Shown here: one piece after another, positions 1 through 64,000 of the stretch | How positions within the stretch are numbered: the first letter of the stretch is position 1 | Layout: each line of letters begins with the position of its first letter | Assembly (NCBI GenBank): GCA_030595795.1 | Contig: JAUVCH010000004.1 | Coordinates: 4,502 to 68,501, forward strand | Length of the DNA stretch: 64,000 bases | Source: Gammaproteobacteria bacterium | GTDB lineage: Bacteria > Pseudomonadota > Gammaproteobacteria > GCA-001735895 | Reading direction: 5' to 3' | Program-made: the position numbers and the translations under genes | The notes under the pieces: generated by a model | Told to the model about the DNA's origin: nothing | The model's input: the letters and a program-made list of their open reading frames with translations, nothing else | The model's database searches: none

Positions 1-9742: not shown

Positions 9743-11440
9743 ATGATGATTCAAGATGATATACTTCTTCTACCAACCCATAAAGCAGCAGGAGGCGGTA
9801 TGCAAGACTACTACGATCTGGGGACATATAGTCGCGAGGTTACAACCTCATCTGCCGAGGCGCAAACCTGGTTCGACCGCGGACTTATCTGGAACTACGG
9901 CTATCATCACGAGGAGGCTATCGAATGTTTCCGCAAGGCACTCCGGCATGACCCTCAATGCGTCATGGCACATTGGGGCATCGCCTACGCCAGTGGCCCA
10001 AATTACAACAAACAGTGGAACGATTTCGAAAACGATGAAAAAGTTGCTTGCCTTGAGGCCGCACACTCGCTGGTGGCGACCGCGACCAGCCATTTAGATC
10101 ACGCTAGCGATATCGAAAGAGGATTGATCGAGGCATTGACTCAACGCTATCCCGATAAACCGGGAATCGAAGATTTCGGCCCATGGAACGACGCCTTTGC
10201 CAATGCCATGCGCCAGGTGTACCAACTGCACTCGAACGATCTTGACGTGTGTACTATTTTTGCCGAGTCGATCATGAACCGTACGCCCTGGCAGCTCTGG
10301 GACCTACCTACCGGCAAACCCGCCGAAGGTGCCGACACCGAAGAAGCAATCACGGTTTTAGAAACCGCTTTCGACAAACTGGCCGACATGGGATCCCGAC
10401 AACACCCCGGCCTTTTGCATATGTACATTCATTTGATGGAAATGTCGCCACACCCGGAAAAGGCATTAAACGCCGGTGACGCATTGTCCAATCTGGTACC
10501 CGATGCCGGCCACCTTCAACACATGGCGACCCATATCGACGTTCTCTGTGGGGACTACCAGAACGTCGTGCAACGCAACCACCGTGCGATTCAGGCCGAT
10601 CAAAAGTACCTCGAACAGTCGGGAGCTCTTAATTTTTACACGATTTATCGCTGCCACAATTATCACTTCAAAATTTATGGTGCGATGTTTCTTGGCCAAA
10701 TGCAGGTTGCCATGGAGACAGCCGACGAACTCGCAGCGTCGTTGACGACCGATGTGCTCGATCTAATGGCTGACTGGGTTGAGGCCTTTTATCCGATGAA
10801 GCAACACGTGCTAATCCGTTTCGGCCAGTGGGAACAAATTAAATCTCAGCCGCTACCGGCTGATCAGCAAACCTTTGCGATGACTACCGCCCTGATCCAC
10901 TATGCCAAATCGGTGGCCTGTGCGGCAACCGGCGATATCTCCGGTGCCGATGCCTCACGTCAAGATTTCCGATCTGCCAAATCGGCTCTGCCTGATAGCC
11001 GAATGCTTTTCACTAATACCTGCGCTGATATTCTTGATGTTGCCGAAGCGATGCTCGAAGGCGAACTGAGCTATCGCAAAGGTGATTTTGAAGAGGCATT
11101 TGCCCATCTGCGCCGTTCGGTCGAACTCGACGACTCACTGCCTTACGACGAACCCTGGGGCTGGATGCAACCAACCCGTCACGCCCTGGGAGCACTGTTG
11201 CTTGAGCAGGATCGCATTGAAGAGGCCGAAGCAGTCTATCGCGCCGACCTCGGCTTTGACGACAAACTCGCGCGTGCCTGCCAGCACCCTGGCAACGTCT
11301 GGAGTCTGCACGGCTTACACGAGTGTCTGACAAAACTGGGGCGGCATAACGAGGCGCAACTGATTAGACCGCTGCGTGATATCGCGCTAGCGCGCGCCGA
11401 TATCAAGATTGAATATTCCTGCTATTGTCGAGGCCTGTAG
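9743..11440 (+). CDS. TPR-like helical repeat protein, 565 aa; hypothetical
   Basis: Long ORF with repeated Trp/Tyr/His-rich helical motifs; family not recognised. The true start may be internal (the MQDYYDL… Met). Confidence 0.55.
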   Translation: MMIQDDILLLPTHKAAGGGMQDYYDLGTYSREVTTSSAEAQTWFDRGLIWNYGYHHEEAIECFRKALRHDPQCVMAHWGIAYASGPNYNKQWNDFENDEKVACLEAAHSLVATATSHLDHASDIERGLIEALTQRYPDKPGIEDFGPWNDAFANAMRQVYQLHSNDLDVCTIFAESIMNRTPWQLWDLPTGKPAEGADTEEAITVLETAFDKLADMGSRQHPGLLHMYIHLMEMSPHPEKALNAGDALSNLVPDAGHLQHMATHIDVLCGDYQNVVQRNHRAIQADQKYLEQSGALNFYTIYRCHNYHFKIYGAMFLGQMQVAMETADELAASLTTDVLDLMADWVEAFYPMKQHVLIRFGQWEQIKSQPLPADQQTFAMTTALIHYAKSVACAATGDISGADASRQDFRSAKSALPDSRMLFTNTCADILDVAEAMLEGELSYRKGDFEEAFAHLRRSVELDDSLPYDEPWGWMQPTRHALGALLLEQDRIEEAEAVYRADLGFDDKLARACQHPGNVWSLHGLHECLTKLGRHNEAQLIRPLRDIALARADIKIEYSCYCRGL

Positions 11441-11447
11441 ACCATTA

Positions 11448-13010
11448 CTATTTCGGTTTAAACGCCGGTGGCCGCGGATACCGCGAAGTAATATCGAAGC
11501 GGGTCAAATCCATGTGACTACGGGTGTATTCTTCAGACGCGTTCCGCGCAGGATTGAAATCCCAGCCCTGATAACGACCGATACGCAAGGCGGCATGAAC
11601 CGCGCGACGGCGTTTTTGATCGTCAGTTACTTTTTTCTGCATTGCTTCAGCATCCCAGTATCCAGCCGCTTCCTGTCGAAATCTCCCCAGTAAGTCCGAT
11701 TCTTCTGTGGCCAGATTATTTAACTCATCAGGATCGACTTTCAAATTAAACAGTTGATCGGGATCGGTTATACAGGAGATATATTTATAATCCCCGCGTC
11801 GAATCATCAACATCGGTGCACCGGTACCTTCGGCCAGGTATTCGCTGATACAGGTATCCGGATCCTGACTCGCGTCACCGTCACAAAGCGGCATTAAAGA
11901 CCGGCCGTTCAAAGGATCGATCGCTTCCGGTTTGCTTGCCCCCGTACCTTCGTGGGCAATATCGATCAGGGTCGGCAGGACATCGACCTGCGCCACCGGC
12001 TGTTCCACGCGGCGCGACTGAAAACGTTCCGGATGATGCACAATCATCGGGATTCGACAAGACCATTCGCGAAAGCTCATCTTATACCAGAGGCCAAATT
12101 CGCCGAGCATATCGCCGTGATCGGAAGTGAAAATTATGGTGGTATTTTCGCCCATACCACATTCATCCAATGTGCCACGCAGGCGACCTAGCCATTCGTC
12201 AACATAGGAGACATTGCCGTAATAAGCGCGACGTGCATTGATGATTTCTTCGTCACTAACATCAACCGCATCGAGTGCGATCACTTTTTCCAGGCGCTTA
12301 TTGTGAACATCCTGTTGGTCAGTCGAAGGGCGCGGTACCGACGGCAGCGCGATGTTCACATCCTCGTATAAGTCCCAGTACTTCTGACGTGTGGCGTAAG
12401 GATCGTGCGGATGAATAAAACTCGCCACCAGACATAAAGGTCGGTCGTCTTCGCTACGCGCGTGATCATAAATCGCCCGCATCGACTGCGCACCGACTTC
12501 GTCATCGTAAGCAAATTGATTGGTGATCGAGGCGACACCCGCTTGCTTGACACTGGACATGTTGTGATACCACAGGTCGATGCGCTCATCAGGATTAGTC
12601 CAGTCGGGAATCCAGCCAAAATCGGCAGGATAGATATCGGTAGTTACCCGATCTTCAAATCCATGTAACTGATCGGCACCGACAAAATGCATCTTGCCCG
12701 CCAGACAAGTCTTGTAACCCATTAAACGCATATAGTGGGCGAAAGTCGGCATGGTCGCGGGCATATAGGCAGCGTTGTCGTAGCCACCACATTGCGAGAT
12801 ATTCTGCCCGGTCATAAAGGCATACCTGGCCGGGGTGCATAATGGGCTACTGGAATAAGCTGATTCGAACAGCACGCCTTCGTCTGCCAATCTATCGATA
12901 TGCGGGCTCTTAACTTCGGTATTTCCGTAGCATCCGAGAGCCAGTGCAGTGAGCTGGTCGGCCATGACGATGAGGATGTTTTGTTTATCGCGTTTGACGT
13001 ATTTGACCAT
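11448..13010 (-). CDS. betC: Choline-sulfatase (type I sulfatase)
   Basis: Sulfatase signature C-T-P-A-R (…SSSPLCTPARYAFMTGQ…), the N-terminal metal-binding DQL, about 520 aa, and overall similarity to BetC. Confidence 0.8.
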   Translation of the reverse strand: MVKYVKRDKQNILIVMADQLTALALGCYGNTEVKSPHIDRLADEGVLFESAYSSSPLCTPARYAFMTGQNISQCGGYDNAAYMPATMPTFAHYMRLMGYKTCLAGKMHFVGADQLHGFEDRVTTDIYPADFGWIPDWTNPDERIDLWYHNMSSVKQAGVASITNQFAYDDEVGAQSMRAIYDHARSEDDRPLCLVASFIHPHDPYATRQKYWDLYEDVNIALPSVPRPSTDQQDVHNKRLEKVIALDAVDVSDEEIINARRAYYGNVSYVDEWLGRLRGTLDECGMGENTTIIFTSDHGDMLGEFGLWYKMSFREWSCRIPMIVHHPERFQSRRVEQPVAQVDVLPTLIDIAHEGTGASKPEAIDPLNGRSLMPLCDGDASQDPDTCISEYLAEGTGAPMLMIRRGDYKYISCITDPDQLFNLKVDPDELNNLATEESDLLGRFRQEAAGYWDAEAMQKKVTDDQKRRRAVHAALRIGRYQGWDFNPARNASEEYTRSHMDLTRFDITSRYPRPPAFKPK

Positions 13011-13023
13011 GATTTTTTACCCC

Positions 13024-13383
13024 CTATAAAAGGTTCTTCCCATCAAAAACCTTCACCTCTAAACCATCGGTTTCCAAATCATCAATACACCCTAAATTAA
13101 CGCGCATATGCCCCGGGATACGTACCATTTCATTATGCGTGTAAATGCCGCAGGTTTTGCAGAAATAGTGTTTAGCGATTTTGCTATCGAACTGGTAGAG
13201 ACCAAGATTATCACCTTCGACTTCGACTTTGAGGTTTTCTCTGGGAATCGCTTCGGGACTCATCATTGCACCCTTGCGCGCGCAGATGGAACAGGTGCAA
13301 CGTAATGCACCGTCGATCATTTCACCTTCGTATCGGAACTTGATAGCACCACAGTGGCAGCTACCCTGGTATTTTTGAGTCAT
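13024..13383 (-). CDS. GFA family protein (CENP-V/GFA zinc-binding domain)
   Basis: Matching Cys ligand pattern: CHCGAIKF…, …CTCSICARKG…, and a C-terminal CKTCG. Confidence 0.8.
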   Translation of the reverse strand: MTQKYQGSCHCGAIKFRYEGEMIDGALRCTCSICARKGAMMSPEAIPRENLKVEVEGDNLGLYQFDSKIAKHYFCKTCGIYTHNEMVRIPGHMRVNLGCIDDLETDGLEVKVFDGKNLL

Positions 13384-13424
13384 TGAACCGTCCTCAATTT
13401 TAGATCAAGCTGATACTAACCGGT

Positions 13425-14198
13425 TTATTTCACCGCGGTAAACAAAAATCGATTCACGCAAAAGAAGAAAGCCTGCCGCTCGGCGAGGTCGATGATTTCC
13501 TTTAGCCACTGATCCGCCTGCGGTTGTTGGACTAGATCTTTCTTAACAGCATTTTTAGCCATATAGCGAATCATACTGGCTCCATAGCCTGCCTCGTTAA
13601 AGCTCGCATTGAGCACCGGGATCGCCTGTGCTCGAACCGCTGAAAATCCGCTAACATATAGCTTTGGAATTATTTTTGGGGGCAGGTTGGAACTAGGCAC
13701 CGCTGCATCCCAGGCATCGGTCATGACACGGGTGAGCTGGTAGTCTGGACTACTGATAACAACGCCGTGCCAGTCGGTTTCGATGATGGCAATACGGCCA
13801 CCGGGTTTCAAAACCCGATACAATTCACCGATAGCAGTATCGACTTCATCTACATACAGCAAGGTTTGAATACAACTGGCAGCATCGAAACTGTCGGCTT
13901 CAAAGTCGAGTTCGGTGACACTGCCCTGGTGCAACTCAACGTTACCCAATGCACTACAACGGTTACCGGCCAGGTCCAGCATGTCCTGACTATAGTCAAC
14001 GCCAGTGACCAGACCTTTATCCCCGACCTGCTCGGACATTAGTTCCGCTAATAACCCTGTGCCACAACCGGCATCGAGCACATTTCCACCAGCTCTTATC
14101 GCCAGTGCCTGTAAGGTTCGCAATCGCTGATTGACGATTTCTGGATCGAGGTAGCTGCGGTCGGTTTCACGAGCGGCTTTGGCGTCGAATCTAACCAT
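13425..14198 (-). CDS. Class I SAM-dependent methyltransferase
   Basis: Motif I VLDAGCGTGLL and motif post-I are present. Confidence 0.8.
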   Translation of the reverse strand: MVRFDAKAARETDRSYLDPEIVNQRLRTLQALAIRAGGNVLDAGCGTGLLAELMSEQVGDKGLVTGVDYSQDMLDLAGNRCSALGNVELHQGSVTELDFEADSFDAASCIQTLLYVDEVDTAIGELYRVLKPGGRIAIIETDWHGVVISSPDYQLTRVMTDAWDAAVPSSNLPPKIIPKLYVSGFSAVRAQAIPVLNASFNEAGYGASMIRYMAKNAVKKDLVQQPQADQWLKEIIDLAERQAFFFCVNRFLFTAVK

Positions 14199-15396
14199 TT
14201 TTTAGACTGAGTTCGAGACCCATCTGGTAATACTTTGTCGCCTTTTCTTTCTCATGCAAATGCTCGCCAAATAATTCAGCCAGCGCCAGGCAGCAGGCTG
14301 GCATCGGATTGATACCAATGCTTGCCTCTAGATAACCCTGCGCCTTGCCCCACAGGCGAGCTCGGATACAGATACGACCCAGTGCCAGCAACAAGTTTTC
14401 ATTTTGACTATAATCACTCAGCCATATTTCAGCCTGCTTCAACTGCTCATTAGCATCACCGGTATTAAATTCACCGTAAACCTCGATAACACGATCATCC
14501 CACAGCCGTTCAAGTGATTTAACAATTAACGGCTCGGCACTTTCAATTTCGATATTAAATTGATTCATTTGGCCAATGTAATGCAGTAGCAGCGCGGGTT
14601 CGGCCTGGCTTGATCTCGGTATCCTGTACCAGGCTTTTTCCAGCGCCTTGCCATCACCGGTAAGCGCTATTGAGTCGAGCATGCCTCGATAGGCTTTACT
14701 TTCCATGAGCTTCAGGCGCTTTTCTGAGTTCAGCTTTTTCTTACGAAGCTCAGGCAATAACTCAACCAGAAGGCCCCAGTCCTCAAGCTCAAAATAGGCC
14801 CGTGCCAGTAGCATTAATATGTAATCGTGTCTTGGCGCAATCATGCGTAAGTGCGTCAGCGTTGCTAATGCCTGCTCGGTTTGCTGGTGCGCGAGTTGTA
14901 ATTCGGCCTGGGTAACGCCGATGGCTATCTCGGCCTCGGGTTTTGCTTCATGCGCAGCTTTTAAATAACTATCGCGCTCATCGTGCTTACCCTGTAACTG
15001 CGCTGCGCGAGCCGCCGCCAGATAGTGCAAAAGCGGGCTCTCGCTAAATTCGACCAGTTTAATTAAATTTGTTTCCGCCCGGCCAAATTTACCTTCGGCA
15101 AGATCAATTAGCCCCTGATTTAATAACTTACGACTCTTATCGAATCGCCGACTTTGCGACTGCTGTTTCATCGAATCGGGTAGACGCCAGAGACTGCGTA
15201 ACACTTTAATCCCAAAATGAATAACCACCATCGCGGCAATCATCGCCACAATGCCAAATGCAAGACTGGTTTCGACTGAGAAGTCGGCGTATCTTATCAG
15301 GATAAAGCCGGGGTCATCCTTAACCAGTAATACCGCTCCGAGTACAACTATAACCAGAACCAGAAACCTCATTACCCACTTAAACATTGTCGGCAT
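14191..15396 (-). CDS. hemY: Heme biosynthesis-associated TPR membrane protein HemY
   Basis: N-terminal TM helices followed by TPR repeats, and its position after hemX in the hemCDXY operon. Confidence 0.8.
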   Translation of the reverse strand: MPTMFKWVMRFLVLVIVVLGAVLLVKDDPGFILIRYADFSVETSLAFGIVAMIAAMVVIHFGIKVLRSLWRLPDSMKQQSQSRRFDKSRKLLNQGLIDLAEGKFGRAETNLIKLVEFSESPLLHYLAAARAAQLQGKHDERDSYLKAAHEAKPEAEIAIGVTQAELQLAHQQTEQALATLTHLRMIAPRHDYILMLLARAYFELEDWGLLVELLPELRKKKLNSEKRLKLMESKAYRGMLDSIALTGDGKALEKAWYRIPRSSQAEPALLLHYIGQMNQFNIEIESAEPLIVKSLERLWDDRVIEVYGEFNTGDANEQLKQAEIWLSDYSQNENLLLALGRICIRARLWGKAQGYLEASIGINPMPACCLALAELFGEHLHEKEKATKYYQMGLELSLKNG

Positions 15397-16573
15397 CCTC
15401 GTTGATAATTTTTTCTGCCTCGTCGCGTTTGCTGATAATCCTCTTTAGCATTTCGAGTGAACCGTTAATATCCGGTTTTTCAGGTTTGATTTCGGCTTTC
15501 TGCAAAGCCTGCAACTGACTGTAAAAATCGTGGTTAGCAGCATTATCGAGATTGTAATACTGCTTAAACAATTCGACATTTTCTTTCATCAGGCGACTGT
15601 ATTGAAAGGCATCGCGTTCCAGCACCGACCATCGCGTGAGTTTTAAGTTGTCTTCCAGAATCTGCTCGACATTGATGATGAGCGCTTCGGTTTGCGTCGG
15701 TGGCATCGTGGTCTCACGCGTTACACTGACCAGAGAGCTGAAAAATGTCTTTACCTGTTCTTCGATGCTAACCTCCTGATCGGGCGTAGCAGCAGCTTCG
15801 GGTGATTCGTTGATTCGTGGCTGGAACCCGGGTTTTAGTGAACGAATTTGCTGGGCAAGCTGAGAAAGTTTTAAAGTCATGCCCACCAGATCAGCTCTTT
15901 TATGCGTCTTCAACTCGGCTATTTCATCGCTGATTTTGACGCGCACTGGCAGCAGCCCCAGGTCGCCGGTAGAGGCTATACGATCACTGGCAGCTTGCAG
16001 GGTGATTGCCGAACCTTCAAAATCGTTTTCCAGAATAAGTTTGTGTTGCGCAATACGCATCAGGTATTCGACTTCGGCGAGCTGCCAGCCGCTTTCATCG
16101 CGACCAAATAATTCGTAGAGCTTTTCGCTCGAAGCCTGCAGATCTGTCTGGTGTTGCTGCAGCGCTTCGATACGCTGGACAATTTCGTTCATCCCCGACT
16201 GTAGAGGCTTTATACCTGCTTGAATCTGACTACTTTCGGCCTTGCTGGCAACTTGTTGTTTCAATGCCAAAAATGCCGCCTGTTTCTCGGCTTCGGTTTT
16301 CTGTTGGAGTTGCCAGTAGTAACCTGCACCAGCAGCCAGAGTGAGAATCAAAAGAAAGTTAAATACACCAAACCAGGGAAAACTGCGGCCCGCGCGAGTT
16401 GATTTTTTTTCCACTTTTTCTTTTTTAATCGTTGCTGGTTTTATTGCTGCGGGCTCGACAACTTCGCCCGCCTTGTCTTCGGCAATTTCTTCGATAATGT
16501 CTTCTATAACCAAATCGACACTATCACTCGGTTCAGCTACATCCTTACTCTGGTCTGTTTTTTTATCGCTCAT
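15380..16573 (-). CDS. hemX: HemX family protein (annotated as uroporphyrinogen-III C-methyltransferase-like)
   Basis: Acidic N-terminus, a single TM helix and a coiled-coil Q/A-rich region; it sits between hemD and hemY. Confidence 0.75.
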   Translation of the reverse strand: MSDKKTDQSKDVAEPSDSVDLVIEDIIEEIAEDKAGEVVEPAAIKPATIKKEKVEKKSTRAGRSFPWFGVFNFLLILTLAAGAGYYWQLQQKTEAEKQAAFLALKQQVASKAESSQIQAGIKPLQSGMNEIVQRIEALQQHQTDLQASSEKLYELFGRDESGWQLAEVEYLMRIAQHKLILENDFEGSAITLQAASDRIASTGDLGLLPVRVKISDEIAELKTHKRADLVGMTLKLSQLAQQIRSLKPGFQPRINESPEAAATPDQEVSIEEQVKTFFSSLVSVTRETTMPPTQTEALIINVEQILEDNLKLTRWSVLERDAFQYSRLMKENVELFKQYYNLDNAANHDFYSQLQALQKAEIKPEKPDINGSLEMLKRIISKRDEAEKIINEDADNV

Positions 16574-16582
16574 AGATTCTGA

Positions 16583-17374
16583 TTAATTATGCCTGGCCCA
16601 CTCGATTAATGTTTGCACTATGCCTTCGTCGCTCGCTTCTCTGGCGATCAATATCGCATCATTATGTCCCAGTTTGACAGCCGATTCACGCATTCTTTCA
16701 CTGATCAACAACCAGGGAGTCTGTAACAAATTTGATTGTGAATACTCATCGACTAATGCCAGCAGATTTTGCATGCCTTCGGTACTGGTTAACAATACCA
16801 GACTCGGAACCTGTTTTTCGCTCAGACGCGAAAACTCCAGGCCATCATAATCGGGCAATTTACGCTGATAAACTTCGCAGTGATCGACGCTAGCACCCCG
16901 CGCCTGCAATTGCTCGGTTAACAGTGTTCGCCCCTGTTGACCGCGAAAGATGAGTATTTTCTGACCCTCGACCTGCTGTAACTCACTGGCGTTGAGCAAG
17001 CCTTCGCTATTATAAAGCTCACTTCGTATCAGGCGCCGATCCAGGTCTTCGACTCGCTGCGCCAGCGCCTGATGGCTACCCTCACCTATGACCGCCAATT
17101 TAAGATGCGAAGGCAGGTGCTTCGAGCCAAAAAATGCAAACGCGCCATCGACTGCATTGCGGCTAACAAATATGGCGATTTGATAATCATTAATGCGGCT
17201 GGCGAGGTTCTGGTGAAACTCGGTCGCCTTGATGCTGCAGATTTCAATCGTTGGAAACGACAGAACCTCCGCACCCTGTGATTTCAACAACTGGTTTAAC
17301 CCAGCCTGTTGGTGCGCGGGTCTCGTATTCAGGATACATTGGCCTTGTAGAACAGTCTGGGCCGTTTTACTCAT
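16583..17374 (-). CDS. hemD: Uroporphyrinogen-III synthase
   Basis: HemD-like sequence whose start overlaps the hemC stop. Confidence 0.8.
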   Translation of the reverse strand: MSKTAQTVLQGQCILNTRPAHQQAGLNQLLKSQGAEVLSFPTIEICSIKATEFHQNLASRINDYQIAIFVSRNAVDGAFAFFGSKHLPSHLKLAVIGEGSHQALAQRVEDLDRRLIRSELYNSEGLLNASELQQVEGQKILIFRGQQGRTLLTEQLQARGASVDHCEVYQRKLPDYDGLEFSRLSEKQVPSLVLLTSTEGMQNLLALVDEYSQSNLLQTPWLLISERMRESAVKLGHNDAILIAREASDEGIVQTLIEWARHN

Positions 17375-18306
17375 TAATGCTCGATGCTGGCAAGAATGCT
17401 GTCAGCGCCCTGCGCGATCAAATCCTTAGCCAACGCGATGCCGAGACCTTCGGCGGATTCTGCACTTCCCCGGATTTCAGCCCGCAGGATACGGCTGCCA
17501 TCGGGTTCACCCACCAGTCCTCGAAAATAAATTTCGTCGCCTTCAAAAATGGCATGGCCCGCTATGGGTACCTGACAGCCACCATTCAGAGTTTTGTTCA
17601 TCGCGCGTTCGGCGCTAACCAGCGTCGTCGTAGCCGGGTGACCCAGCGGTGCCAGCAATTTGCGCACGGCTTCGTCGTTGCTACGAATTTCGATGCCGAG
17701 CACGCCCTGACCGATAGCGGGAAGACATTCTTCGGGTTCAATCGCTGCCCTGATTCGATTATTAAAACCGAGCCTGATGAGACCTGCGCAGGCGAGAATA
17801 ATGGCATCGTACTCGCCATCGTCGAGCTTGCGTAGGCGTGTATTGACATTACCGCGCAACCAGTCGATTTTAAGATGCGGATAGCGCTCTTTGATTTGGG
17901 TCTGACGGCGCAGGCTCGAGGTACCGACCAGAGTACCGGGTGGCATTTCTGCCAGAGAATTAAATCGGTTGGAGACAAACGCGTCGCGTGGGTCTTCGCG
18001 TTCCATGATTAATCCCAGTTCCAGACCTTCGGGAAAATCTACCGGCACATCTTTCATCGAATGTACCGCGATATCGGCTTTACCTTCGAGAATTCCAATT
18101 TCCAGTTCCTTGACGAACAGGCCTTTACCACCGACTTTTGCCAACGGTGCGTCGAGCAACTTGTCGCCCCGTGTTTTCATTTGCACCAACGATACTATCA
18201 GTTGCGGGTAGTGTTCACGGAGCAATCGAGAAACCTCTTCGGCTTGCCATAAGGCTAATGGGCTACTGCGCGTAGCAATGCGTAATTCGGTCAATTCTGT
18301 CTGCAT
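17374..18306 (-). CDS. hemC: Hydroxymethylbilane synthase (porphobilinogen deaminase)
   Basis: Conserved HemC N-terminus ([15 protein letters not shown]…) and a C-terminal cofactor-binding Cys. Confidence 0.9.
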
Positions 18307-18352
18307 AAATTTCGGTGAACTGGTTTAATAATTAGCGATAAGACAGTGGAAA

Positions 18353-19084
18353 TTATAAATTCTTTATGATCTTCCGTATAGCAGCTAAATGTCTTCGACT
18401 GACTTCGAGCGTGTCGTCTATCTCCTTAATGCTGACATGCTGGCCATCATTATGCACGACCATACCGGAAACGTATTTGAGTTGAATCAAGGCATTGCGA
18501 TGAATGCGCACAAACTGGTCGGCAAATTCGGTTTCCAGGCTCTTGAGCGCATCTTCGATTAATAATTCACCCTCTTTATGGCGCACGGTGACATATTTCT
18601 GATCGGCACGAAAATAGTAAATATCCTCGATATTCACCAGCACCAGATTACCACGAACACGCGCGCAGATATGACGGCGCTGTTCGATCGACGAGAGCAC
18701 TTCACTATTTTGTTCGACCTGAGCTCGGGTTAGTTTTTTGGCGGCTTCGAGGGCCTGTTGCAGACGATCTTGCTTAACCGGTTTCATCAGGTAATCGACC
18801 GCATGAGTTTCGAAGGCATCGAGTGCATGATCGGCATAAGCCGTGGTAAAAATTACCGCTGGCGGGTGTTCCAGCCCGGATAAATGTCGAGCGGCCTGAA
18901 TGCCATCGAGACCAGGCATACGAATATCCATCAGCACGATATCGGCATCGCTGGATTCTGCTAGTTGTATAGCTTCGTTACCATTCGAGGCATGACCAAC
19001 TACTTGATATTCGGGCAGCCTTTCAACCATTCGCGCTAAACGATCACGCGCTGGTTTTTCATCATCGACGATTAAGACTTTCAT
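18353..19084 (-). CDS. algR: LytTR-family response regulator AlgR
   Basis: A receiver domain (DDE…D…K) plus a C-terminal LytTR DNA-binding domain; it sits between algZ and hemC as in Pseudomonas. Confidence 0.85.
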   Translation of the reverse strand: MKVLIVDDEKPARDRLARMVERLPEYQVVGHASNGNEAIQLAESSDADIVLMDIRMPGLDGIQAARHLSGLEHPPAVIFTTAYADHALDAFETHAVDYLMKPVKQDRLQQALEAAKKLTRAQVEQNSEVLSSIEQRRHICARVRGNLVLVNIEDIYYFRADQKYVTVRHKEGELLIEDALKSLETEFADQFVRIHRNALIQLKYVSGMVVHNDGQHVSIKEIDDTLEVSRRHLAAIRKIIKNL

Positions 19085-20148
19085 TTTTTATCCTCTTCCA
19101 GGTTAACTGGCAATACCAGAGTCACCGTAAACAACTCATCTACTTCAGTGATCTGCATGCTCGCCGAGCCGCCAAATGCGATATGCAAACGCTCCCGAAT
19201 ATTATCAATGGCCATCTGATTACCTTTGCGGTGTTGTACACTACGATCCTCTAACACGGGGTTGGCGATGGTGACTTCAATATTATCCTCTACCCGTCTG
19301 GCCGCTATTTGAACCAGCCCTCCTTCATAAATTGGTTCGACGCCGTGGTAAATTGCATTTTCCACCAATGGTTGTAACGTCAATGCAGGTAAAGACACAT
19401 CGGGTACCGGGGTTGGTATCGTCCAGTCCACCTGTAATCGATCACCGAGACGCAGGGATTCCAGATCGACATAACTGCGCGTCAGCTCAAGCTCCTGACT
19501 AAAACTCACACTCGATTCCGCAGCCAGGCTGGCGCGAAATAAATCGGACAGATTTTCGATACTTTGCTCAGCGAGGTCCGGCTCATCGTGCGTCAGACTG
19601 GCTATCGTGTTCATGCTATTAAATAGAAAATGTGGCCGAATGCGTGCCTGTAGGGCCTGCAATCGAGCCTGCGCCTGCACTTCGAGGACGAGTTTAGATT
19701 CGTACTGGAGGTAAAAATAACGTAGCGCCAGCCCAATCAGAATAATAGCTACCAGCAGATTCCGGGCTACTAAATAACCCCAGCCCTGGGCACCGGGGCT
19801 TATCTTCATCGAGGCTTCCAGACTGATGGCAAGCAATGTTACCAACAGTGTTACGACAAGCGTTACAGCAATACTTTGTATCGTCGTCGCCAGTGCGGTC
19901 TCCATGCAGCCGACCCGTTTAAGCCAGCACAATATCCCCGCTACGCATAATCCTACCCAGAGCATGAACACCGAAATCAGCGCGATGTGGATATAAATAC
20001 CCCCGCCTTTATAACCGACTAAAGCGAAGACAATCGCGATCAACTGGATCACTAATAAAGCCCGCAAAAAAACCTCGCCAGTGCAAAAATCTGGCAGATA
20101 GCATCGGTTTTTAAGTTCTACGGAATTTTTTTCGGCGTTATAGGACAT
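19081..20148 (-). CDS. algZ: Sensor histidine kinase AlgZ/FimS (LytS type; 5TM-5TMR_LYT with a histidine kinase domain)
   Basis: The LPDFC motif sits near the proposed start (MSYNAEKN… Met at about 20148; the track ORF extends to 20220). Multi-TM with an HATPase_c C-terminus. Divergent from argH. Confidence 0.75.
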   Translation of the reverse strand: MSYNAEKNSVELKNRCYLPDFCTGEVFLRALLVIQLIAIVFALVGYKGGGIYIHIALISVFMLWVGLCVAGILCWLKRVGCMETALATTIQSIAVTLVVTLLVTLLAISLEASMKISPGAQGWGYLVARNLLVAIILIGLALRYFYLQYESKLVLEVQAQARLQALQARIRPHFLFNSMNTIASLTHDEPDLAEQSIENLSDLFRASLAAESSVSFSQELELTRSYVDLESLRLGDRLQVDWTIPTPVPDVSLPALTLQPLVENAIYHGVEPIYEGGLVQIAARRVEDNIEVTIANPVLEDRSVQHRKGNQMAIDNIRERLHIAFGGSASMQITEVDELFTVTLVLPVNLEEDKK

Positions 20149-20237
20149 AAACGGTTGATTTGTTCGTCTCGCGCTGCAAGCATACAGCAATATCCACCGA
20201 ATTTCGGTGAACTTAGTCATGACTTCGATTAAAAATT

Positions 20238-21623
20238 ATGAGTAAACAGGATTCCCGCATGTGGAGCGGTCGCTTCAACGAGCCCACCGATGCGTTTGTC
20301 GAGGCTTTTACCGCTTCGGTTTCGTTCGACCAGCGTATGGCTATGGCCGATATCCAGGGCTCACTCGCACACGCCAAAATGCTGCATCGGATTAAACTAC
20401 TCGACGATACCGAGCATACCGATATCGATAACGGCCTGAATCAGATTCGCGACGAAATTAACAACGGCAGCTTCGAGTGGTCGGTCAGTCTCGAAGACGT
20501 ACACATGAATATAGAATCTCGTCTGACCCAACTGGTTGGCAATGCCGGTAAAAAACTGCACACCGGTCGTTCGCGTAACGATCAGGTCGCCACCGATATT
20601 CGACTTTACCTGCGCGATGCAATCAAGCAAATCCTCGAACAGATTCGTTATTTCCAGGCTGGTTTGCTCGACCTCGCCGAACGCGAGGCGGAAACCATCA
20701 TGCCCGGCTTCACTCATTTGCAGGTAGCCCAACCGATTACCTTCGGTCACCACATGCTGGCCTGGTTTGAAATGCTCGAACGCGACCATAGCCGACTCGT
20801 TGATTGTCTGGTGCGAATGAATCAGCTCCCGCTCGGCGCGGCGGCGCTGGCAGGAACCTCCTATCCGCTTGATCGGCACTACACTGCAGAGTTGCTCGGC
20901 TTCGACTTACCCTGCAGAAATTCACTCGATGCAGTTAGTGACCGCGACTTTGCCATCGAATTTTGCGCCGACGCGGCCATCTGCATGACACATTTATCAC
21001 GAATGTCTGAGGAACTGGTGCTCTGGTCTTCGGCACAGTTTAATTTCATTCAGTTACCCGATCGGTACTGCACTGGTTCGTCGATTATGCCGCAAAAGAA
21101 AAACCCCGACGTACCCGAACTGGTGCGTGGAAAAACCGGTCGCGTCAACGGCCATCTGGTGAGTCTGTTAACACTGATGAAGTCGCAACCGCTAGCCTAT
21201 AACAAGGATAATCAGGAAGACAAAGAACCGCTGTTCGACACGTTGGACACCCTCGGCGGCAGCTTGCGCGCCTTCGGTGATATGGTGCCAAATTTAATCA
21301 CCAACCGCGACGTCATGTACCAGGCCGCAAAACAGGGCTACGCCACCGCCACCGACCTGGCGGATTATCTGGTGAATAAAGGCCTGGCCTTTCGCGATGC
21401 CCACGAAGTCGTTGGTAACGCGGTGGCCTATGCCATCGAGCAGGGTAAGGATTTAAGTGAATGCACTCTGGTTGAAATGCAGGGCTTCGATAGCAGAATC
21501 GAAGCCGACGTATTTGATGTCCTGTCGCTCGAAGGCTCGGTGAATGCACGCAGCATCGTCGGCGGCACCGCGCCCGATCAGGTTTATTTGCAGGTAGAGG
21601 CCGGTCGGAAATTAATTTCGTAA
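20238..21623 (+). CDS. argH: Argininosuccinate lyase
   Basis: Fumarate lyase signature ([12 protein letters not shown]) at full length. Confidence 0.95.
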
Positions 21624-22283
21624 AACCTTTCCCAACCAATCGCTGATATGATTGATCTCATCCAGCGACACGCTATGCGGCATGTGTTCATACTCGCGCC
21701 ATTCCGGTGCATAACCGGCCTTCTCTAGCTGCCCGCGCGTGCTATAGGCAAGGTCGATTGGAATCACCTGATCGATAGCACCATGCACCAGAAATATTGG
21801 AATATCCTGATTAGCCTCGGTTTTTTCGTCTGCCAGTTTTTCCGCCAAAGGCAAATAAGTCGAAAGCGCCATAATACCGGCCAATGATTTCGTCTGACGC
21901 AGGCCAGCCTGCAATACAATCGCACCGCCCTGCGAAAACCCCGCGAGAACAATTCTGTCGGCGGCAATACCCGCAGCGATTTGCTCTTCGATTATTTGAT
22001 CAACCAATGCAGCCGACTGGCGTATTCCAGCTTCATCTGGTTCAGACGCTATTCTGTCCGACTTAATGTCGTACCAGGCGCGCATCACAAAACCCTGATT
22101 AATCGTCACCGGTATCATCGGCGCATGCGGGAATATGAAGCGAATATTCAGTTCCGGCTTCAGCTTCAACTCCGGCACCATAGGTTCGAAATCATGCCCA
22201 TCGGCACCCAGACCATGCAACCAGATGACACAGCTATCGGGCGGGTTGGACCCGGTTTCAATCACTATCGGGGAATCGGACAT
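21612..22283 (-). CDS. Alpha/beta hydrolase, phospholipase/carboxylesterase family
   Basis: GFSQGG nucleophile elbow with the His/Asp triad context, about 220 aa. Confidence 0.8.
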
Positions 22284-22342
22284 GAACTAGTTCGCCTGCA
22301 AATGTGGATATTATATCGTGTTTTAGTACTATGTTGCCCGAT

Positions 22343-23311
22343 TCAACGAATATCCAGCTCGGTATAAACCTTTAAACGGTCATCCTGACTTTCCTTGCTA
22401 TCTGCCTCCGACATTCCGAGCGATACCATCACCTCCAGCCATTGCTCTTTGGCCAGATTGCAGGCTATGGAGATTTGCTCCGAAGTGCATTTCGACCTTT
22501 CCCAGTTTGGGATAGTGGCCAGAATGTCTGATTGATCTACTAGTTCTCCCGGTTCCTCTTCTTCCGATTTCTCGGTGCCCTCTGCATTGTCGAGGACGAG
22601 ATGGGTCAGTCGATTCGCTAAATATATGATACTGGTTTCGATCGCGATAGGCCCAATGTGGTCGGTATCATGGTGTTTTTTTACGCACTGGGTAACCATG
22701 CCGGGAATTCCCCATTTTTCTAATAACTGGATACCAATTTCGACGTGGGTCACGCCTAATGTCTCGGTTTCGACCTCAATAACATCTCGATCCTCCACCT
22801 TTGCAAGTTCGGTAATTTGCGTATAAGAGTCGGGGTGTACTTTAGCAATAACTAACCACCCAATATCGTGCAACAAGCCTGCCGTGAAAAAAACCTCATG
22901 GTCGATCACCTGTGCGTTTTGCATCGCAAGATTCCTGGCTATGATCGCGGTTTTAATGCAGTGTTGCCAGAATTCCATCATTGGAAAACCCTCAATATCA
23001 TAGTCTTTACTAACGCCGACCAAAACAGAACCCAGCAGAATCTGTTGCAATTGTTCGCGGCCAAGCAAAGAAACTACGTGAGGAATCGAGGTCACCGGAT
23101 TACGCAACCCGTAATAGGCGCTATTGACTAATTTAAGGATTCTGGCGGTCAGCGCCGGGTCGGTCTGAACCGCTGCTCCGATTTCGGCCGCGGTGGCGCG
23201 CGGGTTTTCAATCAAGCTATTCACCCTGATGTAAACTTCAGGAAGCGAAGGCAATACACCTGCCTGATCAAGTAACGAGTTCGACATTTGCTCTCTATAG
23301 TATGGAGTCAA
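22343..23311 (-). CDS. HDOD domain-containing signalling protein
   Basis: HD-related output domain pattern (…LLHDIGWLV…). Confidence 0.7.
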   Translation of the reverse strand: MTPYYREQMSNSLLDQAGVLPSLPEVYIRVNSLIENPRATAAEIGAAVQTDPALTARILKLVNSAYYGLRNPVTSIPHVVSLLGREQLQQILLGSVLVGVSKDYDIEGFPMMEFWQHCIKTAIIARNLAMQNAQVIDHEVFFTAGLLHDIGWLVIAKVHPDSYTQITELAKVEDRDVIEVETETLGVTHVEIGIQLLEKWGIPGMVTQCVKKHHDTDHIGPIAIETSIIYLANRLTHLVLDNAEGTEKSEEEEPGELVDQSDILATIPNWERSKCTSEQISIACNLAKEQWLEVMVSLGMSEADSKESQDDRLKVYTELDIR

Positions 23312-23362
23312 CCGACACCGATTATAGCAACGATATAGCGCTGCAACGTTTTTATTATTCGC

Positions 23363-23668
23363 CTAAAAGTCGAGCCCATATTGATTGGTTCGTCTTTCAG
23401 CCCCAGGCCAGCTGCCCGGTTGCTTTCGTTTGACGAAATGCCTGGCTTCGAGCTCGGCGCCGCGAAAACTACTGCCATTTAACTCGAGGATCAGATCATC
23501 TGCAGATTCATTATTTTTTGTTTTCGCCAATATGAAGTGATGGTCTCGATAGCCTGCTGGCTTTGCCCGATAGGTTGCATAATCGATCAACATATCTCTC
23601 GTACCCAGGAGATTCTGAATTTCTATAAGTTGCGTATCGCCTGGAAAATTGCCTATATATACAAGCAT
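23363..23668 (-). CDS. Hypothetical protein, 101 aa
   Basis: An ORF with reasonable codon usage; family not recognised. Confidence 0.4.
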   Translation of the reverse strand: MLVYIGNFPGDTQLIEIQNLLGTRDMLIDYATYRAKPAGYRDHHFILAKTKNNESADDLILELNGSSFRGAELEARHFVKRKQPGSWPGAERRTNQYGLDF

Positions 23669-23855
23669 ATTATTGATCCATCAGAATTAACGGAGAGCCC
23701 TCGGTTTCATGACTCTATCCTATCAGCCCTGACCAGGAGCCGCAAAGTTGCTACCAGATAGCCGGGTTAGCATATTCCTGTTCACTATTTCTACTTGCCT
23801 CATATTCACAAACTCGCAACAATAAAGAACTCGCTGATTCCCAGTTCAACACCTA

Positions 23856-24545
23856 TTGTCGATGCCCAAATTTGTCTATCTCCTAATTCTGGCCTTCGGC
23901 GTAACAGGCTGCGCTCCATTCCAGTCTTTTGACGAATTGGCACCGTATAGAAGCTACATCGTTCAGCCTAACGACAATATCCACTCCATCGCTTTTTCCT
24001 TCGAGATAACCACCGGTCAACTACGCCGTGCAAATCCATGGTTGGATCTATTATATATCGCTCCAGGCACGAAACTGCACATTCCTCGTGATCCTGGCGA
24101 CGAGGTTTACGTCGAAGAAGATCACGACACCAAAATTGCCTCTACAACTCGTTACCAGGACAACCAGCCCAGTTATATCTGGCCACTCAAACTACTTGAT
24201 GCTTCATCCCGTTATGGCCGACGCCACGGTCGGTTACACGCTGGTATCGATTTGCGCGCCCCGCCAGGAACCCCCATTTTTGCAGCAGCCGACGGTCGGG
24301 TTAAATTTTCGGGCTATAACCGTGGCTACGGGCAAATGATTGTTATCGATCATGGTAACGGAATCGAAACGGCCTACGCACATAATAGCCGTAATGTAGT
24401 TGGCGAAGGTCAAACAGTTAAACAAGGTCAGATAGTTGCACTAGTAGGCAGAACCGGTAATGCGACCGGCAACCATGTACATTTTGAATTTCGCCGGCAC
24501 GGGCGGGCACTCAACCCTGCCAATCATGTCGATGAGAGTTTATGA
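23856..24545 (+). CDS. LysM plus M23 family metallopeptidase lipoprotein (NlpD-like)
   Basis: Signal and lipobox (VTGC), a LysM-like segment, and M23 motifs (HxGIDL…, …HVHFE). Confidence 0.8.
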   Translation: MSMPKFVYLLILAFGVTGCAPFQSFDELAPYRSYIVQPNDNIHSIAFSFEITTGQLRRANPWLDLLYIAPGTKLHIPRDPGDEVYVEEDHDTKIASTTRYQDNQPSYIWPLKLLDASSRYGRRHGRLHAGIDLRAPPGTPIFAAADGRVKFSGYNRGYGQMIVIDHGNGIETAYAHNSRNVVGEGQTVKQGQIVALVGRTGNATGNHVHFEFRRHGRALNPANHVDESL

Positions 24546-24621
24546 CCCTCTGGAATGATTATTCTGCTTGTCTATTAGCATCGGCAACAACATAATATTG
24601 TCTTTGGCCGAGTCGGTAACA

Positions 24622-24744
24622 ATGCGAGCTACCCTAATCCCACTATTATTATGCCTGATGCTTGCTGTAAGCCTGTCGGCCTGCGGCAATAAGGGCCCGT
24701 TGACGCTCCCAGAAGAAGACAAAAAAAGCAAACAAACAGGTTAA
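24622..24744 (+). CDS. Small lipoprotein, 40 aa, LptM/YifL-like
   Basis: MRATLIPLLLCLMLAVSLSACGNKGPLTLPEEDKKSKQTG: lipobox LSAC, Pro/Lys-rich tail, and the conserved position immediately upstream of lysA-dapF. It is not in the ORF track because it is under 60 aa. Confidence 0.6.
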   Translation: MRATLIPLLLCLMLAVSLSACGNKGPLTLPEEDKKSKQTG

Positions 24745-24748
24745 ACCT

Positions 24749-25996
24749 TTGGATCATTTTAATTATAAAGACGCCGCATTATTCTGCGAAGATGTCGCGA
24801 TTAGCGAGTTGGCCGAAACTTATGGCACTCCATTATACGTCTATTCTCGGGCGACGTTAGAGCGTCACTGGCATGCCTTCGACAACGCACTGAAAGGTCA
24901 TGATCATCTTGTATGCTATGCAGTGAAGGCCAATTCCAACCTCGCTGTATTGAATGTACTGGCACGCCTCGGATCAGGCTTCGACATCGTTTCTGGTGGC
25001 GAACTTGAACGCGTATTACGTGCCGGGGGAAAGCCAGAACAAATCGTATTTTCGGGTGTCGGCAAGCAGGCCGACGAAATGCAGCTGGCAATCGATCACG
25101 ATATCCATTGCTTCAACGTCGAATCCGAACAGGAAATTGATTTGCTAAACGATGTCGCGGCTAAAAACAACAAAACCGTTCGCGTTTCGTTCCGGGTCAA
25201 TCCCGACGTCGATGCCAAAACTCACCCGTATATTTCCACCGGCCTTAAGGAAAATAAATTCGGGATTGCTTTCAAAGATGCCGAGCGTATCTATTTAAAG
25301 GCCAGTCAGTTATCCAATATCGAGGTGATGGGTATAGATTGCCATATTGGCTCGCAGTTAACCGAGTTATCCCCTTATATCGATGCGCTCGATCGCCTGC
25401 TCGACCTGATTGAGCGTCTCAAGGCGGCAGAAATTCATATACGTCATCTCGACCTCGGTGGCGGACTGGGCATTCGTTATCGTGAAGAAACACCGCCATT
25501 GCCGGCGGAATGGGCGGCGGCATTGCAGGATCGTTTACAAAATTTCGACGGCAAAATCGTCGTCGAACCCGGTCGGGCCATAGCGGGTAACGCTGGTATC
25601 CTGGTGAGTCGAGTTGATTACATTAAACAGTCTGAGGATAAGAACTTCGCCATCATCGATGCGGCCATGAACGACTTGATACGGCCATCGCTATACGATG
25701 CCTGGCAGGACATTATTCCCATCAAACAACAAAGTAACGAGCTGGAACGCGTTTACGATGTCGTCGGCGCAATTTGCGAAACCGGAGATTTTCTCGGCAA
25801 AGACCGTCCGCTTCAGATCGCACAAAACGACCTGCTCGCAATCCGCTCATCGGGCGCCTATTCGTTTGCCATGTCCTCGAACTACAACACACGATGTCGC
25901 GCTGCCGAAGTCATGGTCGATGGTGATCAGCACTATTGTGTACGCGAACGCGAAAATATCGACGATTTGATTCGCGGCGAATCCTTACTCCCCTGA
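24749..25996 (+). CDS. lysA: Diaminopimelate decarboxylase
   Basis: PLP fold III decarboxylase motifs (…YAVKAN…, …GGGLGI…); TTG start. Confidence 0.95.
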   Translation: MDHFNYKDAALFCEDVAISELAETYGTPLYVYSRATLERHWHAFDNALKGHDHLVCYAVKANSNLAVLNVLARLGSGFDIVSGGELERVLRAGGKPEQIVFSGVGKQADEMQLAIDHDIHCFNVESEQEIDLLNDVAAKNNKTVRVSFRVNPDVDAKTHPYISTGLKENKFGIAFKDAERIYLKASQLSNIEVMGIDCHIGSQLTELSPYIDALDRLLDLIERLKAAEIHIRHLDLGGGLGIRYREETPPLPAEWAAALQDRLQNFDGKIVVEPGRAIAGNAGILVSRVDYIKQSEDKNFAIIDAAMNDLIRPSLYDAWQDIIPIKQQSNELERVYDVVGAICETGDFLGKDRPLQIAQNDLLAIRSSGAYSFAMSSNYNTRCRAAEVMVDGDQHYCVRERENIDDLIRGESLLP

Positions 25997-26005
25997 TACC
26001 GACAG

Positions 26006-26845
26006 ATGACTTTAAAATTTAGCAAAATGCACGGTCTCGGTAACGACTTCATGGTTATCGACGCCATCAATCAACGCTTCGAACCCGATCCCGAACTCAT
26101 TCGCCACTGGGCTAACCGACAATTCGGCATCGGCTTCGATCAAATGCTGGTGGTCGAAGAGTCACAGTCAGAACAGGCCGCTTTCCGTTATCGTATTTTC
26201 AATGCCGACGGCGGAGAGGTGGCACAATGCGGCAATGGCGCACGCTGCTTTGCACGTTTCGTACGCGAACAGGGTTTGACCGATCTCGACATTATTCCGG
26301 TTGAAACAAATACCGGCCTGCTAGAGTTGCGAATGATCGACGAAACTCGTGTACGCGTGAACTTGGGCGTCCCGCAGTTCGAGCCGAAGCAGGTTCCGCT
26401 CGCAGAGAACCGGCGTCAGGATCAGTATTCGATCGAGATCGAGGATCAGTTGATAGAATTTAGTGCACTATCGATTGGCAACCCACATATGGTTATCCAG
26501 ATCGACGACGTCGATACAGCCCCGGTCGAAACACTTGGTCCAATATTCGAATCGCATGCAATTTTCCCCGAACGCGTAAACATCGGCTTCATGCAAATTC
26601 TCGATAGAGGCCATTTCAAGTTGCGAGTCTTCGAACGCGGCGTCGGCGAAACCCGCGCATGCGGCAGTGGTGCCTGTGCCGCCCACATAGCGGGCCACCA
26701 ACTCGGCTTACTCGACCACGAAACAATTGGGCAACTGCTCGGCGGCGACTTAAAACTCGAATGGCAAGGTAAGGGAAAGCCCGTTATGATGACAGGCGAA
26801 ACGGCGATGGTGTTCCAGGGTGACATCGAATATGAGCAAAAGTAG
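26006..26845 (+). CDS. dapF: Diaminopimelate epimerase
   Basis: MHGLGNDF N-terminus and the two catalytic Cys (…CGNGARC…, …CGSGACA…). Confidence 0.9.
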   Translation: MTLKFSKMHGLGNDFMVIDAINQRFEPDPELIRHWANRQFGIGFDQMLVVEESQSEQAAFRYRIFNADGGEVAQCGNGARCFARFVREQGLTDLDIIPVETNTGLLELRMIDETRVRVNLGVPQFEPKQVPLAENRRQDQYSIEIEDQLIEFSALSIGNPHMVIQIDDVDTAPVETLGPIFESHAIFPERVNIGFMQILDRGHFKLRVFERGVGETRACGSGACAAHIAGHQLGLLDHETIGQLLGGDLKLEWQGKGKPVMMTGETAMVFQGDIEYEQK

Positions 26846-27524
26846 TATCAAAGCAGTCCAGAGCAAAGAGTCCGCAGCAATCGAATATTTGCGCAATAAC
26901 CCGGAGGTATTAATGTCATACCCCGAGGTATTCGGCTCAATGACTATTCCGCATCAGTCCGGTGGGGTCACCTCGTTGGTAGAGCGGCAAATGAAAATGC
27001 TGCGCGACGAAAATCAGGTGTTGAAGAAGAACATGGACGAACTGCTGAGTATCGCCCGCGAAAACGAAGAGTTAAATCAACGATTCCACCGTCTCGCCCT
27101 CGAATTGATTAGCACCGACCAGCTCGACGATGTACTGGCGATGGTGCAAAACCAGGTACAGACGTTTTTCTATACCGACTATGTGCGGTTTCGCATTTTA
27201 CCCTCGGTGCTGGATAAAAAAAGCCGATTAAATCCCCATTATCTAGACCGTGACAGCGCCAATTTAGAAACCGTCCAAAACTGGATTCACGGCCGAAAAC
27301 CGGTGTGCGGTCAGCAAGATTTAAAAATTCATCAGGAGCTATTCGGCGACAGCATTAACATCGGCTCAAGCGCTTTAATTCCTCTATTCCATACCACCGA
27401 CATTGGCCTGCTCTGCCTCGGCAGCAATAGCGATACTCGATTTAATCGAGCCATGGGCACTATCTTCCTAGAGCAGTTGGGCGAGCTGGTGAGTATTCGC
27501 ATCCACGGATTACTGAGCGACTAG
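26820..27524 (+). CDS. DUF484 family protein (YigA-like)
   Basis: Conserved position between dapF and xerC; GAF-like. Confidence 0.75.
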   Translation: MTSNMSKSSIKAVQSKESAAIEYLRNNPEVLMSYPEVFGSMTIPHQSGGVTSLVERQMKMLRDENQVLKKNMDELLSIARENEELNQRFHRLALELISTDQLDDVLAMVQNQVQTFFYTDYVRFRILPSVLDKKSRLNPHYLDRDSANLETVQNWIHGRKPVCGQQDLKIHQELFGDSINIGSSALIPLFHTTDIGLLCLGSNSDTRFNRAMGTIFLEQLGELVSIRIHGLLSD

Positions 27525-27525
27525 C

Positions 27526-28425
27526 ATGGACAGCGGGCAATATCTGGAAGCCTTCATCCAGGTGCTACGCAGCGAAAAATATTATTCGGATCATACCTGC
27601 AAGAACTACCGCCGCGACCTGCTCAATTTCCAGAGATATCTCAAGACACAGGAAGTCGCCGACTGGCAGACAGTCGGCTATCGCGAAGTCAGCGGCTATG
27701 CAGCATTCCGCCATCGCAATGGCCTGAAAAGCACTTCGATTCAACGCGAGTTATCGACCATACGTAGCTTTTATCAGTACCTGATCCGGCAAAAGCTGGT
27801 TAAGAGCAATCCCGCCAGGGAAGTCAGTGCACCCAAGTCTGGTCAGCCATTGCCCAAAACCTGCGATGCCGAACAAATCGACCGTTTGTTGCGGTCAGGT
27901 TCTAGCAAGGATGAATTATTCATCCGCGACCTCGCCATATTCGAGCTGATTTATTCCTCAGGATTACGACTCGCCGAACTGGTCAGCCTGAACCTCAACG
28001 ATATCGACCTGAAGCAACAACAGTTAATCGTCACCGGCAAAGGCAATAAAACCCGGTATTTGCCGATTGGCGCAAAAGCCTGCGAAGCCATAAAGCGCTG
28101 GTTGAAAGAGCGTCCTGGTTTAACTCGGCCCGATGAAGAAGCTCTATTTCTCAGCAAACTGGGAAAACGTATTTCCACCCGAAGCGTACAAAGCCGTCTC
28201 AATCAGCTTGCCAAACGCCAGGACATAAACCAACACATATCGCCCCATACCCTGCGGCATTCATTCGCCACGCACCTGCTCGAATCGAGCGGTGATCTTC
28301 GTGCCGTACAGGAATTGCTCGGCCACGCCAATATCAGTACTACTCAGATTTATACGCATCTGGACTTTCAGCATCTGGCCAAGGTTTATGATGCTGCGCA
28401 TCCTCGGGCTAAGCGGAAGGGCTAA
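27526..28425 (+). CDS. xerC: Tyrosine recombinase XerC
   Basis: Catalytic R…HxxR…Y residues (…HTLRHSFATHLL…, …TQIYTH); dapF-xerC synteny. Confidence 0.9.
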   Translation: MDSGQYLEAFIQVLRSEKYYSDHTCKNYRRDLLNFQRYLKTQEVADWQTVGYREVSGYAAFRHRNGLKSTSIQRELSTIRSFYQYLIRQKLVKSNPAREVSAPKSGQPLPKTCDAEQIDRLLRSGSSKDELFIRDLAIFELIYSSGLRLAELVSLNLNDIDLKQQQLIVTGKGNKTRYLPIGAKACEAIKRWLKERPGLTRPDEEALFLSKLGKRISTRSVQSRLNQLAKRQDINQHISPHTLRHSFATHLLESSGDLRAVQELLGHANISTTQIYTHLDFQHLAKVYDAAHPRAKRKG

Positions 28426-28641
28426 GACTGAAGAAATAAGTACGGAAAAATACTAATACCGAGGTTTGTTAATTCAACCTATCATAGGCTTCGGAGGATT
28501 AGTCTATGCGAACTATCAGTATTATTAAAAGTGAACACCGAAATCTTGCCTCAGTACTTTAACAGAATGGACAATTAATCAAGGAAACCAAGGACCCGAG
28601 TAAATGATTTAGCTATTCCCTTTTAATTTCATAATTCTATA

Positions 28642-28812
28642 TCAGCGGAATAAATCTGAATGGCTTCCTGTTCGTTCAAATCGAATCATGTTTTTACTAA
28701 CCCTGTAGATAAGCGACCAATCAGGTTCTATATGAAGATCACGATATCCTCTCCAGTTACCGGTTAATGGATGATCACGCTTAAACTGACCTGTGTACTC
28801 GACCTGACGCAC
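28642..28812 (-). pseudogene. yafQ-like RelE-family toxin remnant carrying an in-frame internal deletion of about 34 codons
   Basis: Its GTG overlaps the dinJ stop (ATAGTG). The 56-aa product VRQVEYTGQFKRD|HPLTGNWRGYRDLHIEPDWSLIYRVSKNMIRFERTGSHSDLFR matches E. coli YafQ residues 2-15 joined directly to 50-91. Confidence 0.55.
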
Positions 28813-29042
28813 TATATTTCAAGCTGGTCGAACAGATCATCAGCATCCCTGGCCTGATAAAGGTCTTCACCAGCTTCACTTCGATTTAGAGTCTCCACCG
28901 TTTTTGCATTAGGAATTTTAACCACCTTTCGCATATAAGCACGAATTGCCTGCGAAGGAGTAATGTCTTGTTCCTTGCAAAAGGCATAAAAAGCATCTTT
29001 AAGGTCAGAGTCCACTTTCGCTCGGATTACGGTATCAGTCAT
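28812..29042 (-). CDS. dinJ: DinJ/RelB-family antitoxin
   Basis: Similarity to DinJ across the length (…IRAKVDSDLK…, …SEAGEDLYQARDADDLFDQL…). Confidence 0.8.
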   Translation of the reverse strand: MTDTVIRAKVDSDLKDAFYAFCKEQDITPSQAIRAYMRKVVKIPNAKTVETLNRSEAGEDLYQARDADDLFDQLEI

Positions 29043-29557
29043 TTTTCACCTGGTTGTAGAGGTTGTGGTGGCTATTATGTAGCTACTGAGTGGCCATGAC
29101 AAGAAGAAGCGATTGCTACAAAATATCAAAAAATAGAGAGTCAGATCTATGTTTTATGGTCAAGGGCAGTACTTCAGCGAGTAGCTTGAGTTAAACCACT
29201 CAATCCCCAGTATTTTTAAGCGATCCAATTTGTTGGGTTACGCTGTCGCTAACCACAACCTACGCGATCATACGAATCGATAGAGCCATCATCGATTCGT
29301 ATTAGTTTCCCAGGTTGGTGCAACAAACCTCACCCCCAAACCACAATCCCTTTCTCCGCAACCAAATTCAATAATTTCAAGAATTACGGGGTCGCGTCTT
29401 GTATGGTGAATTTTCGGTTATCCTGCTCTATGATTTTTTAGATTCACAAATCAAGACGCGACCCATAGGTTCAAGATTAGAATTTCAGTAGCAGATTTTT
29501 CGGTTCGGGTAACGTCTGGAGATGCATTAGGCTAAAACTCTTAGCTCGATAATAAAC

Positions 29558-29977
29558 TCAGGTTCCGACCCAATTTTCGATTACCAGACCACTCACACGA
29601 TCAAACTCTCTGGTATTGTTGGTGACCAGAGTCTTGCCAATAGCACGAGCGTGGGCGGCGATCCATAAGTCATTGTTACCAATCATTTGCCCTTTTACCG
29701 CCAGATCAGCACGGATATCCGCATAGTGCAAAGCCGTTTCGGTTTTCATTTCAAGCACTGGAATCAGTTGTATTAACTCATTCAACACACGTTTCGCTTT
29801 TTCCTGGCTATTGCTTCTGTTTGCACCATAAAGCATCTCACCATAAGTCACTACCGACATACCGACCTGACCAACCGCCAGAGTAGCAAATTTCTTTTCA
29901 ACCTGTGGTGGCTTCTGTTTGGCAATATAGATACAGATATTGGTATCAAGCATGAAGTCCATGTTTGCATAGTCCAT
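29558..29977 (-). CDS. vapC: VapC PIN-domain ribonuclease toxin
   Basis: MLDTNICIY… PIN N-terminus with the conserved acidic residues. The true start is probably the internal Met at about 29962. Confidence 0.85.
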   Translation of the reverse strand: MDYANMDFMLDTNICIYIAKQKPPQVEKKFATLAVGQVGMSVVTYGEMLYGANRSNSQEKAKRVLNELIQLIPVLEMKTETALHYADIRADLAVKGQMIGNNDLWIAAHARAIGKTLVTNNTREFDRVSGLVIENWVGT

Positions 29978-29979
29978 GC

Positions 29980-30207
29980 TTAGAACGCTTCCCTCTCCTG
30001 TGGTAGCTCCTGCTCCCTACCCTCTTGCATAAAGTCATCCGGAAGTTGTGTTAAACAGTCAAAGGCTGACTGCAGGGACTTCTCGATCGGCCTCAATATG
30101 ACCTTATTACCCTCTTTATAGATTTCGACTTCACTACCATCAAACCTGAATTTCTTGGGTAGACGAACCGCCTGACTATTGCCTGATTTGAATATTTTTG
30201 CATGCAT
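29980..30207 (-). CDS. vapB: VapB antitoxin (AbrB/SpoVT/MazE fold)
   Basis: MHAKIFKSGNSQAVRLPK… swapped-hairpin N-terminus, placed directly upstream of vapC. Confidence 0.8.
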   Translation of the reverse strand: MHAKIFKSGNSQAVRLPKKFRFDGSEVEIYKEGNKVILRPIEKSLQSAFDCLTQLPDDFMQEGREQELPQEREAF

Positions 30208-30370
30208 AAATTCGTGTTCCGTAGAATGTATATATGCTAAGTATATACAATAGACAGTGGAACAGCAATGAACACTGCAATTTCAACCCAACCCCTTGCA
30301 ATTCCCCTAACCAACCCATATGTCACCCTGTTAGAATCCCCTCCCAACACAAACCACCCGAGGTTTTATT

Positions 30371-30919
30371 TTGGATCAATATAGAGGCACAACCATTTTG
30401 TCGGTTCGTCGTGGCGATTCGGTGGTGATCGGCGGTGACGGCCAGGTCAGTCTTGGCAATACCATCATGAAGGGCAATGCCCGAAAAGTCCGACGACTGT
30501 ATAAGGGCCAGGTTATCGCTGGCTTTGCTGGCGGTACTGCCGACGCTTTTCTGCTATTTGAACTATTCGAAGCCAAGCTCGAAAAACACAACGGGCAAAT
30601 GGTGCGCGCCGCCGTCGAGCTGGCCAAAGACTGGCGTTCGGATAAGATGCTGCGCCGTCTCGAAGCTTTGCTTTGCGTCGCCAGCAAGGATGCCTCTTTG
30701 ATCATTTCTGGCAATGGCGATGTTATCGAGCCTGAGGACGACCTGATGGCTATCGGCTCTGGTGGTGCATTCGCTCAGGCCGCAGCCAGGGCGATGCTCG
30801 ACACCACCGAAATGAATGCTCGCGAGATCGTGCAGAAGGGCCTGGAGATAGCCGGGAATATTTGTATTTACACCAATCTCAATCATTCTTTTGAAGAACT
30901 CAACTACGGCGAATCTTAA
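30371..30919 (+). CDS. hslV: ATP-dependent protease subunit HslV
   Basis: Strong HslV similarity (…[37 protein letters not shown]…). It has a TTG start with an upstream GAGG and an N-terminal MDQYRG extension before the catalytic Thr. Confidence 0.9.
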
Positions 30920-30921
30920 AC

Positions 30922-32268
30922 GTGGATAGCAATTTAATTTATCAATCTCCGATGACTCCGCGTGAAATTACGCAGGAACTCGACAATCATATTATCGGCC
31001 AGGATAACGCCAAGCGCGCGGTGGCCATCGCCCTGCGTAACCGCTGGCGACGTCAGCAGGTAAGCGAAGAATTACGCAACGAAATTACACCGAAAAATAT
31101 TCTCATGATGGGTCCAACAGGCGTGGGTAAAACCGAAATCGCACGACGTCTGGCACGTCTGGCGAATGCGCCATTCATCAAGGTAGAAGCCACCAAATTC
31201 ACCGAAGTCGGCTACGTCGGCCGCGATGTCGAATCGATTATCCGCGACCTCGTCGATGTTTCGGTAAAAGACATGCGTGAAGCCGAAGTAGCACGCGTGC
31301 GCCACCGTGCCGAAGACGCTGCTGAAGAACGGGTACTCGATGCATTATTGCCTCGTCCCAATGATATTCAGCCGGAAGCCGATGACTCGGCGGCCAATAC
31401 GAGGCAGAAATTTCGCAAAATGCTGCGCGAAGGCAAACTTAACGATAAGGAGATTGAAATCGATTTACAGTTACCCAGTGTTGGCGTCGAAATTATGGCA
31501 CCACCAGGTATGGAAGACATGACCAACCAGTTACAGGGTATGTTCCAGAACCTCGGTAACCAGAAATCGAAAACACGCAAGTTAGGCGTTGAAGAAGCAC
31601 TCAAGTTGCTCACCGACGAAGAAGCGTCAAAAATGATTAATCAGGATGAGTTGAAACTGACCGCGCTGGAAAATGCCGAGCAAAACGGCATCGTTTTCAT
31701 CGACGAGATCGACAAGGTCGCCAAACGACAGGAAACCAGTGGTGCCGATGTCTCGCGCGAAGGCGTACAACGCGACCTGCTACCACTGGTCGAAGGTTGC
31801 ACGGTTTCGACCAAGGCGGGCATGATTCAGACCGATCATATCCTGTTTATCGCCTCCGGTGCATTTCACCTGTCTAAGCCCAGCGATTTAATCCCCGAAC
31901 TCCAGGGTCGCTTGCCGATTCGCGTCGAACTCTCAGCACTGACTGTGGGTGATTTTATTCGCATCCTGAGCGAGCCCAATGCTTCGCTCACGGAGCAGTA
32001 TATCGCGCTGATGGAAACCGAAGACGTGCATTTGTCATTCACCGAGGATGGCCTCGCGCGCATCGCCGAAGTCGCCTGGCAGGTGAACGAAAAGCAGGAA
32101 AATATCGGTGCCCGTCGATTGCATACTGTGATGGAGCGCCTACTCGAAACCGTCAGCTTTGATGCCTCGGATATGCTTGAAGAGCATATCAAAATTGACG
32201 CTGATTACGTCAATGAGCATCTTGGCGAGCTATCTCTCGAAGAAGATTTAAGCCAGTATATTCTTTAA
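30922..32268 (+). CDS. hslU: ATP-dependent protease ATPase subunit HslU
   Basis: Walker A GPTGVGKT and Walker [10 protein letters not shown]; GTG start. Confidence 0.95.
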
Positions 32269-32271
32269 ACA

Positions 32272-32649
32272 ATGCCGAGCAGCGATATGTCAAAAGTCAA
32301 ACCTACCGAAGTAAATTTTCACAAGCTGTCCCGCGTGCTCGAGCTCAGCTTCGAAGATGGTACCAATTTTAAATTACCCACCGAATATTTGCGCGTTTAC
32401 TCGCCCTCGGCTGAAGTGCAAGGACATGGCCCTGGGCAGGAAAAATTGCAGCTCGGCAAAGAGGATGTAAATATCACGCAGATCGAACCCGTCGGCCACT
32501 ATGCGCTTAAACTGGTATTTGACGACAATCACGACTCTGGCATTTTTAGCTGGGAGTATTTACATCATCTGGGTAGTAATTACGAAGAGAAATGGCAACT
32601 TTATTTGGAGCGCCTGGCTGAGGCTGGGTATGAGCGGAAAATCGATTGA
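32272..32649 (+). CDS. DUF971 domain protein (gamma-butyrobetaine hydroxylase-like N-terminal domain)
   Basis: Conserved partner downstream of hslU in pseudomonads. Confidence 0.75.
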   Translation: MPSSDMSKVKPTEVNFHKLSRVLELSFEDGTNFKLPTEYLRVYSPSAEVQGHGPGQEKLQLGKEDVNITQIEPVGHYALKLVFDDNHDSGIFSWEYLHHLGSNYEEKWQLYLERLAEAGYERKID

Positions 32650-32734
32650 AATCTCGGGCGGGGTGAGTTGAGCCCCTACCTCAAAACCTCCACTTCTGCT
32701 ATGGTTCGCTTGTCATTCACACAGCGAATTACCC

Positions 32735-33487
32735 GTGCCAAAAGAATCCACCACGCATTTCGGTTTTAACGAAATTCCAGCCAAGGAAAAACAACGGCGT
32801 GTCGCCGATGTTTTCGATTCGGTGGCAGGTAACTATGATCTCATGAACGATGTTTTATCGTTTGGTGTTCATCATTTGTGGAAACGCTTCACCCTCGAAC
32901 TCTGCGGCCTGCGGCCCGGACAGCAGGTACTCGACCTCGCCGGTGGCACCGGTGATCTGGCAATAAAACAGGCCAAAGCTGTCGGCGAATCCGGGCAGGT
33001 TTTTCTCGGTGATATCAATGCCGCGATGCTGCAACAGGGTCGCGATAGAGTCATCAATAAGGGACTGATCGGGCGTATCGAACCGATACAGTGTAATGCC
33101 GAAATGCTACCGTTCGCCGATAACTCACTAGACTGTATTACCATCGCTTTCGGCTTACGCAATGTCACCGATAAGGGGAAAGCCCTGGCTTCGATGCAAC
33201 GTGTTTTAAAACCTGGTGGCCGACTCTGCGTACTCGAATTTTCACGTCCGATTTATGAACCACTGGAAAAGATCTACGAATTTTACTCGTTCAAAATTCT
33301 GCCGAAACTGGGTGAATGGATTGCAAAAGACCGCGACAGCTATCAATACCTGGCCGAGTCCATTCGTATGCACCCCGACCAGGAAACATTGAAACAGATG
33401 ATGCTCGAAGAAGGTCATTTTGATGAAGTCGGGATATACAATTTAAGCGGCGGTATCGTCGCCCTGCACCGCGCCTTCAAATACTGA
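32735..33487 (+). CDS. ubiE: Ubiquinone/menaquinone biosynthesis C-methyltransferase UbiE
   Basis: …[17 protein letters not shown]…, …[11 protein letters not shown]…. Confidence 0.9.
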
Positions 33488-33500
33488 ACAAACTTTTACC

Positions 33501-34133
33501 ATGCTGCCTTTACCCAACCCCTTACTCGCCCTGGCCGAAATAGGCAGCAACCGCCTGCTGGCGCTAGACGAGGCGATTATTCAGCGTTGCGCCGGTTTGC
33601 AGGGTCGCTGCGTCGCCATTGAATTCACCGACCTGGAACTTACCTTATTCTGCCATCCGGGAAACTGGGGCATCCGCCTGAGTCAGGAACCGCCCGCGCG
33701 CGATATCGACGCAACTATCTCGGGTCGGTTGTTCGCGCTACTCAATTTGAGTATCGAAGACGATAAAATCAGCACTTCGATTCGCGAGCGTGTCAGCATT
33801 AATGGCGATGCACGGGTCGCGCAGCAAATGCAGAAAATAATTACCGACATCGATATCGACTGGGAAGAGGTTCTGTCGCAATACACTGGCGATGTGCTGG
33901 CTTTTCAAATTCACCAACAGGCCCGAAAAACAGCACGTTTTTTACAGCAGGGATTAAAGTCGTTAATGCAGACCAATAGCGAGTACCTACGCGAAGAAGC
34001 CCGATTAACCCCTCACCTGGCCGAGTTCGAACGGTTCCAGAAAGACGTTACTACTATTAAACACGATGTCGATCGAACAGAATCCCGTATCCGACGATTA
34101 TCCAGAACCCTGATTGATAATAAAAAAACATGA
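33501..34133 (+). CDS. ubiJ: Ubiquinone biosynthesis accessory factor UbiJ (SCP2 domain)
   Basis: Position between ubiE and ubiB, with SCP2-like N-terminal half. Confidence 0.7.
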   Translation: MLPLPNPLLALAEIGSNRLLALDEAIIQRCAGLQGRCVAIEFTDLELTLFCHPGNWGIRLSQEPPARDIDATISGRLFALLNLSIEDDKISTSIRERVSINGDARVAQQMQKIITDIDIDWEEVLSQYTGDVLAFQIHQQARKTARFLQQGLKSLMQTNSEYLREEARLTPHLAEFERFQKDVTTIKHDVDRTESRIRRLSRTLIDNKKT

Positions 34134-35797
34134 GAATTTTGCGGCGCCTGCTGATTATAAATTTCACTCTGGCCCGCTACGGGCTGGATCAAATCCTGTC
34201 GCCCCTACCCTTCTTCCGACACCTTCGATGGGTGAGCTGGGTAAACCCGTTTAACTGGTTCCGCAGCAAAAAACTGTCAGAAGCCGAACGCCTGCGTCTA
34301 TGCATCGAGGCCCTCGGACCAATTTTCATCAAGTTTGGACAAATGCTATCGACCCGTCAGGATCTACTCCCCGACGAAATTTCCGCCGAGCTGGCGAAAC
34401 TGCTCGACCGAGTACCGCCTTTTCCGTTGCAGCAGGCGCGTGACATTCTCGAACAGCAACTCAGCATGCCGGTAGAGGAGGCGTTTTCATCCTTCGATGA
34501 CAATGTGCTGGCTTCGGCATCGATAGCGCAGGTTTATTCTGCAACGCTCAATAGCGGTGAAGAAGTGGTGGTAAAAATCGTACGCCCTAATATCGAGTTG
34601 CGTATCCGCGAAGACGTCGAAGTATTGAAGATGGTGGCTGGCATGGCCGACCGCTACTGGAGCGAAGCTAGTCGCGCCAAACCGATCCAGGTCGTGGAAG
34701 AATTCGAAAAGACTATCCTCAACGAGCTCGACCTGGTTCGCGAAGCCGCCAACGCCAATGAACTACGTCGCCACTTCGAAGGCTCGGCCGATTTATACGT
34801 GCCGCAGGTTTACTGGGACTACTGCAAGTCCAGAGTCATGGTGATTGAGCGTATTCGAGGCATTCCCGTCTCCGATATCGAGCAATTGCGTGCGCATAAT
34901 ATCAACCTCGAAGTCCTTTCTCGCAAAGGCGTCGAAGTGTTTTTCACTCAGGTTTATCGGCATAATTATTTTCACGCCGACATGCATCCGGGCAATATTT
35001 TCGTCTCCCCAGATAATCCCGACGACCCACAGTACATAGCCGTCGACTTCGGCATTATGGGCTCGTTATCGACTTCCGATCAACGCTATCTGGCGGAGAA
35101 TTTCGTCGCCTTTTTCAACCGAGATTATCGCCGCGTGGCGGAGTTACACGTCGATTCGGGCTGGGTTGACCCGGATACGCGCATCGACGATTTTGAGGCC
35201 GCTATTCGTGCGGTCTGTGAACCTCTGTTTCAACGCCCACTGGCACAGATTTCATTCGGCCATTTACTGTTACGCCTGTTTCAAACCGCTCGTAGCTTTA
35301 ATATGGAAATTCAGCCACAGCTATTGCTATTACAAAAAACCCTGTTGCACATCGAAGGTCTTGGCAGGCAGCTAAATCCTGACCTTAACCTCTGGGATAC
35401 GGCAAAACCCTTCCTCGAGCGCTGGCTTAGCGAGCAGCTCGGTGTTCGCGCTCTGGTGAAAGGTTTTAAGAAAAACCTGCCCTATATCGCAGAAAACCTG
35501 CCCGATTTACCTCAACTGGTTTTCAAAACCCTGCACAAAGTGGCCAATGACGAATTAACCTTCGAATTACAGTCGAAGCAGCTGGACTCAATCCGTGAAG
35601 AAATTCGCCTGGCTAATCGGCGCAGTATCCGCGTTATCATCGGCTGTAGCTTTATCATAAGCGCTAGTATTATTGCAGGACTCGATGGACTGGCTCCGGT
35701 AATGGTGGGGGGCGGAAAATTTTTAACGCCACTGGTAAGCCTGGCATTGGCGATACCCGGTATTTATCTGTTACTGAGCAGCAATCCCAGAGATTAA
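34130..35797 (+). CDS. ubiB: Ubiquinone biosynthesis protein kinase-like UbiB
   Basis: ABC1/ADCK kinase-like motifs (…FHADMHPGNIFV…) and C-terminal TM helices. Confidence 0.9.
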   Translation: MRILRRLLIINFTLARYGLDQILSPLPFFRHLRWVSWVNPFNWFRSKKLSEAERLRLCIEALGPIFIKFGQMLSTRQDLLPDEISAELAKLLDRVPPFPLQQARDILEQQLSMPVEEAFSSFDDNVLASASIAQVYSATLNSGEEVVVKIVRPNIELRIREDVEVLKMVAGMADRYWSEASRAKPIQVVEEFEKTILNELDLVREAANANELRRHFEGSADLYVPQVYWDYCKSRVMVIERIRGIPVSDIEQLRAHNINLEVLSRKGVEVFFTQVYRHNYFHADMHPGNIFVSPDNPDDPQYIAVDFGIMGSLSTSDQRYLAENFVAFFNRDYRRVAELHVDSGWVDPDTRIDDFEAAIRAVCEPLFQRPLAQISFGHLLLRLFQTARSFNMEIQPQLLLLQKTLLHIEGLGRQLNPDLNLWDTAKPFLERWLSEQLGVRALVKGFKKNLPYIAENLPDLPQLVFKTLHKVANDELTFELQSKQLDSIREEIRLANRRSIRVIIGCSFIISASIIAGLDGLAPVMVGGGKFLTPLVSLALAIPGIYLLLSSNPRD

Positions 35798-36531
35798 GAA
35801 CACTGACTCTTGGTCAAATGCTTGTTAAGGCGCTTGCCGTGCTTATAACCCTTCCAGTAAGCCGTTTTCACCTCTGCTCGATATTCTTCGGGAACGCCAT
35901 TGATATACTGATTGAAGTCACGGTGAAACACTTTATCATCTTCGCAAAATTTACGTTTGTAGGCGAGTTGACCGGTAAGCTCGGCAACGCGTAAAAACCC
36001 ATCTTTCGGGTCTTCTTCGGGCTCTTCCTCGACAGTTTCCTGGACCTTCGTTTTTTTGGATGTTTCCTCCGTGGCAACGTTCGCGACTTCGACGTTATCG
36101 TCGCGCTGCCTGGATTCGGTTAAACGTTTACACTCGTCTGCGGAGAGCAAGGCAGTATCTTTCTGACTTTTGTCGAACCCCTCCTGAAAGCTATCCCGCA
36201 TACTATTTCGCGCTTCTTCCGACACCGACTGAACGCGTTGGGTAAATTCGGCTAGCACATCGGCTTCGCCGCATTGCAGACGAGAATAACTCAAAGTGCC
36301 CAGGGTTTTCGCTAAATTAACAATCGTCGCCTGTGCATTGCCCTGACGGCTCGCCAATTCTTCCTCGGTTTCATCTTCTTCAGCTTCACTGGCTTTATTT
36401 AGCTCAGCAATGGCCTTGTCCATGATTATCAGAACCGAGTTAAGGCCCTGGTCCTGCATTTCGGCGTGACTCGAAAAAGACAGGCCAAATAGCACAACAA
36501 AGGCTAACAATATGGATTTATGAATGCTCAT
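35794..36531 (-). CDS. Secreted hypothetical protein; signal peptide, four Cys, Glu-rich
   Basis: N-terminal signal MSIHKSILLAFVVLFGLSFSSHA; family not recognised. Confidence 0.55.
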   Translation of the reverse strand: MSIHKSILLAFVVLFGLSFSSHAEMQDQGLNSVLIIMDKAIAELNKASEAEEDETEEELASRQGNAQATIVNLAKTLGTLSYSRLQCGEADVLAEFTQRVQSVSEEARNSMRDSFQEGFDKSQKDTALLSADECKRLTESRQRDDNVEVANVATEETSKKTKVQETVEEEPEEDPKDGFLRVAELTGQLAYKRKFCEDDKVFHRDFNQYINGVPEEYRAEVKTAYWKGYKHGKRLNKHLTKSQCS

Positions 36532-36680
36532 TATTTTTTCATCCGTTATTTATGCAGTTATTAAATCATGTCTATGGACTTTCATCCAGTTGGGGTACGA
36601 TAAAGTCGATCTTGATCAATTACAGATTCACTTTCCTCAAGCAAAATCATAGGCCTATTAGCAATACACTAGAGATCATA

Positions 36681-36896
36681 ATGACCGCAAAACTCAGGAC
36701 TAAGGTAATTAGCTGCCCCGATAGAGGACGAGAAGTTGAAGTTACCTACAGGGTGTCCGGACGCTGGTACTCACCGACTTATGATGTCGTTAGCTGCCCG
36801 TCAATGCGCGATAGTGGCGTAGGTTGTGGCAGGCGGTGCAGACCGTTATTAGAAGGCTTGACCAGCTACCAGCCATCGTTTCCAGGCCGGATTTAG
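36681..36896 (+). CDS. Possible small Cys-rich protein (71 aa from the internal ATG); low confidence
   Basis: MTAKLRTKVISCPDRGREVEVTYRVSGRWYSPTYDVVSCPSMRDSGVGCGRRCR… contains six Cys. It has only a weak SD. The longer 114-aa track ORF (36552) has an implausible N-terminus. Confidence 0.3.
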   Translation: MTAKLRTKVISCPDRGREVEVTYRVSGRWYSPTYDVVSCPSMRDSGVGCGRRCRPLLEGLTSYQPSFPGRI

Positions 36897-36921
36897 GTTC
36901 TGCCTCTGAAACTTACTGCTA

Positions 36922-38058
36922 TCAGGGGTTTATAATTTCGTCGATGCCGAAACGATCGAGCATGCTTCGAACGGCTCCTAGTGCGCCCTGCATCTGTTCC
37001 GCGTTCAGGCGCCCAATGCAACCCATGCGGAAACTGTCGGCGACAGTCAGTTTGCCCGGGTAAATCACATAGCCCTGTTCGCGCAAGCCGTCATAAAAGG
37101 CGTTGAAATCGAACTCCGGATTTTTCGGCATATGAAAGGTAATGATGATCGGAGCCTGCAATTCGTCGGGTAACAGGGTCTTGAATCCCATTTCGCGCAT
37201 ACCCGTAATCAGTAGATCGCCATTTTGTCGATAACGCCCACCGCGACCTTCGACGCCACCCTCTTCTTCGAATTCATTCAGTGCCTGATCGAAAGCCAGC
37301 AAGACATGAGTCGGCGGGGTAAATCTCCACTGTTTATTTTTCATCATCGCCTGCCACTGGTCGTATAAGTCCAGGCTCAACGACGGTGAATTACCTTTGG
37401 CTTTCTCGATCGCAGATCGGCGTGCGATGCAAAAACCCATTCCCGGTGCGCCTTCGAGGCATTTGTTACTGGAGGCGACTACCGCATCAAATTCAATATT
37501 TTTCACGCTTAACGGCAATGCACCGAAGGCACTCATCGCATCGATGAGTAAACCACGCTGATGGCGCGCGACAACTTCTGAAATTTTCTCGATTGGATTG
37601 AGAATCCCCGAGGTGGTTTCGCAATAAACCATCACCACATGACTGATCTTAGGATCGTTACCGAGGGTTTGATCGAGCGCGTCAGTATCGACTGGGACAT
37701 CTTCGGCCGACTCCTGAATGATGTACTCGCGACGATAATAATCGCAAATTTTAGCGATGCGATGGCCATAAGCACCGTTAACCAGAATTAATACCTTGCC
37801 ATCGGCTGGTACAAAGTTCCCCATCATGGCTTCGACAACGAAAGTACCGCTACCCTGCAAAGGCACACTGACATGGCTGTCCTCGCCATCGACGATAGCC
37901 AGCAGCCGCTCCAGCATGTGCGCGTTGATATCGATAAAAGTATTATCGCGCGAACCATAATCGTGCAGCATCGCCTGCTTGACCGTCGGCGAAGTTGTCA
38001 GAGGGCCCGGGGTTAGCAGGTAGGGATCGCCAGTTGGTGAACTCACTGTGGTACTCAT
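36922..38058 (-). CDS. phnW: 2-aminoethylphosphonate--pyruvate transaminase
   Basis: Class V aminotransferase fold (…LLTPGPLTTS…, PLP Lys region) and its clustering with phnA and phnY. Confidence 0.85.
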   Translation of the reverse strand: MSTTVSSPTGDPYLLTPGPLTTSPTVKQAMLHDYGSRDNTFIDINAHMLERLLAIVDGEDSHVSVPLQGSGTFVVEAMMGNFVPADGKVLILVNGAYGHRIAKICDYYRREYIIQESAEDVPVDTDALDQTLGNDPKISHVVMVYCETTSGILNPIEKISEVVARHQRGLLIDAMSAFGALPLSVKNIEFDAVVASSNKCLEGAPGMGFCIARRSAIEKAKGNSPSLSLDLYDQWQAMMKNKQWRFTPPTHVLLAFDQALNEFEEEGGVEGRGGRYRQNGDLLITGMREMGFKTLLPDELQAPIIITFHMPKNPEFDFNAFYDGLREQGYVIYPGKLTVADSFRMGCIGRLNAEQMQGALGAVRSMLDRFGIDEIINP

Positions 38059-38176
38059 AGCTAAATGCCTGTGGTTTAAGGATGTTGATTAATGTTCTTG
38101 ATCAATAAGGGTTGAGGTTTATAGCGCGTCTCACTACTATCTATCAAATCGATATATATTATGGTTGGAATAGGTC

Positions 38177-39058
38177 GTGCCGATATCACATGCCCATTTG
38201 CGCTCGTTTCACGCGGTGGCTACTCATGGTAGCTTTACACGCGCTGCCGAAGCATTGCACATCACCCAGCCCACTTTATCGGGCCAGGTCAAGGAACTCG
38301 AAGAGCGCTACGGTATTAAGTTATTTATCCGGCACGGACGTCACATCGAACTCACTGATATCGGCAAATCGGCGCTGGTGATTACCCGACAAATGTTCCG
38401 GCACGAAGAAGATGTCGAACAGTTGCTAATATCTGCACGCGCGCTTACCACTGGGAAATTGCTGGTAGCCGCCGATGCGCCCTATCTAATCACGCCGCTT
38501 CTCGCGCAGTTTCAGCGCATTTATCCGGGGATTCAAATATCAATTCAGTACGGCAACTCCAGCCAGCTCATGACCTGGCTCGAATCGCGTCGATGCGATA
38601 TCGCCCTGCTACCCAATATCCCCGAAGGCGATGATCGTTTGTATTCGATTTCGCTCGAACCCGGTCGCCTCGTGGCCTTCGTCAATGAGAGCCATGCCTG
38701 GGCTGAACGGCGCTCGGTGAGCCTGGCGGAACTACTCAGCCAGCGTATTATTTTACGTGAGCAGGGTTCCAGGACCCGGTCCATTTTCGAAGAAGCGGTG
38801 GAGTGTATCGACGCCCGCCTCAATCAGGTCATGGAAATTACGGGCCGAGAAGGCGTACGCGAGGCGGTTGCCGCCGGCTTCGGTGTCGGCATCATCGCCG
38901 AGCACGAACTGGTTGCCGATACTCGACTCCGCACTCTGCAAATCAGCGACGCCGAACTGGTTCATGCCGAGTATGTAATATGCCTGAAGGAACGCCTTAA
39001 CCTTCGTGTTACCGATGCCTTTCTGGAAATGATTCGATCCAATCAGGCTACAAACTGA
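38177..39058 (+). CDS. LysR-family transcriptional regulator, divergent from phnW
   Basis: N-terminal LysR HTH (…LRSFHAVATHGSFTRAAEALHITQPTLSGQVKELE…) and a C-terminal substrate-binding domain. Confidence 0.85.
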   Translation: MPISHAHLRSFHAVATHGSFTRAAEALHITQPTLSGQVKELEERYGIKLFIRHGRHIELTDIGKSALVITRQMFRHEEDVEQLLISARALTTGKLLVAADAPYLITPLLAQFQRIYPGIQISIQYGNSSQLMTWLESRRCDIALLPNIPEGDDRLYSISLEPGRLVAFVNESHAWAERRSVSLAELLSQRIILREQGSRTRSIFEEAVECIDARLNQVMEITGREGVREAVAAGFGVGIIAEHELVADTRLRTLQISDAELVHAEYVICLKERLNLRVTDAFLEMIRSNQATN

Positions 39059-39164
39059 TTAACTCATTGGCCAGCCCTATACAATACATCCGTAATATCG
39101 ATTTAAACCAATACCTGAATAACAGGTATAGTGCCGTTTCGTTTAACTCGGCGTACTCATATTC

Positions 39165-40415
39165 ATGACATCCTCGAAATCAAAAATTAGCGTCAACGGA
39201 CGCGACTACAAATGGCCGAACCGCCCACGAGTCGTCGTTTGTGTCGACGGATCGGAACCCGATTACATCGAAAAGGCGATCGAAGCCGGCGTCATGCCCT
39301 GGACCAAAAGGGTCGTCGAAGGCCAGGGTTCAGATTTACGCGCTCATTGCGTCGTACCCAGCTTCACCAACCCGAATAATATTTCAATTGTTACCGGCGT
39401 GCCGCCTAAGGTACACGGTATCTGCGGCAACTTTTATTACGATCGAGAAAACGATCGCGAAGTAATGATGAACGAACCTCATTTGCTTCGCACCCCAACC
39501 ATCTTTAAAGCTTTCCAGGACCAGGGCGCTAAAATTGCCATTGTCACCGCCAAGGACAAGCTGCGTCGCCTTTTGGGCAATGAGTTGCAATACGGTGCTG
39601 GCGGTGCTATTTGCTTTTCGTCAGAAAAGTCTGATGAAGCCAATTTAGAAGAGAATGGTATCGAAGGCGTGGTCGAAATGGTCGGCATGGAAGTCCCATC
39701 GGTTTATAGCGCCGAATTGTCAGAATTTATCTTCGCCGCCGGTGTCAAGCTCCTGGAAACAGTACGCCCCGACTTGATGTATTTATCCACCACCGATTAT
39801 ATCCAGCACAAATTTGCGCCCGGCAGTGATGGCGCCAATTCGTTCTATGCGATGATGGATAGCTACTGGGCAAAGCTTGACGAATTAGGCGCGGTCGTCG
39901 CGCTAACGGCCGACCACGGCATGAATGCCAAACATGATCAAAGCGGCGAACCGAAAGTAATTTACCTACAAGACGAGATGGATCGCATCTTAACAACCGC
40001 AGCCGCTCGCGTAATCTTACCGATTACCGATCCTTATGTGGTACACCACGGCGCATTGGGCTCTTATGCCACTATTTATCTGCCTGAAGATTGCGATGTC
40101 GAGCAGATCATATCTGAGTTAAAAGCGATTCCAGGCATGGAGCATGTTTTAACCAATGAGCAGGGCTGTAACAAATTTGAGCTCGCCAATGATCGTATGG
40201 GGGACTTAATACTGACCTCGGAGAAAGATACTGTTCTCGGCACTACAGCCACCCGGCACGATCTATCTGGACTGGAAGTCCCCTTACGTTCGCATGGCGG
40301 GGTTACCGAGCAAACAGTGCCATTGATATTCAGTCATCCGGCAACCCATCTGGATCCTGCCCATCAATTACGAAATTTCGATATCTTCAACGTTGCCCTG
40401 AACAACGTCGAGTAA
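39165..40415 (+). CDS. phnA: Phosphonoacetate hydrolase (alkaline phosphatase superfamily)
   Basis: About 416 aa; metal-ligand regions typical of the AP superfamily (…VVVCVDGSEP…, …LTADHGM…); context with phnW and phnY. Confidence 0.8.
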   Translation: MTSSKSKISVNGRDYKWPNRPRVVVCVDGSEPDYIEKAIEAGVMPWTKRVVEGQGSDLRAHCVVPSFTNPNNISIVTGVPPKVHGICGNFYYDRENDREVMMNEPHLLRTPTIFKAFQDQGAKIAIVTAKDKLRRLLGNELQYGAGGAICFSSEKSDEANLEENGIEGVVEMVGMEVPSVYSAELSEFIFAAGVKLLETVRPDLMYLSTTDYIQHKFAPGSDGANSFYAMMDSYWAKLDELGAVVALTADHGMNAKHDQSGEPKVIYLQDEMDRILTTAAARVILPITDPYVVHHGALGSYATIYLPEDCDVEQIISELKAIPGMEHVLTNEQGCNKFELANDRMGDLILTSEKDTVLGTTATRHDLSGLEVPLRSHGGVTEQTVPLIFSHPATHLDPAHQLRNFDIFNVALNNVE

Positions 40416-40444
40416 TAACACCCTAATTAATTGCGAAAATACTT

Positions 40445-41872
40445 ATGATTATCAGACATGAAAAAATGCGTATCGCTGGAAAACTGGTCGATAGCGATAC
40501 CAACCAGGTCGTTGAAGTTTTCAACCCCTATAACAACGAACTGGTGGGTACCGTACCCCGCGCCAGCCGCGAACAGGTTGCTAATGCTTTTGAAATTGCG
40601 GCTAACTACAAGCCCAAACTGACACGTTATGAGCGCCAGCAGATATTGACCAAAATTGCGCACATGATCGTTGAGCGCAAGGAAGAAATCTCTGACCTGA
40701 TTACCGCCGAATGCGGATTGAGCAAGAAAGACAGTATCTACGAAGTCGGTCGAGCATTCGATGTTTATAGCCTGGCGGGACAATTGTGTATCAACGATGA
40801 TGGGCAGATTTTCTCCTGCGATCTAACGCCGCATGGCAAACAACGAAAAATCTTTACGCAACGCGAGCCACTCACCGCGATCTCGGCGATCACCCCTTTC
40901 AACCATCCGTTGAACATGATCTCGCATAAGATTGCCCCCTCGATAGCGACCAATAACTGCATGGTAGCCAAACCTACCGAGCAAACACCTTTGACTGCAT
41001 TACTGTTGGCAGATATTTGCTACGAAGCCGGATTACCCCCCGAAATGTTATCCGTGGTCACCGGCTTGCCCGAAGATATGGGCAACGAAATGATCAACAA
41101 CAAGCATATTTCTCTGGTGACATTCACCGGTAGTGTCGGCGTTGGCAAGTTCATCGCTGAAAATGCAGGTTACAGAAGAACCGTACTGGAGCTCGGCGGC
41201 AATGCACCGCTCATCGTCATGGACGATGCCGATCTGGATAAAGCCGCCGAACTTGCAGTTGCTGGTGGCACCAAGAATTCCGGGCAGCGTTGTACTGCGG
41301 TTAAACGTGTCTTGTGTATCGATTCAGTCGCCGATGAATTCGCAGCGCTAGTTGCCGAAAAAGCCGCCAAACTGAAATACGGCGACCCGATGGATCCAGA
41401 CACCGATGTCGGTACGGTTATCAATGAACAATCCGCCATTCTGTTTCAGAACCGGGTTAACGATGCCATCGAAAAAGGCGCTAAACTGCTCTATGGCAAC
41501 GTGCGCGAAGGTGCGGTTTATTCGCCCACCGTACTCGACCATGTTCCCGCCGACTGCGAACTGGTTGTCGAAGAAACCTTCGGCCCACCGATTCCGATAA
41601 TCCGCGTGCGCGACATCGATCATGCAATCGAAGTCGCCAATTCGACAGCCTTCGGACTATCGTCGGGTGTCTGCACCAACCGCATGGACGACATTATTCG
41701 TTTCATCAACGAGCTAGAAACTGGCACCGTAAATATCTGGGAAGTACCAGGCTACCGCATCGAGATGTCACCGTTCGGCGGCATTAAGGATTCTGGTCTG
41801 GGCTATAAAGAAGGCGTAATCGAAGCGATGAATAGTTATACGACTGTTAAGACTTTCTCATTGCCGTGGTAG
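40445..41872 (+). CDS. phnY: Phosphonoacetaldehyde dehydrogenase (ALDH family)
   Basis: ALDH catalytic Cys (…GQRCTAVKR…) and the ELGGNAP motif; context. Confidence 0.8.
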
Positions 41873-41927
41873 AAGACTAAAGGGGAGGTCGTTTTTATAC
41901 GGCCTTTCCTACGGCCTTTACCGGGTA

Positions 41928-42500
41928 TTAAATTTGGATGAAATCGATGAATTGCTTCAATGCAGAAACGGTTTGGGGTAGTTGTTGCTTTTGAAGATTT
42001 GCTAAAAATTCTTCTTTCCCCATTGGTGGATACTTTAACGCTTCCCTCTGATTTTTTACCGCACTACAGGCTTTACCCGATGACAAGTCAATTTGATAGC
42101 AAATAAAATCGTCGGGGTGTATTACCTCTATTCCAAATTTAGACAAAATATCATCTGGGAAATCTTTTAAATTAAAAGTCACAATCGCATCGGCATTACA
42201 TTTAATAGCAGCTGCTACAACATGACGGTCATCAGGGTCTGGAAGCTCGAAAGTATTAATTAAATCTTCGTATCCCTGAACCTTAGCATCACGGACATTG
42301 GCATCCATCAAGTCGCGTATTCTCTCTAACTTTTCACGTTTAAATTTGTCTTTTCTTAATAATGCATTAATCCATTCTTCATGTATTTGATCTGTCCATT
42401 GGGCCTTAAATAAATCTGTTAATGCTAAACGCATCAACAGATCTCTTAACGGCGCAGGATATAAAACACAAGCATCATAGACAACAGAGAATTTTGACAC
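41928..42500 (-). CDS. PIN-domain protein, putative toxin, with about 60 aa of C-terminal extension
   Basis: …VVYDACVLYPAPLRDLLMRL… PIN N-terminal strand with acidic residues; overlaps the upstream HTH gene. Confidence 0.7.
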   Translation of the reverse strand: MSKFSVVYDACVLYPAPLRDLLMRLALTDLFKAQWTDQIHEEWINALLRKDKFKREKLERIRDLMDANVRDAKVQGYEDLINTFELPDPDDRHVVAAAIKCNADAIVTFNLKDFPDDILSKFGIEVIHPDDFICYQIDLSSGKACSAVKNQREALKYPPMGKEEFLANLQKQQLPQTVSALKQFIDFIQI

Positions 42501-42973
42501 TACTCATATCCCATGCCTAGTTTTTGGGACTCTACGGCGAGCTGATCTAATGTTGCCATTCTTTCAGTGTCTATTCGTTGTTTATAGTCAAAAACATTTT
42601 TAGCGAGTACCCTGCGGTGCGTGCCGACCTTGTGAAAATCTATTTCGCCTTTTTCAAGCAATCCAACAAGAAAAGGCCTACTAACATTTAAAATATTCGC
42701 AGCATCCTGAGTGCTCAATTCTGCATGTATAGGCATTATGCCTATGGCATTGCCTCGAGACATTTCTGATAAAACATCTAAGAGAAGTTGCAAAGCATGG
42801 CCTGGTAAAACTAATTCATCACTCTGATCATTACTTCCTTTAATACTTAAATGAACCCGATCTGCGTCAGCGTACTTTGATAAAGTCCTGCTTGAAAGCT
42901 TCGCCTCTTCTATCTCCTGGGCAGTTGGTATTTGAACAACGTTATTTGAAGATGACATGACTATTCCCCACAT
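42500..42973 (-). CDS. Excisionase/MerR-like HTH DNA-binding protein, putative antitoxin partner
   Basis: C-terminal helix-turn-helix (…LSTQDAANILNVSRPFLVGLLEKGEIDFHKVGTHRRV…); its stop and the PIN gene start share coordinate 42500. Confidence 0.65.
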   Translation of the reverse strand: MWGIVMSSSNNVVQIPTAQEIEEAKLSSRTLSKYADADRVHLSIKGSNDQSDELVLPGHALQLLLDVLSEMSRGNAIGIMPIHAELSTQDAANILNVSRPFLVGLLEKGEIDFHKVGTHRRVLAKNVFDYKQRIDTERMATLDQLAVESQKLGMGYE

Positions 42974-43047
42974 AAAATAGTAAATTTAAATTCTGTACAG
43001 AGAGCTTAGCATAAACGAAATAAACGAAACAGGGGTAGAGAAGGCAC

Positions 43048-43194
43048 CATCATTCGCTTCTTCAATGAACTGGAGATCGGCACCGTGGATATCTGGGAAG
43101 CACGTGGCTATTGCATCGAAATGTCACCGTTTGGTGGCATTAAGGGTTCTGGTCTTGGTTGTAAGGAAGGGGTTATTGAGGTTATGAATAGTTA
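43048..43194 (+). pseudogene. Diverged duplicate of the 3' end of phnY (last ~48 codons, ending MNS*)
   Basis: About 80% nucleotide identity to 41700-41846. It translates to …[47 protein letters not shown], against phnY …[48 protein letters not shown]…. Confidence 0.65.
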
Positions 43195-43231
43195 AATGCA
43201 TATTCTAGCGATCGTGAACACCTGATTTTCC

Positions 43232-43352
43232 ACGCATTGGGCTGATCGGCCAGTAAATCGTTGGGAAACTCGATATCGGCCTTATCAACTTCATCGATGA
43301 GTAAAATAACCTGTTCGTCCGATTCAAAGGCCTCCCACACCTTTCCCGACCC
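43232..43352 (-). pseudogene. Fragment resembling an AAA_5 (MoxR/CbbQ-like) ATPase Walker-B segment, with no start codon
   Basis: The reverse-strand translation reads …VILLIDEVDKADIEFPNDLL…, flanked by stops and lacking an initiator. Confidence 0.3.
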
Positions 43353-43425
43353 CTCAACCTAACCTTCTCCCCACGGGAGAAGGAAATTACGAGCGAAATT
43401 CGTTAATTAACGCTACAAGGCTAGA

Positions 43426-43875
43426 TTAAGGCCTGGTAGCAACAGCAGCAAACTTGCCCAACGCACCGGTCAGCTTTTTAATCACGGCTTTGCATCCGGG
43501 TAGTCGATGACGATTAATCAAAAAAGCAGGTTTATTGTAAGACAGCCAAACCTGCCCGCCGCCGTCTTTCCAGATCATCGCCTTTTGCGGCAAATCGATC
43601 GCTATCGTTTGCGCGCACTGCATCAACTTCGAGCCAATTTTGGGATTACCGAAAATCACCAACTCGGTCGGTCGCAATTTATTACCCACCGACGCGGCTC
43701 CAGCAGCATGATCGATGCGATTGAATATGGTCATGCCTTTTTTCTTCAGTACAGCTTCGAGCCGATTGGCTGTAGTTTTCACGTTGTGCGAACTTTTCAC
43801 ACTAACCAGCCCATTACCGGCCTGGGCCAATCCTGAGACAAACATCAAAATCAGTACAGGTATCAATTTTTTCAT
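43426..43875 (-). CDS. DUF302 domain periplasmic protein
   Basis: Signal peptide plus DUF302-like core. Confidence 0.7.
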   Translation of the reverse strand: MKKLIPVLILMFVSGLAQAGNGLVSVKSSHNVKTTANRLEAVLKKKGMTIFNRIDHAAGAASVGNKLRPTELVIFGNPKIGSKLMQCAQTIAIDLPQKAMIWKDGGGQVWLSYNKPAFLINRHRLPGCKAVIKKLTGALGKFAAVATRP

Positions 43876-44090
43876 TTTCTATCCTCCGTATTGTGAGGGC
43901 TTAGTCTACATCAAATTATACTTGCCCGCTTATAGCCTAATCGCTACACTCGCAATCCGCTGGTAGCGATGGCGTCGCTACCGTTTCGCGTAATCGATGA
44001 ACTGCTATTGCAGAATTTTGATCCTGTACGCCCGGATAAACTTCCCGGGTAATTTAAATGCGTTACCCGGCTACGACTTCGGAGTAACTT

Positions 44091-45314
44091 ATGTCTCAAT
44101 CGCACACCGTTCGACCTGAATTTTTCGAATTACAAAACGGGCCTAAAGCCAACTTACCTTTTTCTAACGCCGAATACGAAGCGCGTCTCAGCAATCTACG
44201 TCAACTCATGGAAAGCTCTGGTGTCGAGGCCATGGTGCTGACCTCGATGCACAATATTGCCTATTACTCTGGTTTTCTCTATTGCTCGTTTGGTCGCCCC
44301 TACGCCTGTGTTGTCACCTCTACCCGTTGCGTCACGGTATCGGCCAATATTGATGGCGGCCAGCCCTGGCGTCGCAGCTACGGTGAAAATATTATTTATA
44401 CCGACTGGCAGCGCAGTAACTACTGGCGTGCGGTGAAATCGATTATCCCAAATGCCAGGACCATTGGAATCGAAGGCGACCACATGACGCTGGCCTCGCG
44501 CGAAACCATGAATGACTTTTTAGGCGATGTTAAAGCAAGCGACCTGAATGCCGAAATCATGAAATTACGCCTGATCAAATCCGCCGAAGAAATCGAACTC
44601 ATCAAAGGTGGTGCCCGAACCGCTGATATCGGTGGCGAAGCGATCCATGCCGCGATTAAAGAAAGTACGCGCGAAATCGATGTCGCCATGGCCGGTCGCG
44701 ACGCGATGGAACTGGAAATCTCGAAGTCTTACCCCGACAGCGAACTACGTGATAGCTGGGTCTGGTTCCAGGCCGGACTAAATACCGATGGCGCGCACAA
44801 CCCGGTCACCACGGCAAAACTAAAAATGGGTGATATTCTCAGCCTGAATACCTTCCCGATGATTTCGGGATACTACACTGCGCTGGAACGTACTCTTTTC
44901 CTCGGTGAACCCGATGCCGATTCCCTGCGTATCTGGCAAGCCAATGTTGGTGCCCACGAACTTGGCCTGTCCTTGATCAAGCCAGGGGTTACCTGTTCCG
45001 GCATCTGTGCCGAGATTAATCGATATTTCGAAGAGCTGAATCTGTTGCAATACCGCTCGTTCGGTTACGGCCACTCGTTTGGCATTCTCTCGCATTACTA
45101 TGGCCGCGAAGCCGGTCTCGAACTGCGTGAAGATATCGATACCGAACTGGTACCAGGCATGGTGGTTTCGATGGAACCGATGTTGACTCTTCCGCTTGGA
45201 ACTCCGGGTGCTGGTGGTTATCGTGAGCACGATATTCTGGTGATTGGTGAAGATAGTGTTGAAAATATCACTAAGTTCCCTTATGGGCCGGGGCATAACA
45301 TCATTAACGCCTAG
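44091..45314 (+). CDS. Creatinase (creatine amidinohydrolase), M24 family with a creatinase N-terminal domain
   Basis: Near-identical blocks to what I recall of Pseudomonas putida creatinase: …FLYCSFGRPYA…, …ANIDGGQPWRR…, …NTDGAHNPVTT…, …FGYGHSFG.LSHYYGREAGLELREDIDT…, …GAGGYREHDIL…, …NITKFPYGP…. Confidence 0.8.
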   Translation: MSQSHTVRPEFFELQNGPKANLPFSNAEYEARLSNLRQLMESSGVEAMVLTSMHNIAYYSGFLYCSFGRPYACVVTSTRCVTVSANIDGGQPWRRSYGENIIYTDWQRSNYWRAVKSIIPNARTIGIEGDHMTLASRETMNDFLGDVKASDLNAEIMKLRLIKSAEEIELIKGGARTADIGGEAIHAAIKESTREIDVAMAGRDAMELEISKSYPDSELRDSWVWFQAGLNTDGAHNPVTTAKLKMGDILSLNTFPMISGYYTALERTLFLGEPDADSLRIWQANVGAHELGLSLIKPGVTCSGICAEINRYFEELNLLQYRSFGYGHSFGILSHYYGREAGLELREDIDTELVPGMVVSMEPMLTLPLGTPGAGGYREHDILVIGEDSVENITKFPYGPGHNIINA

Positions 45315-45341
45315 TATAATTGCCTACTATCTGGTAAATCA

Positions 45342-45369
45342 GGGCTGGAATCGGTTCCAGCCCTTTTGT
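45342..45369 (+). terminator. Rho-independent terminator after the creatinase gene
   Basis: GGGCTGGAA-tcgg-TTCCAGCCC hairpin followed by TTTTGT. Confidence 0.6.
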
Positions 45370-45445
45370 CCAGCCCCCCATCCATGTAGAATCGCGTTTT
45401 ATTTTCATCAGGCAACAACCGCTTGCCGAACCAGGTTACACATTC

Positions 45446-47194
45446 TTGAAACAGACCATCCACGATCTGATCGAAGTTGCACTTAACGACATGCAAAAAA
45501 ACGGGCAGTTGTCCGATGATCTCAAAATCAATATCCAGGTCACCGCGACTAAAGATCGCAGTCAGGGTGACTTTGCCAGCAATATCGCAATGACTTTAGC
45601 GAAACAGGCAGGCCAACCTCCACGGCAACTGGCAGAAATGCTCGTCAGACAACTGGCTGACCACGACAGCATCGACAAGGTCGAAGTCGCCGGGCCCGGC
45701 TTTATCAATTTTTTCGTCGCCAGCGATGCCAGTCATTCGGTGATCAGCACTATCCTGCAACAGGGCGAGCAATACGGCCAAAGCAAGCACGGCAAGGGTG
45801 AAAAAATTCAGATCGAATTTGTTTCCGCCAACCCCACTGGGCCGTTGCACGTCGGTCACGGACGCGGCGCAGCCTATGGCGCGACACTGGCCAATATCCT
45901 GCGTTATGTCGGTTACGAGGTGCAGTGCGAATATTACGTTAATGACGCCGGTCGGCAGATGGACATCCTCGGCACGTCCGTCTGGTTGCGTTATCTCGAA
46001 CTCTGCGGCGTTGAAATCACATTCCCCAGCAATGGCTATCAGGGCGACTATGTCTGGGATATTGCTGCGACCCTGCATCGGGAAAACGGCGAACGCTTTC
46101 AACACAGCAGTGAAGCAGTCTTCAACAAAGTCTGCAGCGATGCCCCGCTGGGCGACAAGGAAAAACATATCGACGATTTAATCGCCAATGCTCAGGCCCT
46201 GCTCGGCGACGACTATCGGGTAGTATTCGATCTGGCCTTAAATACTCTAGTCGATGTCATCCGTAAAGACTTACACGCCTTCGGCGTCGATTACGACGAA
46301 TGGTTTTCCGAACGGTCGTTAGCCGACCAGGGTTTACTGGAAGCTGCGATCAAACAGCTCAACGAAAACGGCCACATTTACGAAAAAGACGGTGCTTTGT
46401 GGTTCCGGGGTACTGAGCTAGGCGACGAGAAGGATCGTGTCGTACAACGCGATAACGGTCAGACCACTTATTTTGCCTCTGACATTGCTTACCACAAAAA
46501 TAAACTGGATCGTGGCTTCGATCGCGTCATCAATATCTGGGGTGCCGACCACCACGGATATATCGCGCGGGTTAAAGCATCGCTAACAGCGCTTGGTTAC
46601 GATGCCGACCGACTCGAAATCCAGTTGGTACAATTCGCCAACCTGTACGAAGATGGCAAAAAAATGTCGATGTCGACTCGCTCCGGTGAATTCGTCACGC
46701 TCAAGCAACTGCGCAAAGACGTCGGCAAAGATGCGGCGCGTTTCTTTTACGTGATGCGCAAGGCCGATCAACACATGGACTTCGACCTCGACCTGGCCCG
46801 CGATCAATCCAGCGATAATCCGGTTTATTATCTGCAATATGCCTACGCGCGGATATGCAGTGTGAAACGCCAGTGCCGGGAGAAAGAGTTGGTAATTTCT
46901 GTCGAATCAGCGAATTTATCGCGCCTCGACAATGATCACGAACTCGAATTGATCAAGCAGTTAAATCTTTACCCCGAACGCGTACATAGTTCCGCCATGC
47001 GTCGTGAGCCGCATATCGTGGTGAATTACATGCGCGATCTGGCCAACCAGTTTCATTCCTGGTACAACGCGCACCAGTTTATCGTCGACGATGTCGAATT
47101 GCGCGACGCTCGTATGGCACTCGCCACGGCAGTCGGACAGGTGATGATTAACGGTCTCACCTTGATGGGTGTGTCTGCACCGGAAAAGATGTAA
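45446..47194 (+). CDS. argS: Arginine--tRNA ligase
   Basis: HIGH-type motif (…PTGPLHVGHGR…), KMSKS-type (…KMSMSTRSG…), and the N-terminal anticodon-recognition 'Arg_tRNA_synt_N' region. Confidence 0.95.
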   Translation: MKQTIHDLIEVALNDMQKNGQLSDDLKINIQVTATKDRSQGDFASNIAMTLAKQAGQPPRQLAEMLVRQLADHDSIDKVEVAGPGFINFFVASDASHSVISTILQQGEQYGQSKHGKGEKIQIEFVSANPTGPLHVGHGRGAAYGATLANILRYVGYEVQCEYYVNDAGRQMDILGTSVWLRYLELCGVEITFPSNGYQGDYVWDIAATLHRENGERFQHSSEAVFNKVCSDAPLGDKEKHIDDLIANAQALLGDDYRVVFDLALNTLVDVIRKDLHAFGVDYDEWFSERSLADQGLLEAAIKQLNENGHIYEKDGALWFRGTELGDEKDRVVQRDNGQTTYFASDIAYHKNKLDRGFDRVINIWGADHHGYIARVKASLTALGYDADRLEIQLVQFANLYEDGKKMSMSTRSGEFVTLKQLRKDVGKDAARFFYVMRKADQHMDFDLDLARDQSSDNPVYYLQYAYARICSVKRQCREKELVISVESANLSRLDNDHELELIKQLNLYPERVHSSAMRREPHIVVNYMRDLANQFHSWYNAHQFIVDDVELRDARMALATAVGQVMINGLTLMGVSAPEKM

Positions 47195-47688
47195 TGGCGA
47201 CTGAAAAATCAAATTCCCCCTGGGTCTGGGTCTTCCTGTTTTTGATGTTGGCGTTCTTCGCAGCGTTTATTATTTTTCTCGACCAGAAGCTGGTAGGGAA
47301 TAGCGTATCGACGCCGGTCGAAAAACAGGATCAGGATAGAACCAAACCGACCTTCGATTTTTATTCGATATTACCCGACCGCAAGGTTGAAATTCCGGTC
47401 AGTGAGGCCGAGCAGGAAGCGATCAAAAACCCCTCGATCAATAAAACATCCGGTGATCAGGCGCTATTACAGGTTGGTTCCTTCCAGGATTCCGAGGACG
47501 CCGAACGACTAAAGGCTGAACTGGCATTTCTGGGCCTGGAAGCTAGTGTAAAACCCGCAGAGGTGAATGACGACATCTGGCACCGGGTTCAAATCGGGCC
47601 ATTTCCAAGCGAAACCGCCCTCTCACGCGCGCAGAATTTATTGTTGGAAAATAATATAAAATACGTGCAGCGGAGTATGCCGCAGTAA
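47194..47688 (+). CDS. SPOR domain-containing protein (FtsN/DedD-like)
   Basis: N-terminal TM helix, low-complexity linker, C-terminal SPOR (…LLQVGSFQDSEDAERLKAEL…HRVQIGPF…). Confidence 0.8.
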   Translation: MATEKSNSPWVWVFLFLMLAFFAAFIIFLDQKLVGNSVSTPVEKQDQDRTKPTFDFYSILPDRKVEIPVSEAEQEAIKNPSINKTSGDQALLQVGSFQDSEDAERLKAELAFLGLEASVKPAEVNDDIWHRVQIGPFPSETALSRAQNLLLENNIKYVQRSMPQ

Positions 47689-47829
47689 GGGCGGGGTCAT
47701 TGGAATATGGGCTTGCGTAAGCCTCTTCTAATAGTTGTTTTAGCGAGGCTTTGATGCTCCTTTTTTTACTTGCCATTGTATATACATTGTATATACTTAA
47801 ATGTATTCAATGTAGATCCGGTGATTGCG

Positions 47830-48096
47830 ATGCGAGTAAATAGTGAAATTAGTCAGTGGGGTAACGGTTTGGCTGTAAGGTTGAACCGATCGGTTATTGA
47901 CGCCGCCAACCTAACTAAAGGCTGTAAAGTGCAGATTGAGGTAGATAAAACAGGGGTTCATATTAGTCCGGTTAAGGCAAAGAAAACAAGGTTACGGCTC
48001 CCGCTCAGTGAGGCTTCATTGCTTGCTAAGATAACGCCTGAGCTGGCTCATGCTGACGAACTGGCCCAGCCTTTATCTGACGAAGTGGGCGACTAA
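47830..48096 (+). CDS. MazE/AbrB-family antitoxin
   Basis: MRVNSEISQWGNGLAVRL… swapped-hairpin fold N-terminus. The track ORF begins at 47770, but the internal Met is more likely. Confidence 0.7.
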   Translation: MRVNSEISQWGNGLAVRLNRSVIDAANLTKGCKVQIEVDKTGVHISPVKAKKTRLRLPLSEASLLAKITPELAHADELAQPLSDEVGD

Positions 48097-48461
48097 TGGC
48101 GTCAAAATATATCCCTGAGCGTAAGGATATTATCATGCTTGATTTTGAACCTACTAAAGGGAAAGAAATCGGTAAGTATCGTCCGGCTATAGTGTTGAGC
48201 AGTAAGTTCTACAACAAAAAAACAGGATTACTTATATGTTGCCCGATAAGCACTAGCATACGCGGAGGATCTACCGAAGTTCCGGTAAATAACATCGATC
48301 ATCCTTCCGTTGTTGCGGCAAGCCTGGTGCAAACCTTTTCCTGGGGTGCCAGAAAAGCCAAGAAGATAGCAATTGCTGAAGAGGGTGTTTTTGAAGCAGT
48401 ACTTTTACGCCTTCTCCCGTTGCTAGGCACGGAAGAAATATTAGACGAGTTAACTGAATAA
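48096..48461 (+). CDS. MazF/PemK-family endoribonuclease toxin
   Basis: …KYRPAIVLSS…LLICCPISTS… PemK core; ATGGCG overlaps the antitoxin stop. Confidence 0.8.
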   Translation: MASKYIPERKDIIMLDFEPTKGKEIGKYRPAIVLSSKFYNKKTGLLICCPISTSIRGGSTEVPVNNIDHPSVVAASLVQTFSWGARKAKKIAIAEEGVFEAVLLRLLPLLGTEEILDELTE

Positions 48462-48496
48462 GGACGTATTCTTTATGGAAAAAATCACAATGTATT

Positions 48497-48856
48497 CTAG
48501 GGGCACGTTTTGTTTTCTTCCTGCAGGTTTTCCCCACGCCGGGCAGGTGTGACCAGGGTTCTGTGTTTGCTATTTGGGGCGAATACGTCGTGAAAACGCG
48601 TCAGATTGACTCGCGGTTTCGGTACCAGTGAGGCCAGTTTCGATATGAAATCCAGCGGCTCAAAGATCACATGGGTCGTGCCGTCTCTGTAGGGTGTTTT
48701 GAGCTGGTAGCGGATGTTGCCTGCTGATGTTAACGAAAGTCGTTTTTCCGATATGGAAGGGCGTGATATGTAACGGCACAACCTTTCCAGTTTGTCGCGC
48801 TCCCAAGCCTGAGCGGGAGGTGTAGTGGCTTGAATTGGGCAATTTTGGTTACTCAT
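48497..48856 (-). mobile_element. C-terminal fragment of an IS91/ISCR-family (Y2 HUH) transposase; remnant
   Basis: …LCRYISRPSISEKRL…IRYQLKTPYRDGTTHVIFEPLDFISKLASLVPKPRVNLTRFHDVFAPNSK… parallels the conserved C-terminal block of ISCR/IS91 transposases (…ARYLSRPPLSNERL…VRFE.KDY…F…L…V.P……IRHYGLLAN…). Only about 119 aa remain; the catalytic core is absent. Confidence 0.5.
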
Positions 48857-49332
48857 ACTTTGTATATGCAGATGCGGTAATGCTTATCAAATTCTATTAA
48901 TAAGTAAATCATTATATAACAATATAATGATAATTTAAATATATTCAACTGACAGCAAGTGATATCGCAACTTGTCGATATAACATACAGATAACTATGT
49001 AATCGGTTAGTGTCAGTTGATCTCAACGTGGATGCAATTGGCCCTGACCCTGATCGACTTTGTTAGCGAAGGGTATTTGGCTTTACAACAATTTTCAGGT
49101 TTTCACTAACGACTGAAACAAATTGGAGTAATTTAACTAGCTCGAGAACATCTGGCCTAGGGGCTAAAGGAAAGGCGCGACGGCAATTGATGCCGATACT
49201 GTAAAGATGCCGCAAACGCGGATTTCGTGATCAAAGCAGTTCTGGCGGTGCGCGAGACCCTGATCGAGGTGTTCGGGTCGGCTTGATGAAATCTGTTCAC
49301 CTGATGTAGTGCTGGCGTCCACTTCGGGTCAG

Positions 49333-49535
49333 CCCATCAACCGAATGGTCGAGACCTGGCGCACCCATATCAACAACAAAACGGAAAAATCATCATTGAC
49401 GGTTCCCGGTGGTACTTCAATAACCAGTGGCCCGGTCTTTTCTAAATCGAATGCATTGAAGGCATAAACAGTATCGGTGTTAGCGGTAAGAAACAGTGGA
49501 TTTGAAAGTAATGCGTCTAAATAATGCTTTAAAAA
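49333..49535 (-). pseudogene. Fragment of a DUF1254-family gene, with no start
   Basis: The reverse-strand translation …HYLDALLSNPLFLTANTDTVYAFNAFDLEKTGPLVIEVPPGT… matches the DUF1254 core (…PN.DT.Y..A.LDL..GP.VL.VPD…). It lies in a non-coding AT-rich stretch. Confidence 0.3.
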
Positions 49536-49855
49536 TCAATATTCTTAAGCTCTAAAAGTAAACCCTACAAAAACCTTACAAATCCAGTTATATTTAAGTA
49601 CTTACAGTTACTAGGATTTGGCATAGCTAAACAGACTGAGCGCGTAAATATAACAGATGATTTACACATCAATAAGCAGGCTGATTCTAAGCGTTGGCTA
49701 GCTAAGTTTAAAATAGGCAAAACGTGGCTAACTAAGACCACTAAAGACAAGTTGAATTAATCAGATCCTTGTAGTCTGTCGCCTCTTATTGGATGGACTT
49801 CCCAGACTTAAAGTGTTTGAGACATTAATTTCATAGATAAAATCCGTCTGTTCAA

Positions 49856-50869
49856 TTAGTTAAGATGTCGTTCGAACTCACTGGTATGCATCGCCTCAAA
49901 ACCATTGTTGGATTTCACTAAAAGATAAACAGGTATTTTATTTTGTTTGGCGAATAACATCGTTTTTTCCTTCCCCATCACCATAAAGGCAGTTGCAAAG
50001 GCATCGGCCAGCATTGTCTGTTGATGGAGTACTGTTACAGAAACCAATTGATGAGTAATAGGTCTCCCAGTAGTGGGATCAATTGTATGAGAAAACCTTA
50101 CTTCGTTTTTTTCAAAATAATTTCGATAGTCGCCGGAGGTTGCGACCCCAAGCCCTAGTGGTGAAAAAACCTTATGAATCTGACTCTGCTTTTCTACCGG
50201 CGCTTCGATGGCTAGTCGCCAGGGTTTGGAGTCTGGATTCATTCCCTTTGAAGCCGTTTCTCCACCGATTTCAACAAGATAATTTTCGATATCATTAGTT
50301 CTTAATAGTTCAGTGATTTGGTCGACCCCATACCCTTTGGCTATCGCAGAAAGGTTAACGGATATATTTGCGTTTTCTTTTTTTATGCAGGCGATCCCTA
50401 ATGATAGCTTTTCGAACCCGATTTGTTGCAATAAACTCTTTATTTTCCGCTTGTTGGGTACGACATCATTGGTCTGTTTTTTATCGAAACCCCATTCAGA
50501 TATTAACGGTCCCACCGTTACATCAAAATTTCCGCCTGTCAGTCGGCTGACTTCAAGCGAATTTTTGATTACATAAAATGTTTCTGTCGAAACAGGTTGG
50601 CAGTCTAAAGAAGTCGATTGATTGAATCGCGATAATTCCGAATCATCAATATAAGTCGACATAAGTTGGTTGATTCGGTTTAGTTTTTTTTCAATTTTCG
50701 CGTGCAAGTGGTTAGCATTATCTTGACTTGCTTTTAGTGTAATTCGGTAACTAGTGCCCATGGTGAAACCACTGAGATGAAGGTAGTCATCTTCCTTTTC
50801 GCAGCCAGCCATCAGGCATACTGCTAAAGTAGCCACTAACAACCGGTAAATAATATTAAACTGTTCCAA
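49856..50869 (-). CDS. apbE: FAD:protein FMN transferase (ApbE family) lipoprotein
   Basis: Lipobox LMAGC and ApbE motifs: …GFTMGTSYRI…, …DVTVGPLISEWGF…, …AIAKGYGVD…, …GGE…, …TSGDYRNYF…, …HTIDPTTGRP…, …ADAFATA…. Confidence 0.85.
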   Translation of the reverse strand: MEQFNIIYRLLVATLAVCLMAGCEKEDDYLHLSGFTMGTSYRITLKASQDNANHLHAKIEKKLNRINQLMSTYIDDSELSRFNQSTSLDCQPVSTETFYVIKNSLEVSRLTGGNFDVTVGPLISEWGFDKKQTNDVVPNKRKIKSLLQQIGFEKLSLGIACIKKENANISVNLSAIAKGYGVDQITELLRTNDIENYLVEIGGETASKGMNPDSKPWRLAIEAPVEKQSQIHKVFSPLGLGVATSGDYRNYFEKNEVRFSHTIDPTTGRPITHQLVSVTVLHQQTMLADAFATAFMVMGKEKTMLFAKQNKIPVYLLVKSNNGFEAMHTSEFERHLN

Positions 50870-51356
50870 GTGTTTTCCCGTAGATCTGGTCTACTAAATT
50901 TGGTCGGCTAAATTAGGTGATTTACTCACACAAAAGAGGACAGTTCAATAGTCCTCTTTGTATCTAAACAAGCTGCTCTAGAATAAAAAGGGTCAGATCA
51001 CGCTTTCCCCTGCATCTATTAAAAAATTGAATTGCTATATCAAAACCTCTTTCGAGAAAGGCTCATGAATTCGCTTGATAGGCATAACAATAAAATCCAC
51101 AAATATGTTTGGGTGAGTGAGCAACTCTTGTGTTTATAATAGTACGTTATTAGTGGTGATTTAATTTATCATATCGACAAGGAAACAGGGAATAGTTGAC
51201 ACAGATCAACAAGGGGTAATTAAAAATGACTATCGTGAACTCATTAGAGATATTTTAAAAAATACCAAAATTATGTAGTTTTAAATTTTATTTTAGGCCG
51301 CAACTTTGACCCATGTAATTTTAGGGTTTAGTAATTTTTTCTGGAGAACACTTTTA

Positions 51357-54242
51357 ATGAACGACTTCAACACTCGGCTGAGTTCACTATCGAGTAAAGC
51401 TATTATCGCATTACTGAGCGCAGGTCTCATTAGTGGGAACGGCATTGCTCAAGTACCCAATCCCGAACCCACCACTTACACCGATGTGTCAGTTCCTCAG
51501 CTGACAGGCTGGAATGATGCCAATATTGTTACTTTGGATGGCATGACTGGCGCCACGGAAAAGAGCCACATCTATGAATCTGCTGCGGCTATAGTCGACC
51601 CTACCAAGAGTAGTGTAGCGGCTGTATTCTGGGAATTGGACAATGGCAGTGGTCGTGCACCGGGTATACAGGTTGTCACCGACGACTTTGATGTCCCGAC
51701 TAACAACTGCATCATGGCCTCAGGCGAGCTTGAAAGTGTTGATTTCCCTGGCACCATCGTGCCCAAAACCTGTAGTGACCCACAGGGCAGCTCCAAGCGT
51801 TATTTTCTTGAGATGACCTCGAGTGACGTACCGATAGACATGGCGTTTGATCTCGGCGTCAAGGATATCCGCTACAAGGGTGTCAAGGATCCTGAAACCG
51901 ATGGTGGTGAGGCGCTGGCTGAGTTTAAAGCGACTTACGGCATCGGGCGTATCTATCGCGTGATCCAGAAGGTCATCAATAACACAGAGAAGCGTATTGC
52001 CAGCTACAAGTTTGAGCTGGGTACCGGTCTGGGAGATGCATTCCTGCCGCTGACTTTTGAGGAGCATGGTGTTGGCTTCGAGATGCTTCCTTTGGTGCCA
52101 CGCGAGTTCCTTGAGGGAGAAACCGGCGCGCCTGATATCGCTGTATGGGACTCACTACGCTTTGCGACGGTCTCGCCAAAAATGTTTGACGATGGATCCC
52201 GTGCACGATTTGATCCTGGATTTCTGGATCACAATGCTGCGGGCTTTCTGCCCCCACAGCTTCCAGCTGTTGGCGTCGAAAAGAGCCAGTATATCGACAG
52301 TGGCACGAGTATTGTCGACGGTATAATTGGCTCTATGACCCCCAATTATTTTAATATCGCCGATACTCAAGGTGTCTTACTGCCTGGTAACATACTGGGT
52401 TACCAGCTTTCCGATTCGCTGATACCGGAAGTCATTGGTGAATACAATACCAATGAGATTGGTGGCGAGTCAGATTCGATCGTTGCCATATGGGACGGTT
52501 CCGACTGGCGCTCTGGACGCGCTGGACTTGATGGATTACCTGGACTTGACGATCTCGACCCTGATGCGGCAGATAATTATGGAATTATTCCAGACGCTCA
52601 ATTAATACAATGGGCAGCCAAGCCGCTTGGTCTGGATCTTGATACCGATGACGAGACAGACCCAGACTTCGTTCGTTATGAGGTTATATTGAGTGATGAC
52701 CTATCTGGCCTGAATACCGATTTTTTCATCTATATCGGCGACAAGTTGCTGGATGATACCGGTGAGCTGATACTGGACTCTATCACTTTGCGTCTCACAG
52801 CAAATTCTGTTGAAGCGGTTATTGGTGATGTGCCCGGTAGCGAAGATCCGCCCTGGGGAAGTGATTTAGATGCTAGCAGAATAGACGCACCGACACTGGC
52901 CAGCTATATGCCGGTTACAGGCACGCCGATTGCCATCAACGACATTACTACCACTGTGGAAGATGACCCGTCTACCACTATTACTATTGATGTCCTGGAG
53001 AATGACCTGCTGGATGGTGCGGCAGTAGTTCCAGCCGACGGGTTTATTACGATTACAACACCTCCCGAAGACGGCATTGCTACTATCGTTGGCAATGAGA
53101 TCGAATACACTCCGGATGCAGATTTCGTCGGTACCGATTTCATTAGCTATACTTATACGCTAACCGCGGGTGCGGTCGTCTCCAATATCGCAACCATCAA
53201 GATAATTGTGGAGGCGGCACCGATACCGGATCAACCGTTGGCCGTTAACGACTCCGCTACTACGTTCAAAGACATACCGGTAACCCTCGATGTGCTGGTC
53301 AATGATGAACTGTACAACGATGCCCCCAACACAGTGGTGGTCAGCATCAATAATGATGCCCTGAACGGTGTTGCAAGTGTGGCGGGCGACAACACCATCG
53401 TCTATACCCCGGGTGCAGACTTTGTTGGTTTCGAACGCTTCACCTACGTTGTAACAGTGGATGGCATAGTTTCGAACTCTGCTCTGGTCACGATTAAAGT
53501 TGATTCTTTTGGTATTCCGGATGCAATCAACGACATTACTGTCACCCTTGAAAATGACCCGGTTACCATTGATGTCCTGGAGAATGACGTGCTGGAAGGT
53601 GTGCCAGTAATTCCAGCAGACGGGTTTATTACCATTACAAAAGCTCCCCAAAACGGCAGTGCTGCTGTCGTTGACCAAAAGGTCGAATACACTCCGGATG
53701 CGGGTTTTACCGGTACCGACTTAATTAGCTATACGTATACACTAACGGCGACTGGAGATGTATCCAATACCGCAATCGTCACAATCATTGTGGATGCGGC
53801 ACCGATACCGGATCAACCGTTGGCAATTAACGACTCTACCACTACGTTCAAGAACACAGCGGTAACACTCGATGTGCTGGACAATGATGAACTGAACAAC
53901 GATGCCCCCAGCACAGTGGTGGTCAGCATTAATAATGCCGCCCTGAACGGTGTTGCACGCGTGGAGGATGACAACACTATTATCTATACCCCGGGAATAG
54001 AATTTGTTGGTATCGAACGCTTCACCTACGTTGTAACAGTAGATGGCATAATTTCGAGCTCTGCGCTGGTCACGATCAGAGTTGATGAGCCTGTTGTTGT
54101 GGTACCGGTTGCTACTGGTGGTAGTGGTAGATGTTCGCTCTCCTACAATCCGGACGGTAAAATCGATCCCCTGCTGCCCGGTATAGTCCTTGTCAGTCTG
54201 ATTTACCTGGGATGGAGATCAAGGAAAAATGATGCCAGGTGA
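51357..54242 (+). CDS. Large secreted cadherin-like/Ig-like tandem-repeat surface protein with an N-terminal FMN-attachment-type motif (DGMTGAT) and a C-terminal sorting-signal-like tail
   Basis: I take the start as the internal ATG at 51357 (SD GGAG, then a Sec signal …IIALLSAGLISGNGIAQ); the track ORF runs from 51306. Four C-terminal ~100-aa repeats show the …DVLxNDxxxG…YTPxxxFxGxDxFTYxV… pattern. The tail reads …TGGSGRCSLSYNPDGKIDPLLPGIVLVSLIYLGWRSRKNDAR. Confidence 0.8.
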   Translation: MNDFNTRLSSLSSKAIIALLSAGLISGNGIAQVPNPEPTTYTDVSVPQLTGWNDANIVTLDGMTGATEKSHIYESAAAIVDPTKSSVAAVFWELDNGSGRAPGIQVVTDDFDVPTNNCIMASGELESVDFPGTIVPKTCSDPQGSSKRYFLEMTSSDVPIDMAFDLGVKDIRYKGVKDPETDGGEALAEFKATYGIGRIYRVIQKVINNTEKRIASYKFELGTGLGDAFLPLTFEEHGVGFEMLPLVPREFLEGETGAPDIAVWDSLRFATVSPKMFDDGSRARFDPGFLDHNAAGFLPPQLPAVGVEKSQYIDSGTSIVDGIIGSMTPNYFNIADTQGVLLPGNILGYQLSDSLIPEVIGEYNTNEIGGESDSIVAIWDGSDWRSGRAGLDGLPGLDDLDPDAADNYGIIPDAQLIQWAAKPLGLDLDTDDETDPDFVRYEVILSDDLSGLNTDFFIYIGDKLLDDTGELILDSITLRLTANSVEAVIGDVPGSEDPPWGSDLDASRIDAPTLASYMPVTGTPIAINDITTTVEDDPSTTITIDVLENDLLDGAAVVPADGFITITTPPEDGIATIVGNEIEYTPDADFVGTDFISYTYTLTAGAVVSNIATIKIIVEAAPIPDQPLAVNDSATTFKDIPVTLDVLVNDELYNDAPNTVVVSINNDALNGVASVAGDNTIVYTPGADFVGFERFTYVVTVDGIVSNSALVTIKVDSFGIPDAINDITVTLENDPVTIDVLENDVLEGVPVIPADGFITITKAPQNGSAAVVDQKVEYTPDAGFTGTDLISYTYTLTATGDVSNTAIVTIIVDAAPIPDQPLAINDSTTTFKNTAVTLDVLDNDELNNDAPSTVVVSINNAALNGVARVEDDNTIIYTPGIEFVGIERFTYVVTVDGIISSSALVTIRVDEPVVVVPVATGGSGRCSLSYNPDGKIDPLLPGIVLVSLIYLGWRSRKNDAR
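52920..54100 (+). repeat. Intragenic tandem (A-B)x2 duplication of two ~300-bp units encoding cadherin-like domains
   Basis: A1 (~52920-53215), B1 (~53215-53515), A2 (~53515-53800) and B2 (~53800-54100). Identical stretches such as gcggcaccgataccggatcaaccgttggc appear at ~53213 and ~53799. Confidence 0.8.
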
Positions 54243-54265
54243 GTAAACACTAATAGTTCAATGTT

Positions 54266-54299
54266 AAAAACCCCTCTCTTGTCGAGGGGTTTTTGTTTT
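54266..54299 (+). terminator. Rho-independent terminator between the repeat protein and the CPBP protease gene
   Basis: AAAAA-CCCCTC-tcttgtc-GAGGGG-TTTTTGTTTT. Confidence 0.65.
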
Positions 54300-54306
54300 A
54301 ATAAGC

Positions 54307-54858
54307 ATGATGACGAAACAATTTGAGCCTAACAAGCATGTCTGCGGCCCATTCCAGAGACTCTTCGTAATGAACTTGCTGCGCGAAATCGGTTTAAAAC
54401 ACAAAGCAGGGTGTTATTTCAATTACCGTTTTGTGCTGACAATCCTGGCAGGCATATTAGCAGTCTGGGTGATACATGGTTGGGTGCAGCCTTACCCATC
54501 ACATGTTGAATTTAACTGGCTGCAGTTACTATCGCTGATTGTCTGGCAGCCGCTGCTTGAAGAAGTGCTGTTTCGCGGCATTATTCAAGGACAGCTTGCC
54601 AAATATGAATGGGGTAAACGCTCGCGGTTGAATATCAGCAGTGCTAATGCCGCAACGTCAGTATTGTTTGTTGCGATGCATATGGTTAACACTTTGCCAT
54701 TGTATGCACTGACTATATTTGCACCTTCGCTGGTTTTAGGTTATTTCCGTGACTACTGCGACAGTATTTACCCATGTATTGTTATTCATGGCACCTTCAA
54801 TGCGATGATTTTTGCGGGATTAATTTTAAACGGCAATATGAATTTACCAACAATGTGA
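54307..54858 (+). CDS. CPBP-family (CAAX protease-like) intramembrane glutamic/metallo-protease
   Basis: All three CPBP motifs are present: EEVLFRG (EExxxR), FVAMH (FxxxH) and HGTFN (HxxxN), on a multi-TM 183-aa protein. Confidence 0.8.
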   Translation: MMTKQFEPNKHVCGPFQRLFVMNLLREIGLKHKAGCYFNYRFVLTILAGILAVWVIHGWVQPYPSHVEFNWLQLLSLIVWQPLLEEVLFRGIIQGQLAKYEWGKRSRLNISSANAATSVLFVAMHMVNTLPLYALTIFAPSLVLGYFRDYCDSIYPCIVIHGTFNAMIFAGLILNGNMNLPTM

Positions 54859-55171
54859 TATAGGAATTCAAGTCGCGAGACATTGCTTGTATCAGCGTGT
54901 CCGAAATTTCTTTGTAACGTTCTATACTTTTATGCAGATGAGCGCATTTTAGGTAACAGACGGTAACATTGTTAAGTGCTTCCGCCGAGCTACCGTGGGC
55001 TTGCAGGTATAAATCTTCACAGGCTATCAGATCTCCGGGTATTCGAACCAGCTTATGAATTTGCTGTTTGCCATTGGGCAGGGTTTTATAAACTTTGACT
55101 TCACCTGATAACAGAATATACAGGTGCTTACTGGTGTCACCCTCCTTGTATAGAGTGTAAACCCACCTGTT
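54797..55171 (-). pseudogene. Truncated Crp/Fnr-type cNMP-binding domain gene fragment (no start, no HTH)
   Basis: Reverse-strand ORF …YKEGDTSKHLYILLSGEVKVYKTLPNGKQQIHKLVRIPGDLIACEDLYLQAHGSSAEALNNVTVCYLK… gives the cNMP-binding beta-barrel motifs. An upstream stop precedes it and it has no initiator. Its 3' end overlaps the CPBP gene. Confidence 0.45.
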
Positions 55172-55352
55172 TTAGTGCCACCCAACAATAGAGTTTTCCT
55201 GTTCATGTTTCAATCGGTATTCGACTGGTGTTAATTTCCCAAGTGACTTGTGGGGTCGACCCAGAGGAGCTATTGAGTACGATGTAAAGATTCTCAGTTT
55301 ACTAATTACTGTATACTGGCATTTCAATGTGATTCTCTAGGGAGAGACTGAA

Positions 55353-56339
55353 ATGACAAGAATCATAAATTGGATTAACAAACTGATCATTGGTGTGTTA
55401 CTCGCCGCCCCAGCATTATCGAATGCCGACCCAATTCACGAAGCAGCAGAAAGTGGTGATGTTGATCAGATTTTGAAACTGCTCGACGGTGGGGCCGACG
55501 TTAACGCTCCAGACCTTGACGGGACACCTCTTCAATGGGCATTATTTTCCAACCAAATAGAAGTTGCTCGACTTCTTCTAAAGCGTGGTGCAAATCCAAA
55601 TGTTAAAGGGTGGGATGGAACGCTACTGGAATCGGCCGCGCTTAACGGTAAAACCGAGATTGCCAAAGTTCTTCTTAAACATGGTGCTAATCCTAATAGC
55701 GGAGATCGCTCCACACCTTTAATCCGGGCCGTGCAAAAGGGAAGTTTAGAAATCATCGCGTTACTTCTCACTCAGGATGCCGATCCTAGCTTGGCCACTC
55801 CTGACGGAACCACTCCCTTACACGAAGCCGCCCATGGAGGTAAATTGGAGATCGCAAAGCGATTAGTTGATAGTGGGGCCGATGTTAACGCACTCAATGG
55901 AATAGGTAGGCCAGCCATCCATTTCGCTGTTGAAAAGAACCACTCCATTTTGGCTGCTTATCTAAAGAAACATGGTGCAACACCAGGTAAGATCGCTTCC
56001 ATTACAGACCTACTCGCCTCCGCTGACGCAGCACAAGGAAAGACGTTAGCCGAGAAGCAGCTTTGTGTTGATTGCCATATCGTGGACAAGTATGGCCCAC
56101 CCTTATGGAATGTAGTGGGCCGTAAAAAGGGTAGTGTCAATGATTATTCTTATTCCCCACCATTTGAGGCTTTAAAGGGCAAATGGTCCTTTGAAGCACT
56201 CAACGTATTCCTGGCTCGTCCTACCGAAGTCGTACCTGGCACAAAGATGAACTTCCGTGGTATTTCGGACCCACAAATGAAAGCTGAGGTAATCGTTTAT
56301 CTACGATCTTTAAGTGACGATCCAGTACCACTTCCGTAG
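55353..56339 (+). CDS. Periplasmic ankyrin-repeat protein fused to a C-terminal class I cytochrome c (c2-like) domain
   Basis: Sec signal (…LLAAPALSNA), about five ANK repeats (…TPL..A…G…V..LL..GA..N…), then CVDCH heme-binding and a …PGTKMNF… Met-ligand motif, with the cytochrome c2 pattern GPPLWNVVGRKKGS…YS…. Confidence 0.8.
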   Translation: MTRIINWINKLIIGVLLAAPALSNADPIHEAAESGDVDQILKLLDGGADVNAPDLDGTPLQWALFSNQIEVARLLLKRGANPNVKGWDGTLLESAALNGKTEIAKVLLKHGANPNSGDRSTPLIRAVQKGSLEIIALLLTQDADPSLATPDGTTPLHEAAHGGKLEIAKRLVDSGADVNALNGIGRPAIHFAVEKNHSILAAYLKKHGATPGKIASITDLLASADAAQGKTLAEKQLCVDCHIVDKYGPPLWNVVGRKKGSVNDYSYSPPFEALKGKWSFEALNVFLARPTEVVPGTKMNFRGISDPQMKAEVIVYLRSLSDDPVPLP

Positions 56340-56472
56340 GGATTTCGAATAATACGAGAGCCCGCAATTTGGCCGAACCCGGCCTAATTGAAAGAATTAT
56401 TGAATGTCGACTACCTGGCCGCTGTCATTAAATTCACAAACCAAAAACCCCGGTCCAACGCCCTCTAACAAG

Positions 56473-56868
56473 TTATTTGGTGGGTAGCCCGGCAGCCAAT
56501 AGTACTTTCATACCGCCGTCGATGTAGGAAACATTAGTGACGCCCATATCGGTGAGTAGGTTTGCCGCGGTTGCTCCACGGTAGCACGGCGACGATCCAC
56601 AGGTCGTTATAATTCGGCGTGCGCGGTCTCGAAGTTCCGGCTCTCGATATTGTTCGTCGAACTCCAGGTCTGCTTTCCAAGCTATCGATCTGCCGGGTGC
56701 ATTGATCGCACGTATACCCAAACCGGTCGCCTGTACTTCAGACTCGTCGCGAACGTCTACCAACAAGGCATTCGAGTCCCGTTCGAGTTCTTGCAAAGTG
56801 TCTTCAGCGCTAATCGTCTAGGCCTGCGCCATGGCCTCATCGGCCAATTGTAAAAATGTCTTAGCCAT
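56473..56868 (-). pseudogene. Rhodanese-domain protein interrupted by an in-frame amber (TAG) codon at codon 17
   Basis: ATG at ~56868 with SD AGAGGAA gives MAKTFLQLADEAMAQA-TAG-TISAEDTLQELERDSNALLVDVRDESE… in one frame. The track ORF restarts at TTG 56796. Confidence 0.55.
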
Positions 56869-56881
56869 TACTAGTTCCTCT

Positions 56882-57079
56882 CTAATTTTTGATTTTGATC
56901 AATGCCTGAATCTGGCCCCTTTCGTCATCGCTCCAGTCCGAAGCATCCTCCCCATGCGCGATCTTGCCGTGGATCTCGAGCAGTTGCCATAGTTCGGCTT
57001 CCGTTTCCGCCTGAAACTTACTAGGACAGGCTTCCATGCCCGGGTATTCACTATATGCATATGAGTACGCAGTCATCAT
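56882..57079 (-). CDS. DUF1059-like small protein (65 aa)
   Basis: Small acidic His-containing ORF with its own SD-like sequence; family assignment is tentative. Confidence 0.45.
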   Translation of the reverse strand: MMTAYSYAYSEYPGMEACPSKFQAETEAELWQLLEIHGKIAHGEDASDWSDDERGQIQALIKIKN

Positions 57080-57583
57080 TATTACCTCCAGGATTTAATT
57101 CGATGAATTTTGCCGCTGTGCGCAAGCATAGGGAGTATAAAAGCCATATCTCTCAATAACAAACTGCGAAATCTAATCCAGCTTCTTTCCTTTTCCGTGT
57201 GATTTACTGAAATGCCTGAAAAATTCGTCCATTTTTCACGCATTAGTTTGATCGCTTTCAACAATTTGTCATCATAAGCACATAGCAACCTGCACCGCCA
57301 ATTGGTGGCAACACTTCAAATCATGAAACGTATTAGGTACTGTGAGTAAAGCGAATGGCAGCTCTTGAGTAATTTCCATTGTTGAAACCTAAACCTTCCT
57401 GCAAATCCTAAAGTATCACAAGACATATTTTTTTTGGCAGAAAGTTGTCAATCCAAAAATGTAAGATAGCGAACCTACGACAAATCTTTTTTTTAGCTGA
57501 AAAATCCAGGTTAGCTTGAGTCAAGACTGCATAAGTTATTGATCTATTAGCATGCGCAATTTAAGCATATTTGTGTGCTGACC

Positions 57584-58267
57584 TCACCGGTACAAGCTGT
57601 ATTGAAACCATTCGGGAATCCTGTCCCTGGCTTGATTTAATACCGATTCATGGTCGCGATAGTCGGCGCAATGGCTTTCCACCAGTCGCCAGAATTTGGC
57701 GGAGTGGTTCATGTGTCGGGTATGGCATAACTCGTGAATCATCAAATACTCGGCTGTTGCTGTCGGCACGAAAGTCAGTTGATCGTTCAAACTGATGGTG
57801 CCACGCGAAGAACAACTGCCCCAGCGAGTTTTCTGGCTGCGTATACTGACTTTTTTGTAATCCAGTGCACAGACTTGAGATACTCTTTCGAGCATTGGCG
57901 GTAGTATTTCCCAGGCCTGCTTTCGAGTCCACTGTCGTAGGCACTGGATATTTTTATCGAAGCTACTGCCCTGAAATTCGAAGTCTTCTGTGCTGGTCAG
58001 ACTATTATCGACGGGCAGATAAATTTGATCGGGTAATTCTGGTTTCGTGTATTTTTGCTGATGCTTTTTTAACTGGCGCTGAATCCAGCCCGTATGCTGC
58101 TTTATTAGCTCGGGCACCGCTTTCTTCGGGAAACGGGTGGGAATGACGACTTCGAGACCGAGATAGGGTTTGATCTGCAGTTTTGCGTACCTGGCTTTGC
58201 GTGAAACACGTATAGAGTAATCAAATAGTGTATTCCCACTACCATCGACTATAGAATCGCTCGCCAT
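57584..58267 (-). CDS. M48-family metallopeptidase, YgjP/DUF45-like
   Basis: HELCH zinc motif (…YLMIHELCHTRHMNHS…); divergent from hrpA. Confidence 0.8.
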   Translation of the reverse strand: MASDSIVDGSGNTLFDYSIRVSRKARYAKLQIKPYLGLEVVIPTRFPKKAVPELIKQHTGWIQRQLKKHQQKYTKPELPDQIYLPVDNSLTSTEDFEFQGSSFDKNIQCLRQWTRKQAWEILPPMLERVSQVCALDYKKVSIRSQKTRWGSCSSRGTISLNDQLTFVPTATAEYLMIHELCHTRHMNHSAKFWRLVESHCADYRDHESVLNQARDRIPEWFQYSLYR

Positions 58268-61200
58268 GTCTACTAAGCAACCATCATTAGAAAACCGTAT
58301 TCTACATCAGTGTCGATCTATCGACCGAGGGAGATTGCTCGGATTATTAAAAAAATCACCGCAGGCTAATCAAAAAACGAGGTTGCTGGCAGCGCTCGAG
58401 CAATCCACCGACCTTGTCGATTTACGCGCCGAGAAAAGGCCACAAGCTAATTTTAATACTGAACTGCCGTTCATTAATCATAGGGAAGAACTTGCGGAAG
58501 CAATTTCGAAGCATCAGGTCGTCATCGTCTGTGGCGAAACCGGCTCAGGCAAAACCACGCAGTTACCACAGTTGTGTCTCGATATGGGGTTGGCAGATAG
58601 AGGCTTAATCGGCCATACCCAGCCGCGCCGAATTGCCGCGCAGTCGGTCTCCAGCCGCATTGCTGAAGAATTGAAAACTGAGGTTGGTGCTGCGGTAGGC
58701 TATAAAATTAGATTTCAGGATCGAACCAGTGATTCGGCATATATTAAATTAATGACTGACGGCATTTTGCTCGCCGAGACCCAAAACGACCGATGGTTAA
58801 GCCCATATTCAACTATCATCATCGACGAGGCCCACGAACGCAGTCTCAATATCGACTTACTTTTGGGCTATATCAAACAACTATTACCTCGGCGGCCCGA
58901 TCTCAAATTAATCGTGACTTCGGCAACCATCGACCCACAACGCTTCGCCCGATATTTTAACAACGCACCAGTGCTGAATATCAGTGGCCGAACCTACCCG
59001 GTCGAAATGCGCTATCGACCACCTGCCGAAGATGATCGCGATAATTTGCAACTACTCGCAGATGCGGTAGACGAACTCGATAGCGTCGCACGCGAAGATA
59101 TCCTGGTATTTTTCCCGGGTGAGCAACAAATACGAGATGCAGCAGAGAAGCTCGGCAAGACTCATTCGCGCGATTACGACATTCTGCCACTATACTCACG
59201 ACTCAGTTCCGCCGAACAGAAGAAAATATTCCAGCCGCACCAGAAACGGCGCATCGTGCTAGCGACTAATGTCGCCGAGACTTCACTCACCGTGCCGGGC
59301 ATTCGTTATGTAATCGATACCGGGCTTGCGCGAATATCACGCTATTCCTGGCGCGCACGGATACAGCGCCTGCCGATCGAAAAAATCTCTCAGGCCTCGG
59401 CTAACCAACGTAGCGGTCGATGTGGACGACTCGCCCCAGGGGTTTGCATTCGGCTCTACGATGAAGAAGACTTCAATTCGCGGGACGAATTTACCGAGGC
59501 TGAAATACTACGGAGCAACCTGGCTTCGGTTATCTTGCAAATGAATGACTTGAACCTCGGTTCAATCCACGAATTTGAGTTTATCGAGAGCCCAGACAGT
59601 CGATTAATCAACGACGGCTACCGTCTGCTATACGAATTACGCGCAACCGACAAGGATGACCGTATTTTAAAGCACGGCCATCAATTGGCCAGAATACCGG
59701 TGGATCCTCGCCTGGCGCATATGCTGGTTCGCGCCGGTGAGCTTCACTGCCTGAGTGAAATGCTAATTATTGTTAGCGCCCTGTCGATTCAGGACCCGCG
59801 TAGTGCCTCCAACGAGAACCGGCAGGCAGCCAATGAAAAATACAAAGTCTGGCAGCACGAAAGCTCCGACTTTATGTTCTGGGTATCGCTGTGGCGGGGT
59901 CTAAACGAACAAAAGTTTGAGCTTAGCCGCAATCATTTTTCACGCTGGTGTCGAAAACATTTCCTCTCCTACCCACGGCTACGCGAGTGGCAGGACATTT
60001 ATCAACAACTAAAACAGCAGCTCAAGGAGCTCGGCTATAAATTCAACAGCACTGCTGCCGACCCGGACAGTATCCATCGCGCCATCTTCAGCGGTATCCC
60101 CAGTCACATCGCGAGCTTTGACAAGGAAAAACAGTTTCAGGGAACTCGCGGCAGGCAGCTGATGATTTTCCCCGGCTCTTCGTTGGCAAAAGAAACCCCT
60201 AAGTGGATGATGGCATTCTCGTTAATCGAAACCAGTCGCCTGTTTGCGCATGGTGTCGCACGGTTTAACCCGCAGTGGGCCATGCAGGACGCCAGTCACC
60301 TGCATCAATACGAATATTACGAACCCCACTGGCAGGCCCGACAGGGGCGTGTCGCCGCATTCAGGAATACGCGAATTTATGGGCTTTTAGTCGAAGGTGG
60401 CAAGCGCGTTAATTTTTCATCCATCGACACTAAACAGTCGCGGCAGATTTTCATTCAGAGCGCTTTAGTCGAAGGTGAATATCGCAGCCGAATCGAAGTC
60501 ATTAATGCCAATCGAAAACTCATCGAACATTACCAACAACAGGAAGACAAGTACCGTCGCCGCGATATCCTCATCAGCGACCGGCTATTGTACGAATTTT
60601 ACGATGCTCGTTTACCGCCCGAAGCAGTCGATGCCACGAGCTTCGAAACCTGGATCAAAAAACAGCCCCCCGACCAGATAAACGAACTTCGTTTTCTTTC
60701 GATAGACATTGCCGACCCATCGATAGACGAAGAGAAACGGTCTGGTTATCCAGAGCAAATTGATGTTCACGGTCAAAACCTGAAGCTCGACTATCTTTTC
60801 GAACCGGGGAATGAATTTGACGGCGTTACTGCTAGCATTCCATTATTGTTACTTAACCAGGTTTCCGATCAGGACTTCGAATGTCTCGTACCCGGTTTGT
60901 TGGAAGAGAAGGTGGAATCTTTAATCCGTAGCCTGCCACGAAAGCTGCGTAAAAACTTTGTGCCGGTGAATGAGTTTGCCAACGCCTGTCTGGAACGCAT
61001 GGACTCGGATACCGACCTCTTAACCTCGTTGCAGAAATCGTTATTGGCAATGACCGGCATCAACGCCTCCCTTTCAGAATGGAACCCTGCTTCACTCGAT
61101 ACGCATTTGCAAATGCACTATGCACTTTACGATGATCAGGATTGTATCGCACAGTCGCATAGCATTGATTCGCTACAACAACAGTACGGCAAGCAGGCGC

Positions 61201-62087
61201 GTGAGCAATTTGATCATCAGATTCAAAACGATGACTCGATTGCCCGCAGTGATCTGCTCGACTGGGATTTTGAATCTCTGCCCGAATCTATCACTATCAA
61301 ACAAAGCGGACAGGCTATACGCGCCTACCCGGCACTGGTCGATTATGAAGACTCGGTTTCTATCGAGTTATTCGAAACACAAATCGAAGCCGAGTTCTAT
61401 CACGGTACTGGTATTGCCCGGCTATTTTATCTGCAACTGAGTGACAGCATTAAATACCTTAAGAAACAACTTCCACAATTACAGGACAGCGCCTTGATGT
61501 ACGTCGCTCTCGGTACTAAAAATGAACTGACTGAAGACATTCTCGTGTCGGCTGTTCATCGATGTTTCCTTGAACAGTTGCCCACCTCTCGACAGCAATT
61601 TTCTGATGCTTTCGAGCGAAATAGAAAACTATTCGTTGATAGCGCTAATCAACTGGCGGAACTGGTCTACCGTATTTTATCATTGCGACAGGAAGTAAGA
61701 GCCGCACTCAAGCATTCACACCAGGATATCGAAACCCAGTTAGAAGGTTTAATCTACCCTGGTTTTATTCGTGATATCGAAACCTCACAACTCGCTCGCT
61801 TACCAGCCTATCTACAAGGCATACTGAAACGCCTGAGTAGCGATAAATCGTCAACCCAGCGCATAGAAAATCAGCTAGAATCTATCCAGGGCTATCAGCA
61901 ACAATACCTTCGATTTTACGAAGTAAGCGATTATGATTACAAAAAGCTCGACGACCTCCGCTGGATGATCGAAGAATTCAGAATTGCCTGTTTTGCCCAA
62001 CCGATGAAAACACGGATACCAGTGTCGGAAAAAAAGATCGAAAAGTTAATTGCTACTATCCAGTCAACCCGCCAAACTCTGAGGTAA
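58266..62087 (+). CDS. hrpA: ATP-dependent RNA helicase HrpA (DEAH-box)
   Basis: Walker A GETGSGKTTQ, DEAH (IIDEAHERS), HA2 and OB domains, and the long C-terminal extension typical of HrpA (1273 aa). Confidence 0.95.
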   Translation: MSTKQPSLENRILHQCRSIDRGRLLGLLKKSPQANQKTRLLAALEQSTDLVDLRAEKRPQANFNTELPFINHREELAEAISKHQVVIVCGETGSGKTTQLPQLCLDMGLADRGLIGHTQPRRIAAQSVSSRIAEELKTEVGAAVGYKIRFQDRTSDSAYIKLMTDGILLAETQNDRWLSPYSTIIIDEAHERSLNIDLLLGYIKQLLPRRPDLKLIVTSATIDPQRFARYFNNAPVLNISGRTYPVEMRYRPPAEDDRDNLQLLADAVDELDSVAREDILVFFPGEQQIRDAAEKLGKTHSRDYDILPLYSRLSSAEQKKIFQPHQKRRIVLATNVAETSLTVPGIRYVIDTGLARISRYSWRARIQRLPIEKISQASANQRSGRCGRLAPGVCIRLYDEEDFNSRDEFTEAEILRSNLASVILQMNDLNLGSIHEFEFIESPDSRLINDGYRLLYELRATDKDDRILKHGHQLARIPVDPRLAHMLVRAGELHCLSEMLIIVSALSIQDPRSASNENRQAANEKYKVWQHESSDFMFWVSLWRGLNEQKFELSRNHFSRWCRKHFLSYPRLREWQDIYQQLKQQLKELGYKFNSTAADPDSIHRAIFSGIPSHIASFDKEKQFQGTRGRQLMIFPGSSLAKETPKWMMAFSLIETSRLFAHGVARFNPQWAMQDASHLHQYEYYEPHWQARQGRVAAFRNTRIYGLLVEGGKRVNFSSIDTKQSRQIFIQSALVEGEYRSRIEVINANRKLIEHYQQQEDKYRRRDILISDRLLYEFYDARLPPEAVDATSFETWIKKQPPDQINELRFLSIDIADPSIDEEKRSGYPEQIDVHGQNLKLDYLFEPGNEFDGVTASIPLLLLNQVSDQDFECLVPGLLEEKVESLIRSLPRKLRKNFVPVNEFANACLERMDSDTDLLTSLQKSLLAMTGINASLSEWNPASLDTHLQMHYALYDDQDCIAQSHSIDSLQQQYGKQAREQFDHQIQNDDSIARSDLLDWDFESLPESITIKQSGQAIRAYPALVDYEDSVSIELFETQIEAEFYHGTGIARLFYLQLSDSIKYLKKQLPQLQDSALMYVALGTKNELTEDILVSAVHRCFLEQLPTSRQQFSDAFERNRKLFVDSANQLAELVYRILSLRQEVRAALKHSHQDIETQLEGLIYPGFIRDIETSQLARLPAYLQGILKRLSSDKSSTQRIENQLESIQGYQQQYLRFYEVSDYDYKKLDDLRWMIEEFRIACFAQPMKTRIPVSEKKIEKLIATIQSTRQTLR

Positions 62088-62090
62088 CCG

Positions 62091-63092
62091 ATGACATCTA
62101 TTGAACTACGCTATCTCAGTGGGCTAGATATTAAAGCACTGGAAATGACCGATAGTGAAATCCTCGCAGCAATCGAAGATAGTCTACGCGCACAGGGAAA
62201 TAACGAAACAGTGATCGAGCCGCGCATGCATTTAATCCCTGATGCCAGCGTCGATGGCCATTTCAACGTGCTACGTGGCTATATCGGCCCGAGTAATGTC
62301 GCCGGGGTGAAGATCGTCGGCGATTATCACAATAACTATCAACAGGGATTGCCATCAGAGTTTGCGCTGTTAAATTTATTCGACGGCAAAACCGGTCAAC
62401 CTAAAGCCATCCTCGACGCAACCGCAATCACCGAAATGCGAACAGGTGCCATCACCGCCCTCGGCGCGAAATATCTGGCACCCTCTAAACCGAAAATACT
62501 GGGCCATATCGGCGCCCGTGGCACTGCTTACTGGAATGTGAAACTACTCGATCATCTTTTTGATTTTGAGGAAATCCGCATCCACTCACGACGTCCAGAA
62601 AGCCGCGATGCTTTTGCGAAACAACTCGAAAAAGATCTCGGCAAACCCATCAGGGTTACCGATAACTGGCAGGATTGCCTCGATGGCGCCGATATCCTCG
62701 TCGAAGCATCGAGATTAACCGAACCCACCCCTTTGTTTAAATCCAGCTGGATCAAACCCGGTACATTGGTAATACCCTACGGTACCATGAGCACTGTAGA
62801 AGACGATATTATCGAACACATGGACAAGATCGTTGTCGATGACTGGGGCCAATGTCTGATCGGGCCTTTCGGGTGTCTGCGCCGACATGTTGATTCAGGA
62901 CAGATCACTCAGCAAAGTATCCATGGTGAACTCGGCGAAATTGTAGCAGGTAGAAAACCAGGCCGCGAAAACCATGATGAAACCTGTTTGTTCTGGCATC
63001 GCGGTTTATCCACCTCAGATATAGCCCTTGGTGCGGCGATGCTGGAAAAAGCCGATCGGCTTGGTATTGGCCACCGGTTACCTTACGCATGA
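62091..63092 (+). CDS. Ornithine cyclodeaminase/mu-crystallin family protein
   Basis: OCD-family Rossmann region (…ILGHIGARGTAYWN…) at about 333 aa. Confidence 0.8.
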   Translation: MTSIELRYLSGLDIKALEMTDSEILAAIEDSLRAQGNNETVIEPRMHLIPDASVDGHFNVLRGYIGPSNVAGVKIVGDYHNNYQQGLPSEFALLNLFDGKTGQPKAILDATAITEMRTGAITALGAKYLAPSKPKILGHIGARGTAYWNVKLLDHLFDFEEIRIHSRRPESRDAFAKQLEKDLGKPIRVTDNWQDCLDGADILVEASRLTEPTPLFKSSWIKPGTLVIPYGTMSTVEDDIIEHMDKIVVDDWGQCLIGPFGCLRRHVDSGQITQQSIHGELGEIVAGRKPGRENHDETCLFWHRGLSTSDIALGAAMLEKADRLGIGHRLPYA

Positions 63093-64000
63093 TTACGCTC
63101 TCCACCCCCGCCGATAACACTTCAATGCTGACACCGCAGGGAGAATTCAAACTCGAGCGTGTTCCACCTAACCCGCAACTTCAGGCCTGGGATGCAGCCG
63201 ATCAGTATTTGTTAAAACAGATAGACGAGTTGCAAGCTCTTACCCAGCAATCCCGATTACTATTGGTAAACGATAATTTCGGTGCCTTGAGCGTTGCACT
63301 TGCAGACTACCATCCTGTCATGGTGAACGACTCTTTCCTTTCTCAACTAGCCCTGTCCAGTAACTTGCAACTCAATGGTTACGAATCCGACCTGGTAACA
63401 TTCAATAATAGCCTCCAGTTACCCAGCGTCAAATTCGATATCATCCTGATCAAGATCCCGAAATCTCAGGCCTTACTCAAACATCAATTATACTCCCTGC
63501 GTGAACTAATCGGTTCCGAAACTCGGATCATCGCCGCGGGTATGAGCCGTTCCATACACAGTTCTACACTTAAGCTATTTGAGTCCATACTTGGGCCGAC
63601 AACGACGTCACTGGCGTGGAAAAAATCCCGCCTGATTTACGTCGCCAGAGATCAATCCATGAATCAGGGCCAGAGTCCATATCCGGATTACTTCACTGTT
63701 GAAACTGACCGCGAATTTAGCCTCTGTAATCACGCAAATCTCTTTAGCCGCGAAAAACTCGATAACGGTAGCCGACTGGTTATCGAATACATGCCGGTAT
63801 CAGAACATTACCAGCGTATCATCGACCTGGGCTGCGGTAACGGCATTCTTGGTCTGATCGCTGCCTCGGTAAACCCCAAAGCAGAATTATTGTTTGTCGA
63901 CGAATCATATATGGCAGTTGAAAGCGCGCGAATCAATTTTGAAGCTGCTTTCGGCCAGGAACGGGTAGCGGAGTTCACCGTCACCAACTGTTTGCAGGGT
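63090..64000 (+). CDS. rRNA (guanine-N2) methyltransferase, RlmG/RsmC-like; 3'-truncated by the window end
   Basis: ATG overlaps the preceding stop. Tandem methyltransferase-like domains with …IIDLGCGNGILGL… motif I. Confidence 0.65.

Follow-up and report, generated by a model that had tools for sequence, protein, structure and literature searches.

What places a second, diverged copy of a gene's 3' end on the far side of a toxin-antitoxin (TA) cassette? The question is raised by the phn cluster in a 64,000-nucleotide stretch of gammaproteobacterial DNA (the whole stretch is hereinafter designated the window), where a TA gene pair follows phnY and is itself followed by DNA that resembles the end of phnY. 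An earlier inspection of the letters and their translations (the sequence-only reading) took this DNA for the leftover 3' end of a previously resident, divergent phnY allele, and proposed that the phn cluster, the TA cassette, or both had arrived by recombination that replaced most of an older copy. Chromosomal TA cassettes move between genomes, mostly without mobility genes, and how they are inserted is poorly understood.

Results

phnY (40445-41872, plus strand) encodes an intact phosphonoacetaldehyde dehydrogenase of 475 aa, which scores 794 bits against TIGR03250 (cut-off 636) and matches Pfam Aldedh with an E-value of 2.8e-142. A repeat search finds one direct repeat, formed by 41692-41838 (A1) and 43048-43194 (A2), which is 147 nt long, 80% identical and ungapped, with a start-to-start spacing of 1356 nt. 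The MAFFT alignment gives the same register, a flank-to-flank BLAST comparison gives E = 8e-34, and in a comparison of the 64-kb window with 41873-43425 the A1/A2 pairing is the sole other match. The sequence-only reading had reported an in-frame, phnY-like segment of about 150 bp and about 80% identity after the HTH-PIN gene pair, and had named an identity far below about 70-80%, or a lost frame, as the sign of chance similarity; the alignment retains both the 80% identity and the frame. The partner segment had been placed at 41700-41846, 8 nt off its actual position, and had been described as the last 48 codons of phnY. Specifically, both copies correspond to codons 417-464 of 475. A1 is the functional copy inside phnY, and A2 (43048-43197 with its stop codon, plus strand) is a decayed relic without the last 11 codons.

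In-frame translation of A2 (43049-43197) gives 48 residues, which on their own match Pfam Aldedh (E = 2e-6, profile positions 409-452 of 461). The translation ends at a premature TAA (43195-43197), a TAT-to-TAA change at Tyr465, and beyond this point the similarity of A1 and A2 stops. The last 11 codons of phnY and its stop codon (41839-41872, plus strand) have no counterpart past A2, and there is no in-frame start codon upstream of A2. At the 5' crossover edge, the two copies have only ATTCG in common; identity over 11-12 nt, the maximum, is confined to blocks within the repeat or at its 3' end. A2 originates from phnY and resembles phnY orthologues more than it does other aldehyde dehydrogenases, with 78-82% DNA identity to phnY of the related loci L002, L008, L006 and L021 (82% to L002) and 75% amino-acid identity to residues 412-464 of the window PhnY. 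A weak tblastn match from the aldehyde dehydrogenase search (27556-27771) lies within xerC and is spurious.

The differences between the two copies define their origin. A1 and A2 differ by 21 synonymous and 9 non-synonymous changes (pS 0.67, pN 0.08), while a sequence that was duplicated and then decayed is expected to show about 5 (4.8) synonymous differences (P = 4e-8; P = 2e-4 with synonymous sites mutating twice as fast). Because there are 21 synonymous but only 9 non-synonymous differences, both copies are judged to be the ends of functional phnY alleles from diverged lineages, in agreement with the origin that the sequence-only reading had assigned to A2. All nine amino-acid changes of A2 fall at residues that are invariant in 120 PhnY homologues, and the amino acids of the phnY C-terminus are identical to the homologue consensus. 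These changes and the premature stop codon indicate that A2 decayed afterwards.

A target-site duplication of a transposon or insertion sequence, which the sequence-only reading had also discounted, does not match a repeat of 147 nt and 80% identity around a cassette that has neither bracketing inverted repeats nor a transposase. A diversity-generating retroelement was rejected, since the differences are of all types, mainly at synonymous third positions, and there is no reverse transcriptase gene. With regard to an integron, the repeats on either side consist of protein-coding phnY sequence, and the neighbouring genes (phn genes and an M24 gene) do not form an array. An assembly mis-join is unlikely, as A1 and A2 have no identical stretch of more than 12 nt and A2 is changed at invariant residues; the same structure is present in Logan contig SRR18920793_16708, possibly from the same data.

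The cassette between the two copies contains two genes on the minus strand. The PIN-domain toxin gene (41928-42500; 190 aa, GTG start) is convergent with phnY. Its product is RSP_2648-like, matching Pfam PIN_3 (5e-10) and, on the called gene, VapC50_C, with a score against NF046100 of 138 bits that is under the cut-off of 170. The acidic residues D9, E42, D88, D91 and D113 of the PIN protein are invariant among 24 homologues in an alignment that includes the window protein. An exact-protein look-up of the 190-aa sequence found no record. The antitoxin gene (42500-42958) encodes an excisionase-family HTH_17 protein (Pfam HTH_17, 2.4e-8; TIGR01764 'excise', 41.6 bits, cut-off 28.8) of 152 aa from the ATG at 42958, or of 157 aa from an alternative in-frame ATG upstream at 42973. 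The stop codon of the HTH gene (42500-42502) and the GTG start of the PIN gene (42498-42500) overlap by 1 nt (GTGA), and the two genes are arranged likewise at the related locus L082. With the antitoxin first in the operon, the PIN acidic residues and a DNA-binding antitoxin, the pair is, on its predicted features, a type II VapBC-like module. The profile matches of the three genes (TIGR03250, PIN_3, HTH_17) bear out the sequence-only description of the neighbourhood.

The DNA common to related cassettes is 41927-43033, which is 76-80% identical to cassettes that stand in unrelated contexts. Specifically, the BLASTN matches of L085, L086, L088 and L089 run from 41937/8 to 43028-43033, and that of L082 runs from 41927 to 42963. 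The conserved region upstream of the antitoxin gene (42959-43033, minus strand), defined by the BLASTN matches to related cassettes, is a putative promoter/operator. The GC content of the cassette is 37.9%, compared with 51% in phnY, and is likewise low in close cassette relatives, whatever flanks them. Members of the cassette family, which number roughly 8000+ in all, are present on 321 plasmids, where the partner carries the annotation of an excisionase-family protein, and 74 IMG/VR viral or prophage contigs or loci carry cassette relatives, the repeats there being distant and loose. Because its identity is bounded at 41927-43033, its GC content is low whatever flanks it, and it occurs on plasmids, the cassette is a discrete foreign unit of 1.1 kb with low GC and sharp edges. 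On either side of this unit lies short DNA of other origin. The 54-nt spacer from the phnY stop to the PIN stop (41873-41926) is unrelated to the DNA downstream of phnY in any relative, so no donor could be assigned, and the 14-nt junction from the cassette edge to A2 (43034-43047) is homologous to neither. Open reading frames and profiles reveal no integrase or recombinase in the 1356-bp unit, with only the PIN and HTH genes within 41873-43047.

The affinities along phnY bear on which copy is native. Over the last 350 nt of phnY before the repeat, the sites that are informative between the closest relative (L002) and L007 are L002-like by 44:19. The ratio is 5:15 in A1 (p = 0.0006 versus upstream) and 14:10 in A2 (p = 0.32 versus upstream, p = 0.035 versus A1), on 20-26 informative sites per copy among relatives that are 77-84% identical and near saturation at synonymous sites. 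The phnY body is L002-like until about 41671, and an L007-like run begins at 41680, the left edge of the repeat. The nearest relatives of A1 are L007 (90%), L028 and L025, which rank 12th, 21st and 13th for the rest of the gene, while those of A2 are L002, L008 and L006, three of the four nearest to the phnY body. The pS to L002 is 0.55 for A2, 0.59 for the phnY body, 0.51 for M24 and 0.73 for A1. phnY is intact and probably chimeric, with an L002-like body and a last ~190 nt of other affinity.

The repeat edge was chosen a priori as a single position in a gene that is already mosaic, and the maximum chi-square method, applied to the whole of phnY, finds the strongest L002/L007 breakpoint away from that edge, at 41033. 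The phn cluster switches its best relative several times along its length and is mosaic versus every available relative; phnA, for example, is closer to the L005/L007/L028 group than to L002. We estimate that an affinity switch would fall beside the repeat edge by chance in roughly 1 in 10 cases. The affinities point to a replacement limited to the last ~190 bp of phnY, a conclusion that is weaker because the cluster is mosaic and synonymous sites are close to saturation. Likewise, the informative sites and the ranks of the nearest relatives favour a working 3' end that was supplied by the insert and a displaced copy that is the host's own, an assignment that the mosaic cluster keeps uncertain. 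The relatives of A2 are also those of the gene body, which speaks against a body acquired from elsewhere.

The window and L002 have both flanks in common, phnA-phnY on one side and the AAA fragment with M24 on the other. L002 has histidine kinase, response regulator, VWA and AAA genes between phnY and M24, and of these the window retains 103 nt of the AAA gene. This internal relic of a MoxR-like AAA ATPase (43250-43352, minus strand; residues about 97-131), the gene for which is intact in L002, is separated from A2 by a 52-nt filler (43198-43249) that is unmatched in L002 or elsewhere. A DUF302 gene block (43353-43912, minus strand; gene 43426-43875) stands where L002 has the AAA N-terminus and promoter. 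The AAA relic has 29 amino acids identical to L002 and only 4 synonymous differences; because there is no amino-acid change in the 29 matched codons, it appears to be younger than A2. The interval between phnY and M24 is a hotspot for insertions and losses. The sequence-only reading suggested that related genomes might hold an intact second allele at this locus, but in 80 genomes with phnY, neither a second phnY end nor this HTH/PIN cassette is present. Nor did an insert-free genome or contig of the same species come to light, exact look-ups of PhnY, DUF302 and M24 returning only the Logan contig.

The same geometry recurs at other genes. At L082, the end of a DctM gene is repeated over 203 nt with 73% identity and a spacing of 1376 (pS 0.79, pN 0.11), and at L154, the end of a tyrosine-integrase gene is repeated over 216 nt with 81% identity and a spacing of 1444 (pS 0.53, pN 0.09). 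In the window, L082 and L154 alike, the target gene is convergent with the PIN gene, its intact end lies at the PIN stop, and the relic lies just upstream of the HTH promoter. The repeats of L082 and L154 have the same two-allele signature as those of the window. No junction motif shared by these three long-repeat cases was seen. The relic of L082 is rich in GC and is bordered left and right by low-GC DNA, a pattern that fits island accretion or a cassette-borne relic as well as a native relic.

Flanking direct repeats are present at 12 of 53 related loci, compared with 2 of 219 mock sites (p = 7e-8), and repeats of at least 100 nt at 5 of the 53, compared with 1 of the 219 (p = 0.001). At L120 and L171, where the cassette relatives lie in islets, the repeats are those of an icd end (95 nt) and a tRNA-Glu end (29 nt), respectively, and these two loci tie the cassette family to classical gene-end and tRNA-end islets. 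A flanking repeat is lacking at most of the sampled cassette relatives, four loci from isolates or complete genomes among them. None was found at the close relatives L085, L088 and L089, where one side offers only 109-352 nt of flank, or at the Hahella, Marinimicrobium-like, Methylomarinum and P0240-group loci. A 207-nt repeat at L125 was set aside as a look-alike, as it resembles a dispersed REP-like element and not a gene end. A survey of 80 phnY loci and 150+ TA loci gave no second case of a cassette associated with phnY.

Discussion

On a narrow balance of probability, we read the locus as the scar of a 3'-end-substituting insertion, in which a foreign phnY end and the cassette entered a resident phnY and a local deletion followed. 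We infer the native copy, the order of events and the enzymology as follows. The incoming foreign DNA would have carried the last ~60 codons of phnY from another lineage, followed directly by the 1.1-kb TA cassette, and a crossover into the resident phnY would have taken place near codon 412-416. The incoming end (A1 and the 11-codon tail) would complete the resident gene, so that phnY would stay functional. The cassette would end up convergent to phnY, just beyond its stop codon, and the resident's own 3' end (A2) would be displaced to the far side of the cassette, where it would have been decaying since. A later, more recent deletion or replacement would have taken the last 11 codons of A2, the histidine kinase, response regulator and VWA genes, and most of the AAA gene. 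As the 1356-bp unit lacks both an integrase and an identical core at its two ends, it would most likely have come in by host recombination, with a homologous crossover in the conserved phnY end and an illegitimate joint at 43047/43048. This could have happened by homology-facilitated illegitimate recombination or by Campbell-type entry of a circular molecule consisting of the phnY end and the TA pair. Once in place, the TA pair would resist loss.

The state of A2 would also suit a different history. A2 is more decayed than the adjoining AAA relic (9 replacements in 112 non-synonymous sites versus none in 29 AAA codons), which fits an A2 older than the local deletion, and it stops abruptly, 11 codons early, beside filler DNA. 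The relic may thus have come as a passenger, on a TA-A2 or A1-TA-A2 unit built in an earlier host with the phnY segment or segments as homology arms, and with an illegitimate right joint in the AAA gene, the same event deleting about 4.9 kb (HK-RR-VWA-AAA'). In principle, an ordinary double crossover would suffice to insert a unit whose two arms match one and the same ~150-bp target, and the GC-rich relic of L082 between low-GC DNA is as such a unit would leave it. We nevertheless consider this history unlikely, since A2, not A1, has the affinities of the resident gene body, the pS between A2 and L002 equals the values of the body and M24, and the phnY and TA loci surveyed contain no second phnY-associated cassette.

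The L002 affinity of phnY right up to about 41671, with a switch only in the last ~190 nt, and the synteny of both flanks with L002 make it improbable that a large incoming segment, comprising most of phnY or the whole phn cluster together with the TA pair, replaced the resident DNA by a crossover far upstream on the left and an illegitimate joint in the resident phnY on the right, so that only the resident 3' end survived. Such a replacement would account for the signature of a once-functional, divergent allele in A2, and it gains from the mosaic structure of the cluster versus all relatives, which implies that recombination across the cluster is common, and from the affinity of phnA to the L005/L007/L028 group. 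However, A2 is akin to the same relatives as the present body, which would not be expected of a body and a relic from different genomes. Of the recombination that the sequence-only reading proposed, the arrival of the TA cassette is thus retained in our best reading, while the arrival of the whole phn cluster or the replacement of most of an older phnY is not.

The insertion that we favour has its closest parallel in E. coli. As outlined in PMC13626634, which cites Hill et al. 1989, e14 is inserted in the 3' part of the metabolic gene icd and supplies a slightly different 3' end, leaving the original as a C-terminal pseudogene. The outcome of e14 or phage 21 insertion in icd (the icdC pseudogene) is the same as in the window, namely a chimeric, intact gene and a displaced end past the insert. 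By contrast, e14 is 15 kb long and has its own integrase and excisionase, SOS-induced excision and a defined core, whereas the unit of the window is 1.36 kb, consists of the TA pair alone and has no recombinase or identical core. Moreover, the two ends in the window have diverged much further, to 80% identity with synonymous sites near saturation, and the relic is cut short. One cassette relative (L120) is itself located in an islet at the end of icd.

The identical geometry of e14 in icd (PMC13626634) invites the idea that the window unit is a non-autonomous or decayed site-specific islet, that is, a tyrosine-integrase element with an attP overlapping the phnY 3' end, which integrated at codon ~416 and either lost all but the TA pair or was mobilised in trans. 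Islets with cassette relatives stand at the ends of icd (L120) and tRNA-Glu (L171) and beside an integrase gene (L154), the antitoxin is an excisionase-family protein, and relatives occur on the 74 IMG/VR viral or prophage contigs. Yet an integrase is absent, the repeat edges have no conserved core, the 80 other phnY genes are all free of inserts at this site, and three independent cases with the cassette alone between repeats, at spacings of 1356, 1376 and 1444, are not expected from random decay of larger islands; we regard this idea as very improbable. Practically negligible is a local tandem-type duplication, or a long target-site duplication at insertion, followed by divergence: the two copies do lie on either side of the insert in direct orientation, but the ratio of synonymous to non-synonymous differences rejects it (P = 4e-8, or 2e-4 with the doubled synonymous rate), and equally negligible are chance, given the BLAST E-value of 8e-34, and a relic of a paralogous aldehyde dehydrogenase gene, as the window's only full-length paralogue (3312-4709) is 31% identical to PhnY while A2 is 75% identical to PhnY in amino acids and 82% to L002 phnY in DNA.

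With respect to the route of the favoured insertion, homology-facilitated illegitimate recombination in natural transformation reportedly combines a one-sided homologous anchor with an illegitimate joint. It would explain how a heterologous cassette is gained next to a conserved gene without a recombinase of the element, with the joint near the anchor. Such events usually delete recipient DNA, whereas in the window a displaced copy of the anchor is left. At Rhs, CDI and other polymorphic-toxin loci, a new gene tip recombines in together with one or more small downstream genes, and older tips with a conserved piece are pushed downstream as 'orphan' modules. There, the new tip alters function by bringing a new toxin and immunity; in the window, the tip is isofunctional, its amino acids being those of the consensus, and the cargo consists of a TA pair that is unrelated and encoded on the other strand.

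The cassette itself resembles VapBC-type modules with an HTH_17 antitoxin (Pfam VapC50_C, NCBIfam RSP_2648 family), with which it shares the two-gene operon with its 1-nt GTGA overlap, the PIN acidic residues, the HTH antitoxin and the widespread occurrence on plasmids. The window PIN protein, a predicted toxin, scores under the equivalog cut-off of the RSP_2648 family (138 versus 170 bits). In the literature on VapC50/VapB50 and on TA islets with direct repeats, no description of the gene-end geometry was found, and the flanking gene-end duplication is, as far as could be found, outside any description of the VapC50_C/RSP_2648 family.

Together with the DctM and integrase cases, the window provides a repeatable footprint, in which a cassette enters the 3' end of a conserved gene, brings a replacement for that end from a different lineage and leaves the former end behind as a relic. 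This offers a testable route of cassette spread, which predicts short chimeric tips on housekeeping or metabolic genes adjoining TA cassettes, and a signature that is searchable at scale, namely a cassette bracketed by diverged gene-end repeats with low dN/dS. With only a slim chance of being right, one may further speculate that HTH_17/PIN cassettes are small recombinase-less mobile units that use a copy of a host-gene 3' end as attachment or homology segment; their arrival would repair the gene and displace the old end, the TA pair would block loss, and the excisionase-family antitoxin might join in recombination. If true, recombinase-less gene-end units would explain in general how chromosomal TA cassettes move without mobility genes.

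Short tandem repeats are also present at the locus. A tandem 12-mer, TACGGCCTTTCC/TACGGCCTTTAC, is located in the 54-nt spacer (41898-41921), and a 9-mer, ATAAACGAA, occurs twice in tandem in the upstream region of the cassette (43011-43028).

Two alleles of the phnY end flank a toxin-antitoxin cassette

Repeat search and alignment reveal only one long direct repeat here: positions 41692-41838 recur at 43048-43194 over 147 nt without gaps, at 80% identity and with a spacing of 1356, and BLAST of flank against flank across the intervening cassette gives E = 8e-34. The intact copy (A1) lies within phnY (40445-41872; TIGR03250 794 bits, cut-off 636). The decayed copy (A2), translated in frame, gives the C-terminus of an aldehyde dehydrogenase and matches Pfam Aldedh on its own, consistent with the sequence-only reading, which had placed an in-frame, phnY-like segment of about 80% identity after the HTH-PIN gene pair. 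Its coordinates hold for A2, but the upstream copy begins 8 nt earlier than it had put it, and the repeat corresponds to codons 417-464 instead of the last 48 codons of phnY. The relic does end in a stop, as that reading noted, but not in the gene's own: TAT is changed to TAA at Tyr465, and similarity to phnY ceases beyond. The PhnY C-terminus is near-invariant in all 120 closest homologues (87-95% identical overall). A2 departs from it at nine residues, all invariant in these homologues, indicating that selection no longer acts on the relic.

A1 and A2 differ at 30 nucleotides, mostly synonymously (Nei-Gojobori, 21 synonymous and 9 non-synonymous differences; proportions pS 0.67 and pN 0.08). 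Under a null of duplication then decay, in which the copies start identical, the relic drifts neutrally and the gene copy is constrained, nine replacements are expected with about five synonymous differences (P = 4e-8 for the 21 seen, or 2e-4 with a doubled mutation rate at synonymous sites). Local duplication followed by decay is ruled out by this synonymous excess, and A1 and A2 are therefore as divergent as phnY orthologues from separate genera; the window and L002, its closest relative, differ by comparison with pS 0.59 in phnY and 0.51 in M24. A1 and A2 are, on these substitution patterns, two alleles that both spent most of their divergence time in working genes, which bears out the earlier proposal of a relic from a divergent, once-functional phnY allele.

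The cassette

The cassette consists of a predicted PIN-domain toxin gene (41928-42500) and a predicted HTH_17 excisionase-family antitoxin gene (42500-42958), both on the minus strand and convergent with phnY; the HTH_17 stop and PIN start overlap by one base, and the acidic residues of PIN are conserved. The cassette lies 54 nt from the phnY stop and 14 nt from the relic. Its relatives on unrelated contigs (PIN 84-89% identical) have in common with the window exactly 41927-43033, a stretch bounded by the PIN stop and by a point about 75 nt upstream of where the antitoxin gene starts. GC content is 38% in the cassette versus 51% in phnY, and 37-40% in close cassette relatives regardless of flanks. 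Members of the family are frequent on plasmids, with 321 records, and annotation there names the partner an excisionase-family DNA-binding protein. The cassette is a discrete foreign unit.

Conserved DNA upstream of the antitoxin gene contains two tandem copies of a 9-mer, ATAAACGAA (43011-43028), a possible operator. Another tandem repeat, the 12-mer TACGGCCTTTCC/TACGGCCTTTAC (41898-41921), occupies part of the spacer that separates the phnY stop from the PIN stop. The window PIN is two residues longer (…IDFIQI*; 41928-41936) than its 188-aa relatives (…IDFI*), the usual stop codon position presumably being CAA here.

Direction of the probable exchange

Exact-protein look-ups of PhnY, DUF302 and M24 found no genome of this species lacking the insert, and in 80 genomes with phnY neither the cassette nor a further phnY end occurs; relatives were therefore used as proxies. 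At the sites distinguishing relatives L002 and L007, which are few, with synonymous positions near saturation and in a cluster that switches best relative several times, the 350 nt of phnY directly before the repeat score 44:19 (L002-like to L007-like), A1 is 5:15 (p = 0.0006 versus upstream), and A2 is 14:10, like the upstream segment (p = 0.32) and unlike A1 (p = 0.035). Twelve successive L007-like sites run from 41680, beside the repeat edge at 41692; an unconstrained breakpoint search places the strongest L002/L007 switch at 41033, not at the repeat edge. The three nearest relatives of A2 (L002, L008, L006) are all within the gene body's four nearest, and those of A1 (L007, L028, L025) rank 12th, 21st and 13th for the gene body. 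Given these serious caveats, and in our judgement, which is not a computed value, A2 is somewhat more probably the original end of the present phnY, and A1 would have entered with the cassette.

The phosphonate-catabolism cluster (36900-41880) is mosaic versus every available relative. The best relative shifts from L022/L008 in phnW (36922-38058, minus strand) to L008 in the LysR regulator gene (38177-39058) and L005/L007 in phnA (39165-40415); within phnY it is L002 for the body and L007 for the end. This pattern suggests that phn genes have often recombined among these marine Gammaproteobacteria.

The same geometry at other genes

The L082 cassette (PIN 84% identical) is flanked by a direct repeat of 203 nt (73% identical, spacing 1376). 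Copy 1 belongs to an intact DctM permease gene, convergent with PIN, and makes up its 3' end; copy 2 is an in-frame DctM-end relic immediately upstream of the antitoxin promoter. At L154 (PIN 58% identical), a tyrosine-integrase gene has its 3' end repeated likewise (216 nt, 81% identical, spacing 1444). The two-allele signature is also present at L082 and L154 (pS 0.79 and 0.53, pN 0.11 and 0.09, respectively).

Of the 53 non-redundant loci tested, each flanked by 300 nt or more on either side, 12 have a same-strand repeat across the cassette, versus 2 of 219 mock 1030-bp cassettes (p = 7e-8); repeats of at least 100 nt span 5 of 53 and 1 of 219 (p = 0.001). At the protein level the counts are 9/68 and 1/146. 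Most cassette loci, including those in isolate genomes and other close relatives (the latter with short flanks), have no such repeat. The repeat finding is real and goes beyond an oddity of a single locus, but its history is resolved only in part.

Two loci are classical shorter cases. L120 carries a cassette relative in a 3.1-kb islet, containing a transposase fragment, between 95-nt, 96%-identical repeats (3140-3234 and 6395-6489) of the last 26 nt of icd (isocitrate dehydrogenase) plus terminator; icd is also the target of e14 and phage 21. L171 carries one in an islet of about 2 kb at a tRNA-Glu 3' end, with a 29-nt repeat containing one mismatch (3664-3751 and 5708-5736).

At L105, a cassette relative lies just upstream of a 1068-aa ORF, which we guess to be an hsdR-like type I restriction subunit; its first 9 codons (MTDYKTIAE, 28 nt) are repeated across the cassette (4302-4329 and 5599-5626), a duplication of the 5' end, not the 3' end. 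Three distant loci, L170, L162 (4640-4900) and L163 (4880-5140), have a conserved element of about 230 nt directly next to the PIN stop, and in L170 it occurs on both cassette sides (314-529 and 2232-2460). Its first part is a T-arm-like hairpin (GGACGCGGGTTCAATTCCGCG), and its end reads ...CCCACCACCA. Neither Rfam nor ARAGORN gives a match, and the element may represent an RNA gene, so far unrecognised, that serves as an insertion target.

Possible mechanism

The closest analogue, substitution of a gene end by integrating elements, is already well known: e14 in icd leaves an intact chimeric gene, an insert and a displaced C-terminal pseudogene (PMC13626634). The window locus has the same end state. 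Unlike e14-type elements, however, the window insert has no integrase and its junctions have no identical core. No junction motif is seen in common among the window, L082 and L154, and in all three the cassette alone lies between the repeats, which is not expected from random decay of large islands. Taken together, these features favour host-mediated recombination of horizontally acquired DNA as the origin of the insertion at phnY. Specifically, an incoming fragment or circle would already have carried a phnY end beside the cassette; a homologous crossover in the conserved phnY end (about 41671-41692) together with an illegitimate joint at 43047/43048 would have inserted it, and the toxin-antitoxin pair would subsequently have stabilised the insertion. 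Three alternatives are less likely: the most plausible of them is that the relic travels with the cassette as one block, followed by the larger replacement of a resident copy suggested by the sequence-only reading and then by a site-specific islet mobilised in trans. What is new is a 1.36-kb unit of toxin-antitoxin genes only, without a recombinase, that leaves a gene-end-substitution footprint and does so repeatedly at different genes.

The phnY-M24 interval

L002 (JAOUJX010000059) is the one relative with both flanks of the window locus in common (PhnY: 95% amino-acid and 84% DNA identity; M24: 86% DNA identity). Between phnY and M24 it has genes for a sensor kinase, a response regulator, a VWA protein and a MoxR-like AAA ATPase (~5.3 kb). 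Of these four, the window keeps only a 103-nt fragment from inside the AAA gene (43250-43352, minus strand), flanked by unrelated DNA on either side and coding for 29 aa (WEAFESDEQVILLIDEVDKADIEFPNDLL). Compared with the intact L002 gene, this piece has four synonymous differences and no amino-acid change; its loss of context thus looks recent, and the AAA gene was probably cut down after the phnY relic had been disconnected. In place of the AAA N-terminus stands a DUF302 gene block (43353-43912). Overall, the cassette, two gene relics and the DUF302 block (41873-43912) replace the L002 genes (2232-7590 of L002). The interval is a replacement hotspot, with at least two or three separate events.

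The DUF302 protein (43426-43875, minus strand) also matches positions 141-267 of 270 of NF002454, an NCBIfam model named for the fluoride exporter CrcB, far under its cut-off, probably because of a fusion protein in the model's seed.

Follow-up and report, generated by a model that had tools for sequence, protein, structure and literature searches.

A patchwork accessory segment between the SPOR and ygjP genes of a gammaproteobacterium, with a surface protein and its own sorting protease as working core

Does the fragment-strewn, partly AT-rich DNA downstream of argS in this gammaproteobacterial contig represent one acquired island that has decayed, or was it assembled in parts? Within the window (the whole 64,000-nucleotide stretch analysed) it is a ~9.9 kb segment of accessory DNA, ordinary and patchwork, lying between two housekeeping genes (Table 1). 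In 26 related loci, with ArgS identities of 70–85%, ArgS, SPOR and YgjP are contiguous and the SPOR-to-YgjP distance is 20–760 bp, the same gap here measuring 9.9 kb (47689–57583). On the SPOR side, nucleotide homology to L001 and L002 reaches 47687–47691, and backbone homology to relatives starts again only at 57593, the rhodanese gene and DUF1059 ORF therefore lie within the segment. None of 80 ArgS loci carries any segment gene. Alignment to relatives bears out the claim of a preliminary description that the DNA is inserted, as the segment is missing at the site in every relative with enough sequence. Its limits (47770–56400) were wrong at the right edge, the rhodanese gene it assigned to the backbone is inside the insert and missing from the 80 ArgS loci, and mazEF and the IS91-family remnant, which it took as bounds, both lie at the left end and bracket nothing. 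Contigs of the closest backbone relatives (L001 and L030) stop at or before the insertion site, and since no relative with backbone dS well below 1 spans it, the order and timing of events proposed below are inferred. In L002 the SPOR–ygjP gap is occupied by another gene, which makes the site a variable one, and repeat-like filler occupies it in L008 and L016.

Table 1 Features of the segment and its flanks (positions in the window).
Feature	Position	Strand	Evidence
SPOR-domain gene, left backbone flank, downstream of argS	47194..47688	+	Pfam SPOR; nucleotide homology
Whole lineage-specific inserted segment, ~9.9 kb, in convergent SPOR/ygjP gap	47689..57583	.	Relatives' contiguity, homology break, GC
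mazE-like antitoxin gene	47830..48096	+	Weak MazE match NF007312, E 1.5e-5
mazF/PemK-family toxin gene	48096..48461	+	PF02452, 68.2 bits
ISCR2-like (IS91-type) transposase gene, internal fragment	48497..48856	-	NF052416 ISCR clade Ia, 141.5 bits
DUF1254 gene fragment	~49398..49502	-	PF06863, E 2.7e-6, profile positions 15–48 of 133
apbE, FAD:protein FMN transferase lipoprotein, intact	49856..50869	-	PF02424, 287 bits, full-length match
Choice-of-anchor F surface protein, four Big_9 repeats, JDVT-CTERM-like tail	51357..54242	+	NF033657, 209.9 bits; Big_9 x4
DGMTGAT codons, exact match to ApbE flavinylation motif	51537..51557	+	Motif scan
Tandem duplication of two-domain Big_9 unit (~590 bp) inside surface-protein gene	52926..54100	+	Direct repeats D1, D2
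Strong terminator-like hairpin between surface-protein gene and mrtJ	54265..54295	+	12-bp stem, then T run
mrtJ, glutamic-type intramembrane (CPBP) sorting protease, JDVT-CTERM system	54307..54858	+	NF033192, 104.9 bits, cut-off 75
Truncated Crp/Fnr-type regulator gene, cNMP-binding domain only	54797..55168	-	PF00027, 46.5 bits, 54917–55156
IS3-family transposase C-terminal remnant (probable, weak)	55172..55327	-	tblastn E 1e-3, 39% identity to annotated IS3 transposases
Periplasmic ankyrin-repeat/cytochrome c fusion gene, intact, single-gene module	55353..56339	+	Ank x5 + Cytochrom_C
Rhodanese gene, single-domain, inside insert	56473..56796	-	PF00581; GC 0.540; absent from 80 ArgS loci
DUF1059 gene, small, intact	56882..57079	-	PF06348, 27.3 bits, cut-off 21.1
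ygjP-like metallopeptidase gene, right backbone flank	57584..58267	-	PF01863; adjoins SPOR gene in 26 relatives

At the left end, the listed mazE-like ORF begins with TTG at 47770, the likely start being the ATG at 47830, its stop overlaps the mazF start, and a promoter-like site lies close by (47770–47797). The pair resembles plasmid-type MazEF/PemIK modules in that an AbrB/MazE-like antitoxin gene precedes and overlaps that of the PemK-family toxin, and in the 70–73% identity of its MazF to Vibrio plasmid copies, but is chromosomal and sits at an islet edge; as an E. coli-type MazF the protein scores under the NCBIfam cut-off. The adjoining transposase gene had been described as a C-terminal IS91/ISCR-type fragment, of which the family and place hold; the piece (Y2_Tnp/ISCR) is internal, covering only positions 323–419 of 509 in the NF052416 profile. 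Over ~108 residues it shares 75–78% amino acid identity with plasmid ISCR2 copies beside floR and tet(X3). ISCR2 is an IS91-like rolling-circle element of multi-resistance plasmids, whereas the fragment has no recognisable N-terminal catalytic part or ends, is accompanied by no resistance genes, and belongs to an uncultured environmental gammaproteobacterium; no further ISCR2-like pieces were found within the window. The DUF1254 fragment sits in the ~1 kb of AT-rich non-coding DNA noted earlier (48857–49855, GC 0.397).

The choice-of-anchor F surface protein (the "repeat protein" of the preliminary description) has 120 homologues. An AF2 model of its N-terminal domain reached a pLDDT of 83.6 and had no fold match in the PDB. 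Within the gene, direct repeats D1 and D2 share 79–82% identity at a spacing of 582–591, and L119 and L120 each hold a single Big_9 unit which aligns to both. Its tail (aa 946–971) scores 23.7 bits with NF033191, just under the cut-off of 27, and has the tripartite Cys/DP/TM/Arg layout of JDVT-CTERM clients, with a single Cys and DP motif, then a hydrophobic helix, then a cluster of basic residues. It departs from them in that score and in the spacing from Cys to DP, which is 11 residues instead of 9, as it also is in the closest homologues (P0004 and P0009). MrtJ, encoded immediately downstream, has an Rce1-like CPBP match, scores over the MrtJ cut-off and has the CPBP catalytic motifs (EEVLFR, FVAMH and HGTFN, read from the sequence), and in at least 10 other loci mrtJ lies directly 3′ of surface-protein homologues. 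Homology of this two-gene module to L084, L119 and L120 begins at 51058/51186 and stops exactly at 54858, the mrtJ stop codon, which is the precise end of homology to L119 and L120. On sequence grounds, the repeat protein and the CPBP protein are a client and its sorting protease. In loci whose clients are 74–81% identical, MrtJ is only ~40–46% identical to the one here, which suggests that tail and protease are swapped together. MrtJ would cleave the surface-protein tail, thereby helping attachment to the cell surface; this cleavage model is Haft's, made in silico (bioRxiv 10.1101/2023.06.07.544157), and a related protease, myxosortase, has been tested experimentally (PMC11980579). The client/protease pairing had gone unrecognised in the preliminary description.

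Upstream, the divergently transcribed apbE encodes a lipoprotein with the lipobox LMAGC, read from the sequence. This module is homologous to L102, L113 and L114 between 49811/49851 and 51092/51228, and L102 and L113 retain the divergent apbE/surface-protein order, as L114 probably does too. An N-terminal loop of the surface protein contains DGMTGAT, which matches exactly the ApbE flavinylation motif D-x-x-[S/T]-G-A-[S/T] (PMC12052999), and is its sole occurrence in 19,953 aa of the window's long ORFs (0.004 expected in the surface protein). Homologues of the nearer clade have kept the motif. The surface protein thus carries a putative flavin-attachment site beside the gene for a flavin-attaching enzyme, and this loop's threonine may receive FMN from the periplasmic ApbE lipoprotein before sorting. 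That apbE adjoins a protein with an ApbE recognition motif had been missed earlier. At slightly better than even odds, however, the adjacency is accidental, apbE being a copy, moved or duplicated, of the gene serving Na+-NQR, and the loop a structural element that is never flavinylated: the protein is 67% identical to the ApbE of an nqrABCDEF-apbE-nqrM locus, distant surface-protein homologues have no apbE within 10 kb (e.g. L081, L082, L083, L085, L087, L089, L090, L092 and L103), L119 has an IS remnant upstream in its place, the apbE-adjacent homologue of L113 has lost the motif (VDDGVTEQS), and one whole clade of the family is without it. Against coincidence, besides the exactness and rarity of the match and the retained gene order, the motif is kept from Vibrio to Marinobacter and Alcanivorax though the loop is otherwise variable, it takes the same form as a relative's NqrB site (VDGYSGAT), seven residues in accessible loops or termini are enough for ApbE, and low AF2 confidence in the loop suggests flexibility. 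Compared with known ApbE substrates (NqrB/NqrC, RnfD/RnfG, FMN_bind, DUF2271, DUF3570, Flavodoxin_4 and FMN_red; PMC8238504, PMC11334425), the surface protein is likewise exported, has the exact motif and in this lineage has apbE next door. It differs in that its domain is not a known flavinylated fold and matches no solved structure, the candidate motif is placed in a loop near the N-terminus of a large protein of the cell surface, and apbE is not a constant neighbour within the family.

To the right of mrtJ, the Crp/Fnr-type fragment has no HTH and its N-terminus is missing; it does overlap the CPBP 3′ end as first described, its open frame extending to 54797. In L081, L083, L085 and L086, intact Crp-family genes flank the surface-protein cassette. 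The IS3-like remnant closely precedes the Crp fragment, in the same frame, and gave no match in Pfam/NCBIfam searches. Homology of the Ank-cytochrome c gene to L117 is confined to 55311–56358, elsewhere the gene occurs in other contexts, and the L118 copy adjoins an integrase. Profile searches recovered all gene families and fragments named earlier (mazEF, transposase, DUF1254, ApbE, repeat, CPBP, cNMP and ANK-cytochrome), truncated genes and mobile-element remnants do litter the segment, and the view that the intact genes are under selection agrees with purifying dN/dS of 0.11–0.30 (apbE 0.16–0.18, repeat protein 0.17–0.30, Ank-cytochrome c 0.11–0.19).

The DNA had been read as a single coherent low-GC island, acquired horizontally at once and decayed to a few selected genes. 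GC is indeed 0.449 in the segment vs. 0.489 in the backbone, and the 378 stretches of equal size elsewhere in the window all reach at least 0.471; the site is also empty of the segment in relatives, and a transposase and gene fragments lie inside it. The AT-richness is patchy, however: only one third of 1-kb windows inside the segment lie under the backbone's 5th percentile, and its parts span 0.33 to 0.54, the low values coming from mazEF (0.43–0.45), apbE (0.40), mrtJ (0.43) and non-coding stretches (0.33–0.42), whilst the repeat gene, the largest (0.498), the rhodanese gene (0.540), the ISCR fragment (0.517) and the DUF1059 gene (0.500) are at or above backbone GC. Neither a tRNA nor an integrase was found in the segment, nor any flanking direct repeat, and the IS remnants belong to two unrelated families, each at a different internal junction. 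On metagenome contigs, apbE, the repeat-protein and CPBP pair and the Ank-cytochrome c gene occur as separate modules with sharp homology breakpoints and different, unrelated, IS-rich flanks (IS4-, IS1595-, IS6- or IS91-like genes or an integrase), so that the segment is better read as a piecemeal mosaic than as one decayed island, which we consider unlikely.

We therefore favour, with a probability of roughly 0.75, a lineage-specific flexible islet filling the gap between the SPOR gene and ygjP/hrpA and assembled piecemeal from independent modules through IS-associated insertion and recombination, rather than one integrative element. The modules would be a plasmid-like left end (mazEF with the ISCR2-like fragment, then the DUF1254 fragment), apbE, the two-gene cassette of the surface protein (with its Cys-containing JDVT-CTERM-like tail) and MrtJ, the truncated Crp-type regulator abutting the IS3-like remnant, the single ankyrin-cytochrome c gene, and the rhodanese and DUF1059 genes; later truncations would have left fragments at their junctions. 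Part of the segment could instead be an assembly chimera, strain-variable or foreign fragments having been joined through short repeats in the MAG contig: relatives of apbE and Ank-cytochrome c are almost only on 1–6 kb contigs, so the region assembles poorly, and the junctions of mazEF/ISCR/DUF1254 and of mrtJ/Crp/IS3/Ank-cytochrome c/rhodanese/DUF1059 are known from this one contig. We regard this as improbable, as the backbone continues collinearly past the segment in the expected orientation, no repeats were found at the junctions, and the apbE/surface-protein and surface-protein/mrtJ junctions, the only ones so reproduced, recur in independent contigs from other samples. That the segment is ancestral and was deleted in relatives, to which the variability of the gap might lend itself, is more improbable still, as 26 relatives without a single segment gene at the site would require many independent clean deletions, and the segment holds mobile-element remnants and plasmid-like genes.

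The piecemeal islet has no essential difference from the flexible islets and IS-rich variable regions of marine Gammaproteobacteria (additive, integrase-less hotspots): it lies between conserved genes, is missing in relatives, and combines mosaic composition, TA modules, IS remnants and cell-surface genes with poor metagenome assembly, though at 9.9 kb it is small, and truncated fragments are unusually plentiful at its junctions. mazEF may help to keep it in the genome. At its working core stand a surface protein that has received little study and the sorting protease dedicated to it.

The segment was delimited by comparison with related genomes. A scan for ArgS across species-representative genomes yielded 80 loci, every one belonging to an uncultured gammaproteobacterium or a more distant genus; the ArgS-SPOR-YgjP order was present in 26 of these (ArgS identity about 70–85%) with a convergent SPOR/ygjP gap of 20–760 bp, and hrpA was found after ygjP in two (L002 and L003). 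None of the 80 loci carries any of the segment's genes; relatives with the same genes at the site, which would speak against the horizontal acquisition proposed in the preliminary description, were thus absent from this set. Nucleotide homology to loci L001 and L002 ends at 47687–47691 and restarts at 57593, which sets the inserted segment as 47689–57583 (9.9 kb). The island first outlined, at 47770–56400, was smaller and its right end misplaced, as the rhodanese gene, there counted as backbone, and the DUF1059 gene both lie inside the insert. Other genomes hold a different gene in the same gap (a 245-codon membrane-protein gene in L002) or repeat-like filler (L008 and L016), and the gap is therefore a recurrent variable spot. 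The short elements in L008 (12250–12842) and L016 (2399–2609) are related, share ...CKNIP(V/A)VTL... on both strands and resemble REP-like or miniature repeat filler, whilst the edges of our segment shared nothing with the intergenic DNA of L001, L002, L003, L008 or L016.

In its absence from related genomes at the site the segment resembles a classical integrase-type island, ICE or prophage remnant, but it differs from an integrase-type island in having no integrase, no tRNA or tmRNA target and no flanking direct repeats. Neither the ORFs nor six-frame scans of the non-coding parts of the segment gave an integrase or recombinase, no tRNA or tmRNA was found in the 64 kb, and looking for direct or inverted repeats at the segment ends gave no more than short, chance-level matches. 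An Rfam scan of 47000–58500 gave nothing at E ≤ 0.1, and the plasmid and phage collections contained no near-identical DNA when the whole segment was compared with them by megablast.

The GC content of the segment is 0.449 against 0.489 for the window backbone, and since none of 378 same-length windows elsewhere fell below 0.471, the deviation is real. The low-GC character described earlier holds to this extent, but the segment is not uniformly AT-rich, its parts ranging from 0.33 to 0.54 (table). Small accessory inserts were also found in other short low-GC patches of the window. The patch at 28500–30000 (0.41), between the DUF484-xerC pair (26820–28425) and hslV (from 30371), holds a vapC-like PIN-domain toxin gene (29558–29977, minus strand) and looks like a small toxin–antitoxin insert; the patch at 41928–42973 (minus strand, 0.38) contains a PIN_3-domain gene overlapped by an HTH_17 gene, probably a toxin–antitoxin pair inserted after an aldehyde-dehydrogenase gene. 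The lowest-GC patch of the window (6129–7342, plus strand, 0.36) encodes a pesticin/phage-lysozyme-like toxin domain (PF16754, 159 bits) and, overlapping this gene downstream, a lipoprotein without family match; the two could be a toxin/immunity pair.

Table. Features of the inserted segment with position, strand, GC content and remarks.
Feature	Position	Strand	GC	Remarks
mazE-like ORF and PemK/MazF toxin gene	47770/47830-48461		0.43-0.45	first after the SPOR-domain gene
IS91/ISCR transposase fragment	48497-48856	-	0.517	119-codon ORF, middle part only; profile match
AT-rich non-coding DNA, ~1 kb	between transposase fragment and apbE
DUF1254 fragment	about 49398-49502	-		six-frame translation of non-coding stretches against Pfam
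apbE	49856-50869	-	0.40	intact; encodes a lipoprotein
repeat-protein (surface-protein) gene	51306/51357-54242	+	0.498	961-978 codons
CPBP/Rce1-like gene (mrtJ)	54307-54858	+	0.43
cNMP-binding fragment	54917-55156	-		open frame extends to 54797, into the CPBP 3' end
51-codon tail	directly upstream of cNMP-binding fragment			in frame with the fragment; ends ...HKSLGKLTPVEY...
ankyrin-cytochrome c gene	55353-56339
DUF1059 gene	56882-57079		0.500	intact, 65 codons; found in six-frame Pfam scan of non-coding parts
rhodanese gene			0.540
non-coding stretches			0.33-0.42

Profile matches (Pfam and NCBIfam) and ORFs agreed with the gene layout and family assignments of the preliminary description, and the six-frame Pfam scan recovered both gene fragments it had listed, DUF1254 and cNMP-binding, the latter in a frame that does overlap the CPBP 3′ end. 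At the left end, the mazF start coincides with the end of the upstream mazE-like ORF, the overlapping-antitoxin layout of a type II toxin–antitoxin system; MazF matches PF02452 at 68.2 bits, misses the E. coli MazF equivalog cut-off (95.9 vs. 120) and is 70–73% identical to MazF of Vibrio plasmids. The transposase fragment beside it covers only profile positions 323–419 of 509, where a full-length protein would be about 500 aa, and its ~108 remaining internal residues share 75–78% identity with ISCR2 copies that adjoin floR and tet(X3) on IncC and Acinetobacter plasmids. No further ISCR2 pieces turned up in the window in a tblastn search, for which the query was an incomplete ISCR2 copy of 200 aa. 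Judged by these protein similarities, the left end (mazEF and the ISCR2-like fragment) has plasmid affinities. The 51-codon tail upstream of the cNMP-binding fragment weakly resembles the C-terminus of IS3-family transposases (E 1e-3).

Modules of the segment recur separately on other metagenome contigs. The apbE gene and a portion of the spacer upstream of it match L102 (91.5% nucleotide identity), L114 (87%) and L113 (80%), with left breakpoints at 49811–49852 and right breakpoints at 51092 (L102) and 51228 (L114); homology to L102 restarts within the surface-protein gene, at 51335, and that to L113 continues into the same gene to 51838. The repeat-protein and CPBP pair matches L084, L119 and L120 from 51058–51243 onward, ending in L119 and L120 precisely with the stop codon of CPBP (54858), and the match of the ankyrin-cytochrome c gene to L117 is confined to 55311–56358. 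Each contig has its own flanks around these modules, with many mobile-element genes: L113 carries IS4-like ORFs beyond apbE, L119 an IS1595-like remnant where apbE would be, L120 an IS6-like gene after CPBP and L118 a phage-type integrase near the ankyrin-cytochrome c homologue. The occurrence of the modules apart from one another, in different IS-rich surroundings, implies that the segment is a stepwise mosaic, which would have been built via IS-associated insertion and recombination, with the gene fragments marking former module junctions. The alternative of one low-GC island, acquired whole and since eroded, is disfavoured; insertion with decay, which it also entails, stands, but the segment's modules circulate separately, and the segment is without integrase, tRNA or end repeats. 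As a genomic island this stepwise mosaic is an ordinary, small, IS-scarred flexible region of little importance in itself, its use being as a worked example of a flexible region assembled from independently circulating modules.

Close relatives of the segment's apbE (19 sequences at ≥90% identity) and ankyrin-cytochrome c gene occur in many samples, almost only on contigs of 1–6 kb (clusters of the homologous proteins P0121 and P0257–P0260), consistent with a region that varies between strains and fragments assemblies. IS91-family transposase fragments 45–56% identical to the window's (L096 10169–10372, L097 6090–6293, L099 174–293) lie within ~1–2 kb of distant choice-of-anchor F genes on hypersaline-sediment contigs, which hints that the choice-of-anchor F cassette is recurrently associated with IS91-type elements. 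Pairwise dN/dS against the homologous contigs was 0.16–0.18 for apbE, 0.17–0.30 for the repeat protein and 0.11–0.19 for the ankyrin-cytochrome c gene, compared with 0.04–0.05 for ArgS; on these estimates all three genes are under purifying selection, relaxed relative to housekeeping genes, in agreement with the earlier presumption of selection on the intact genes.

The repeat protein belongs to the choice-of-anchor F family (NCBIfam NF033657, 209.9 bits, residues 105–498 of the listed ORF) and consists, in order, of the choice-of-anchor F domain, four Big_9 domains and a JDVT-CTERM-like tail. This tail, GGSGRCSLSYNPDGKIDPLLPGIVLVSLIYLGWRSRKNDAR, contains one Cys, a transmembrane stretch and an RSRK..R end, and its best-matching sorting-signal model is JDVT-CTERM (NF033191), at 23.7 bits against a cut-off of 27, which it misses. 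The CPBP gene, 64 nt from the client gene on the same strand, encodes MrtJ (NF033192, 104.9 bits, above the cut-off of 75), with EEVLFR, FVAMH and HGTFN in its translation as the CPBP motifs EExxxR, FxxxH and HxxxN/D, and mrtJ follows client homologues in at least ten other loci. MrtJ is the protease proposed to process the JDVT-CTERM signal, which is defined by a single Cys, a nearly invariant DP in the helix nine residues after the Cys and an Arg cluster, the protease gene being adjacent and clients numbering about one per genome (Haft, bioRxiv 10.1101/2023.06.07.544157). The window's tail fits this description save that its DP lies 11 residues after the Cys instead of 9; the spacing is 10 in the homologue P0001 and 9 in Marinobacter homologues. 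By profile, motif and gene order, the cassette is a member, with a variant tail, of this family described in silico. A strong hairpin with a 12-bp stem and a T-run separates the two genes (54265–54295) and may lower expression of the protease relative to its client; taken as a whole, the scans for promoters and terminators did not rise above chance.

Within the client gene, 52926–54100 is a tandem duplication of a two-Big_9-domain unit (~590 bp, 79–82% identity), of which the L119 and L120 homologues have a single copy; these two carry the window's tail variant and share 87% nucleotide identity with it across mrtJ and the 3′ portion of the client gene (53517–54858). The N-terminal domains of the window and L081 clients are 74–81% identical, their C-terminal tails differ, and the MrtJ proteins (54307–54858 vs. 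L081 12684–13148) share only about 40–46% identity. Tail and protease appear to have been swapped together by recombination, with the N-terminal domain kept. A Crp-family regulator recurrently neighbours the cassette (L081, L083, L085, L086), and the truncated Crp-type gene in the segment is consistent with a regulator that formerly sat beside such a cassette and is now reduced to a fragment; orthology of the fragment with the intact cassette-adjacent Crp genes is not supported at an identity of only 26–32%, which makes this a recurring association rather than shown synteny. The AlphaFold model of the client N-terminal domain is confident (pLDDT 83.6, pTM 0.84), a Foldseek search of the PDB gave no match to it (best E-value 0.7) and hence no functional clue from the fold, and plasmid-borne relatives of the domain were not found. 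The cassette is a clean natural example of a JDVT-CTERM/MrtJ client–protease pair, a system known so far from computational work only.

About 30 residues past its signal-like N-terminus the client carries DGMTGAT (51537–51557), an exact match to D-x-x-[S/T]-G-A-[S/T], the motif whose last residue takes FMN from ApbE and whose seven residues are enough for the enzyme in accessible loops or termini (PMC12052999). It is the sole such motif in the 19,953 residues of the window's long ORFs, with 0.004 expected in the client, it has the same form as VDGYSGAT, the NqrB site of a relative, and it lies in a loop of low confidence in the AF2 model. Among 106 homologues with an N-terminus the strict motif occurs in 51 and a loose form in 10; it is conserved in the window's nearest clade, including Vibrio, Photobacterium, Marinobacter, Alcanivorax and BD1-7, and its place is taken by an unrelated conserved loop, VDP-ESPDGRTYIY, in a Thioalkalivibrio/Wenzhouxiangella/Myxococcota clade. 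Read from the sequence only, the client has a signal-like N-terminal hydrophobic segment and the C-terminal sorting tail. The apbE gene is its divergent neighbour in the window, L102 and L113; contig L114, which has apbE and most of the spacer on that side, ends before the client gene. On L114 apbE is followed by an 815-residue lipoprotein (1652–4099) with cadherin-like/Calx-beta domains and at least five CxxCH haem motifs, a second example in the lineage of apbE beside a large extracytoplasmic redox/surface protein.

That choice-of-anchor F genes generally have apbE as a neighbour was rejected, as the two are adjacent in close relatives only and none of nine more distant client homologues has apbE within 10 kb. 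An obligate link between the two genes is disfavoured by these distant loci, by the IS remnant in L119, by the loss of the motif in the L113 client next to apbE, and by the location of a 67% homologue of the window's ApbE in an nqr operon; the window itself contains no nqr genes. The client has no FMN_bind, DUF2271, DUF3570 or flavodoxin domain as found in known flavinylated classes, the flavinylation surveys do not list choice-of-anchor F, and the literature searched contained neither a link of this family to flavin nor, in the flavinylation and myxosortase papers, a mention of choice-of-anchor F or Big_9 proteins. JDVT-CTERM proteins are in some cases encoded beside DUF3570/DUF4266/TlpA genes (Haft, bioRxiv 10.1101/2023.06.07.544157), a cluster tied to ApbE (Meheust et al.), and together these give an indirect precedent for a link between sorting signal and flavinylation. 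The uniqueness of the motif, its NqrB-like form, its position in a low-confidence loop, its conservation in the clade and the neighbouring apbE speak for a possible flavinylation of the client by ApbE, to which we assign a probability of about 0.35. The wider reading is just as tentative: an unrecognised class of ApbE substrates, bearing flavin at the cell surface, would be made up of the choice-of-anchor F family in marine Gammaproteobacteria (Vibrio, Photobacterium, Marinobacter, Alcanivorax, the BD1-7 clade and the window's own lineage).

Under such flavinylation, FMN would be covalently attached in the periplasm to the Thr/Ser of the D-G-x-[S/T]-G-A-[T/S] loop, ~30 residues after the signal peptide, after which MrtJ, or rhombosortase in the case of Alcanivorax, would anchor the protein at the surface by means of the C-terminal signal with its Cys. 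The outcome would be an outer-surface flavin protein whose fold resembles no solved structure, and beside which the transferase gene apbE would have come to lie divergently in the window's lineage. A possible flavinylated surface protein, combining the choice-of-anchor F family without a matched fold, an exact and clade-conserved ApbE site and an apbE neighbour in the lineage, is the only element of the segment that would surprise a specialist. If true, the known substrates of extracytoplasmic flavinylation would gain a class of cell-surface proteins, and there would be a testable lead on the surface redox chemistry of common marine bacteria, including Vibrio and Marinobacter.

Follow-up and report, generated by a model that had tools for sequence, protein, structure and literature searches.

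A choice-of-anchor F surface protein as a candidate new ApbE substrate

The choice-of-anchor F (CoaF) family is uncharacterised. A member encoded in a 64,000-nt stretch of gammaproteobacterial DNA (the window) probably takes covalent FMN on a conserved DGxTGAT loop, and CoaF is probably a new class of substrate, at present a candidate, for the flavin transferase ApbE. On balance we lean towards CoaF being a redox protein that is sorted to the envelope or surface and carries covalent FMN. If flavinylated, it would be an ApbE target of a new kind and would likely act in extracellular electron transfer.

Table 1. Features around the ApbE and CoaF genes, in positions of the window
Feature	Coordinates	Strand	Basis or remark
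IS91/ISCR transposase fragment	48497-48856	minus	PF04986, NF052416 matches
Low-GC (0.40) non-coding DNA, ~1 kb, 3′ of ApbE	within 48497..49855		GC count
ApbE, FAD:protein FMN transferase, lipoprotein	49856..50869	minus	PF02424, lipobox MAGC
Divergent intergenic region, AT-rich (GC 0.33)	50870..51356		conserved together with the ApbE and CoaF genes in a narrow lineage
CoaF surface protein precursor, 961 aa	51357..54242	+	NF033657, Big_9, JDVT-CTERM
Sec signal peptide, residues 1-31	51357..51449	+	ends GIA before Q32
CoaF head domain, beta-rich, ~residues 38-500	51468..52856	+	includes motif loop
D61-G-M-T-G-A-T67, ApbE-type flavinylation motif	51537..51557	+	Thr67 is the predicted FMN acceptor
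Four Big_9/cadherin-like (tandem-95) domains, stalk	52926..54092	+	Pfam and NCBIfam matches
JDVT-CTERM-type sorting signal	54126..54239	+	Cys motif (GRC), DP, transmembrane helix, basic tail (WRSRKNDAR)
Terminator-like hairpin between CoaF gene and mrtJ	54265..54295	+	12-bp stem and T run
MrtJ, CPBP/Rce1-like glutamic intramembrane protease of the JDVT-CTERM system	54307..54858	+	NF033192, PF02517
Secreted ankyrin-repeat protein, C-terminal monohaem cytochrome c domain (CVDCH)	55353..56339	+	Pfam Ank families, Cytochrom_C 2.7e-4

The motif is not a chance match. For D[GAS]x[ST][GAS]A[ST], the strict pattern, the expectation is 0.003 occurrences in the CoaF protein and 0.06 in all long open reading frames of the window; across the six frames, reading frames of 60 aa or more contain it once. 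The first-pass annotation had placed it at about 51537-51557, which are exactly its coordinates, and its estimate of the distance from the cleavage site was also right: the signal peptide comprises residues 1-31, and therefore the motif starts 30 residues into the mature protein. The signal peptide was called from inspection and homologue alignment, with no predictor; predicted cleavage falls after GIA and before Q32, and A31 is invariant among the aligned homologues. The start codon ATG 51357 was favoured over TTG 51306 by homologue N-termini and a GGAG ribosome-binding site. The ApbE motif has been defined as D-x-x-[S/T]-G-A-[S/T], and the experimentally defined 7-residue signal is sufficient alone and works best near termini (PMC12052999). 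The CoaF motif is nearly identical to NqrB DGYSGAT and NqrC DALSGAS of a related nqr operon.

In a neighbour-joining tree of 195 CoaF sequences, 59 of them with strict matches and 8 with DG[VI]AGAT variants, the motif marks one contiguous, monophyletic clade (Vibrio, Marinobacter, Alcanivorax, Spongiibacteraceae). Orthologues had been expected to conserve DGxTGAT if the site matters, and they do: among 65 near-full-length clade members the successive positions hold D in 65, G/A in 64, a free x, T/S in 55 (Ala in 8 more), G in 61, A in 64 and T/S in 64. By this comparison, substitutions are limited to residues that ApbE permits, in genera with CoaF domains only ~45-80% identical to that of the window. 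One clade locus, L036, reads VDDGVTEQ at the site, and three more members are without the motif; absence in these few is secondary loss. Since the motif has a single evolutionary origin, part of the conservation could reflect phylogenetic inertia.

In the AF2 model the motif loop lies between strands 57-60 and 69-72. The motif block has a pLDDT of 72, against 94-98 in the flanking blocks, and values below 50 are found at residues 1-9 and 26-32. As modelled, the loop belongs to the confidently predicted, folded mature domain, which allays the earlier concern that the motif might sit in a signal peptide or propeptide. The same loop in sister clades has unrelated sequence and tolerates insertions of 20 residues; therefore the CoaF fold does not need the motif sequence. 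Searches of the N-terminal domain for FMN_bind or other flavinylated families, as suggested at first pass, found none: the head domain has no Pfam family match by profile search, no PDB fold match by structure comparison, FMN_bind included, and no known flavin-binding fold.

The lipoprotein ApbE called at first pass was borne out. Its open reading frame (TTG start, 337 aa) is full-length, matching PF02424 at 287 bits against a cutoff of 25.6 (1.5e-85) over profile positions 1-264 of 266; inspection reveals a lipobox, L-M-A-G-C20, and the segments ATSGDY (243-248), HTIDPTTG (261-268) and ADAFATA (288-294) are kept. Among homologues of known context, the nearest (57-67% identity) belong to nqrABCDEF-apbE-nqrM operons. 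The window itself has no nqr genes by tblastn with a complete nqr operon as query, as had been noted, and no Rnf-like gene is among the annotated neighbours within ~5 kb. The gene has a GC content of 0.40 and a GC3 of 0.385, against 0.48 for the window, and lies near a MazEF module and the IS91 fragment.

The block of ApbE, intergenic DNA and CoaF is seen on three diverged contigs and implied on two more. Beyond the window, the pairing is found directly in L048 and L036, and in L039 and L071 through homologous intergenic DNA. Nucleotide identity to the window is 81.5% for L036, spanning ApbE, the intergenic region and the start of CoaF; 91% for L048, where the match is confined to ApbE and the adjoining ~220 nt of intergenic DNA; and 87% and 76.6% for the intergenic DNA of L071 and L039, respectively. 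No convincing sigma-70 or Fur sites were found in the intergenic region. Downstream of ApbE, no homology was found between the window, L036 and L071, and between the window and L048 homology is limited to 50 nt beside the stop codon. As a general feature of the CoaF family, however, the pairing does not hold: in 30 related genome loci no ApbE lies within 10 kb of CoaF, the closest CoaF relative (81% identity) also is without a neighbouring ApbE, and the same is true of most motif-bearing CoaF genes. An ApbE that elsewhere lacks this neighbour and has only Nqr or Rnf as partners had been named as evidence against the proposal; this is partly the case, because the pairing is rare and the nearest relatives of this ApbE with known context are of the nqr-operon type, but the pairing does recur within a narrow lineage. 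It supports a new ApbE substrate class, yet is not the main evidence.

A redox role for the CoaF domain is suggested by haem. CxxCH motifs are inserted in 12 of 207 CoaF family proteins, none of them with the FMN motif, at two independent loops, one following residue 259 and the other residue 305. One paralogue, from Wenzhouxiangellaceae, is a fusion of CoaF with an EB_dh haem domain and two CxxCH motifs. In L071 the same ApbE type is followed by a pentahaem lipoprotein gene at the position of the window's 48497..49855 DNA, and several genera have homologous genes beside CoaF or MrtJ, across at least 10 loci. Thus, with haem motifs in sister clades and pentahaem neighbours, the CoaF domain looks redox-linked. 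Against this reading, the window holds no membrane electron-transfer component and no pentahaem gene. The Ank-cytochrome c protein downstream could, speculatively, be a local electron partner; no homologue lies near CoaF in the 30 genome loci.

It is possible, though on the unlikely side, that CoaF is not flavinylated at all, being a cadherin-like adhesin or surface protein that keeps DGxTGAT for a structural or other reason (a turn, a ligand or metal contact), while the neighbouring ApbE matures Na+-NQR and was moved from its operon by mobile elements. The nqrF-apbE-nqrM setting of its closest relatives with known context, its low GC beside IS91 and MazEF, the missing pairing at nearly all related loci, L036 with the pairing and no motif, and the CoaF head without a flavin-binding fold would all fit. 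Such a reading leaves unexplained why substitutions follow exactly what ApbE tolerates, matching NqrB and NqrC, in a loop that sister clades show to be dispensable for the fold. Moreover, an exposed 7-residue motif suffices for ApbE (PMC12052999), so a carrier that transits the periplasm should be modified. Haem insertions and cytochrome neighbours favour redox over pure adhesion, and a motif-bearing gene is unlikely to have come to lie beside ApbE by chance and to have stayed there on several diverged contigs.

Were ApbE, CoaF and (originally) the pentahaem lipoprotein a dedicated, co-regulated module for flavinylation, this ApbE would be an additional paralogue, gained horizontally and specialised for CoaF, with a separate housekeeping nqr-linked copy elsewhere in the genome. 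The conserved block, the pentahaem gene directly after ApbE in L071, and GC content and flanking mobile-element remnants that suggest acquisition point this way, as does the ApbE type, whose 19 members cluster separately at 90% identity and which shares only 67% identity with the closest nqr-linked ApbE. We nevertheless think it unlikely, with no linked ApbE for most motif-bearing CoaF genes, ApbE kept and the motif lost in L036, and different DNA downstream of ApbE on every contig. That the loop is an incidental flavin tag of no functional role is very doubtful: short motifs do suffice for ApbE (PMC12052999), several clade members lost the motif and kept the gene, and CoaF has no recognisable flavin pocket, but six motif positions are under strong purifying selection across genera this diverged (~45-80% identity), and other clades independently gained covalent haem sites, which suggests that a redox cofactor benefits the CoaF domain.

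The CoaF protein scores 210 bits with NF033657 (cutoff 50). The secreted repeat protein described head-to-head with ApbE is indeed divergent and secreted, with four Big_9 domains; its length is 961 aa rather than the 960 given. The end coordinate first assigned, 51580, takes in only the start of the CoaF gene. The tripartite architecture of the sorting signal was read by eye, and NF033191 scores it at 23.7 bits, slightly under the cutoff of 27; MrtJ, which adjoins CoaF in many related loci, matches NF033192 at 104.9 bits against 75, and PF02517 too. The JDVT-CTERM system was defined by Haft (bioRxiv 10.1101/2023.06.07.544157), with the client gene adjoining the protease gene as here. JDVT-CTERM/MrtJ and MYXO-CTERM/MrtX (the same preprint; Guo et al. 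2025, PMC11980579) likewise have a tripartite Cys-containing C-terminal signal, and neither source mentions flavin, ApbE or haem for client proteins. The signal in the window differs from that described in having DP 11 residues past the Cys, not 9, besides its slightly sub-cutoff score. By analogy only, CoaF may be sorted to the cell envelope or surface.

In the flavinylated, surface-sorted protein that we favour, Sec would export the precursor, which the C-terminal JDVT-CTERM helix would tether. In the periplasm, lipoprotein ApbE would join FMN from FAD to Thr67 of DGMTGAT, in an N-terminal hairpin of the CoaF domain, via a phosphoester bond; this attachment is established ApbE chemistry, with CoaF as the inferred substrate. 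MrtJ would then cut the Cys-containing signal for display on the cell envelope or surface, by analogy with MYXO-CTERM/MrtX, and the four Big_9 domains would keep the flavinylated head off the membrane. The FMN may swap electrons with c-type cytochromes, in relatives the pentahaem lipoprotein and in the window, which is without that gene, perhaps the neighbouring Ank-cytochrome c or an unlinked cytochrome. An Nqr-type ApbE gene would have joined that for CoaF within a single narrow lineage, and in most other species an unlinked ApbE would serve CoaF.

Among known substrates, NqrC, NqrB and RnfG (FMN_bind PF04205, NQR2_RnfD_RnfE) have in common with CoaF the acceptor D-x-x-[S/T]-G-A-[S/T] and the extracytoplasmic modification by lipoprotein ApbE proposed here. 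Unlike them, CoaF shows neither an FMN_bind nor an NqrB-like domain by HMM or fold, is no ion-pump subunit, bears the motif in an N-terminal hairpin loop of a ~460-residue beta-rich domain, and is C-terminally sorted. Closer in kind are DUF2271 and DUF3570 (Meheust et al. 2021, PMC8238504) and Flavodoxin_4 and FMN_red (Huang et al. 2024, PMC11334425), ApbE substrates identified by gene neighbourhood: non-FMN_bind domains with a conserved [S/T]GA[S/T] and an adjoining apbE without nqr/rnf. The interchange of flavin and cytochrome across CoaF lineages fits the modularity described in both papers. CoaF is unrelated to their substrate families and listed in neither; its ApbE linkage is rare, and its surroundings include none of the described classes of transmembrane electron-transfer partner. 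In Listeria monocytogenes, FmnB flavinylates the surface lipoprotein PplA, which serves extracellular electron transfer (reported in part in PMC9973259); PplA resembles CoaF as proposed in surface tethering, covalent FMN via an ApbE-like enzyme and onward extracytoplasmic electron passing, and differs in its FMN_bind domains, N-terminal lipid anchor, Gram-positive envelope and defined Ndh2/EetAB pathway.

The multihaem lipoproteins linked to CoaF give weak, sub-threshold matches to the MtrC/MtrF domain and ExtKL models. Flavin acting alongside surface haems is a known theme. In contrast to outer-surface multihaem lipoproteins of the MtrC/OmcA type, those linked to CoaF contain five haems and fall far short of all family cutoffs; the flavin would be bound covalently, to a separate protein, and no porin partner was seen.

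Direct repeats in the Big_9 region have a period of 582-591 nt and 79-82% identity, and the Big_9 domains arose via tandem duplication of a two-domain unit.

The gene that lies divergent from apbE, 487 nt away, encodes a choice-of-anchor F (CoaF) protein of 961 aa. Its start is placed at ATG 51357 and not at TTG 51306 because of the N-termini of homologues and a GGAG ribosome-binding site; a first-pass annotation had described a secreted protein of 960 aa divergent from apbE, and what it observed is confirmed in all details. The signal peptide ends in GIA before Q32. The sequence DGMTGAT, which the same annotation had proposed as an FMN attachment site ~30 residues past the signal peptide, is encoded exactly at 51537-51557 and occupies residues 61-67, 30 residues past the predicted cleavage. 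The ApbE recognition pattern is D-x-x-[S/T]-G-A-[S/T]; seven residues are sufficient, and the motif functions best near a terminus (PMC12052999). DGMTGAT fits this pattern, with Thr67 as the predicted acceptor, and an ApbE is present in the same genome as this candidate substrate, in the adjacent gene. The strict pattern is expected 0.003 times by chance in the window CoaF, and a six-frame search of the whole window (ORFs of 60 aa or longer) yields it once.

Conservation in orthologues, which had been put forward as a test of the motif, was surveyed in 195 family members of at least 450 aa with a neighbour-joining tree. The motif is found in one alignment column block and in one contiguous clade, with 59 strict matches, 8 DG[VI]AGAT variants and 3 secondary losses. 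The other CoaF proteins (128 of the 195), from Wenzhouxiangella, Thioalkalivibrio, Salinisphaera, Myxococcota and more distant groups, do not have the motif and display unrelated sequence at its position, some with insertions of ~20 residues. Among 65 near-full-length clade members, position 1 is D in all 65, position 2 is G in 58 and A in 6, position 3 is freely variable (entropy 2.5 bits), position 4 is T (30), S (25) or A (8), position 5 is G in 61, position 6 is A in 64, and the acceptor at position 7 is T in 47 and S in 17. The acceptor is thus T or S in 64 of 65 members, and the other substitutions in the motif are only those permitted by ApbE. The variants are much the same strings as DGYSGAT of NqrB and DALSGAS of NqrC, found in the nqr operons of relatives of the window ApbE. 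Since the loop tolerates other sequences within the fold, the clade-specific constraint is best explained by a clade-specific function, for which ApbE recognition would be the obvious candidate. It should be noted that the motif is of single origin, so that phylogenetic inertia contributes to the conservation counts.

Motif-like strings are also present outside of the clade, in the CoaF-family proteins P0255, P0290, P0300, P0352, P0387 and P0425. Each is an isolated sequence, and their frequency is near that expected by chance; they are rejected as evidence and kept as leads only. In P0425, a very distant CoaF-like protein, DPNTGAT is at residues 68-74 in the equivalent N-terminal loop, where the motif could have been gained independently. 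In two close relatives, L036 and L047, a 6-nt deletion and substitutions have removed the motif (VDDGVTEQ). In L064, a metagenome contig with the CoaF closest to that of the window (83% identity), the reading frame is broken just past DGITGAT, by a frameshift or an assembly error; the gene upstream is an aldo-keto reductase and not ApbE.

The CoaF model NF033657 (NCBIfam) matches residues 88-481 over profile positions 1-307 of 307, with 210 bits against a cutoff of 50, and NCBI likewise names the homologues choice-of-anchor F. The family is rare: a search of 1.84 billion representative proteins gives only 194 matching clusters (50% identity). An AlphaFold model of residues 1-528, built on a 149-sequence alignment, has a pLDDT of 90.1 and a pTM of 0.88. 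In this model the N-terminal segment is integral to the domain (strands 41-52, 57-60 and 69-72), and the motif loop is found between strands 57-60 and 69-72, at the only local dip in confidence. The loop is thus placed within the mature domain and not in a signal or propeptide region, a location that had been raised earlier as a concern. A profile search of this region for known flavinylated domains had also been proposed as a check. No Pfam domain, FMN_bind included, is found in the N-terminal region even at E<=10, and an FMN_bind (PF04205) identity is rejected both on the HMM search and on the fold around the motif. Neither DUF2271 nor DUF3570 is present in the Pfam output for the window.

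Four Big_9/tandem-95 domains are found in the window CoaF (NCBIfam). Most homologues measure ~640-870 aa, and the window protein exceeds its homologues by ~100-200 aa because a Big_9 two-domain unit has been duplicated in tandem. The JDVT-CTERM model gives 23.7 bits at the C-terminus, a near miss under the cutoff of 27. The tripartite signal is complete, with the Cys motif, a DP within the helix and an Arg/Lys-rich tail (GRC...IDPLLPGIVLVSLIYLGWRSRKNDAR); the DP is 11 residues past the Cys and not 9, as it is in the variants P0282 and P0303. The gene immediately downstream encodes MrtJ, the intramembrane protease proposed to process JDVT-CTERM (bioRxiv 10.1101/2023.06.07.544157). In the related MYXO-CTERM/MrtX system, placement of proteins on the cell surface has been shown experimentally (PMC11980579), and by analogy CoaF may be a cell-surface protein. 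The terminator-like hairpin between the two genes might keep expression of the substrate well above that of the protease. Regulation by iron was considered and rejected: upstream of 34 CoaF genes, the best match to a Fur box averages 11.4/19, indistinguishable from a background of 10.6/19. Rfam and tRNA scans of the window revealed nothing.

Coordinates of features in the window (unprefixed) and in related loci and contigs (L prefixes)
Feature	Coordinates	Strand	Remarks
MazE/MazF (PemK) toxin-antitoxin pair	47770-48461		in low-GC patch downstream of ApbE
IS91/ISCR transposase fragment	48497-48856	minus	in low-GC patch downstream of ApbE
ApbE	49856-50869	minus	337 aa, full-length, PF02424
CoaF	51357-54242	plus	divergent from ApbE
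Big_9 stalk of CoaF	52926-54092		tandem duplication of two-domain unit, period 582-591 nt, 79-82% nt identity
Terminator-like hairpin	54265-54295		strong, 12-bp stem and T run; between CoaF stop codon and mrtJ
MrtJ	54307-54858	plus	starts 65 nt downstream of CoaF; NF033192, 104.9 bits vs cutoff 75
Secreted Ank-cytochrome c fusion	55353-56339		0.5 kb beyond MrtJ; five ankyrin repeats and C-terminal monohaem domain (CVDCH)
Pentahaem genes, Alcanivoracaceae	L007:14691-16514; L030:10959-12824
Pentahaem genes, Marinobacter	L010:7572-9791; L025:7595-9736	minus	remnants in L029, L051
Pentahaem genes, metagenome contigs	L040; L041:4337-6211; L055:136-2094 (minus); L056
Pentahaem gene	L071:1652-4099		immediately downstream of window-type ApbE
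CoaF with residue-305-type haem insert	L056:5929-8394; L057:2947-5412; L059:1776-4277		metagenome loci
EB_dh-fused CoaF paralogue	L020:6044-9682; L013:4340-7963		Wenzhouxiangellaceae
CoaF with motif lost	L036:3-491	minus
CoaF with broken frame	L064:1002-1747
Short CoaF paralogue	L007:12511-14013		Alcanivoracaceae
Crp/Fnr-family regulators	L007:16517-17266; L031:13252-13986	minus

The window ApbE matches PF02424 over profile positions 1-264 of 266 (287.4 bits, cutoff 25.6; HMM search). The lipobox L-M-A-G-C20 behind its hydrophobic N-terminus, read by eye, would place the enzyme outside of the cytoplasm as a lipoprotein, in agreement with the first-pass annotation. The segments ATSGDY, HTIDPTTG and ADAFATA are retained, and these we take to be catalytic residues for the predicted Mg2+-dependent transfer of FMN to Thr or Ser. 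With the E. coli ApbE equivalog model NF007774 the score is 292.8 bits, below the cutoff of 498; judged by the two profiles, the protein is a member of the family but outside of that equivalog. Window-type ApbE forms a group of its own, a 19-member cluster at 90% identity, and the next relatives (57-67% identity) are all found in nqrABCDEF-apbE-(CN hydrolase)-nqrM operons. The gene has a GC of 0.40 and a GC3 of 0.385 against a window mean of 0.48, and its GC matches the ~0.42 of the nqr loci of these relatives. A non-coding stretch of ~1 kb, an IS91/ISCR fragment and a MazEF module lie next to it, and the DNA downstream of ApbE is different on each of four contigs of the paired lineage. We read this as an Nqr-type ApbE that was acquired by, or relocated to, the side of CoaF in one lineage. 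A patch of low GC extends over 47770-49855, downstream of ApbE; ~1 kb of it has no convincing ORF.

No nqr genes are present in the window, as the first-pass annotation had stated: a tblastn search with a complete nqr operon matches apbE only. In the flavinylation clusters of Meheust et al. (2021), ApbE and its substrate are accompanied by a transmembrane electron-transfer component, whereas the window has ApbE and a candidate substrate. No NapH-like, MsrQ-like, PepSY, DsbD or Nqr/Rnf-like membrane component is found within ~5 kb of ApbE and CoaF, where the neighbours are argS, a SPOR protein, MazEF, the IS91 fragment, MrtJ, the Ank-cytochrome c, a rhodanese, a YgjP-like protein and HrpA.

The divergent pairing of ApbE and CoaF, taken at first as meaningful and as tied to the motif, holds in a narrow lineage but not across the family. 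In the related contig L048, an ApbE of 91% aa identity is divergent from a CoaF with DGTTGAT. L036 has the same arrangement with an ApbE of 87% identity, and 81.5% nt identity persists over ApbE, the intergenic region and the start of CoaF; two further contigs, L039 and L071, begin within the homologous intergenic region. An ApbE homologue within 10 kb of CoaF is found in 0 of 30 related genome loci. Adjacency is also absent in L031, L034, L035 and L038 and in all but one of 32 metagenome loci, which were obtained with an alignment-based query, a single-protein query having given none. ApbE adjacency as a family-wide rule is rejected on these genome and metagenome loci. In L031, the closest relative (81% identity), the gene upstream is an aldo-keto reductase and not ApbE, and the CoaF contexts of Photobacterium, Marinobacter and others have only MrtJ in common. 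In L036 the motif is destroyed and the divergent ApbE is kept; the pairing thus outlasts the site. It is unlikely that ApbE came to adjoin a motif-bearing gene by chance and stayed there across a CoaF divergence of 64-75%; the pairing is therefore supportive, though not the main evidence.

The main alternative is that the motif is structural and that ApbE is no more than an Nqr maturation factor that has been displaced. The nqr operons of the nearest ApbE relatives and the arrangement in L036 are in keeping with this alternative, and the clade-specific constraint on a loop that tolerates other sequences is not; we consider it rather unlikely. A variant in which ApbE and CoaF form a dedicated module agrees with the paired lineage but not with the 30 genome loci, and is less likely still.

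Haem associations elsewhere in the family favour a redox role for CoaF. CxxCH haem-c motifs are found inside the CoaF domain in 12 of 207 proteins (P0104-P0106, P0111, P0242-P0245, P0248, P0249, P0251 and P0252), none of which has the FMN motif, and each CxxCH insert is accompanied by an upstream His. One insert, after window residue 259, has the form HGGGxxCxxCH in one or two copies and is present in an Ectothiorhodospiraceae-type clade related to the Salinisphaera protein. The other, after window residue 305, has the form H..T.GL.CxxCH and is present in a clade related to the Thioalkalivibrio proteins and also in three metagenome loci. Sister sequences without an insert are found for both insertion loops. 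In a Wenzhouxiangellaceae paralogue of ~1210 aa, CoaF and Big_9 are fused to a haem-b domain of the EB_dh type (PF09459, 6e-31), with two CxxCH motifs at the C-terminus; this gene is in tandem with a second CoaF gene. Interchange of flavin and cytochrome across lineages is the modularity of known flavinylated systems (PMC8238504), which the flavin/haem interchange in CoaF resembles. A redox function, and hence a real cofactor site at Thr67, is therefore considerably more likely, and a flavin that is only an incidental tag on CoaF is quite improbable.

A family of pentahaem proteins (620-820 aa, five CxxCH) adjoins CoaF or MrtJ in relatives. A lipobox is present in 7 of 7 of these proteins examined, and the members are 37-92% identical to one another. 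Their matches to known multihaem families are sub-threshold only, to ExtKL (35-41 bits, cutoff 250) and to an MtrC/MtrF domain. A tblastn search of the window did not reveal a copy or remnant of the pentahaem gene, and the corresponding position is held by an IS91 fragment. The Ank-cytochrome c of the window, in which ankyrin repeats are fused to a cytochrome c in an unusual architecture, is rejected as a conserved partner of CoaF, as no homologue is found near CoaF in the 30 related genome loci.

What is shown directly comprises the gene identities, the motif and its conservation, the place of its loop in a mature domain modelled with confidence, the sorting signal next to MrtJ and the cytochrome associations. 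That CoaF is flavinylated and has a redox role is, on balance, probable. CoaF would be exported by Sec, a periplasmic ApbE would move FMN from FAD onto Thr67, and cleavage by MrtJ would lead to display on the envelope or surface, where the FMN may trade electrons with c-type cytochromes and some substrate. A wider reading should also be considered, tentatively and as doubtful in its entirety: CoaF may be the head of an electron-transfer system, extracellular or periplasmic, that has so far gone unrecognised in marine Gammaproteobacteria (such as Marinobacter, Alcanivorax, Vibrio/Photobacterium and Spongiibacteraceae). It would be a new redox fold that gained a covalent cofactor three times (FMN via ApbE once, haem c via CxxCH insertions twice), sorted by MrtJ, with a dedicated pentahaem lipoprotein partner; the substrate would be extracellular, for example oxygen, an organic acceptor, or a metal or mineral.

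Flavinylation by ApbE ranks among the principal means by which bacteria place redox cofactors outside of the cytoplasm, and to our knowledge its known substrate domains are still few. The chemistry and the enzyme are already known and the substrate would be new, CoaF being a candidate for a new class of ApbE substrate. If flavinylated, it would be structurally new as a class and, as far as we know, the first ApbE substrate among envelope or surface proteins sorted through a C-terminal signal (JDVT-CTERM/MrtJ); this would also be the first functional lead for a family named only "choice-of-anchor F" and for a client of MrtJ. Together with the haem-bearing clades and the pentahaem lipoproteins, a flavinylated CoaF would suggest that abundant marine heterotrophs and hydrocarbon degraders use a route of electron transfer that has yet to be described. 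The window encodes enzyme and candidate substrate side by side, which is a ready-made experiment.

Flavinylation surveys (PMC8238504, PMC11334425), an ApbE review (PMC12052999) and the JDVT-CTERM paper (bioRxiv 10.1101/2023.06.07.544157) make no mention of CoaF, of flavin on JDVT-CTERM clients or of CoaF haem inserts, and a full-text literature search for the three topics gave nothing. Rare JDVT-CTERM neighbourhoods with DUF3570, DUF4266 and TlpA were noted by Haft (bioRxiv 10.1101/2023.06.07.544157), and this set is a flavinylation cluster according to Meheust et al. (PMC8238504). The two thus give an independent hint that ties JDVT-CTERM sorting to flavinylated proteins, in other client families.

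Regulators of the Crp/Fnr family (FixK/Fnr-like) are found just past CoaF-MrtJ(-pentahaem) in L007 and L031, a possible hint of oxygen- or redox-responsive control. L007, an Alcanivoracaceae locus, also encodes a second CoaF paralogue, which is short (500 aa) and stands between MrtJ and the CoaF that bears the motif. It is without Big_9, FMN motif or haem motif and displays a strong JDVT-CTERM; thus one MrtJ may serve two clients, against the rule of one client per genome.

Follow-up and report, generated by a model that had tools for sequence, protein, structure and literature searches.

A probable JDVT-CTERM/MrtJ sorting cassette, composed of one adhesin client and a dedicated intramembrane protease, in a gammaproteobacterium

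The JDVT-CTERM/MrtJ system, in which a tagged client is followed by a small CPBP protease, occurs in Gammaproteobacteria and has been described in two reports (Haft 2023, bioRxiv 10.1101/2023.06.07.544157; Guo, Haft and Wall 2025, PMC11980579). Haft reported a two-gene neighbourhood of tag and protease with adjacency in 16 of 17 cases, characterized the tag as having 'always one Cys' and occurring 'typically once per proteome', and gave WP_006748948.1 of Thioalkalivibrio paradoxus as the reference MrtJ (bioRxiv 10.1101/2023.06.07.544157). The MYXO-CTERM/MrtX system of Myxococcus xanthus likewise combines a Cys-containing tripartite tag with a protease built on a CPBP core. Cleavage of MYXO-CTERM by MrtX has been shown both in M. 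xanthus and in E. coli and requires Cys residues, and Rce1 and MmRce1 require prenylated Cys (PMC11980579). The GlyGly-CTERM/rhombosortase and PEP-CTERM/exosortase systems also place a tripartite C-terminal signal on secreted surface proteins, with other signature motifs and other enzyme families.

The window, the whole 64-kb stretch of DNA analysed here, likely contains a JDVT-CTERM/MrtJ sorting cassette with one client and a dedicated intramembrane protease, for which a sorting mechanism is proposed below. As in the described system, the tagged client precedes a small CPBP protease, and its tag combines a Gly/Ser-rich signature containing a single Cys, a Leu-rich helix headed by Asp-Pro, and a basic end. 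The T. paradoxus ARh 1 genome, which Haft used for phylogenetic profiling, encodes a homolog of the passenger (P0189). The features of the locus are as follows.

51357..54242 (stop codon included), + strand: substrate gene, encoding a secreted repeat adhesin of 961 aa (choice-of-anchor F / Big_9) that ends in a JDVT-CTERM tag
51357..51449, + strand: N-terminal signal peptide MNDFNTRLSSLSSKAIIALLSAGLISGNGIA, aa 1-31, read from the sequence
51618..52799, + strand: choice-of-anchor F domain, aa 88-481 (NF033657)
52956..54086, + strand: four Big_9 / cadherin-like Ig domains (Pfam Big_9, Cadherin_5, Cadherin_4)
54117..54239, + strand: JDVT-CTERM sorting tag, aa 921-961 (NF033191 and an independent tag HMM)
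54132-54134, + strand: codon of Cys926 in the GGSGRC signature that opens the tag
54165-54170, + strand: Asp-Pro of the tag (D937, P938), preceding the transmembrane helix
54171-54215, + strand: transmembrane helix of the tag, LLPGIVLVSLIYLGW, aa 939-953, 15 hydrophobic residues
54216-54239, + strand: basic cluster RSRKNDAR, the last residues of the adhesin
54265..54299, + strand: intrinsic-terminator-like hairpin with a 12-bp stem and a T-run, between the substrate gene and mrtJ
54307..54858, + strand: mrtJ, 183 aa, CPBP glutamic-type intramembrane protease of the JDVT-CTERM system
54559-54576, + strand: EEVLFR motif of MrtJ (EExxxR), aa 85-90
54667-54681, + strand: FVAMH motif of MrtJ (FxxxH), aa 121-125
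54787-54801, + strand: HGTFN motif of MrtJ (HxxxN), aa 161-165

The substrate open reading frame runs on the forward strand from 51306 or 51357 to 54242, and its product ends in VATGGSGRCSLSYNPDGKIDPLLPGIVLVSLIYLGWRSRKNDAR before the stop codon. We prefer the ATG at 51357 over the TTG at 51306 as the start; a GGAG is located at 51343-51346, 10 nt 5' of the ATG. The exact protein is already held in NCBI (P0078, 100% identity, also 961 aa). Direct reading of the signal peptide gave a basic n-region, a hydrophobic core at aa 11-30, and a c-region of small residues, and cleavage would be expected after GIA. The choice_anch_F model of NCBIfam (NF033657, cut-off 50 bits) matched the protein at 210 bits (5.8e-62) over profile positions 1-307 of 307, and Pfam Big_9 matched four stretches at 139 bits. 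The Ig domains form a two-domain module duplicated in tandem (aa 534-716 and aa 731-910), the two modules being identical at 131 of 183 positions (72%). Two cysteines, C118 and C139, are located in the N-terminal domain, and the last 800 residues hold Cys926 alone.

The original prediction had described the tail as a small motif, a helix of about 15 residues, and RSRKNDAR, an architecture that was borne out at the extreme C-terminus, where the Cys-containing GGSGRC, the Asp-Pro, LLPGIVLVSLIYLGW (mean Kyte-Doolittle hydropathy 2.07), and RSRKNDAR before the stop could each be located. Cys926 is the only Cys within the tag, matching the single Cys of the JDVT-CTERM description. The further statement that the tail matches none of the known sorting signals exactly was not supported, since the 49-aa tail scanned alone scored 29.2 bits against the JDVT-CTERM model NF033191, above the cut-off of 27 bits, but 23.7 bits, below the cut-off, in the full-length protein. 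With close relatives at 31.7-39.1 bits and canonical tails at 41.5-54.1 bits, the window tag differs from the described ones in being at the margin of the curated cut-off. JDVT-CTERM, whose enzyme is encoded by the adjacent gene, was the sole match when the tail was run against sorting-signal HMMs; the PEP-CTERM, GlyGly-CTERM, and MYXO-CTERM models gave no match at E<=10. An independent tag HMM was built from 12 tails from other genomes with the window tail left out, and in a search of 5015 ORF tails it detected that of the window adhesin at 52.8 bits (E = 4.5e-15), a match that exceeds chance. The same tag type is present in the relatives L081, L082, and L090-L095. A scan for further carriers of the tag and for exosortase or rhombosortase genes, which the original prediction had suggested, returned the one tagged ORF in the 64-kb window, no second one being found by the independent HMM; the window ORFs that were scanned included neither an exosortase nor a rhombosortase gene.

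The downstream gene starts 64 nt 3' of the substrate gene. Its product matched NF033192, the NCBIfam equivalog model for MrtJ with a cut-off of 75 bits, at 104.9 bits (E = 2.8e-30) over profile positions 1-97 of 98, and was far under the cut-offs of the MrtP, MrtC, MrtX, MrtS, and MroQ models, scoring 29.5 bits against the MrtX cut-off of 180. It has a CPBP/Rce1 membrane fold, a match to the Pfam Rce1-like family at 68.7 bits, and all three motifs that had been predicted for a CPBP protease. The residues E85, E86, R90, F121, and H125 do not vary among 57 homologs; H161 and N165 are likewise constant in a 16-sequence alignment and kept in at least 90% of the 57 homologs. MrtJ would be a minimal CPBP glutamic protease of five helices, with E85, E86, R90, H125, H161, and N165 as its catalytic residues. 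It differs from MrtX, a housekeeping enzyme that serves about 35 non-adjacent clients and carries an additional large domain at its N-terminus. When PDB sequences were searched by profile with the window protease, no match was returned, and identity to the type II CAAX prenyl protease Rce1/MmRce1 (PDB 4CAD) was 13%. MmRce1 has eight helices as against about five in MrtJ, and the substrate of Rce1 is a cytoplasmic C-terminal CAAX tetrapeptide, in contrast to the transmembrane tag on an exported protein seen here. The suggestion of an undescribed variant was not upheld, because the protease passes the MrtJ equivalog model and the system had already been reported by Haft and by Guo and colleagues. 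Judged by sequence, the pair reads as an ordinary example of the described JDVT-CTERM/MrtJ system, neither bespoke nor undescribed.

A mechanism for the window cassette can be proposed by taking it from the tested MYXO-CTERM/MrtX system; in the JDVT-CTERM/MrtJ system the cleavage site, Cys lipidation, and export route would thus follow by analogy. The 961-aa adhesin would first be exported by Sec via its N-terminal signal peptide, as read from the sequence. The tag helix would then anchor the protein in the inner membrane, leaving RSRKNDAR on the cytoplasmic side, as expected from the positive-inside rule. The side chain of Cys926 may be modified, probably by a lipid, as the literature hypothesizes for JDVT-CTERM. 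MrtJ would recognise the Cys...Asp-Pro signature and the helix within the membrane and cut the tag near the Cys, an activity deduced from its homology to MrtX, whose Cys-dependent cleavage of MYXO-CTERM has been demonstrated experimentally. On the model of MYXO-CTERM, the mature adhesin may then reach the cell surface and stay attached there; the 64-kb window contains no type II secretion genes. Finally, the conserved terminator hairpin that separates the genes would probably hold expression of the protease well under that of the substrate. This hairpin (54265..54299) has a dG of -16.7 kcal/mol (z = -5.0), and none of 200 shuffled sequences was equally stable. Four relatives keep it, with a single compensatory change of a T:A pair to A:T, and a similar hairpin is located 3' of the substrate gene in L083. 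Because a terminator separates the genes, co-transcription of the substrate and mrtJ is not required.

The chemistry at the Cys could differ within the same cassette, either because no lipidation precedes cleavage or because the Cys forms a thioether or disulfide to an envelope component. We consider this unlikely. It would agree with the literature, in which no Cys-modifying enzyme has been identified for any Cys-containing tag system, and with the genes flanking the cassette, which encode ApbE and an ankyrin/cytochrome c protein and among which no candidate Cys transferase was found. These points are countered by the dependence of Rce1 and MmRce1 on prenylated Cys and of MrtX cleavage on Cys residues; as to lipid and non-lipid options at the Cys, no feature of the sequence distinguishes between them.

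Still less probable is a permanent inner-membrane anchor, in which the tail would remain uncleaved and the CPBP protein would be otherwise employed or would act as a non-catalytic partner, as with SpdC in Staphylococcus. Against this reading, the catalytic Glu-Glu, Arg, and first His are invariant in the 57 homologs, with the second His and the Asn at 90% or more, and MrtX, the closest tested homolog, actively cleaves an analogous tag. In addition, tag and protease also occur with passengers unrelated to the adhesin, namely a Calx-beta protein (L082) and proteins with no Pfam match (L083 and L088), and the retention of the Cys and Asp-Pro in the tags of unrelated passengers points to a recognised signal and away from a plain anchor.

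The association of tag and protease was followed across genomes, as the original prediction had proposed. A tagged ORF was present beside the protease at 11 of 11 MrtJ-like loci in species-representative genomes, compared with 0 of 69 control loci of other CPBP proteins (best E 0.24). In the reverse search, with the tag alone as the query in metagenomes, MrtJ was found at all 13 assessable loci. Among the assessable loci a window-type protease was never seen without a tagged neighbour, which speaks against an ordinary housekeeping copy, one of two outcomes that had been named as refuting the prediction; the other, a tail match to a system with its enzyme encoded elsewhere, did not occur either. 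These results demonstrate a two-way link between tag and protease and, together with the MrtJ score, uphold the predicted pairing of a substrate with a dedicated sorting protease of the JDVT-CTERM type. A coincidental adjacency, in which the CPBP gene would be a housekeeping or Abi-type bacteriocin-immunity copy and the tail would be served by a distant exosortase, rhombosortase, or myxosortase, is therefore extremely improbable: CPBP genes are very common, the view of this genome is 64 kb, and related tails give weaker secondary MYXO-CTERM matches, up to 27.6 bits in two-Cys relatives, but the window tail matched JDVT-CTERM alone, the protease scored best against MrtJ, the window ORFs scanned held no exosortase or rhombosortase gene, and the locus counts run the other way. 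The exosortase, rhombosortase, MYXO-CTERM, and Abi-immunity readings were accordingly rejected on model scores and adjacency counts.

The passenger family is not uniform at its C-terminus. In 120 passenger homologs, the ends were of the JDVT type in 85, GlyGly-like in 3, GCGC MYXO-like in 3, and ..F.D[RG]FE in 19, and untagged termini are also present among choice-of-anchor F homologs. In L112, a genome of the BD1-7 clade, a 160-aa Rce1-like gene comes after the gene of a homologous tagged adhesin. Genes of about 900 aa convergent with mrtJ in L083, L085, and L088 were considered as further clients and rejected, their products being lipoprotein-like and carrying no tag. At the window cassette itself, the GC profile showed no compositional island (0.44-0.51 against a window mean of 0.48), and Rfam and tRNA scans of the window gave no matches. 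The value of the locus lies mainly in correct annotation, as it adds one more clean MrtJ/JDVT-CTERM pair. MrtJ cassettes are minimal, pairing a small protease with a single adjacent client or a few of them, and as handy experimental models they could address what modifies the invariant Cys and where a CPBP protease cuts.

The sole peculiarity of the window cassette is the spacing within its tag. The Asp-Pro, near-invariant in the JDVT-CTERM family, is at +11 from Cys926, compared with nine in the family description, owing to two extra residues, Leu-Ser, after Cys-Ser. The Cys-to-Asp spacing among the 85 tagged passenger homologs was 9 in 48, 10 in 29, and 11 in 5; since all three occur, nine is the commonest value but not a fixed requirement, and the 11 of the window is at the long end of a natural range of 9-11. 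The +11 form adjoined MrtJ at each of the 13 assessable metagenome loci. Close relatives of the window depart further from the JDVT-CTERM description, in that a second Cys (GCSC...) is present in some of their tags and a single mrtJ may be flanked by two or three tagged genes. It is doubtful that the long-spacer tags of this gammaproteobacterial clade, with +11 spacing, in some cases GCSC..., and sometimes opposite a canonical +9 tag at the same mrtJ, form a functionally distinct JDVT-CTERM subclass. If they did, cleavage or modification at another position would be one option, and a different final location, with one MrtJ sorting two clients differently, would be another. For annotation, the curated tag model can miss long-spacer tags in full-length proteins, as the 23.7 bits of the window protein illustrate. 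As the locus shows, a gap of 9-11 residues from the Cys to the Asp-Pro is tolerated by the tag.

The plus-strand ORF that ends at 54242, its C-terminus reading ...VATGGSGRCSLSYNPDGKIDPLLPGIVLVSLIYLGWRSRKNDAR*, likely starts at 51357, where a GGAG precedes the ATG by 10 nt. This start gives 961 aa, the length of the identical NCBI protein P0078, and the N-terminus, MNDFNTRLSSLSSKAIIALLSAGLISGNGIA, resembles a Sec signal peptide in sequence and hydropathy. The next plus-strand ORF encodes a 183-aa protein with a Pfam Rce1-like match (68.7 bits). ORF ends, motifs and this match agree with the original prediction of a sorting-signal-like tail followed directly by a CPBP protease.

Features of the cassette
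51357..54242 (+), adhesin, 961 aa
adhesin aa 88-481, choice-of-anchor F domain (NCBIfam, 210 bits)
adhesin, after the choice-of-anchor F domain, four Big_9/cadherin-like Ig domains (Pfam)
52956-54086 (+), adhesin aa 534-716 and 731-910, 72% identical to each other
adhesin aa 921-961, C-terminal tag
54265-54299 (+), terminator-like 12-bp hairpin and T-run in the 64-nt intergenic region
54307-54858 (+), protease gene mrtJ, with EEVLFR at aa 85-90, FVAMH at 121-125 and HGTFN at 161-165 of the product

The two-domain Big_9 module of the adhesin has recently been duplicated in tandem. Absence of this duplication from most homologs explains their length of 740-800 aa, ~190 aa less than that of the adhesin.

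The protease scored 104.9 bits against NF033192, the curated NCBIfam equivalog for the JDVT-CTERM system glutamic-type intramembrane protease MrtJ (cut-off 75 bits), and fell far below cut-off with all other NCBIfam myxosortase-type/CPBP models (MrtP, MrtC, MrtS, MrtX, MroQ). E85, E86, R90, F121 and H125 were invariant among 57 homologs, while H161 and N165 showed no variation in a 16-sequence alignment and were retained by at least 90% of the 57. The locus is therefore not the undescribed variant that had been considered, since its protease belongs to a known family: it is the JDVT-CTERM/MrtJ pair, its client being a choice-of-anchor F protein. The tail had also been said to match none of the PEP-CTERM, GlyGly-CTERM and MYXO-CTERM type signals exactly. 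None of these models matched the 49-aa tail in NCBIfam at E-values up to 10; the single family matched was JDVT-CTERM (NF033191, cut-off 27 bits), which scored 29.2 bits on the tail alone and 23.7 bits within the full-length protein. Because this score was marginal, a tag HMM was built from 12 tails adjoining MrtJ-like genes in other genomes, with the window tail excluded. In a search of 80 loci and the window, 5015 ORF tails in all, the window tail reached 52.8 bits (E = 4.5e-15). With the same HMM, tagged ORFs were detected in all 11 MrtJ-like loci (L001-L011) and in none of 69 loci with other CPBP proteins (best E 0.24), and no second tagged ORF was found in the 64-kb window.

An ordinary housekeeping protease, present at syntenic positions without the adhesin, would make the adjacency coincidental. 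The closest relatives of the window protease, 54-95% identical and from metagenomes and MAGs, had a tagged ORF beside them wherever the contig permits (L081-L084, L086-L089). Conversely, when metagenomes were scanned from the tag alone, using aligned long-spacer tags, in which Asp-Pro lies at +11 from the Cys, 19 loci had an ORF ending in such a tag; 13 also had MrtJ, and in the remaining six the contig breaks off on the side expected to hold the protease. Since the linkage holds from both sides, the housekeeping explanation fails, and the reading as a substrate/sorting-protease cassette, which the NF033192 match likewise supports, was right.

JDVT-CTERM was described as having a single invariant Cys, followed nine residues later by a near-invariant Asp-Pro (Haft 2023, bioRxiv 10.1101/2023.06.07.544157), whereas in the window tag two additional residues after Cys-Ser place the Asp-Pro at +11 (CS-LS-YNPDGKIDP versus CSYNPNGRFDP). 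Its closest relatives share this spacing (GCSLSYNPDGKIDPLLPGIVL..). The spacing was 9 in 48, 10 in 29 and 11 in 5 of 85 tagged passenger homologs, so +11 is the long end of the natural range. Isolated long-spacer tails scored 31.7-39.1 bits against NF033191, and canonical (+9) tails 41.5-54.1 bits. Two loci, L001 and L087, carry one long-spacer and one canonical tag on either side of the same mrtJ, suggesting that a single MrtJ probably handles both. The tag was published as having "always one Cys" and occurring "typically once per proteome" (Haft 2023). In related loci (L001, L083, L084, L086-L089, L096-L109), rather than in the window, there were small departures: some tags contain a second Cys (GCSC...), and a single mrtJ can be flanked by two or three tagged genes, which in L089 form a tandem of three.

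The tag behaves like an exchangeable module. Nearly identical tags and proteases accompany unrelated passengers, including a Calx-beta protein (L082) and proteins without a Pfam match (L083, L088), and homologs of the window passenger bear differing ends.

C-terminal ends of 120 passenger homologs
JDVT-type tag, 85
..F.D[RG]FE end without a helix, 19
GlyGly-like end (Alcanivorax), 3
GCGC MYXO-like end, 3
other or truncated end, 10

These homologs belong to Thioalkalivibrio, among them T. paradoxus ARh 1, on whose genome the definition of MrtJ was based, and to Vibrio, Marinobacter, Alcanivorax, Wenzhouxiangella and the BD1-7 clade; in one genome of this clade, a 160-aa Rce1-like gene directly follows the homolog. 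The conserved ...(I/L)F.D(R/G)FE end, which lacks a transmembrane helix, was observed in the 19 choice-of-anchor F homologs, whose source taxa include Wenzhouxiangella (P0123-P0136, P0142, P0152, P0154, P0156, P0171, P0172, P0190, P0196). It could represent a further C-terminal signal, or the gene call may stop short of the true end of the protein.

By analogy with the homologous MYXO-CTERM/MrtX system, Sec would export the adhesin, the tag helix would hold it in the inner membrane, some enzyme would modify Cys926, MrtJ would cut near the Cys within the membrane, and the mature adhesin would be passed to the cell surface. Experiments in M. xanthus and E. coli demonstrated that cleavage in that system depends on MrtX and on Cys, and type II secretion plays a part there (Guo, Haft and Wall 2025, PMC11980579). 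No exosortase, rhombosortase or type II secretion genes were found among the scanned window ORFs. The intergenic hairpin (dG -16.7 kcal/mol, z = -5.0) recurs in four relatives, with one base pair changed in a compensatory manner from T:A to A:T, and L083 has a similar hairpin 3' of its substrate gene. This conserved terminator-like element suggests that substrate and protease differ in expression. No clear Shine-Dalgarno sequence was read at the mrtJ start, and production of MrtJ presumably stays far below that of its client.

The window is an unremarkable stretch of gammaproteobacterial chromosome (argH, a LytTR two-component pair, hemCDXY; lysA-dapF-xerC; hslVU; ubiE/J/B; argS; hrpA), with no compositional anomaly at the cassette. 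In the closest sediment relatives (L083, L084, L086-L088), mrtJ cassettes lie amid multihaem cytochrome, MtrB/PioB-like, rhodanese and sulfur-transport genes, a neighbourhood unlike that of the window, indicating that the cassette moves between genomic contexts. Directly 3' of mrtJ, 55353-56339 (+) encodes a 328-aa protein with ankyrin repeats (Pfam Ank, 124 bits) and a C-terminal cytochrome c domain (Pfam Cytochrom_C, 22.6 bits; NCBIfam CycA-like, 45 bits), a combination that is unusual in bacteria. A degraded mobile element has left a scar at 47770-48856, 2.5-3.5 kb upstream of the cassette, where a MazF toxin (95.9 bits), accompanied by a small ORF upstream of it, adjoins a 118-aa ISCR/Y2-type transposase fragment on the opposite strand, followed by ~1 kb without ORFs of at least 100 aa. 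At 6129-7342 (+), a 185-aa pesticin-like lysozyme domain protein (159 bits) and an overlapping 219-aa ORF without a Pfam match may form a toxin/immunity pair. Two PIN-domain proteins are encoded at 29558-29977 (-) and 41928-42973 (-); a 156-aa HTH protein is encoded immediately upstream of the second, suggesting a toxin-antitoxin module.

Follow-up and report, generated by a model that had tools for sequence, protein, structure and literature searches.

The ORF at positions 55353..56339 (+) of the gammaproteobacterial DNA analysed here (a stretch of 64 kb, hereafter the window) encodes 328 amino acids and combines, in one polypeptide, a predicted export signal, a solenoid of ankyrin repeats, and a mono-haem class I cytochrome c domain. 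The protein is best described as a respiratory-type class I cytochrome c with an unusual appended module, and the window gene as one horizontally acquired member of its family. The family is conserved and already in public databases, and no paper, structure, or curated model was found for it. The combination of these three parts in a single ORF had been proposed in a preliminary description of this DNA; domain searches in Pfam and in the PDB bear it out for the two domains, and the N-terminus is consistent with export.

Gene Start and Export Signal

The gene starts at the first start codon past an in-frame stop. By direct reading of the sequence, a Shine–Dalgarno-like GGGAGAG is found at 55340..55346 (+), with its GGAG core (55341–55344) 8 nt 5′ of the ATG. 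The hydrophobicity profile and the residues at −3/−1 delineate a signal-peptide-like N-terminus of residues 1–25 (55353..55427, +; MTRIINWINKLIIGVLLAAPALSNA). It carries Arg3 and Lys10, a 12-residue hydrophobic core, LIIGVLLAAPAL, and then Ser-Asn-Ala ahead of Asp26. Since Ser-Asn-Ala follows a core of only 12 residues, a cleavable signal fits and a membrane anchor does not. A signal peptidase I site is predicted after Ser-Asn-Ala, and from these features together we infer export and cleavage. Equivalent N-termini are present in the homologues, which also retain a small-x-small site right before the first repeat. In the AlphaFold model, the N-terminus consists of a helix of low confidence (residues 4–17), followed by a disordered segment (residues 18–24).

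Ankyrin Solenoid

The ankyrin solenoid (55428..55988, +) is made up of six repeats, at residues 26–55, 56–87, 88–118, 119–150, 151–183, and 184–212, as delineated by matches to Pfam Ank, Ank_2, Ank_4, and other models, by PDB matches, by the modelled helices, and by an alignment of 36 sequences. Pfam Ank matches in five stretches with E=5.5e-37 (124 bits; cut-off 21.1), and Ank_2 with E=3.9e-34 (117.5 bits; cut-off 27.3). Among PDB sequences, ankyrin-1 and DARPins are matched, down to E=2e-92, and a Foldseek search of the PDB retrieves DARPins and AnkB with target TM-scores of up to 0.81. The AlphaFold model contains 12 helices across residues 27–206, that is, six helix pairs with the caps counted; hence, the preliminary description was right about the type of repeat, while its count of about five falls one short of the model.

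The ankyrin domain is acidic throughout the family: its net charge ranges from −21 to +1 and is negative in 34 of the 36 sequences. Framework residues make up most of the positions kept throughout the family, and no family-wide conserved binding face is evident on the ankyrin part from conservation in the family alignment.

Cytochrome c Domain

The solenoid is followed by an inter-domain linker (residues 213–225, KIASITDLLASAD; 55989..56027, +), which is conserved, as seen from the family alignment and from the alignments with cytochrome c552 and with P0085, one of the relatives described below. The linker leads into a class I (c2/c552/cy-type) mono-haem cytochrome c domain at residues 226–328 (56028..56336, +), recognised by Pfam, PDB matches, and identity to P0085, and ending in a conserved tail, YLRSLSDDPVPLP.

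PF00034 (Cytochrom_C) covers residues 226–320 with 22.6 bits, the gathering threshold being 21.3. As this whole-protein score is marginal, the C-terminal 117 amino acids were searched alone against all PDB sequences. The best-placed matches are Paracoccus c552 (3m97, E=4.5e-16) and Rhodobacter capsulatus cytochrome cy (6xkw, E=1.7e-13), and further ones are cytochrome c2 (1hro) and the mitochondrial cytochromes c of Crithidia and other organisms. The alignments span the N-terminal helix, the CxxCH, the GTKM motif, and the C-terminal helix. The NCBIfam model for CycA (NF043008) is not reached at its cut-off (45.1 bits vs. 240).

The haem attachment motif C238-V-D-C241-H242 (56064..56078, +) is the sole CXXCH of the protein, which contains two cysteines only. 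Met299 (56247..56249, +), in PGTKMNF, is the predicted sixth haem ligand; it aligns with the GTKM motif both in c552 and in the mitochondrial cytochrome c of Crithidia fasciculata. Both the CVDCH and the downstream PGTKMNF methionine had been pointed out beforehand; both are present, and the ligands are invariant in the 36 homologues. These motifs predict one covalently bound haem, linked through C238 and C241 and axially ligated by H242 and M299.

The helices of the modelled domain lie at residues 226–235, 238–244, 280–288, and 307–319 (pLDDT 79–96). Thus the domain has the features of class I, namely, a single CXXCH near its start, a Met approximately 60 residues further on, and an all-alpha fold with terminal helices. 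Its net charge is near neutral across the family (−9 to +5), and the family charge count shows no obvious basic docking character on it. Taken with the preceding section, the repeats are indeed ankyrin, and the CXXCH lies within a full cytochrome c fold, the alternatives considered in the preliminary description having been a non-ankyrin repeat, an isolated motif, and a frameshift between the two domains; in related genomes the domains are unsplit.

Family of Fusions

Approximately 85 database clusters match the protein over its full length at 34–85% identity. Among the best 120 matches, 86 have a query coverage of at least 90% (34–100% identity, the window's own protein counted); short matches are N-terminally truncated fragments, which still carry both domains. 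The named hosts are Alphaproteobacteria (Rhodospirillales, Kiloniellales, Paracoccaceae, Mesorhizobium, Rhizobium sp. Pop5, and Aminobacter), and members also occur in marine plankton and sediment metagenomes. Database names are generic: "ankyrin repeat domain-containing protein," "c-type cytochrome," or "cytochrome c."

The alignment of 36 members shows no variation at C241, H242, M299, W278, R257, G296, L283, or N284, and at least 90% conservation of C238. The family falls into two length classes, of six repeats (~328 aa, including the window protein) and five repeats (~297 aa). The five-repeat branch is without repeat 4 (residues 119–150 of the window protein), and one member has four repeats.

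We also searched with a junction-spanning query of 179 aa, for which the best 150 matches are dominated by giant ankyrin proteins, owing to summed repeat scores, and by tandem cytochromes; at least five junction-spanning representatives are among these best 150 matches listed, a number unfit for sizing the family. A scan of a genome collection with the single protein yields distant ankyrin-only relatives alone. No NCBIfam model is reached at its cut-off by the window protein or by two homologues; no solved structure with both domains is found by Foldseek against the PDB, where only the ankyrin half is matched (query TM-score of at most 0.54); and literature searches revealed no described ankyrin–cytochrome c fusion.

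Kinship to Anchored Cytochromes and Domain Arrangement

The best cytochrome-only relatives, P0085, P0086, and P0106, are tandem proteins in which two cytochrome c domains are accompanied by an N-terminal transmembrane helix and Ala/Pro-rich linkers. BLASTP aligns the window domain over its whole length with either domain of P0085, at 44–46% identity (E=1e-33). Each domain of the three proteins shares with the window domain a start, LLASAD..G, and an end, YLRxLSDxPxPLP, and the PIxxLLASAD signature of the linker is also seen in membrane-anchored cytochromes c. This similarity, along with the PDB matches to c552 and cytochrome cy, assigns the haem domain to the subfamily of the membrane-tethered carriers. 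Judged from its sequence, the window protein is predicted to have neither the uncleaved N-terminal transmembrane anchor nor the flexible linker of the anchored cytochromes. Given the kinship of the domains and their shared start and end signatures, the ankyrin solenoid occupies the place of the membrane anchor and linker. The conserved tail, LSDxPxPLP, was also considered as a fusion-specific clasp on the ankyrin part; this was dropped, as the same tail ends the domains of the ankyrin-free tandem cytochromes.

AlphaFold models of the six-repeat window protein (computed with 36 homologues) and of the five-repeat Aminobacter homologue have pTM values of 0.84 and 0.86 and pLDDT values of 91.3 and above 91, respectively. 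Here pTM serves as a proxy for inter-domain contacts; if the domains, of 187 and 116 residues, were oriented independently of each other, we estimate that pTM would be about 0.55–0.6, well below both values. The models predict that the two domains form one rigid unit with a fixed arrangement. Since an internal repeat is dispensable without loss of confidence, the interface is probably formed by the C-terminal repeats, leaving the N-terminal ones free.

Genomic Context

The ArgRS encoded in the window is 76–100% identical to proteins recorded as "MAG: Gammaproteobacteria bacterium" or "Proteobacteria bacterium," which points to an uncultured gammaproteobacterium, probably a marine one to judge by the metagenomes. 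The gene lies on a strain-specific island of 9,895 bp (47689..57583), delimited by blastn breakpoints and junction sequences in comparison with sister genomes. Two of these, L026 (a 2.57-Mb scaffold; ArgRS 91% identity) and L027 (ArgRS 96%), are without the island, and in both of them the genes for DUF302, M24 peptidase, argS, SPOR, ygjP, and hrpA are contiguous. The breakpoints fall at window positions 47688/57584, placing the insertion exactly between the stop codon of the SPOR gene and the convergent stop codon of ygjP. A sequence search of the island ends revealed no target-site duplications, inverted or flanking repeats, or flanking tRNA.

The island contains MazEF, a fragment of a Y2 transposase, an ApbE lipoprotein, a Big_9/cadherin-like surface protein of 978 aa, a CPBP protease, the remnant of a Crp/FNR regulator, the ankyrin–cytochrome c gene, a rhodanese, and DUF1059, together with about 1 kb of non-coding DNA. 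GC content is patchy, with 0.40 for ApbE, 0.43 for CPBP, 0.49 for Big_9, and 0.54 for the rhodanese gene; given this heterogeneity, the island looks like a mosaic rather than one uniformly low-GC block. The gene itself has a GC content of 0.473 (0.483 for the window) and a low GC3 of 0.40, compared with 0.52–0.61 in housekeeping genes. Of the low-GC island suggested in the preliminary description, the island therefore stands, being missing from two sister genomes, and the low GC does not, as GC is patchy and that of the gene is average.

Upstream of the gene is a spacer of 494 bp; a terminator-like hairpin follows the CPBP gene, and the downstream gene is convergent. Most of the spacer is occupied by the Crp/FNR-family remnant (54800..55171, −), found by six-frame translation and retaining only the cNMP-binding domain (cNMP_binding, E=1.7e-13, 50.7 bits vs. 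27.5); it has no start codon, promoter, or HTH. With a decayed regulator, a hairpin, and a convergent neighbour around it, the gene stands as its own unit. A further stretch close to the 5′ end of the gene resembles an IS transposase, but the match falls short of significance (rve_3, E=0.15).

Twelve homologue loci (L014–L025), with relatives at 34–83% identity, provide nine independent contexts, and no conserved neighbour is seen across them. ApbE, Big_9, CPBP, rhodanese, DUF1059, and MazEF are absent by tblastn from these 12 loci and from the two sister-genome loci. DNA homology with the contigs of the three closest relatives is confined to the gene and its immediate edges, some 40 bp on the upstream side and 20 bp on the downstream side. 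All this is best explained by an accessory, horizontally acquired single-gene unit in this gammaproteobacterial genome.

On some of the marine contigs, two proteins recur near the gene: a guanylate-cyclase+TPR protein (L015, L019, and L020) and a GFA-family protein (L014, L019, L020, and L021). Both were rejected as partners. The cyclase–TPR protein begins directly with its catalytic domain, has no export signal, and has no homologue in the window; the only GFA match of the window has a weak score (E=5e-4) and is located some 42 kb from the gene. Their recurrence in several unrelated contexts fits paralog-rich families and is regarded as chance.

The CXXCH of this gene is the only one among ORFs of at least 120 aa within the 64 kb, and where the window is annotated, it carries housekeeping genes (hemCDXY, argH, ada, argS, and hrpA). 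No partner is encoded near the gene within the window, and neither here nor in any of the nine contexts elsewhere does a catalase or peroxidase gene adjoin it.

Discussion

We give an even chance to the reading that this is a soluble periplasmic electron-transfer protein whose ankyrin solenoid docks onto a partner. The protein would be exported by Sec, its signal peptide being cleaved after Ala25. The acidic six-repeat solenoid, rigidly attached to the haem domain, would replace the transmembrane anchor and flexible linker of the related carriers, and the partner it docks onto would presumably be either a complex of the respiratory chain or an oxidoreductase of the periplasm. Docked in this way, the haem domain would stay where it acts, tethered by a protein rather than by a lipid. 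More tentatively, and with considerable doubt, we suggest that ankyrin-tethered cytochromes c may constitute a third mode of periplasmic delivery beside the diffusing (c2) and the lipid-anchored (cy/c552) carriers, a mobile single-gene plug-in that would dock non-covalently via the ankyrin groove and would be transferred horizontally between Alpha- and Gammaproteobacteria.

Three observations speak against docking: the absence of a conserved neighbour, the restriction of ankyrin conservation to the framework, and the near-neutral cytochrome domain. The first two are also what one would look for under the main rival explanation, namely, that the ankyrin part acts within the molecule, either shielding or tuning the haem (its potential, access, or stability) or serving as a solubility module or spacer, while the protein either diffuses freely as a carrier or senses redox state. 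The lack of a clear external face common to the ankyrin parts, the lack of a neighbour as a candidate partner, and pTM values that point to a rigid inter-domain interface rather than to beads on a string speak for this explanation. Nevertheless, we consider it unlikely. A solenoid of five to six repeats far exceeds what is needed for capping a domain of 100 residues, and the loss of a repeat without lower model confidence suggests that the N-terminal repeats are free. To our knowledge, moreover, every characterised role of ankyrin repeats is the binding of another protein, which we count against a role within the molecule.

If the solenoid does bind another protein, this might be a catalase or peroxidase, the protein being an accessory of peroxide defence like AnkB or Cj1386: the ankyrin part would bind the enzyme, and the cytochrome would either supply electrons, for instance to a cytochrome c peroxidase, or be involved in handling haem. 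Among bacterial ankyrin proteins of the periplasm, the only ones characterised do bind catalases, whose activity or haem loading they promote (PMC10294975, PMC11442138). Yet genes of the AnkB type reside in catalase operons (PMC10294975), while in none of the contexts studied here does the gene have a catalase or peroxidase neighbour, and the cytochrome domain groups with respiratory carriers of the c552/cy type. A role of this kind is thus decidedly improbable.

The neighbours on the island offer another set of partners, and the preliminary description had seen in them an extracytoplasmic redox module with the ApbE, flavoprotein, and CPBP genes; in this scheme the cytochrome would work with the ApbE flavin transferase, with the Big_9 surface protein, a putative target of flavinylation, and with the CPBP protease. 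All of these genes are on one island of 9.9 kb, the Big_9 sequence DGMTGAT resembles an ApbE target site, and in related extracytosolic systems flavinylated proteins and cytochromes play comparable parts in electron transfer (PMC8238504). However, the neighbours are found in none of the 14 related loci (0/14), and homology stops about 40 bp outside the gene; the decayed regulator and the terminator-like hairpin separate it from the CPBP gene, and the differences in GC from gene to gene suggest a mosaic. The missing co-occurrence has already largely refuted the module, and we regard it as very improbable.

Finally, bacterial ankyrin repeats are often host-directed, the protein has its strongest NCBIfam matches among the Dot/Icm ankyrin effectors of Legionella, and its cytochrome domain is of mitochondrial type, but a secreted eukaryote-like effector, whose ankyrin part would target a host protein while its cytochrome mimicked that of the host, is hardly to be expected, given that the best of these scores (AnkH, AnkY, AnkX, and others) is 82 against a cut-off of 600 and reflects generic ankyrin similarity, that the family occurs in free-living rhizobia, in Paracoccaceae, and in marine plankton and sediment metagenomes, that a Sec signal without secretion-system context points to the periplasm, and that the closest relatives of the cytochrome are bacterial membrane-anchored respiratory carriers.

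Comparison with Known Systems and Implications

The reading in which the solenoid docks the carrier onto a partner can be set against several known arrangements. Membrane-anchored cytochromes c (cy, c552, and others) shuttle electrons between bc1 and the terminal oxidases. With cytochrome cy, c552 of Paracoccus denitrificans, and proteins of the P0085 type, the window protein shares the subfamily of the haem domain and the position of the carrier, C-terminal to an N-terminal tethering element. In these anchored proteins the element is a transmembrane anchor with a flexible Ala/Pro-rich linker, whereas the window protein has a cleavable-type signal and a rigid ankyrin solenoid (of five or six repeats in the family). 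Cytochrome cy has been described, together with c2, as the anchored carrier in the bc1–cbb3 supercomplex (PMC7876108).

Soluble c2/c550 (CycA) and mitochondrial cytochrome c have in common with the window domain the class I fold, the early CXXCH, PGTKM, and a framework of Trp and Arg; unlike the window fusion, they are single-domain proteins of approximately 100–130 residues. An exported ankyrin part is shared with AnkB of Pseudomonas and Xanthomonas and with Cj1386 of Campylobacter, which bind periplasmic haem proteins and so set a precedent for the proposed docking, the pairs being AnkB–KatB, AnkB–CatB, and Cj1386–KatA (PMC10294975). These, however, are ankyrin-only proteins with an adjoining catalase gene, whereas the window protein has its own cytochrome c and no catalase neighbour.

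A class I cytochrome c is kept covalently near its partner in CcoP of the cbb3 oxidase and in the engineered CcoP–cy fusion (6xkx; PMC7876108). Fusions of the CcoP type join the redox partner itself, whereas the window protein joins a generic protein-binding scaffold, so that any tethering would be non-covalent. If the gene belonged to an ApbE-dependent flavinylated system, ApbE and a flavinylated target would be expected beside it in its various loci; in the 14 related loci, ApbE and the Big_9 protein are both absent.

Homologues are found in sequenced strains of Rhizobium, Mesorhizobium, and Aminobacter, which may be cultivable. If the docking reading is true, these proteins would offer nature's own template for the design of docked electron carriers, DARPins being already an engineering platform, and periplasmic ankyrin repeats of bacteria would have a second role that is not host-directed. 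The way in which periplasmic cytochromes c reach their partners, be it diffusion, anchoring, or fusion, bears on respiratory efficiency and on the organisation of supercomplexes; to these, a respiratory-type cytochrome c welded to an ankyrin scaffold would add a protein-tether solution.

Gene content of the island

The genes at positions 49856–54858 may include those for a flavinylated surface protein and its processing protease. The ApbE lipoprotein gene (49856–50869, minus strand) is divergent from the gene for a 978-aa Big_9/cadherin-like protein (51306–54242, plus strand), which is directly followed by the gene for a CPBP/Rce1-like intramembrane protease (54307–54858), the candidate processing enzyme. 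The N-terminal part of the Big_9/cadherin-like protein contains TLDGMTGATEKS, similar to a site of flavinylation by ApbE. At the C-terminus of this protein, GGSGRCSL...PLLPGIVLVSLIYLGWRSRKNDAR combines a hydrophobic helix with a basic tail, resembling a sorting signal.

Most of the "spacer" 5' of the ankyrin–cytochrome gene (55353–56339) is taken up by a decayed gene of the Crp/FNR family (54800–55171, minus strand), which overlaps the CPBP gene at the latter's 3' end. This remnant retains the cNMP-binding domain only (Pfam, 50.7 bits), and both the start codon and the HTH domain are missing. An IS-transposase-like piece beside it, RPHKSLGKLTPVEY (approximately 55175–55336, minus strand), was rejected for lack of statistical support (E = 0.15).

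At the left end of the island are a MazE-like/MazF toxin–antitoxin pair (47770–48461) and a Y2-type transposase fragment of 119 aa (48497–48856, minus strand). The approximately 1 kb after this fragment (within 47770–49855) has a GC content of 0.40, and no ORFs of at least 62 aa are found there. At the right end, the genes for a single-domain rhodanese (56473–56796) and a DUF1059 protein (56882–57079), both on the minus strand, are convergent with the ankyrin–cytochrome gene. A rhodanese domain is also present in a cyclase–TPR protein near the ankyrin–cytochrome homologue at locus L019 of a relative; no homology is detectable between the island rhodanese and this protein.

Other variable segments of the window

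Positions 41874–43424 are a second, small insertion relative to the sister genome L027, in which the genes for aldehyde dehydrogenase and DUF302 adjoin. It contains a PIN-domain and HTH_17 pair (41928–42973, minus strand) of low GC content (0.37–0.41), and a 147-bp copy of the aldehyde dehydrogenase 3' end (43048–43194; 79% identity to L027 6934–7080). The ornithine cyclodeaminase/mu-crystallin gene after hrpA (62091–63092) is a third strain-specific insertion: it is missing in both sister genomes, L026 and L027, where hrpA directly precedes the gene for an RlmG-type methyltransferase. The reverse case is seen in L026, whose M24 peptidase gene is separated from argS by an inserted ABC transporter.

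The patch with the lowest GC content in the window (0.366 over 6001–7000) encodes two proteins at 6129–7342. The first has a Pesticin/phage-lysozyme-like toxin domain (6129–6686; Pfam, E = 1e-46). The second, of 219 aa, matches no Pfam family and is a possible immunity partner of the first.

Variation among the ankyrin–cytochrome homologues

Proximity of a homologue to terminal oxidase genes is seen in one lineage only: in two near-identical Paracoccaceae contigs, a globin gene and the ccoGHIS/ccoP cluster (cbb3 oxidase assembly and subunit) are found approximately 2.4 kb away from P0064 (L017 3031–3930; L018 2997–3896).

In the homologue P0042 (six member sequences on four contigs) the haem motif CVDCH is replaced by CVDCQ and the ORF is N-terminally shortened, hence, P0042 may be a decaying copy. 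CX3CH variants are seen in P0050 (CAGPCH) and P0061 (CAGGCH), and P0058 has CGRCCH. As read from these four deviating homologues, the haem motif is not uniform across the ankyrin–cytochrome family.
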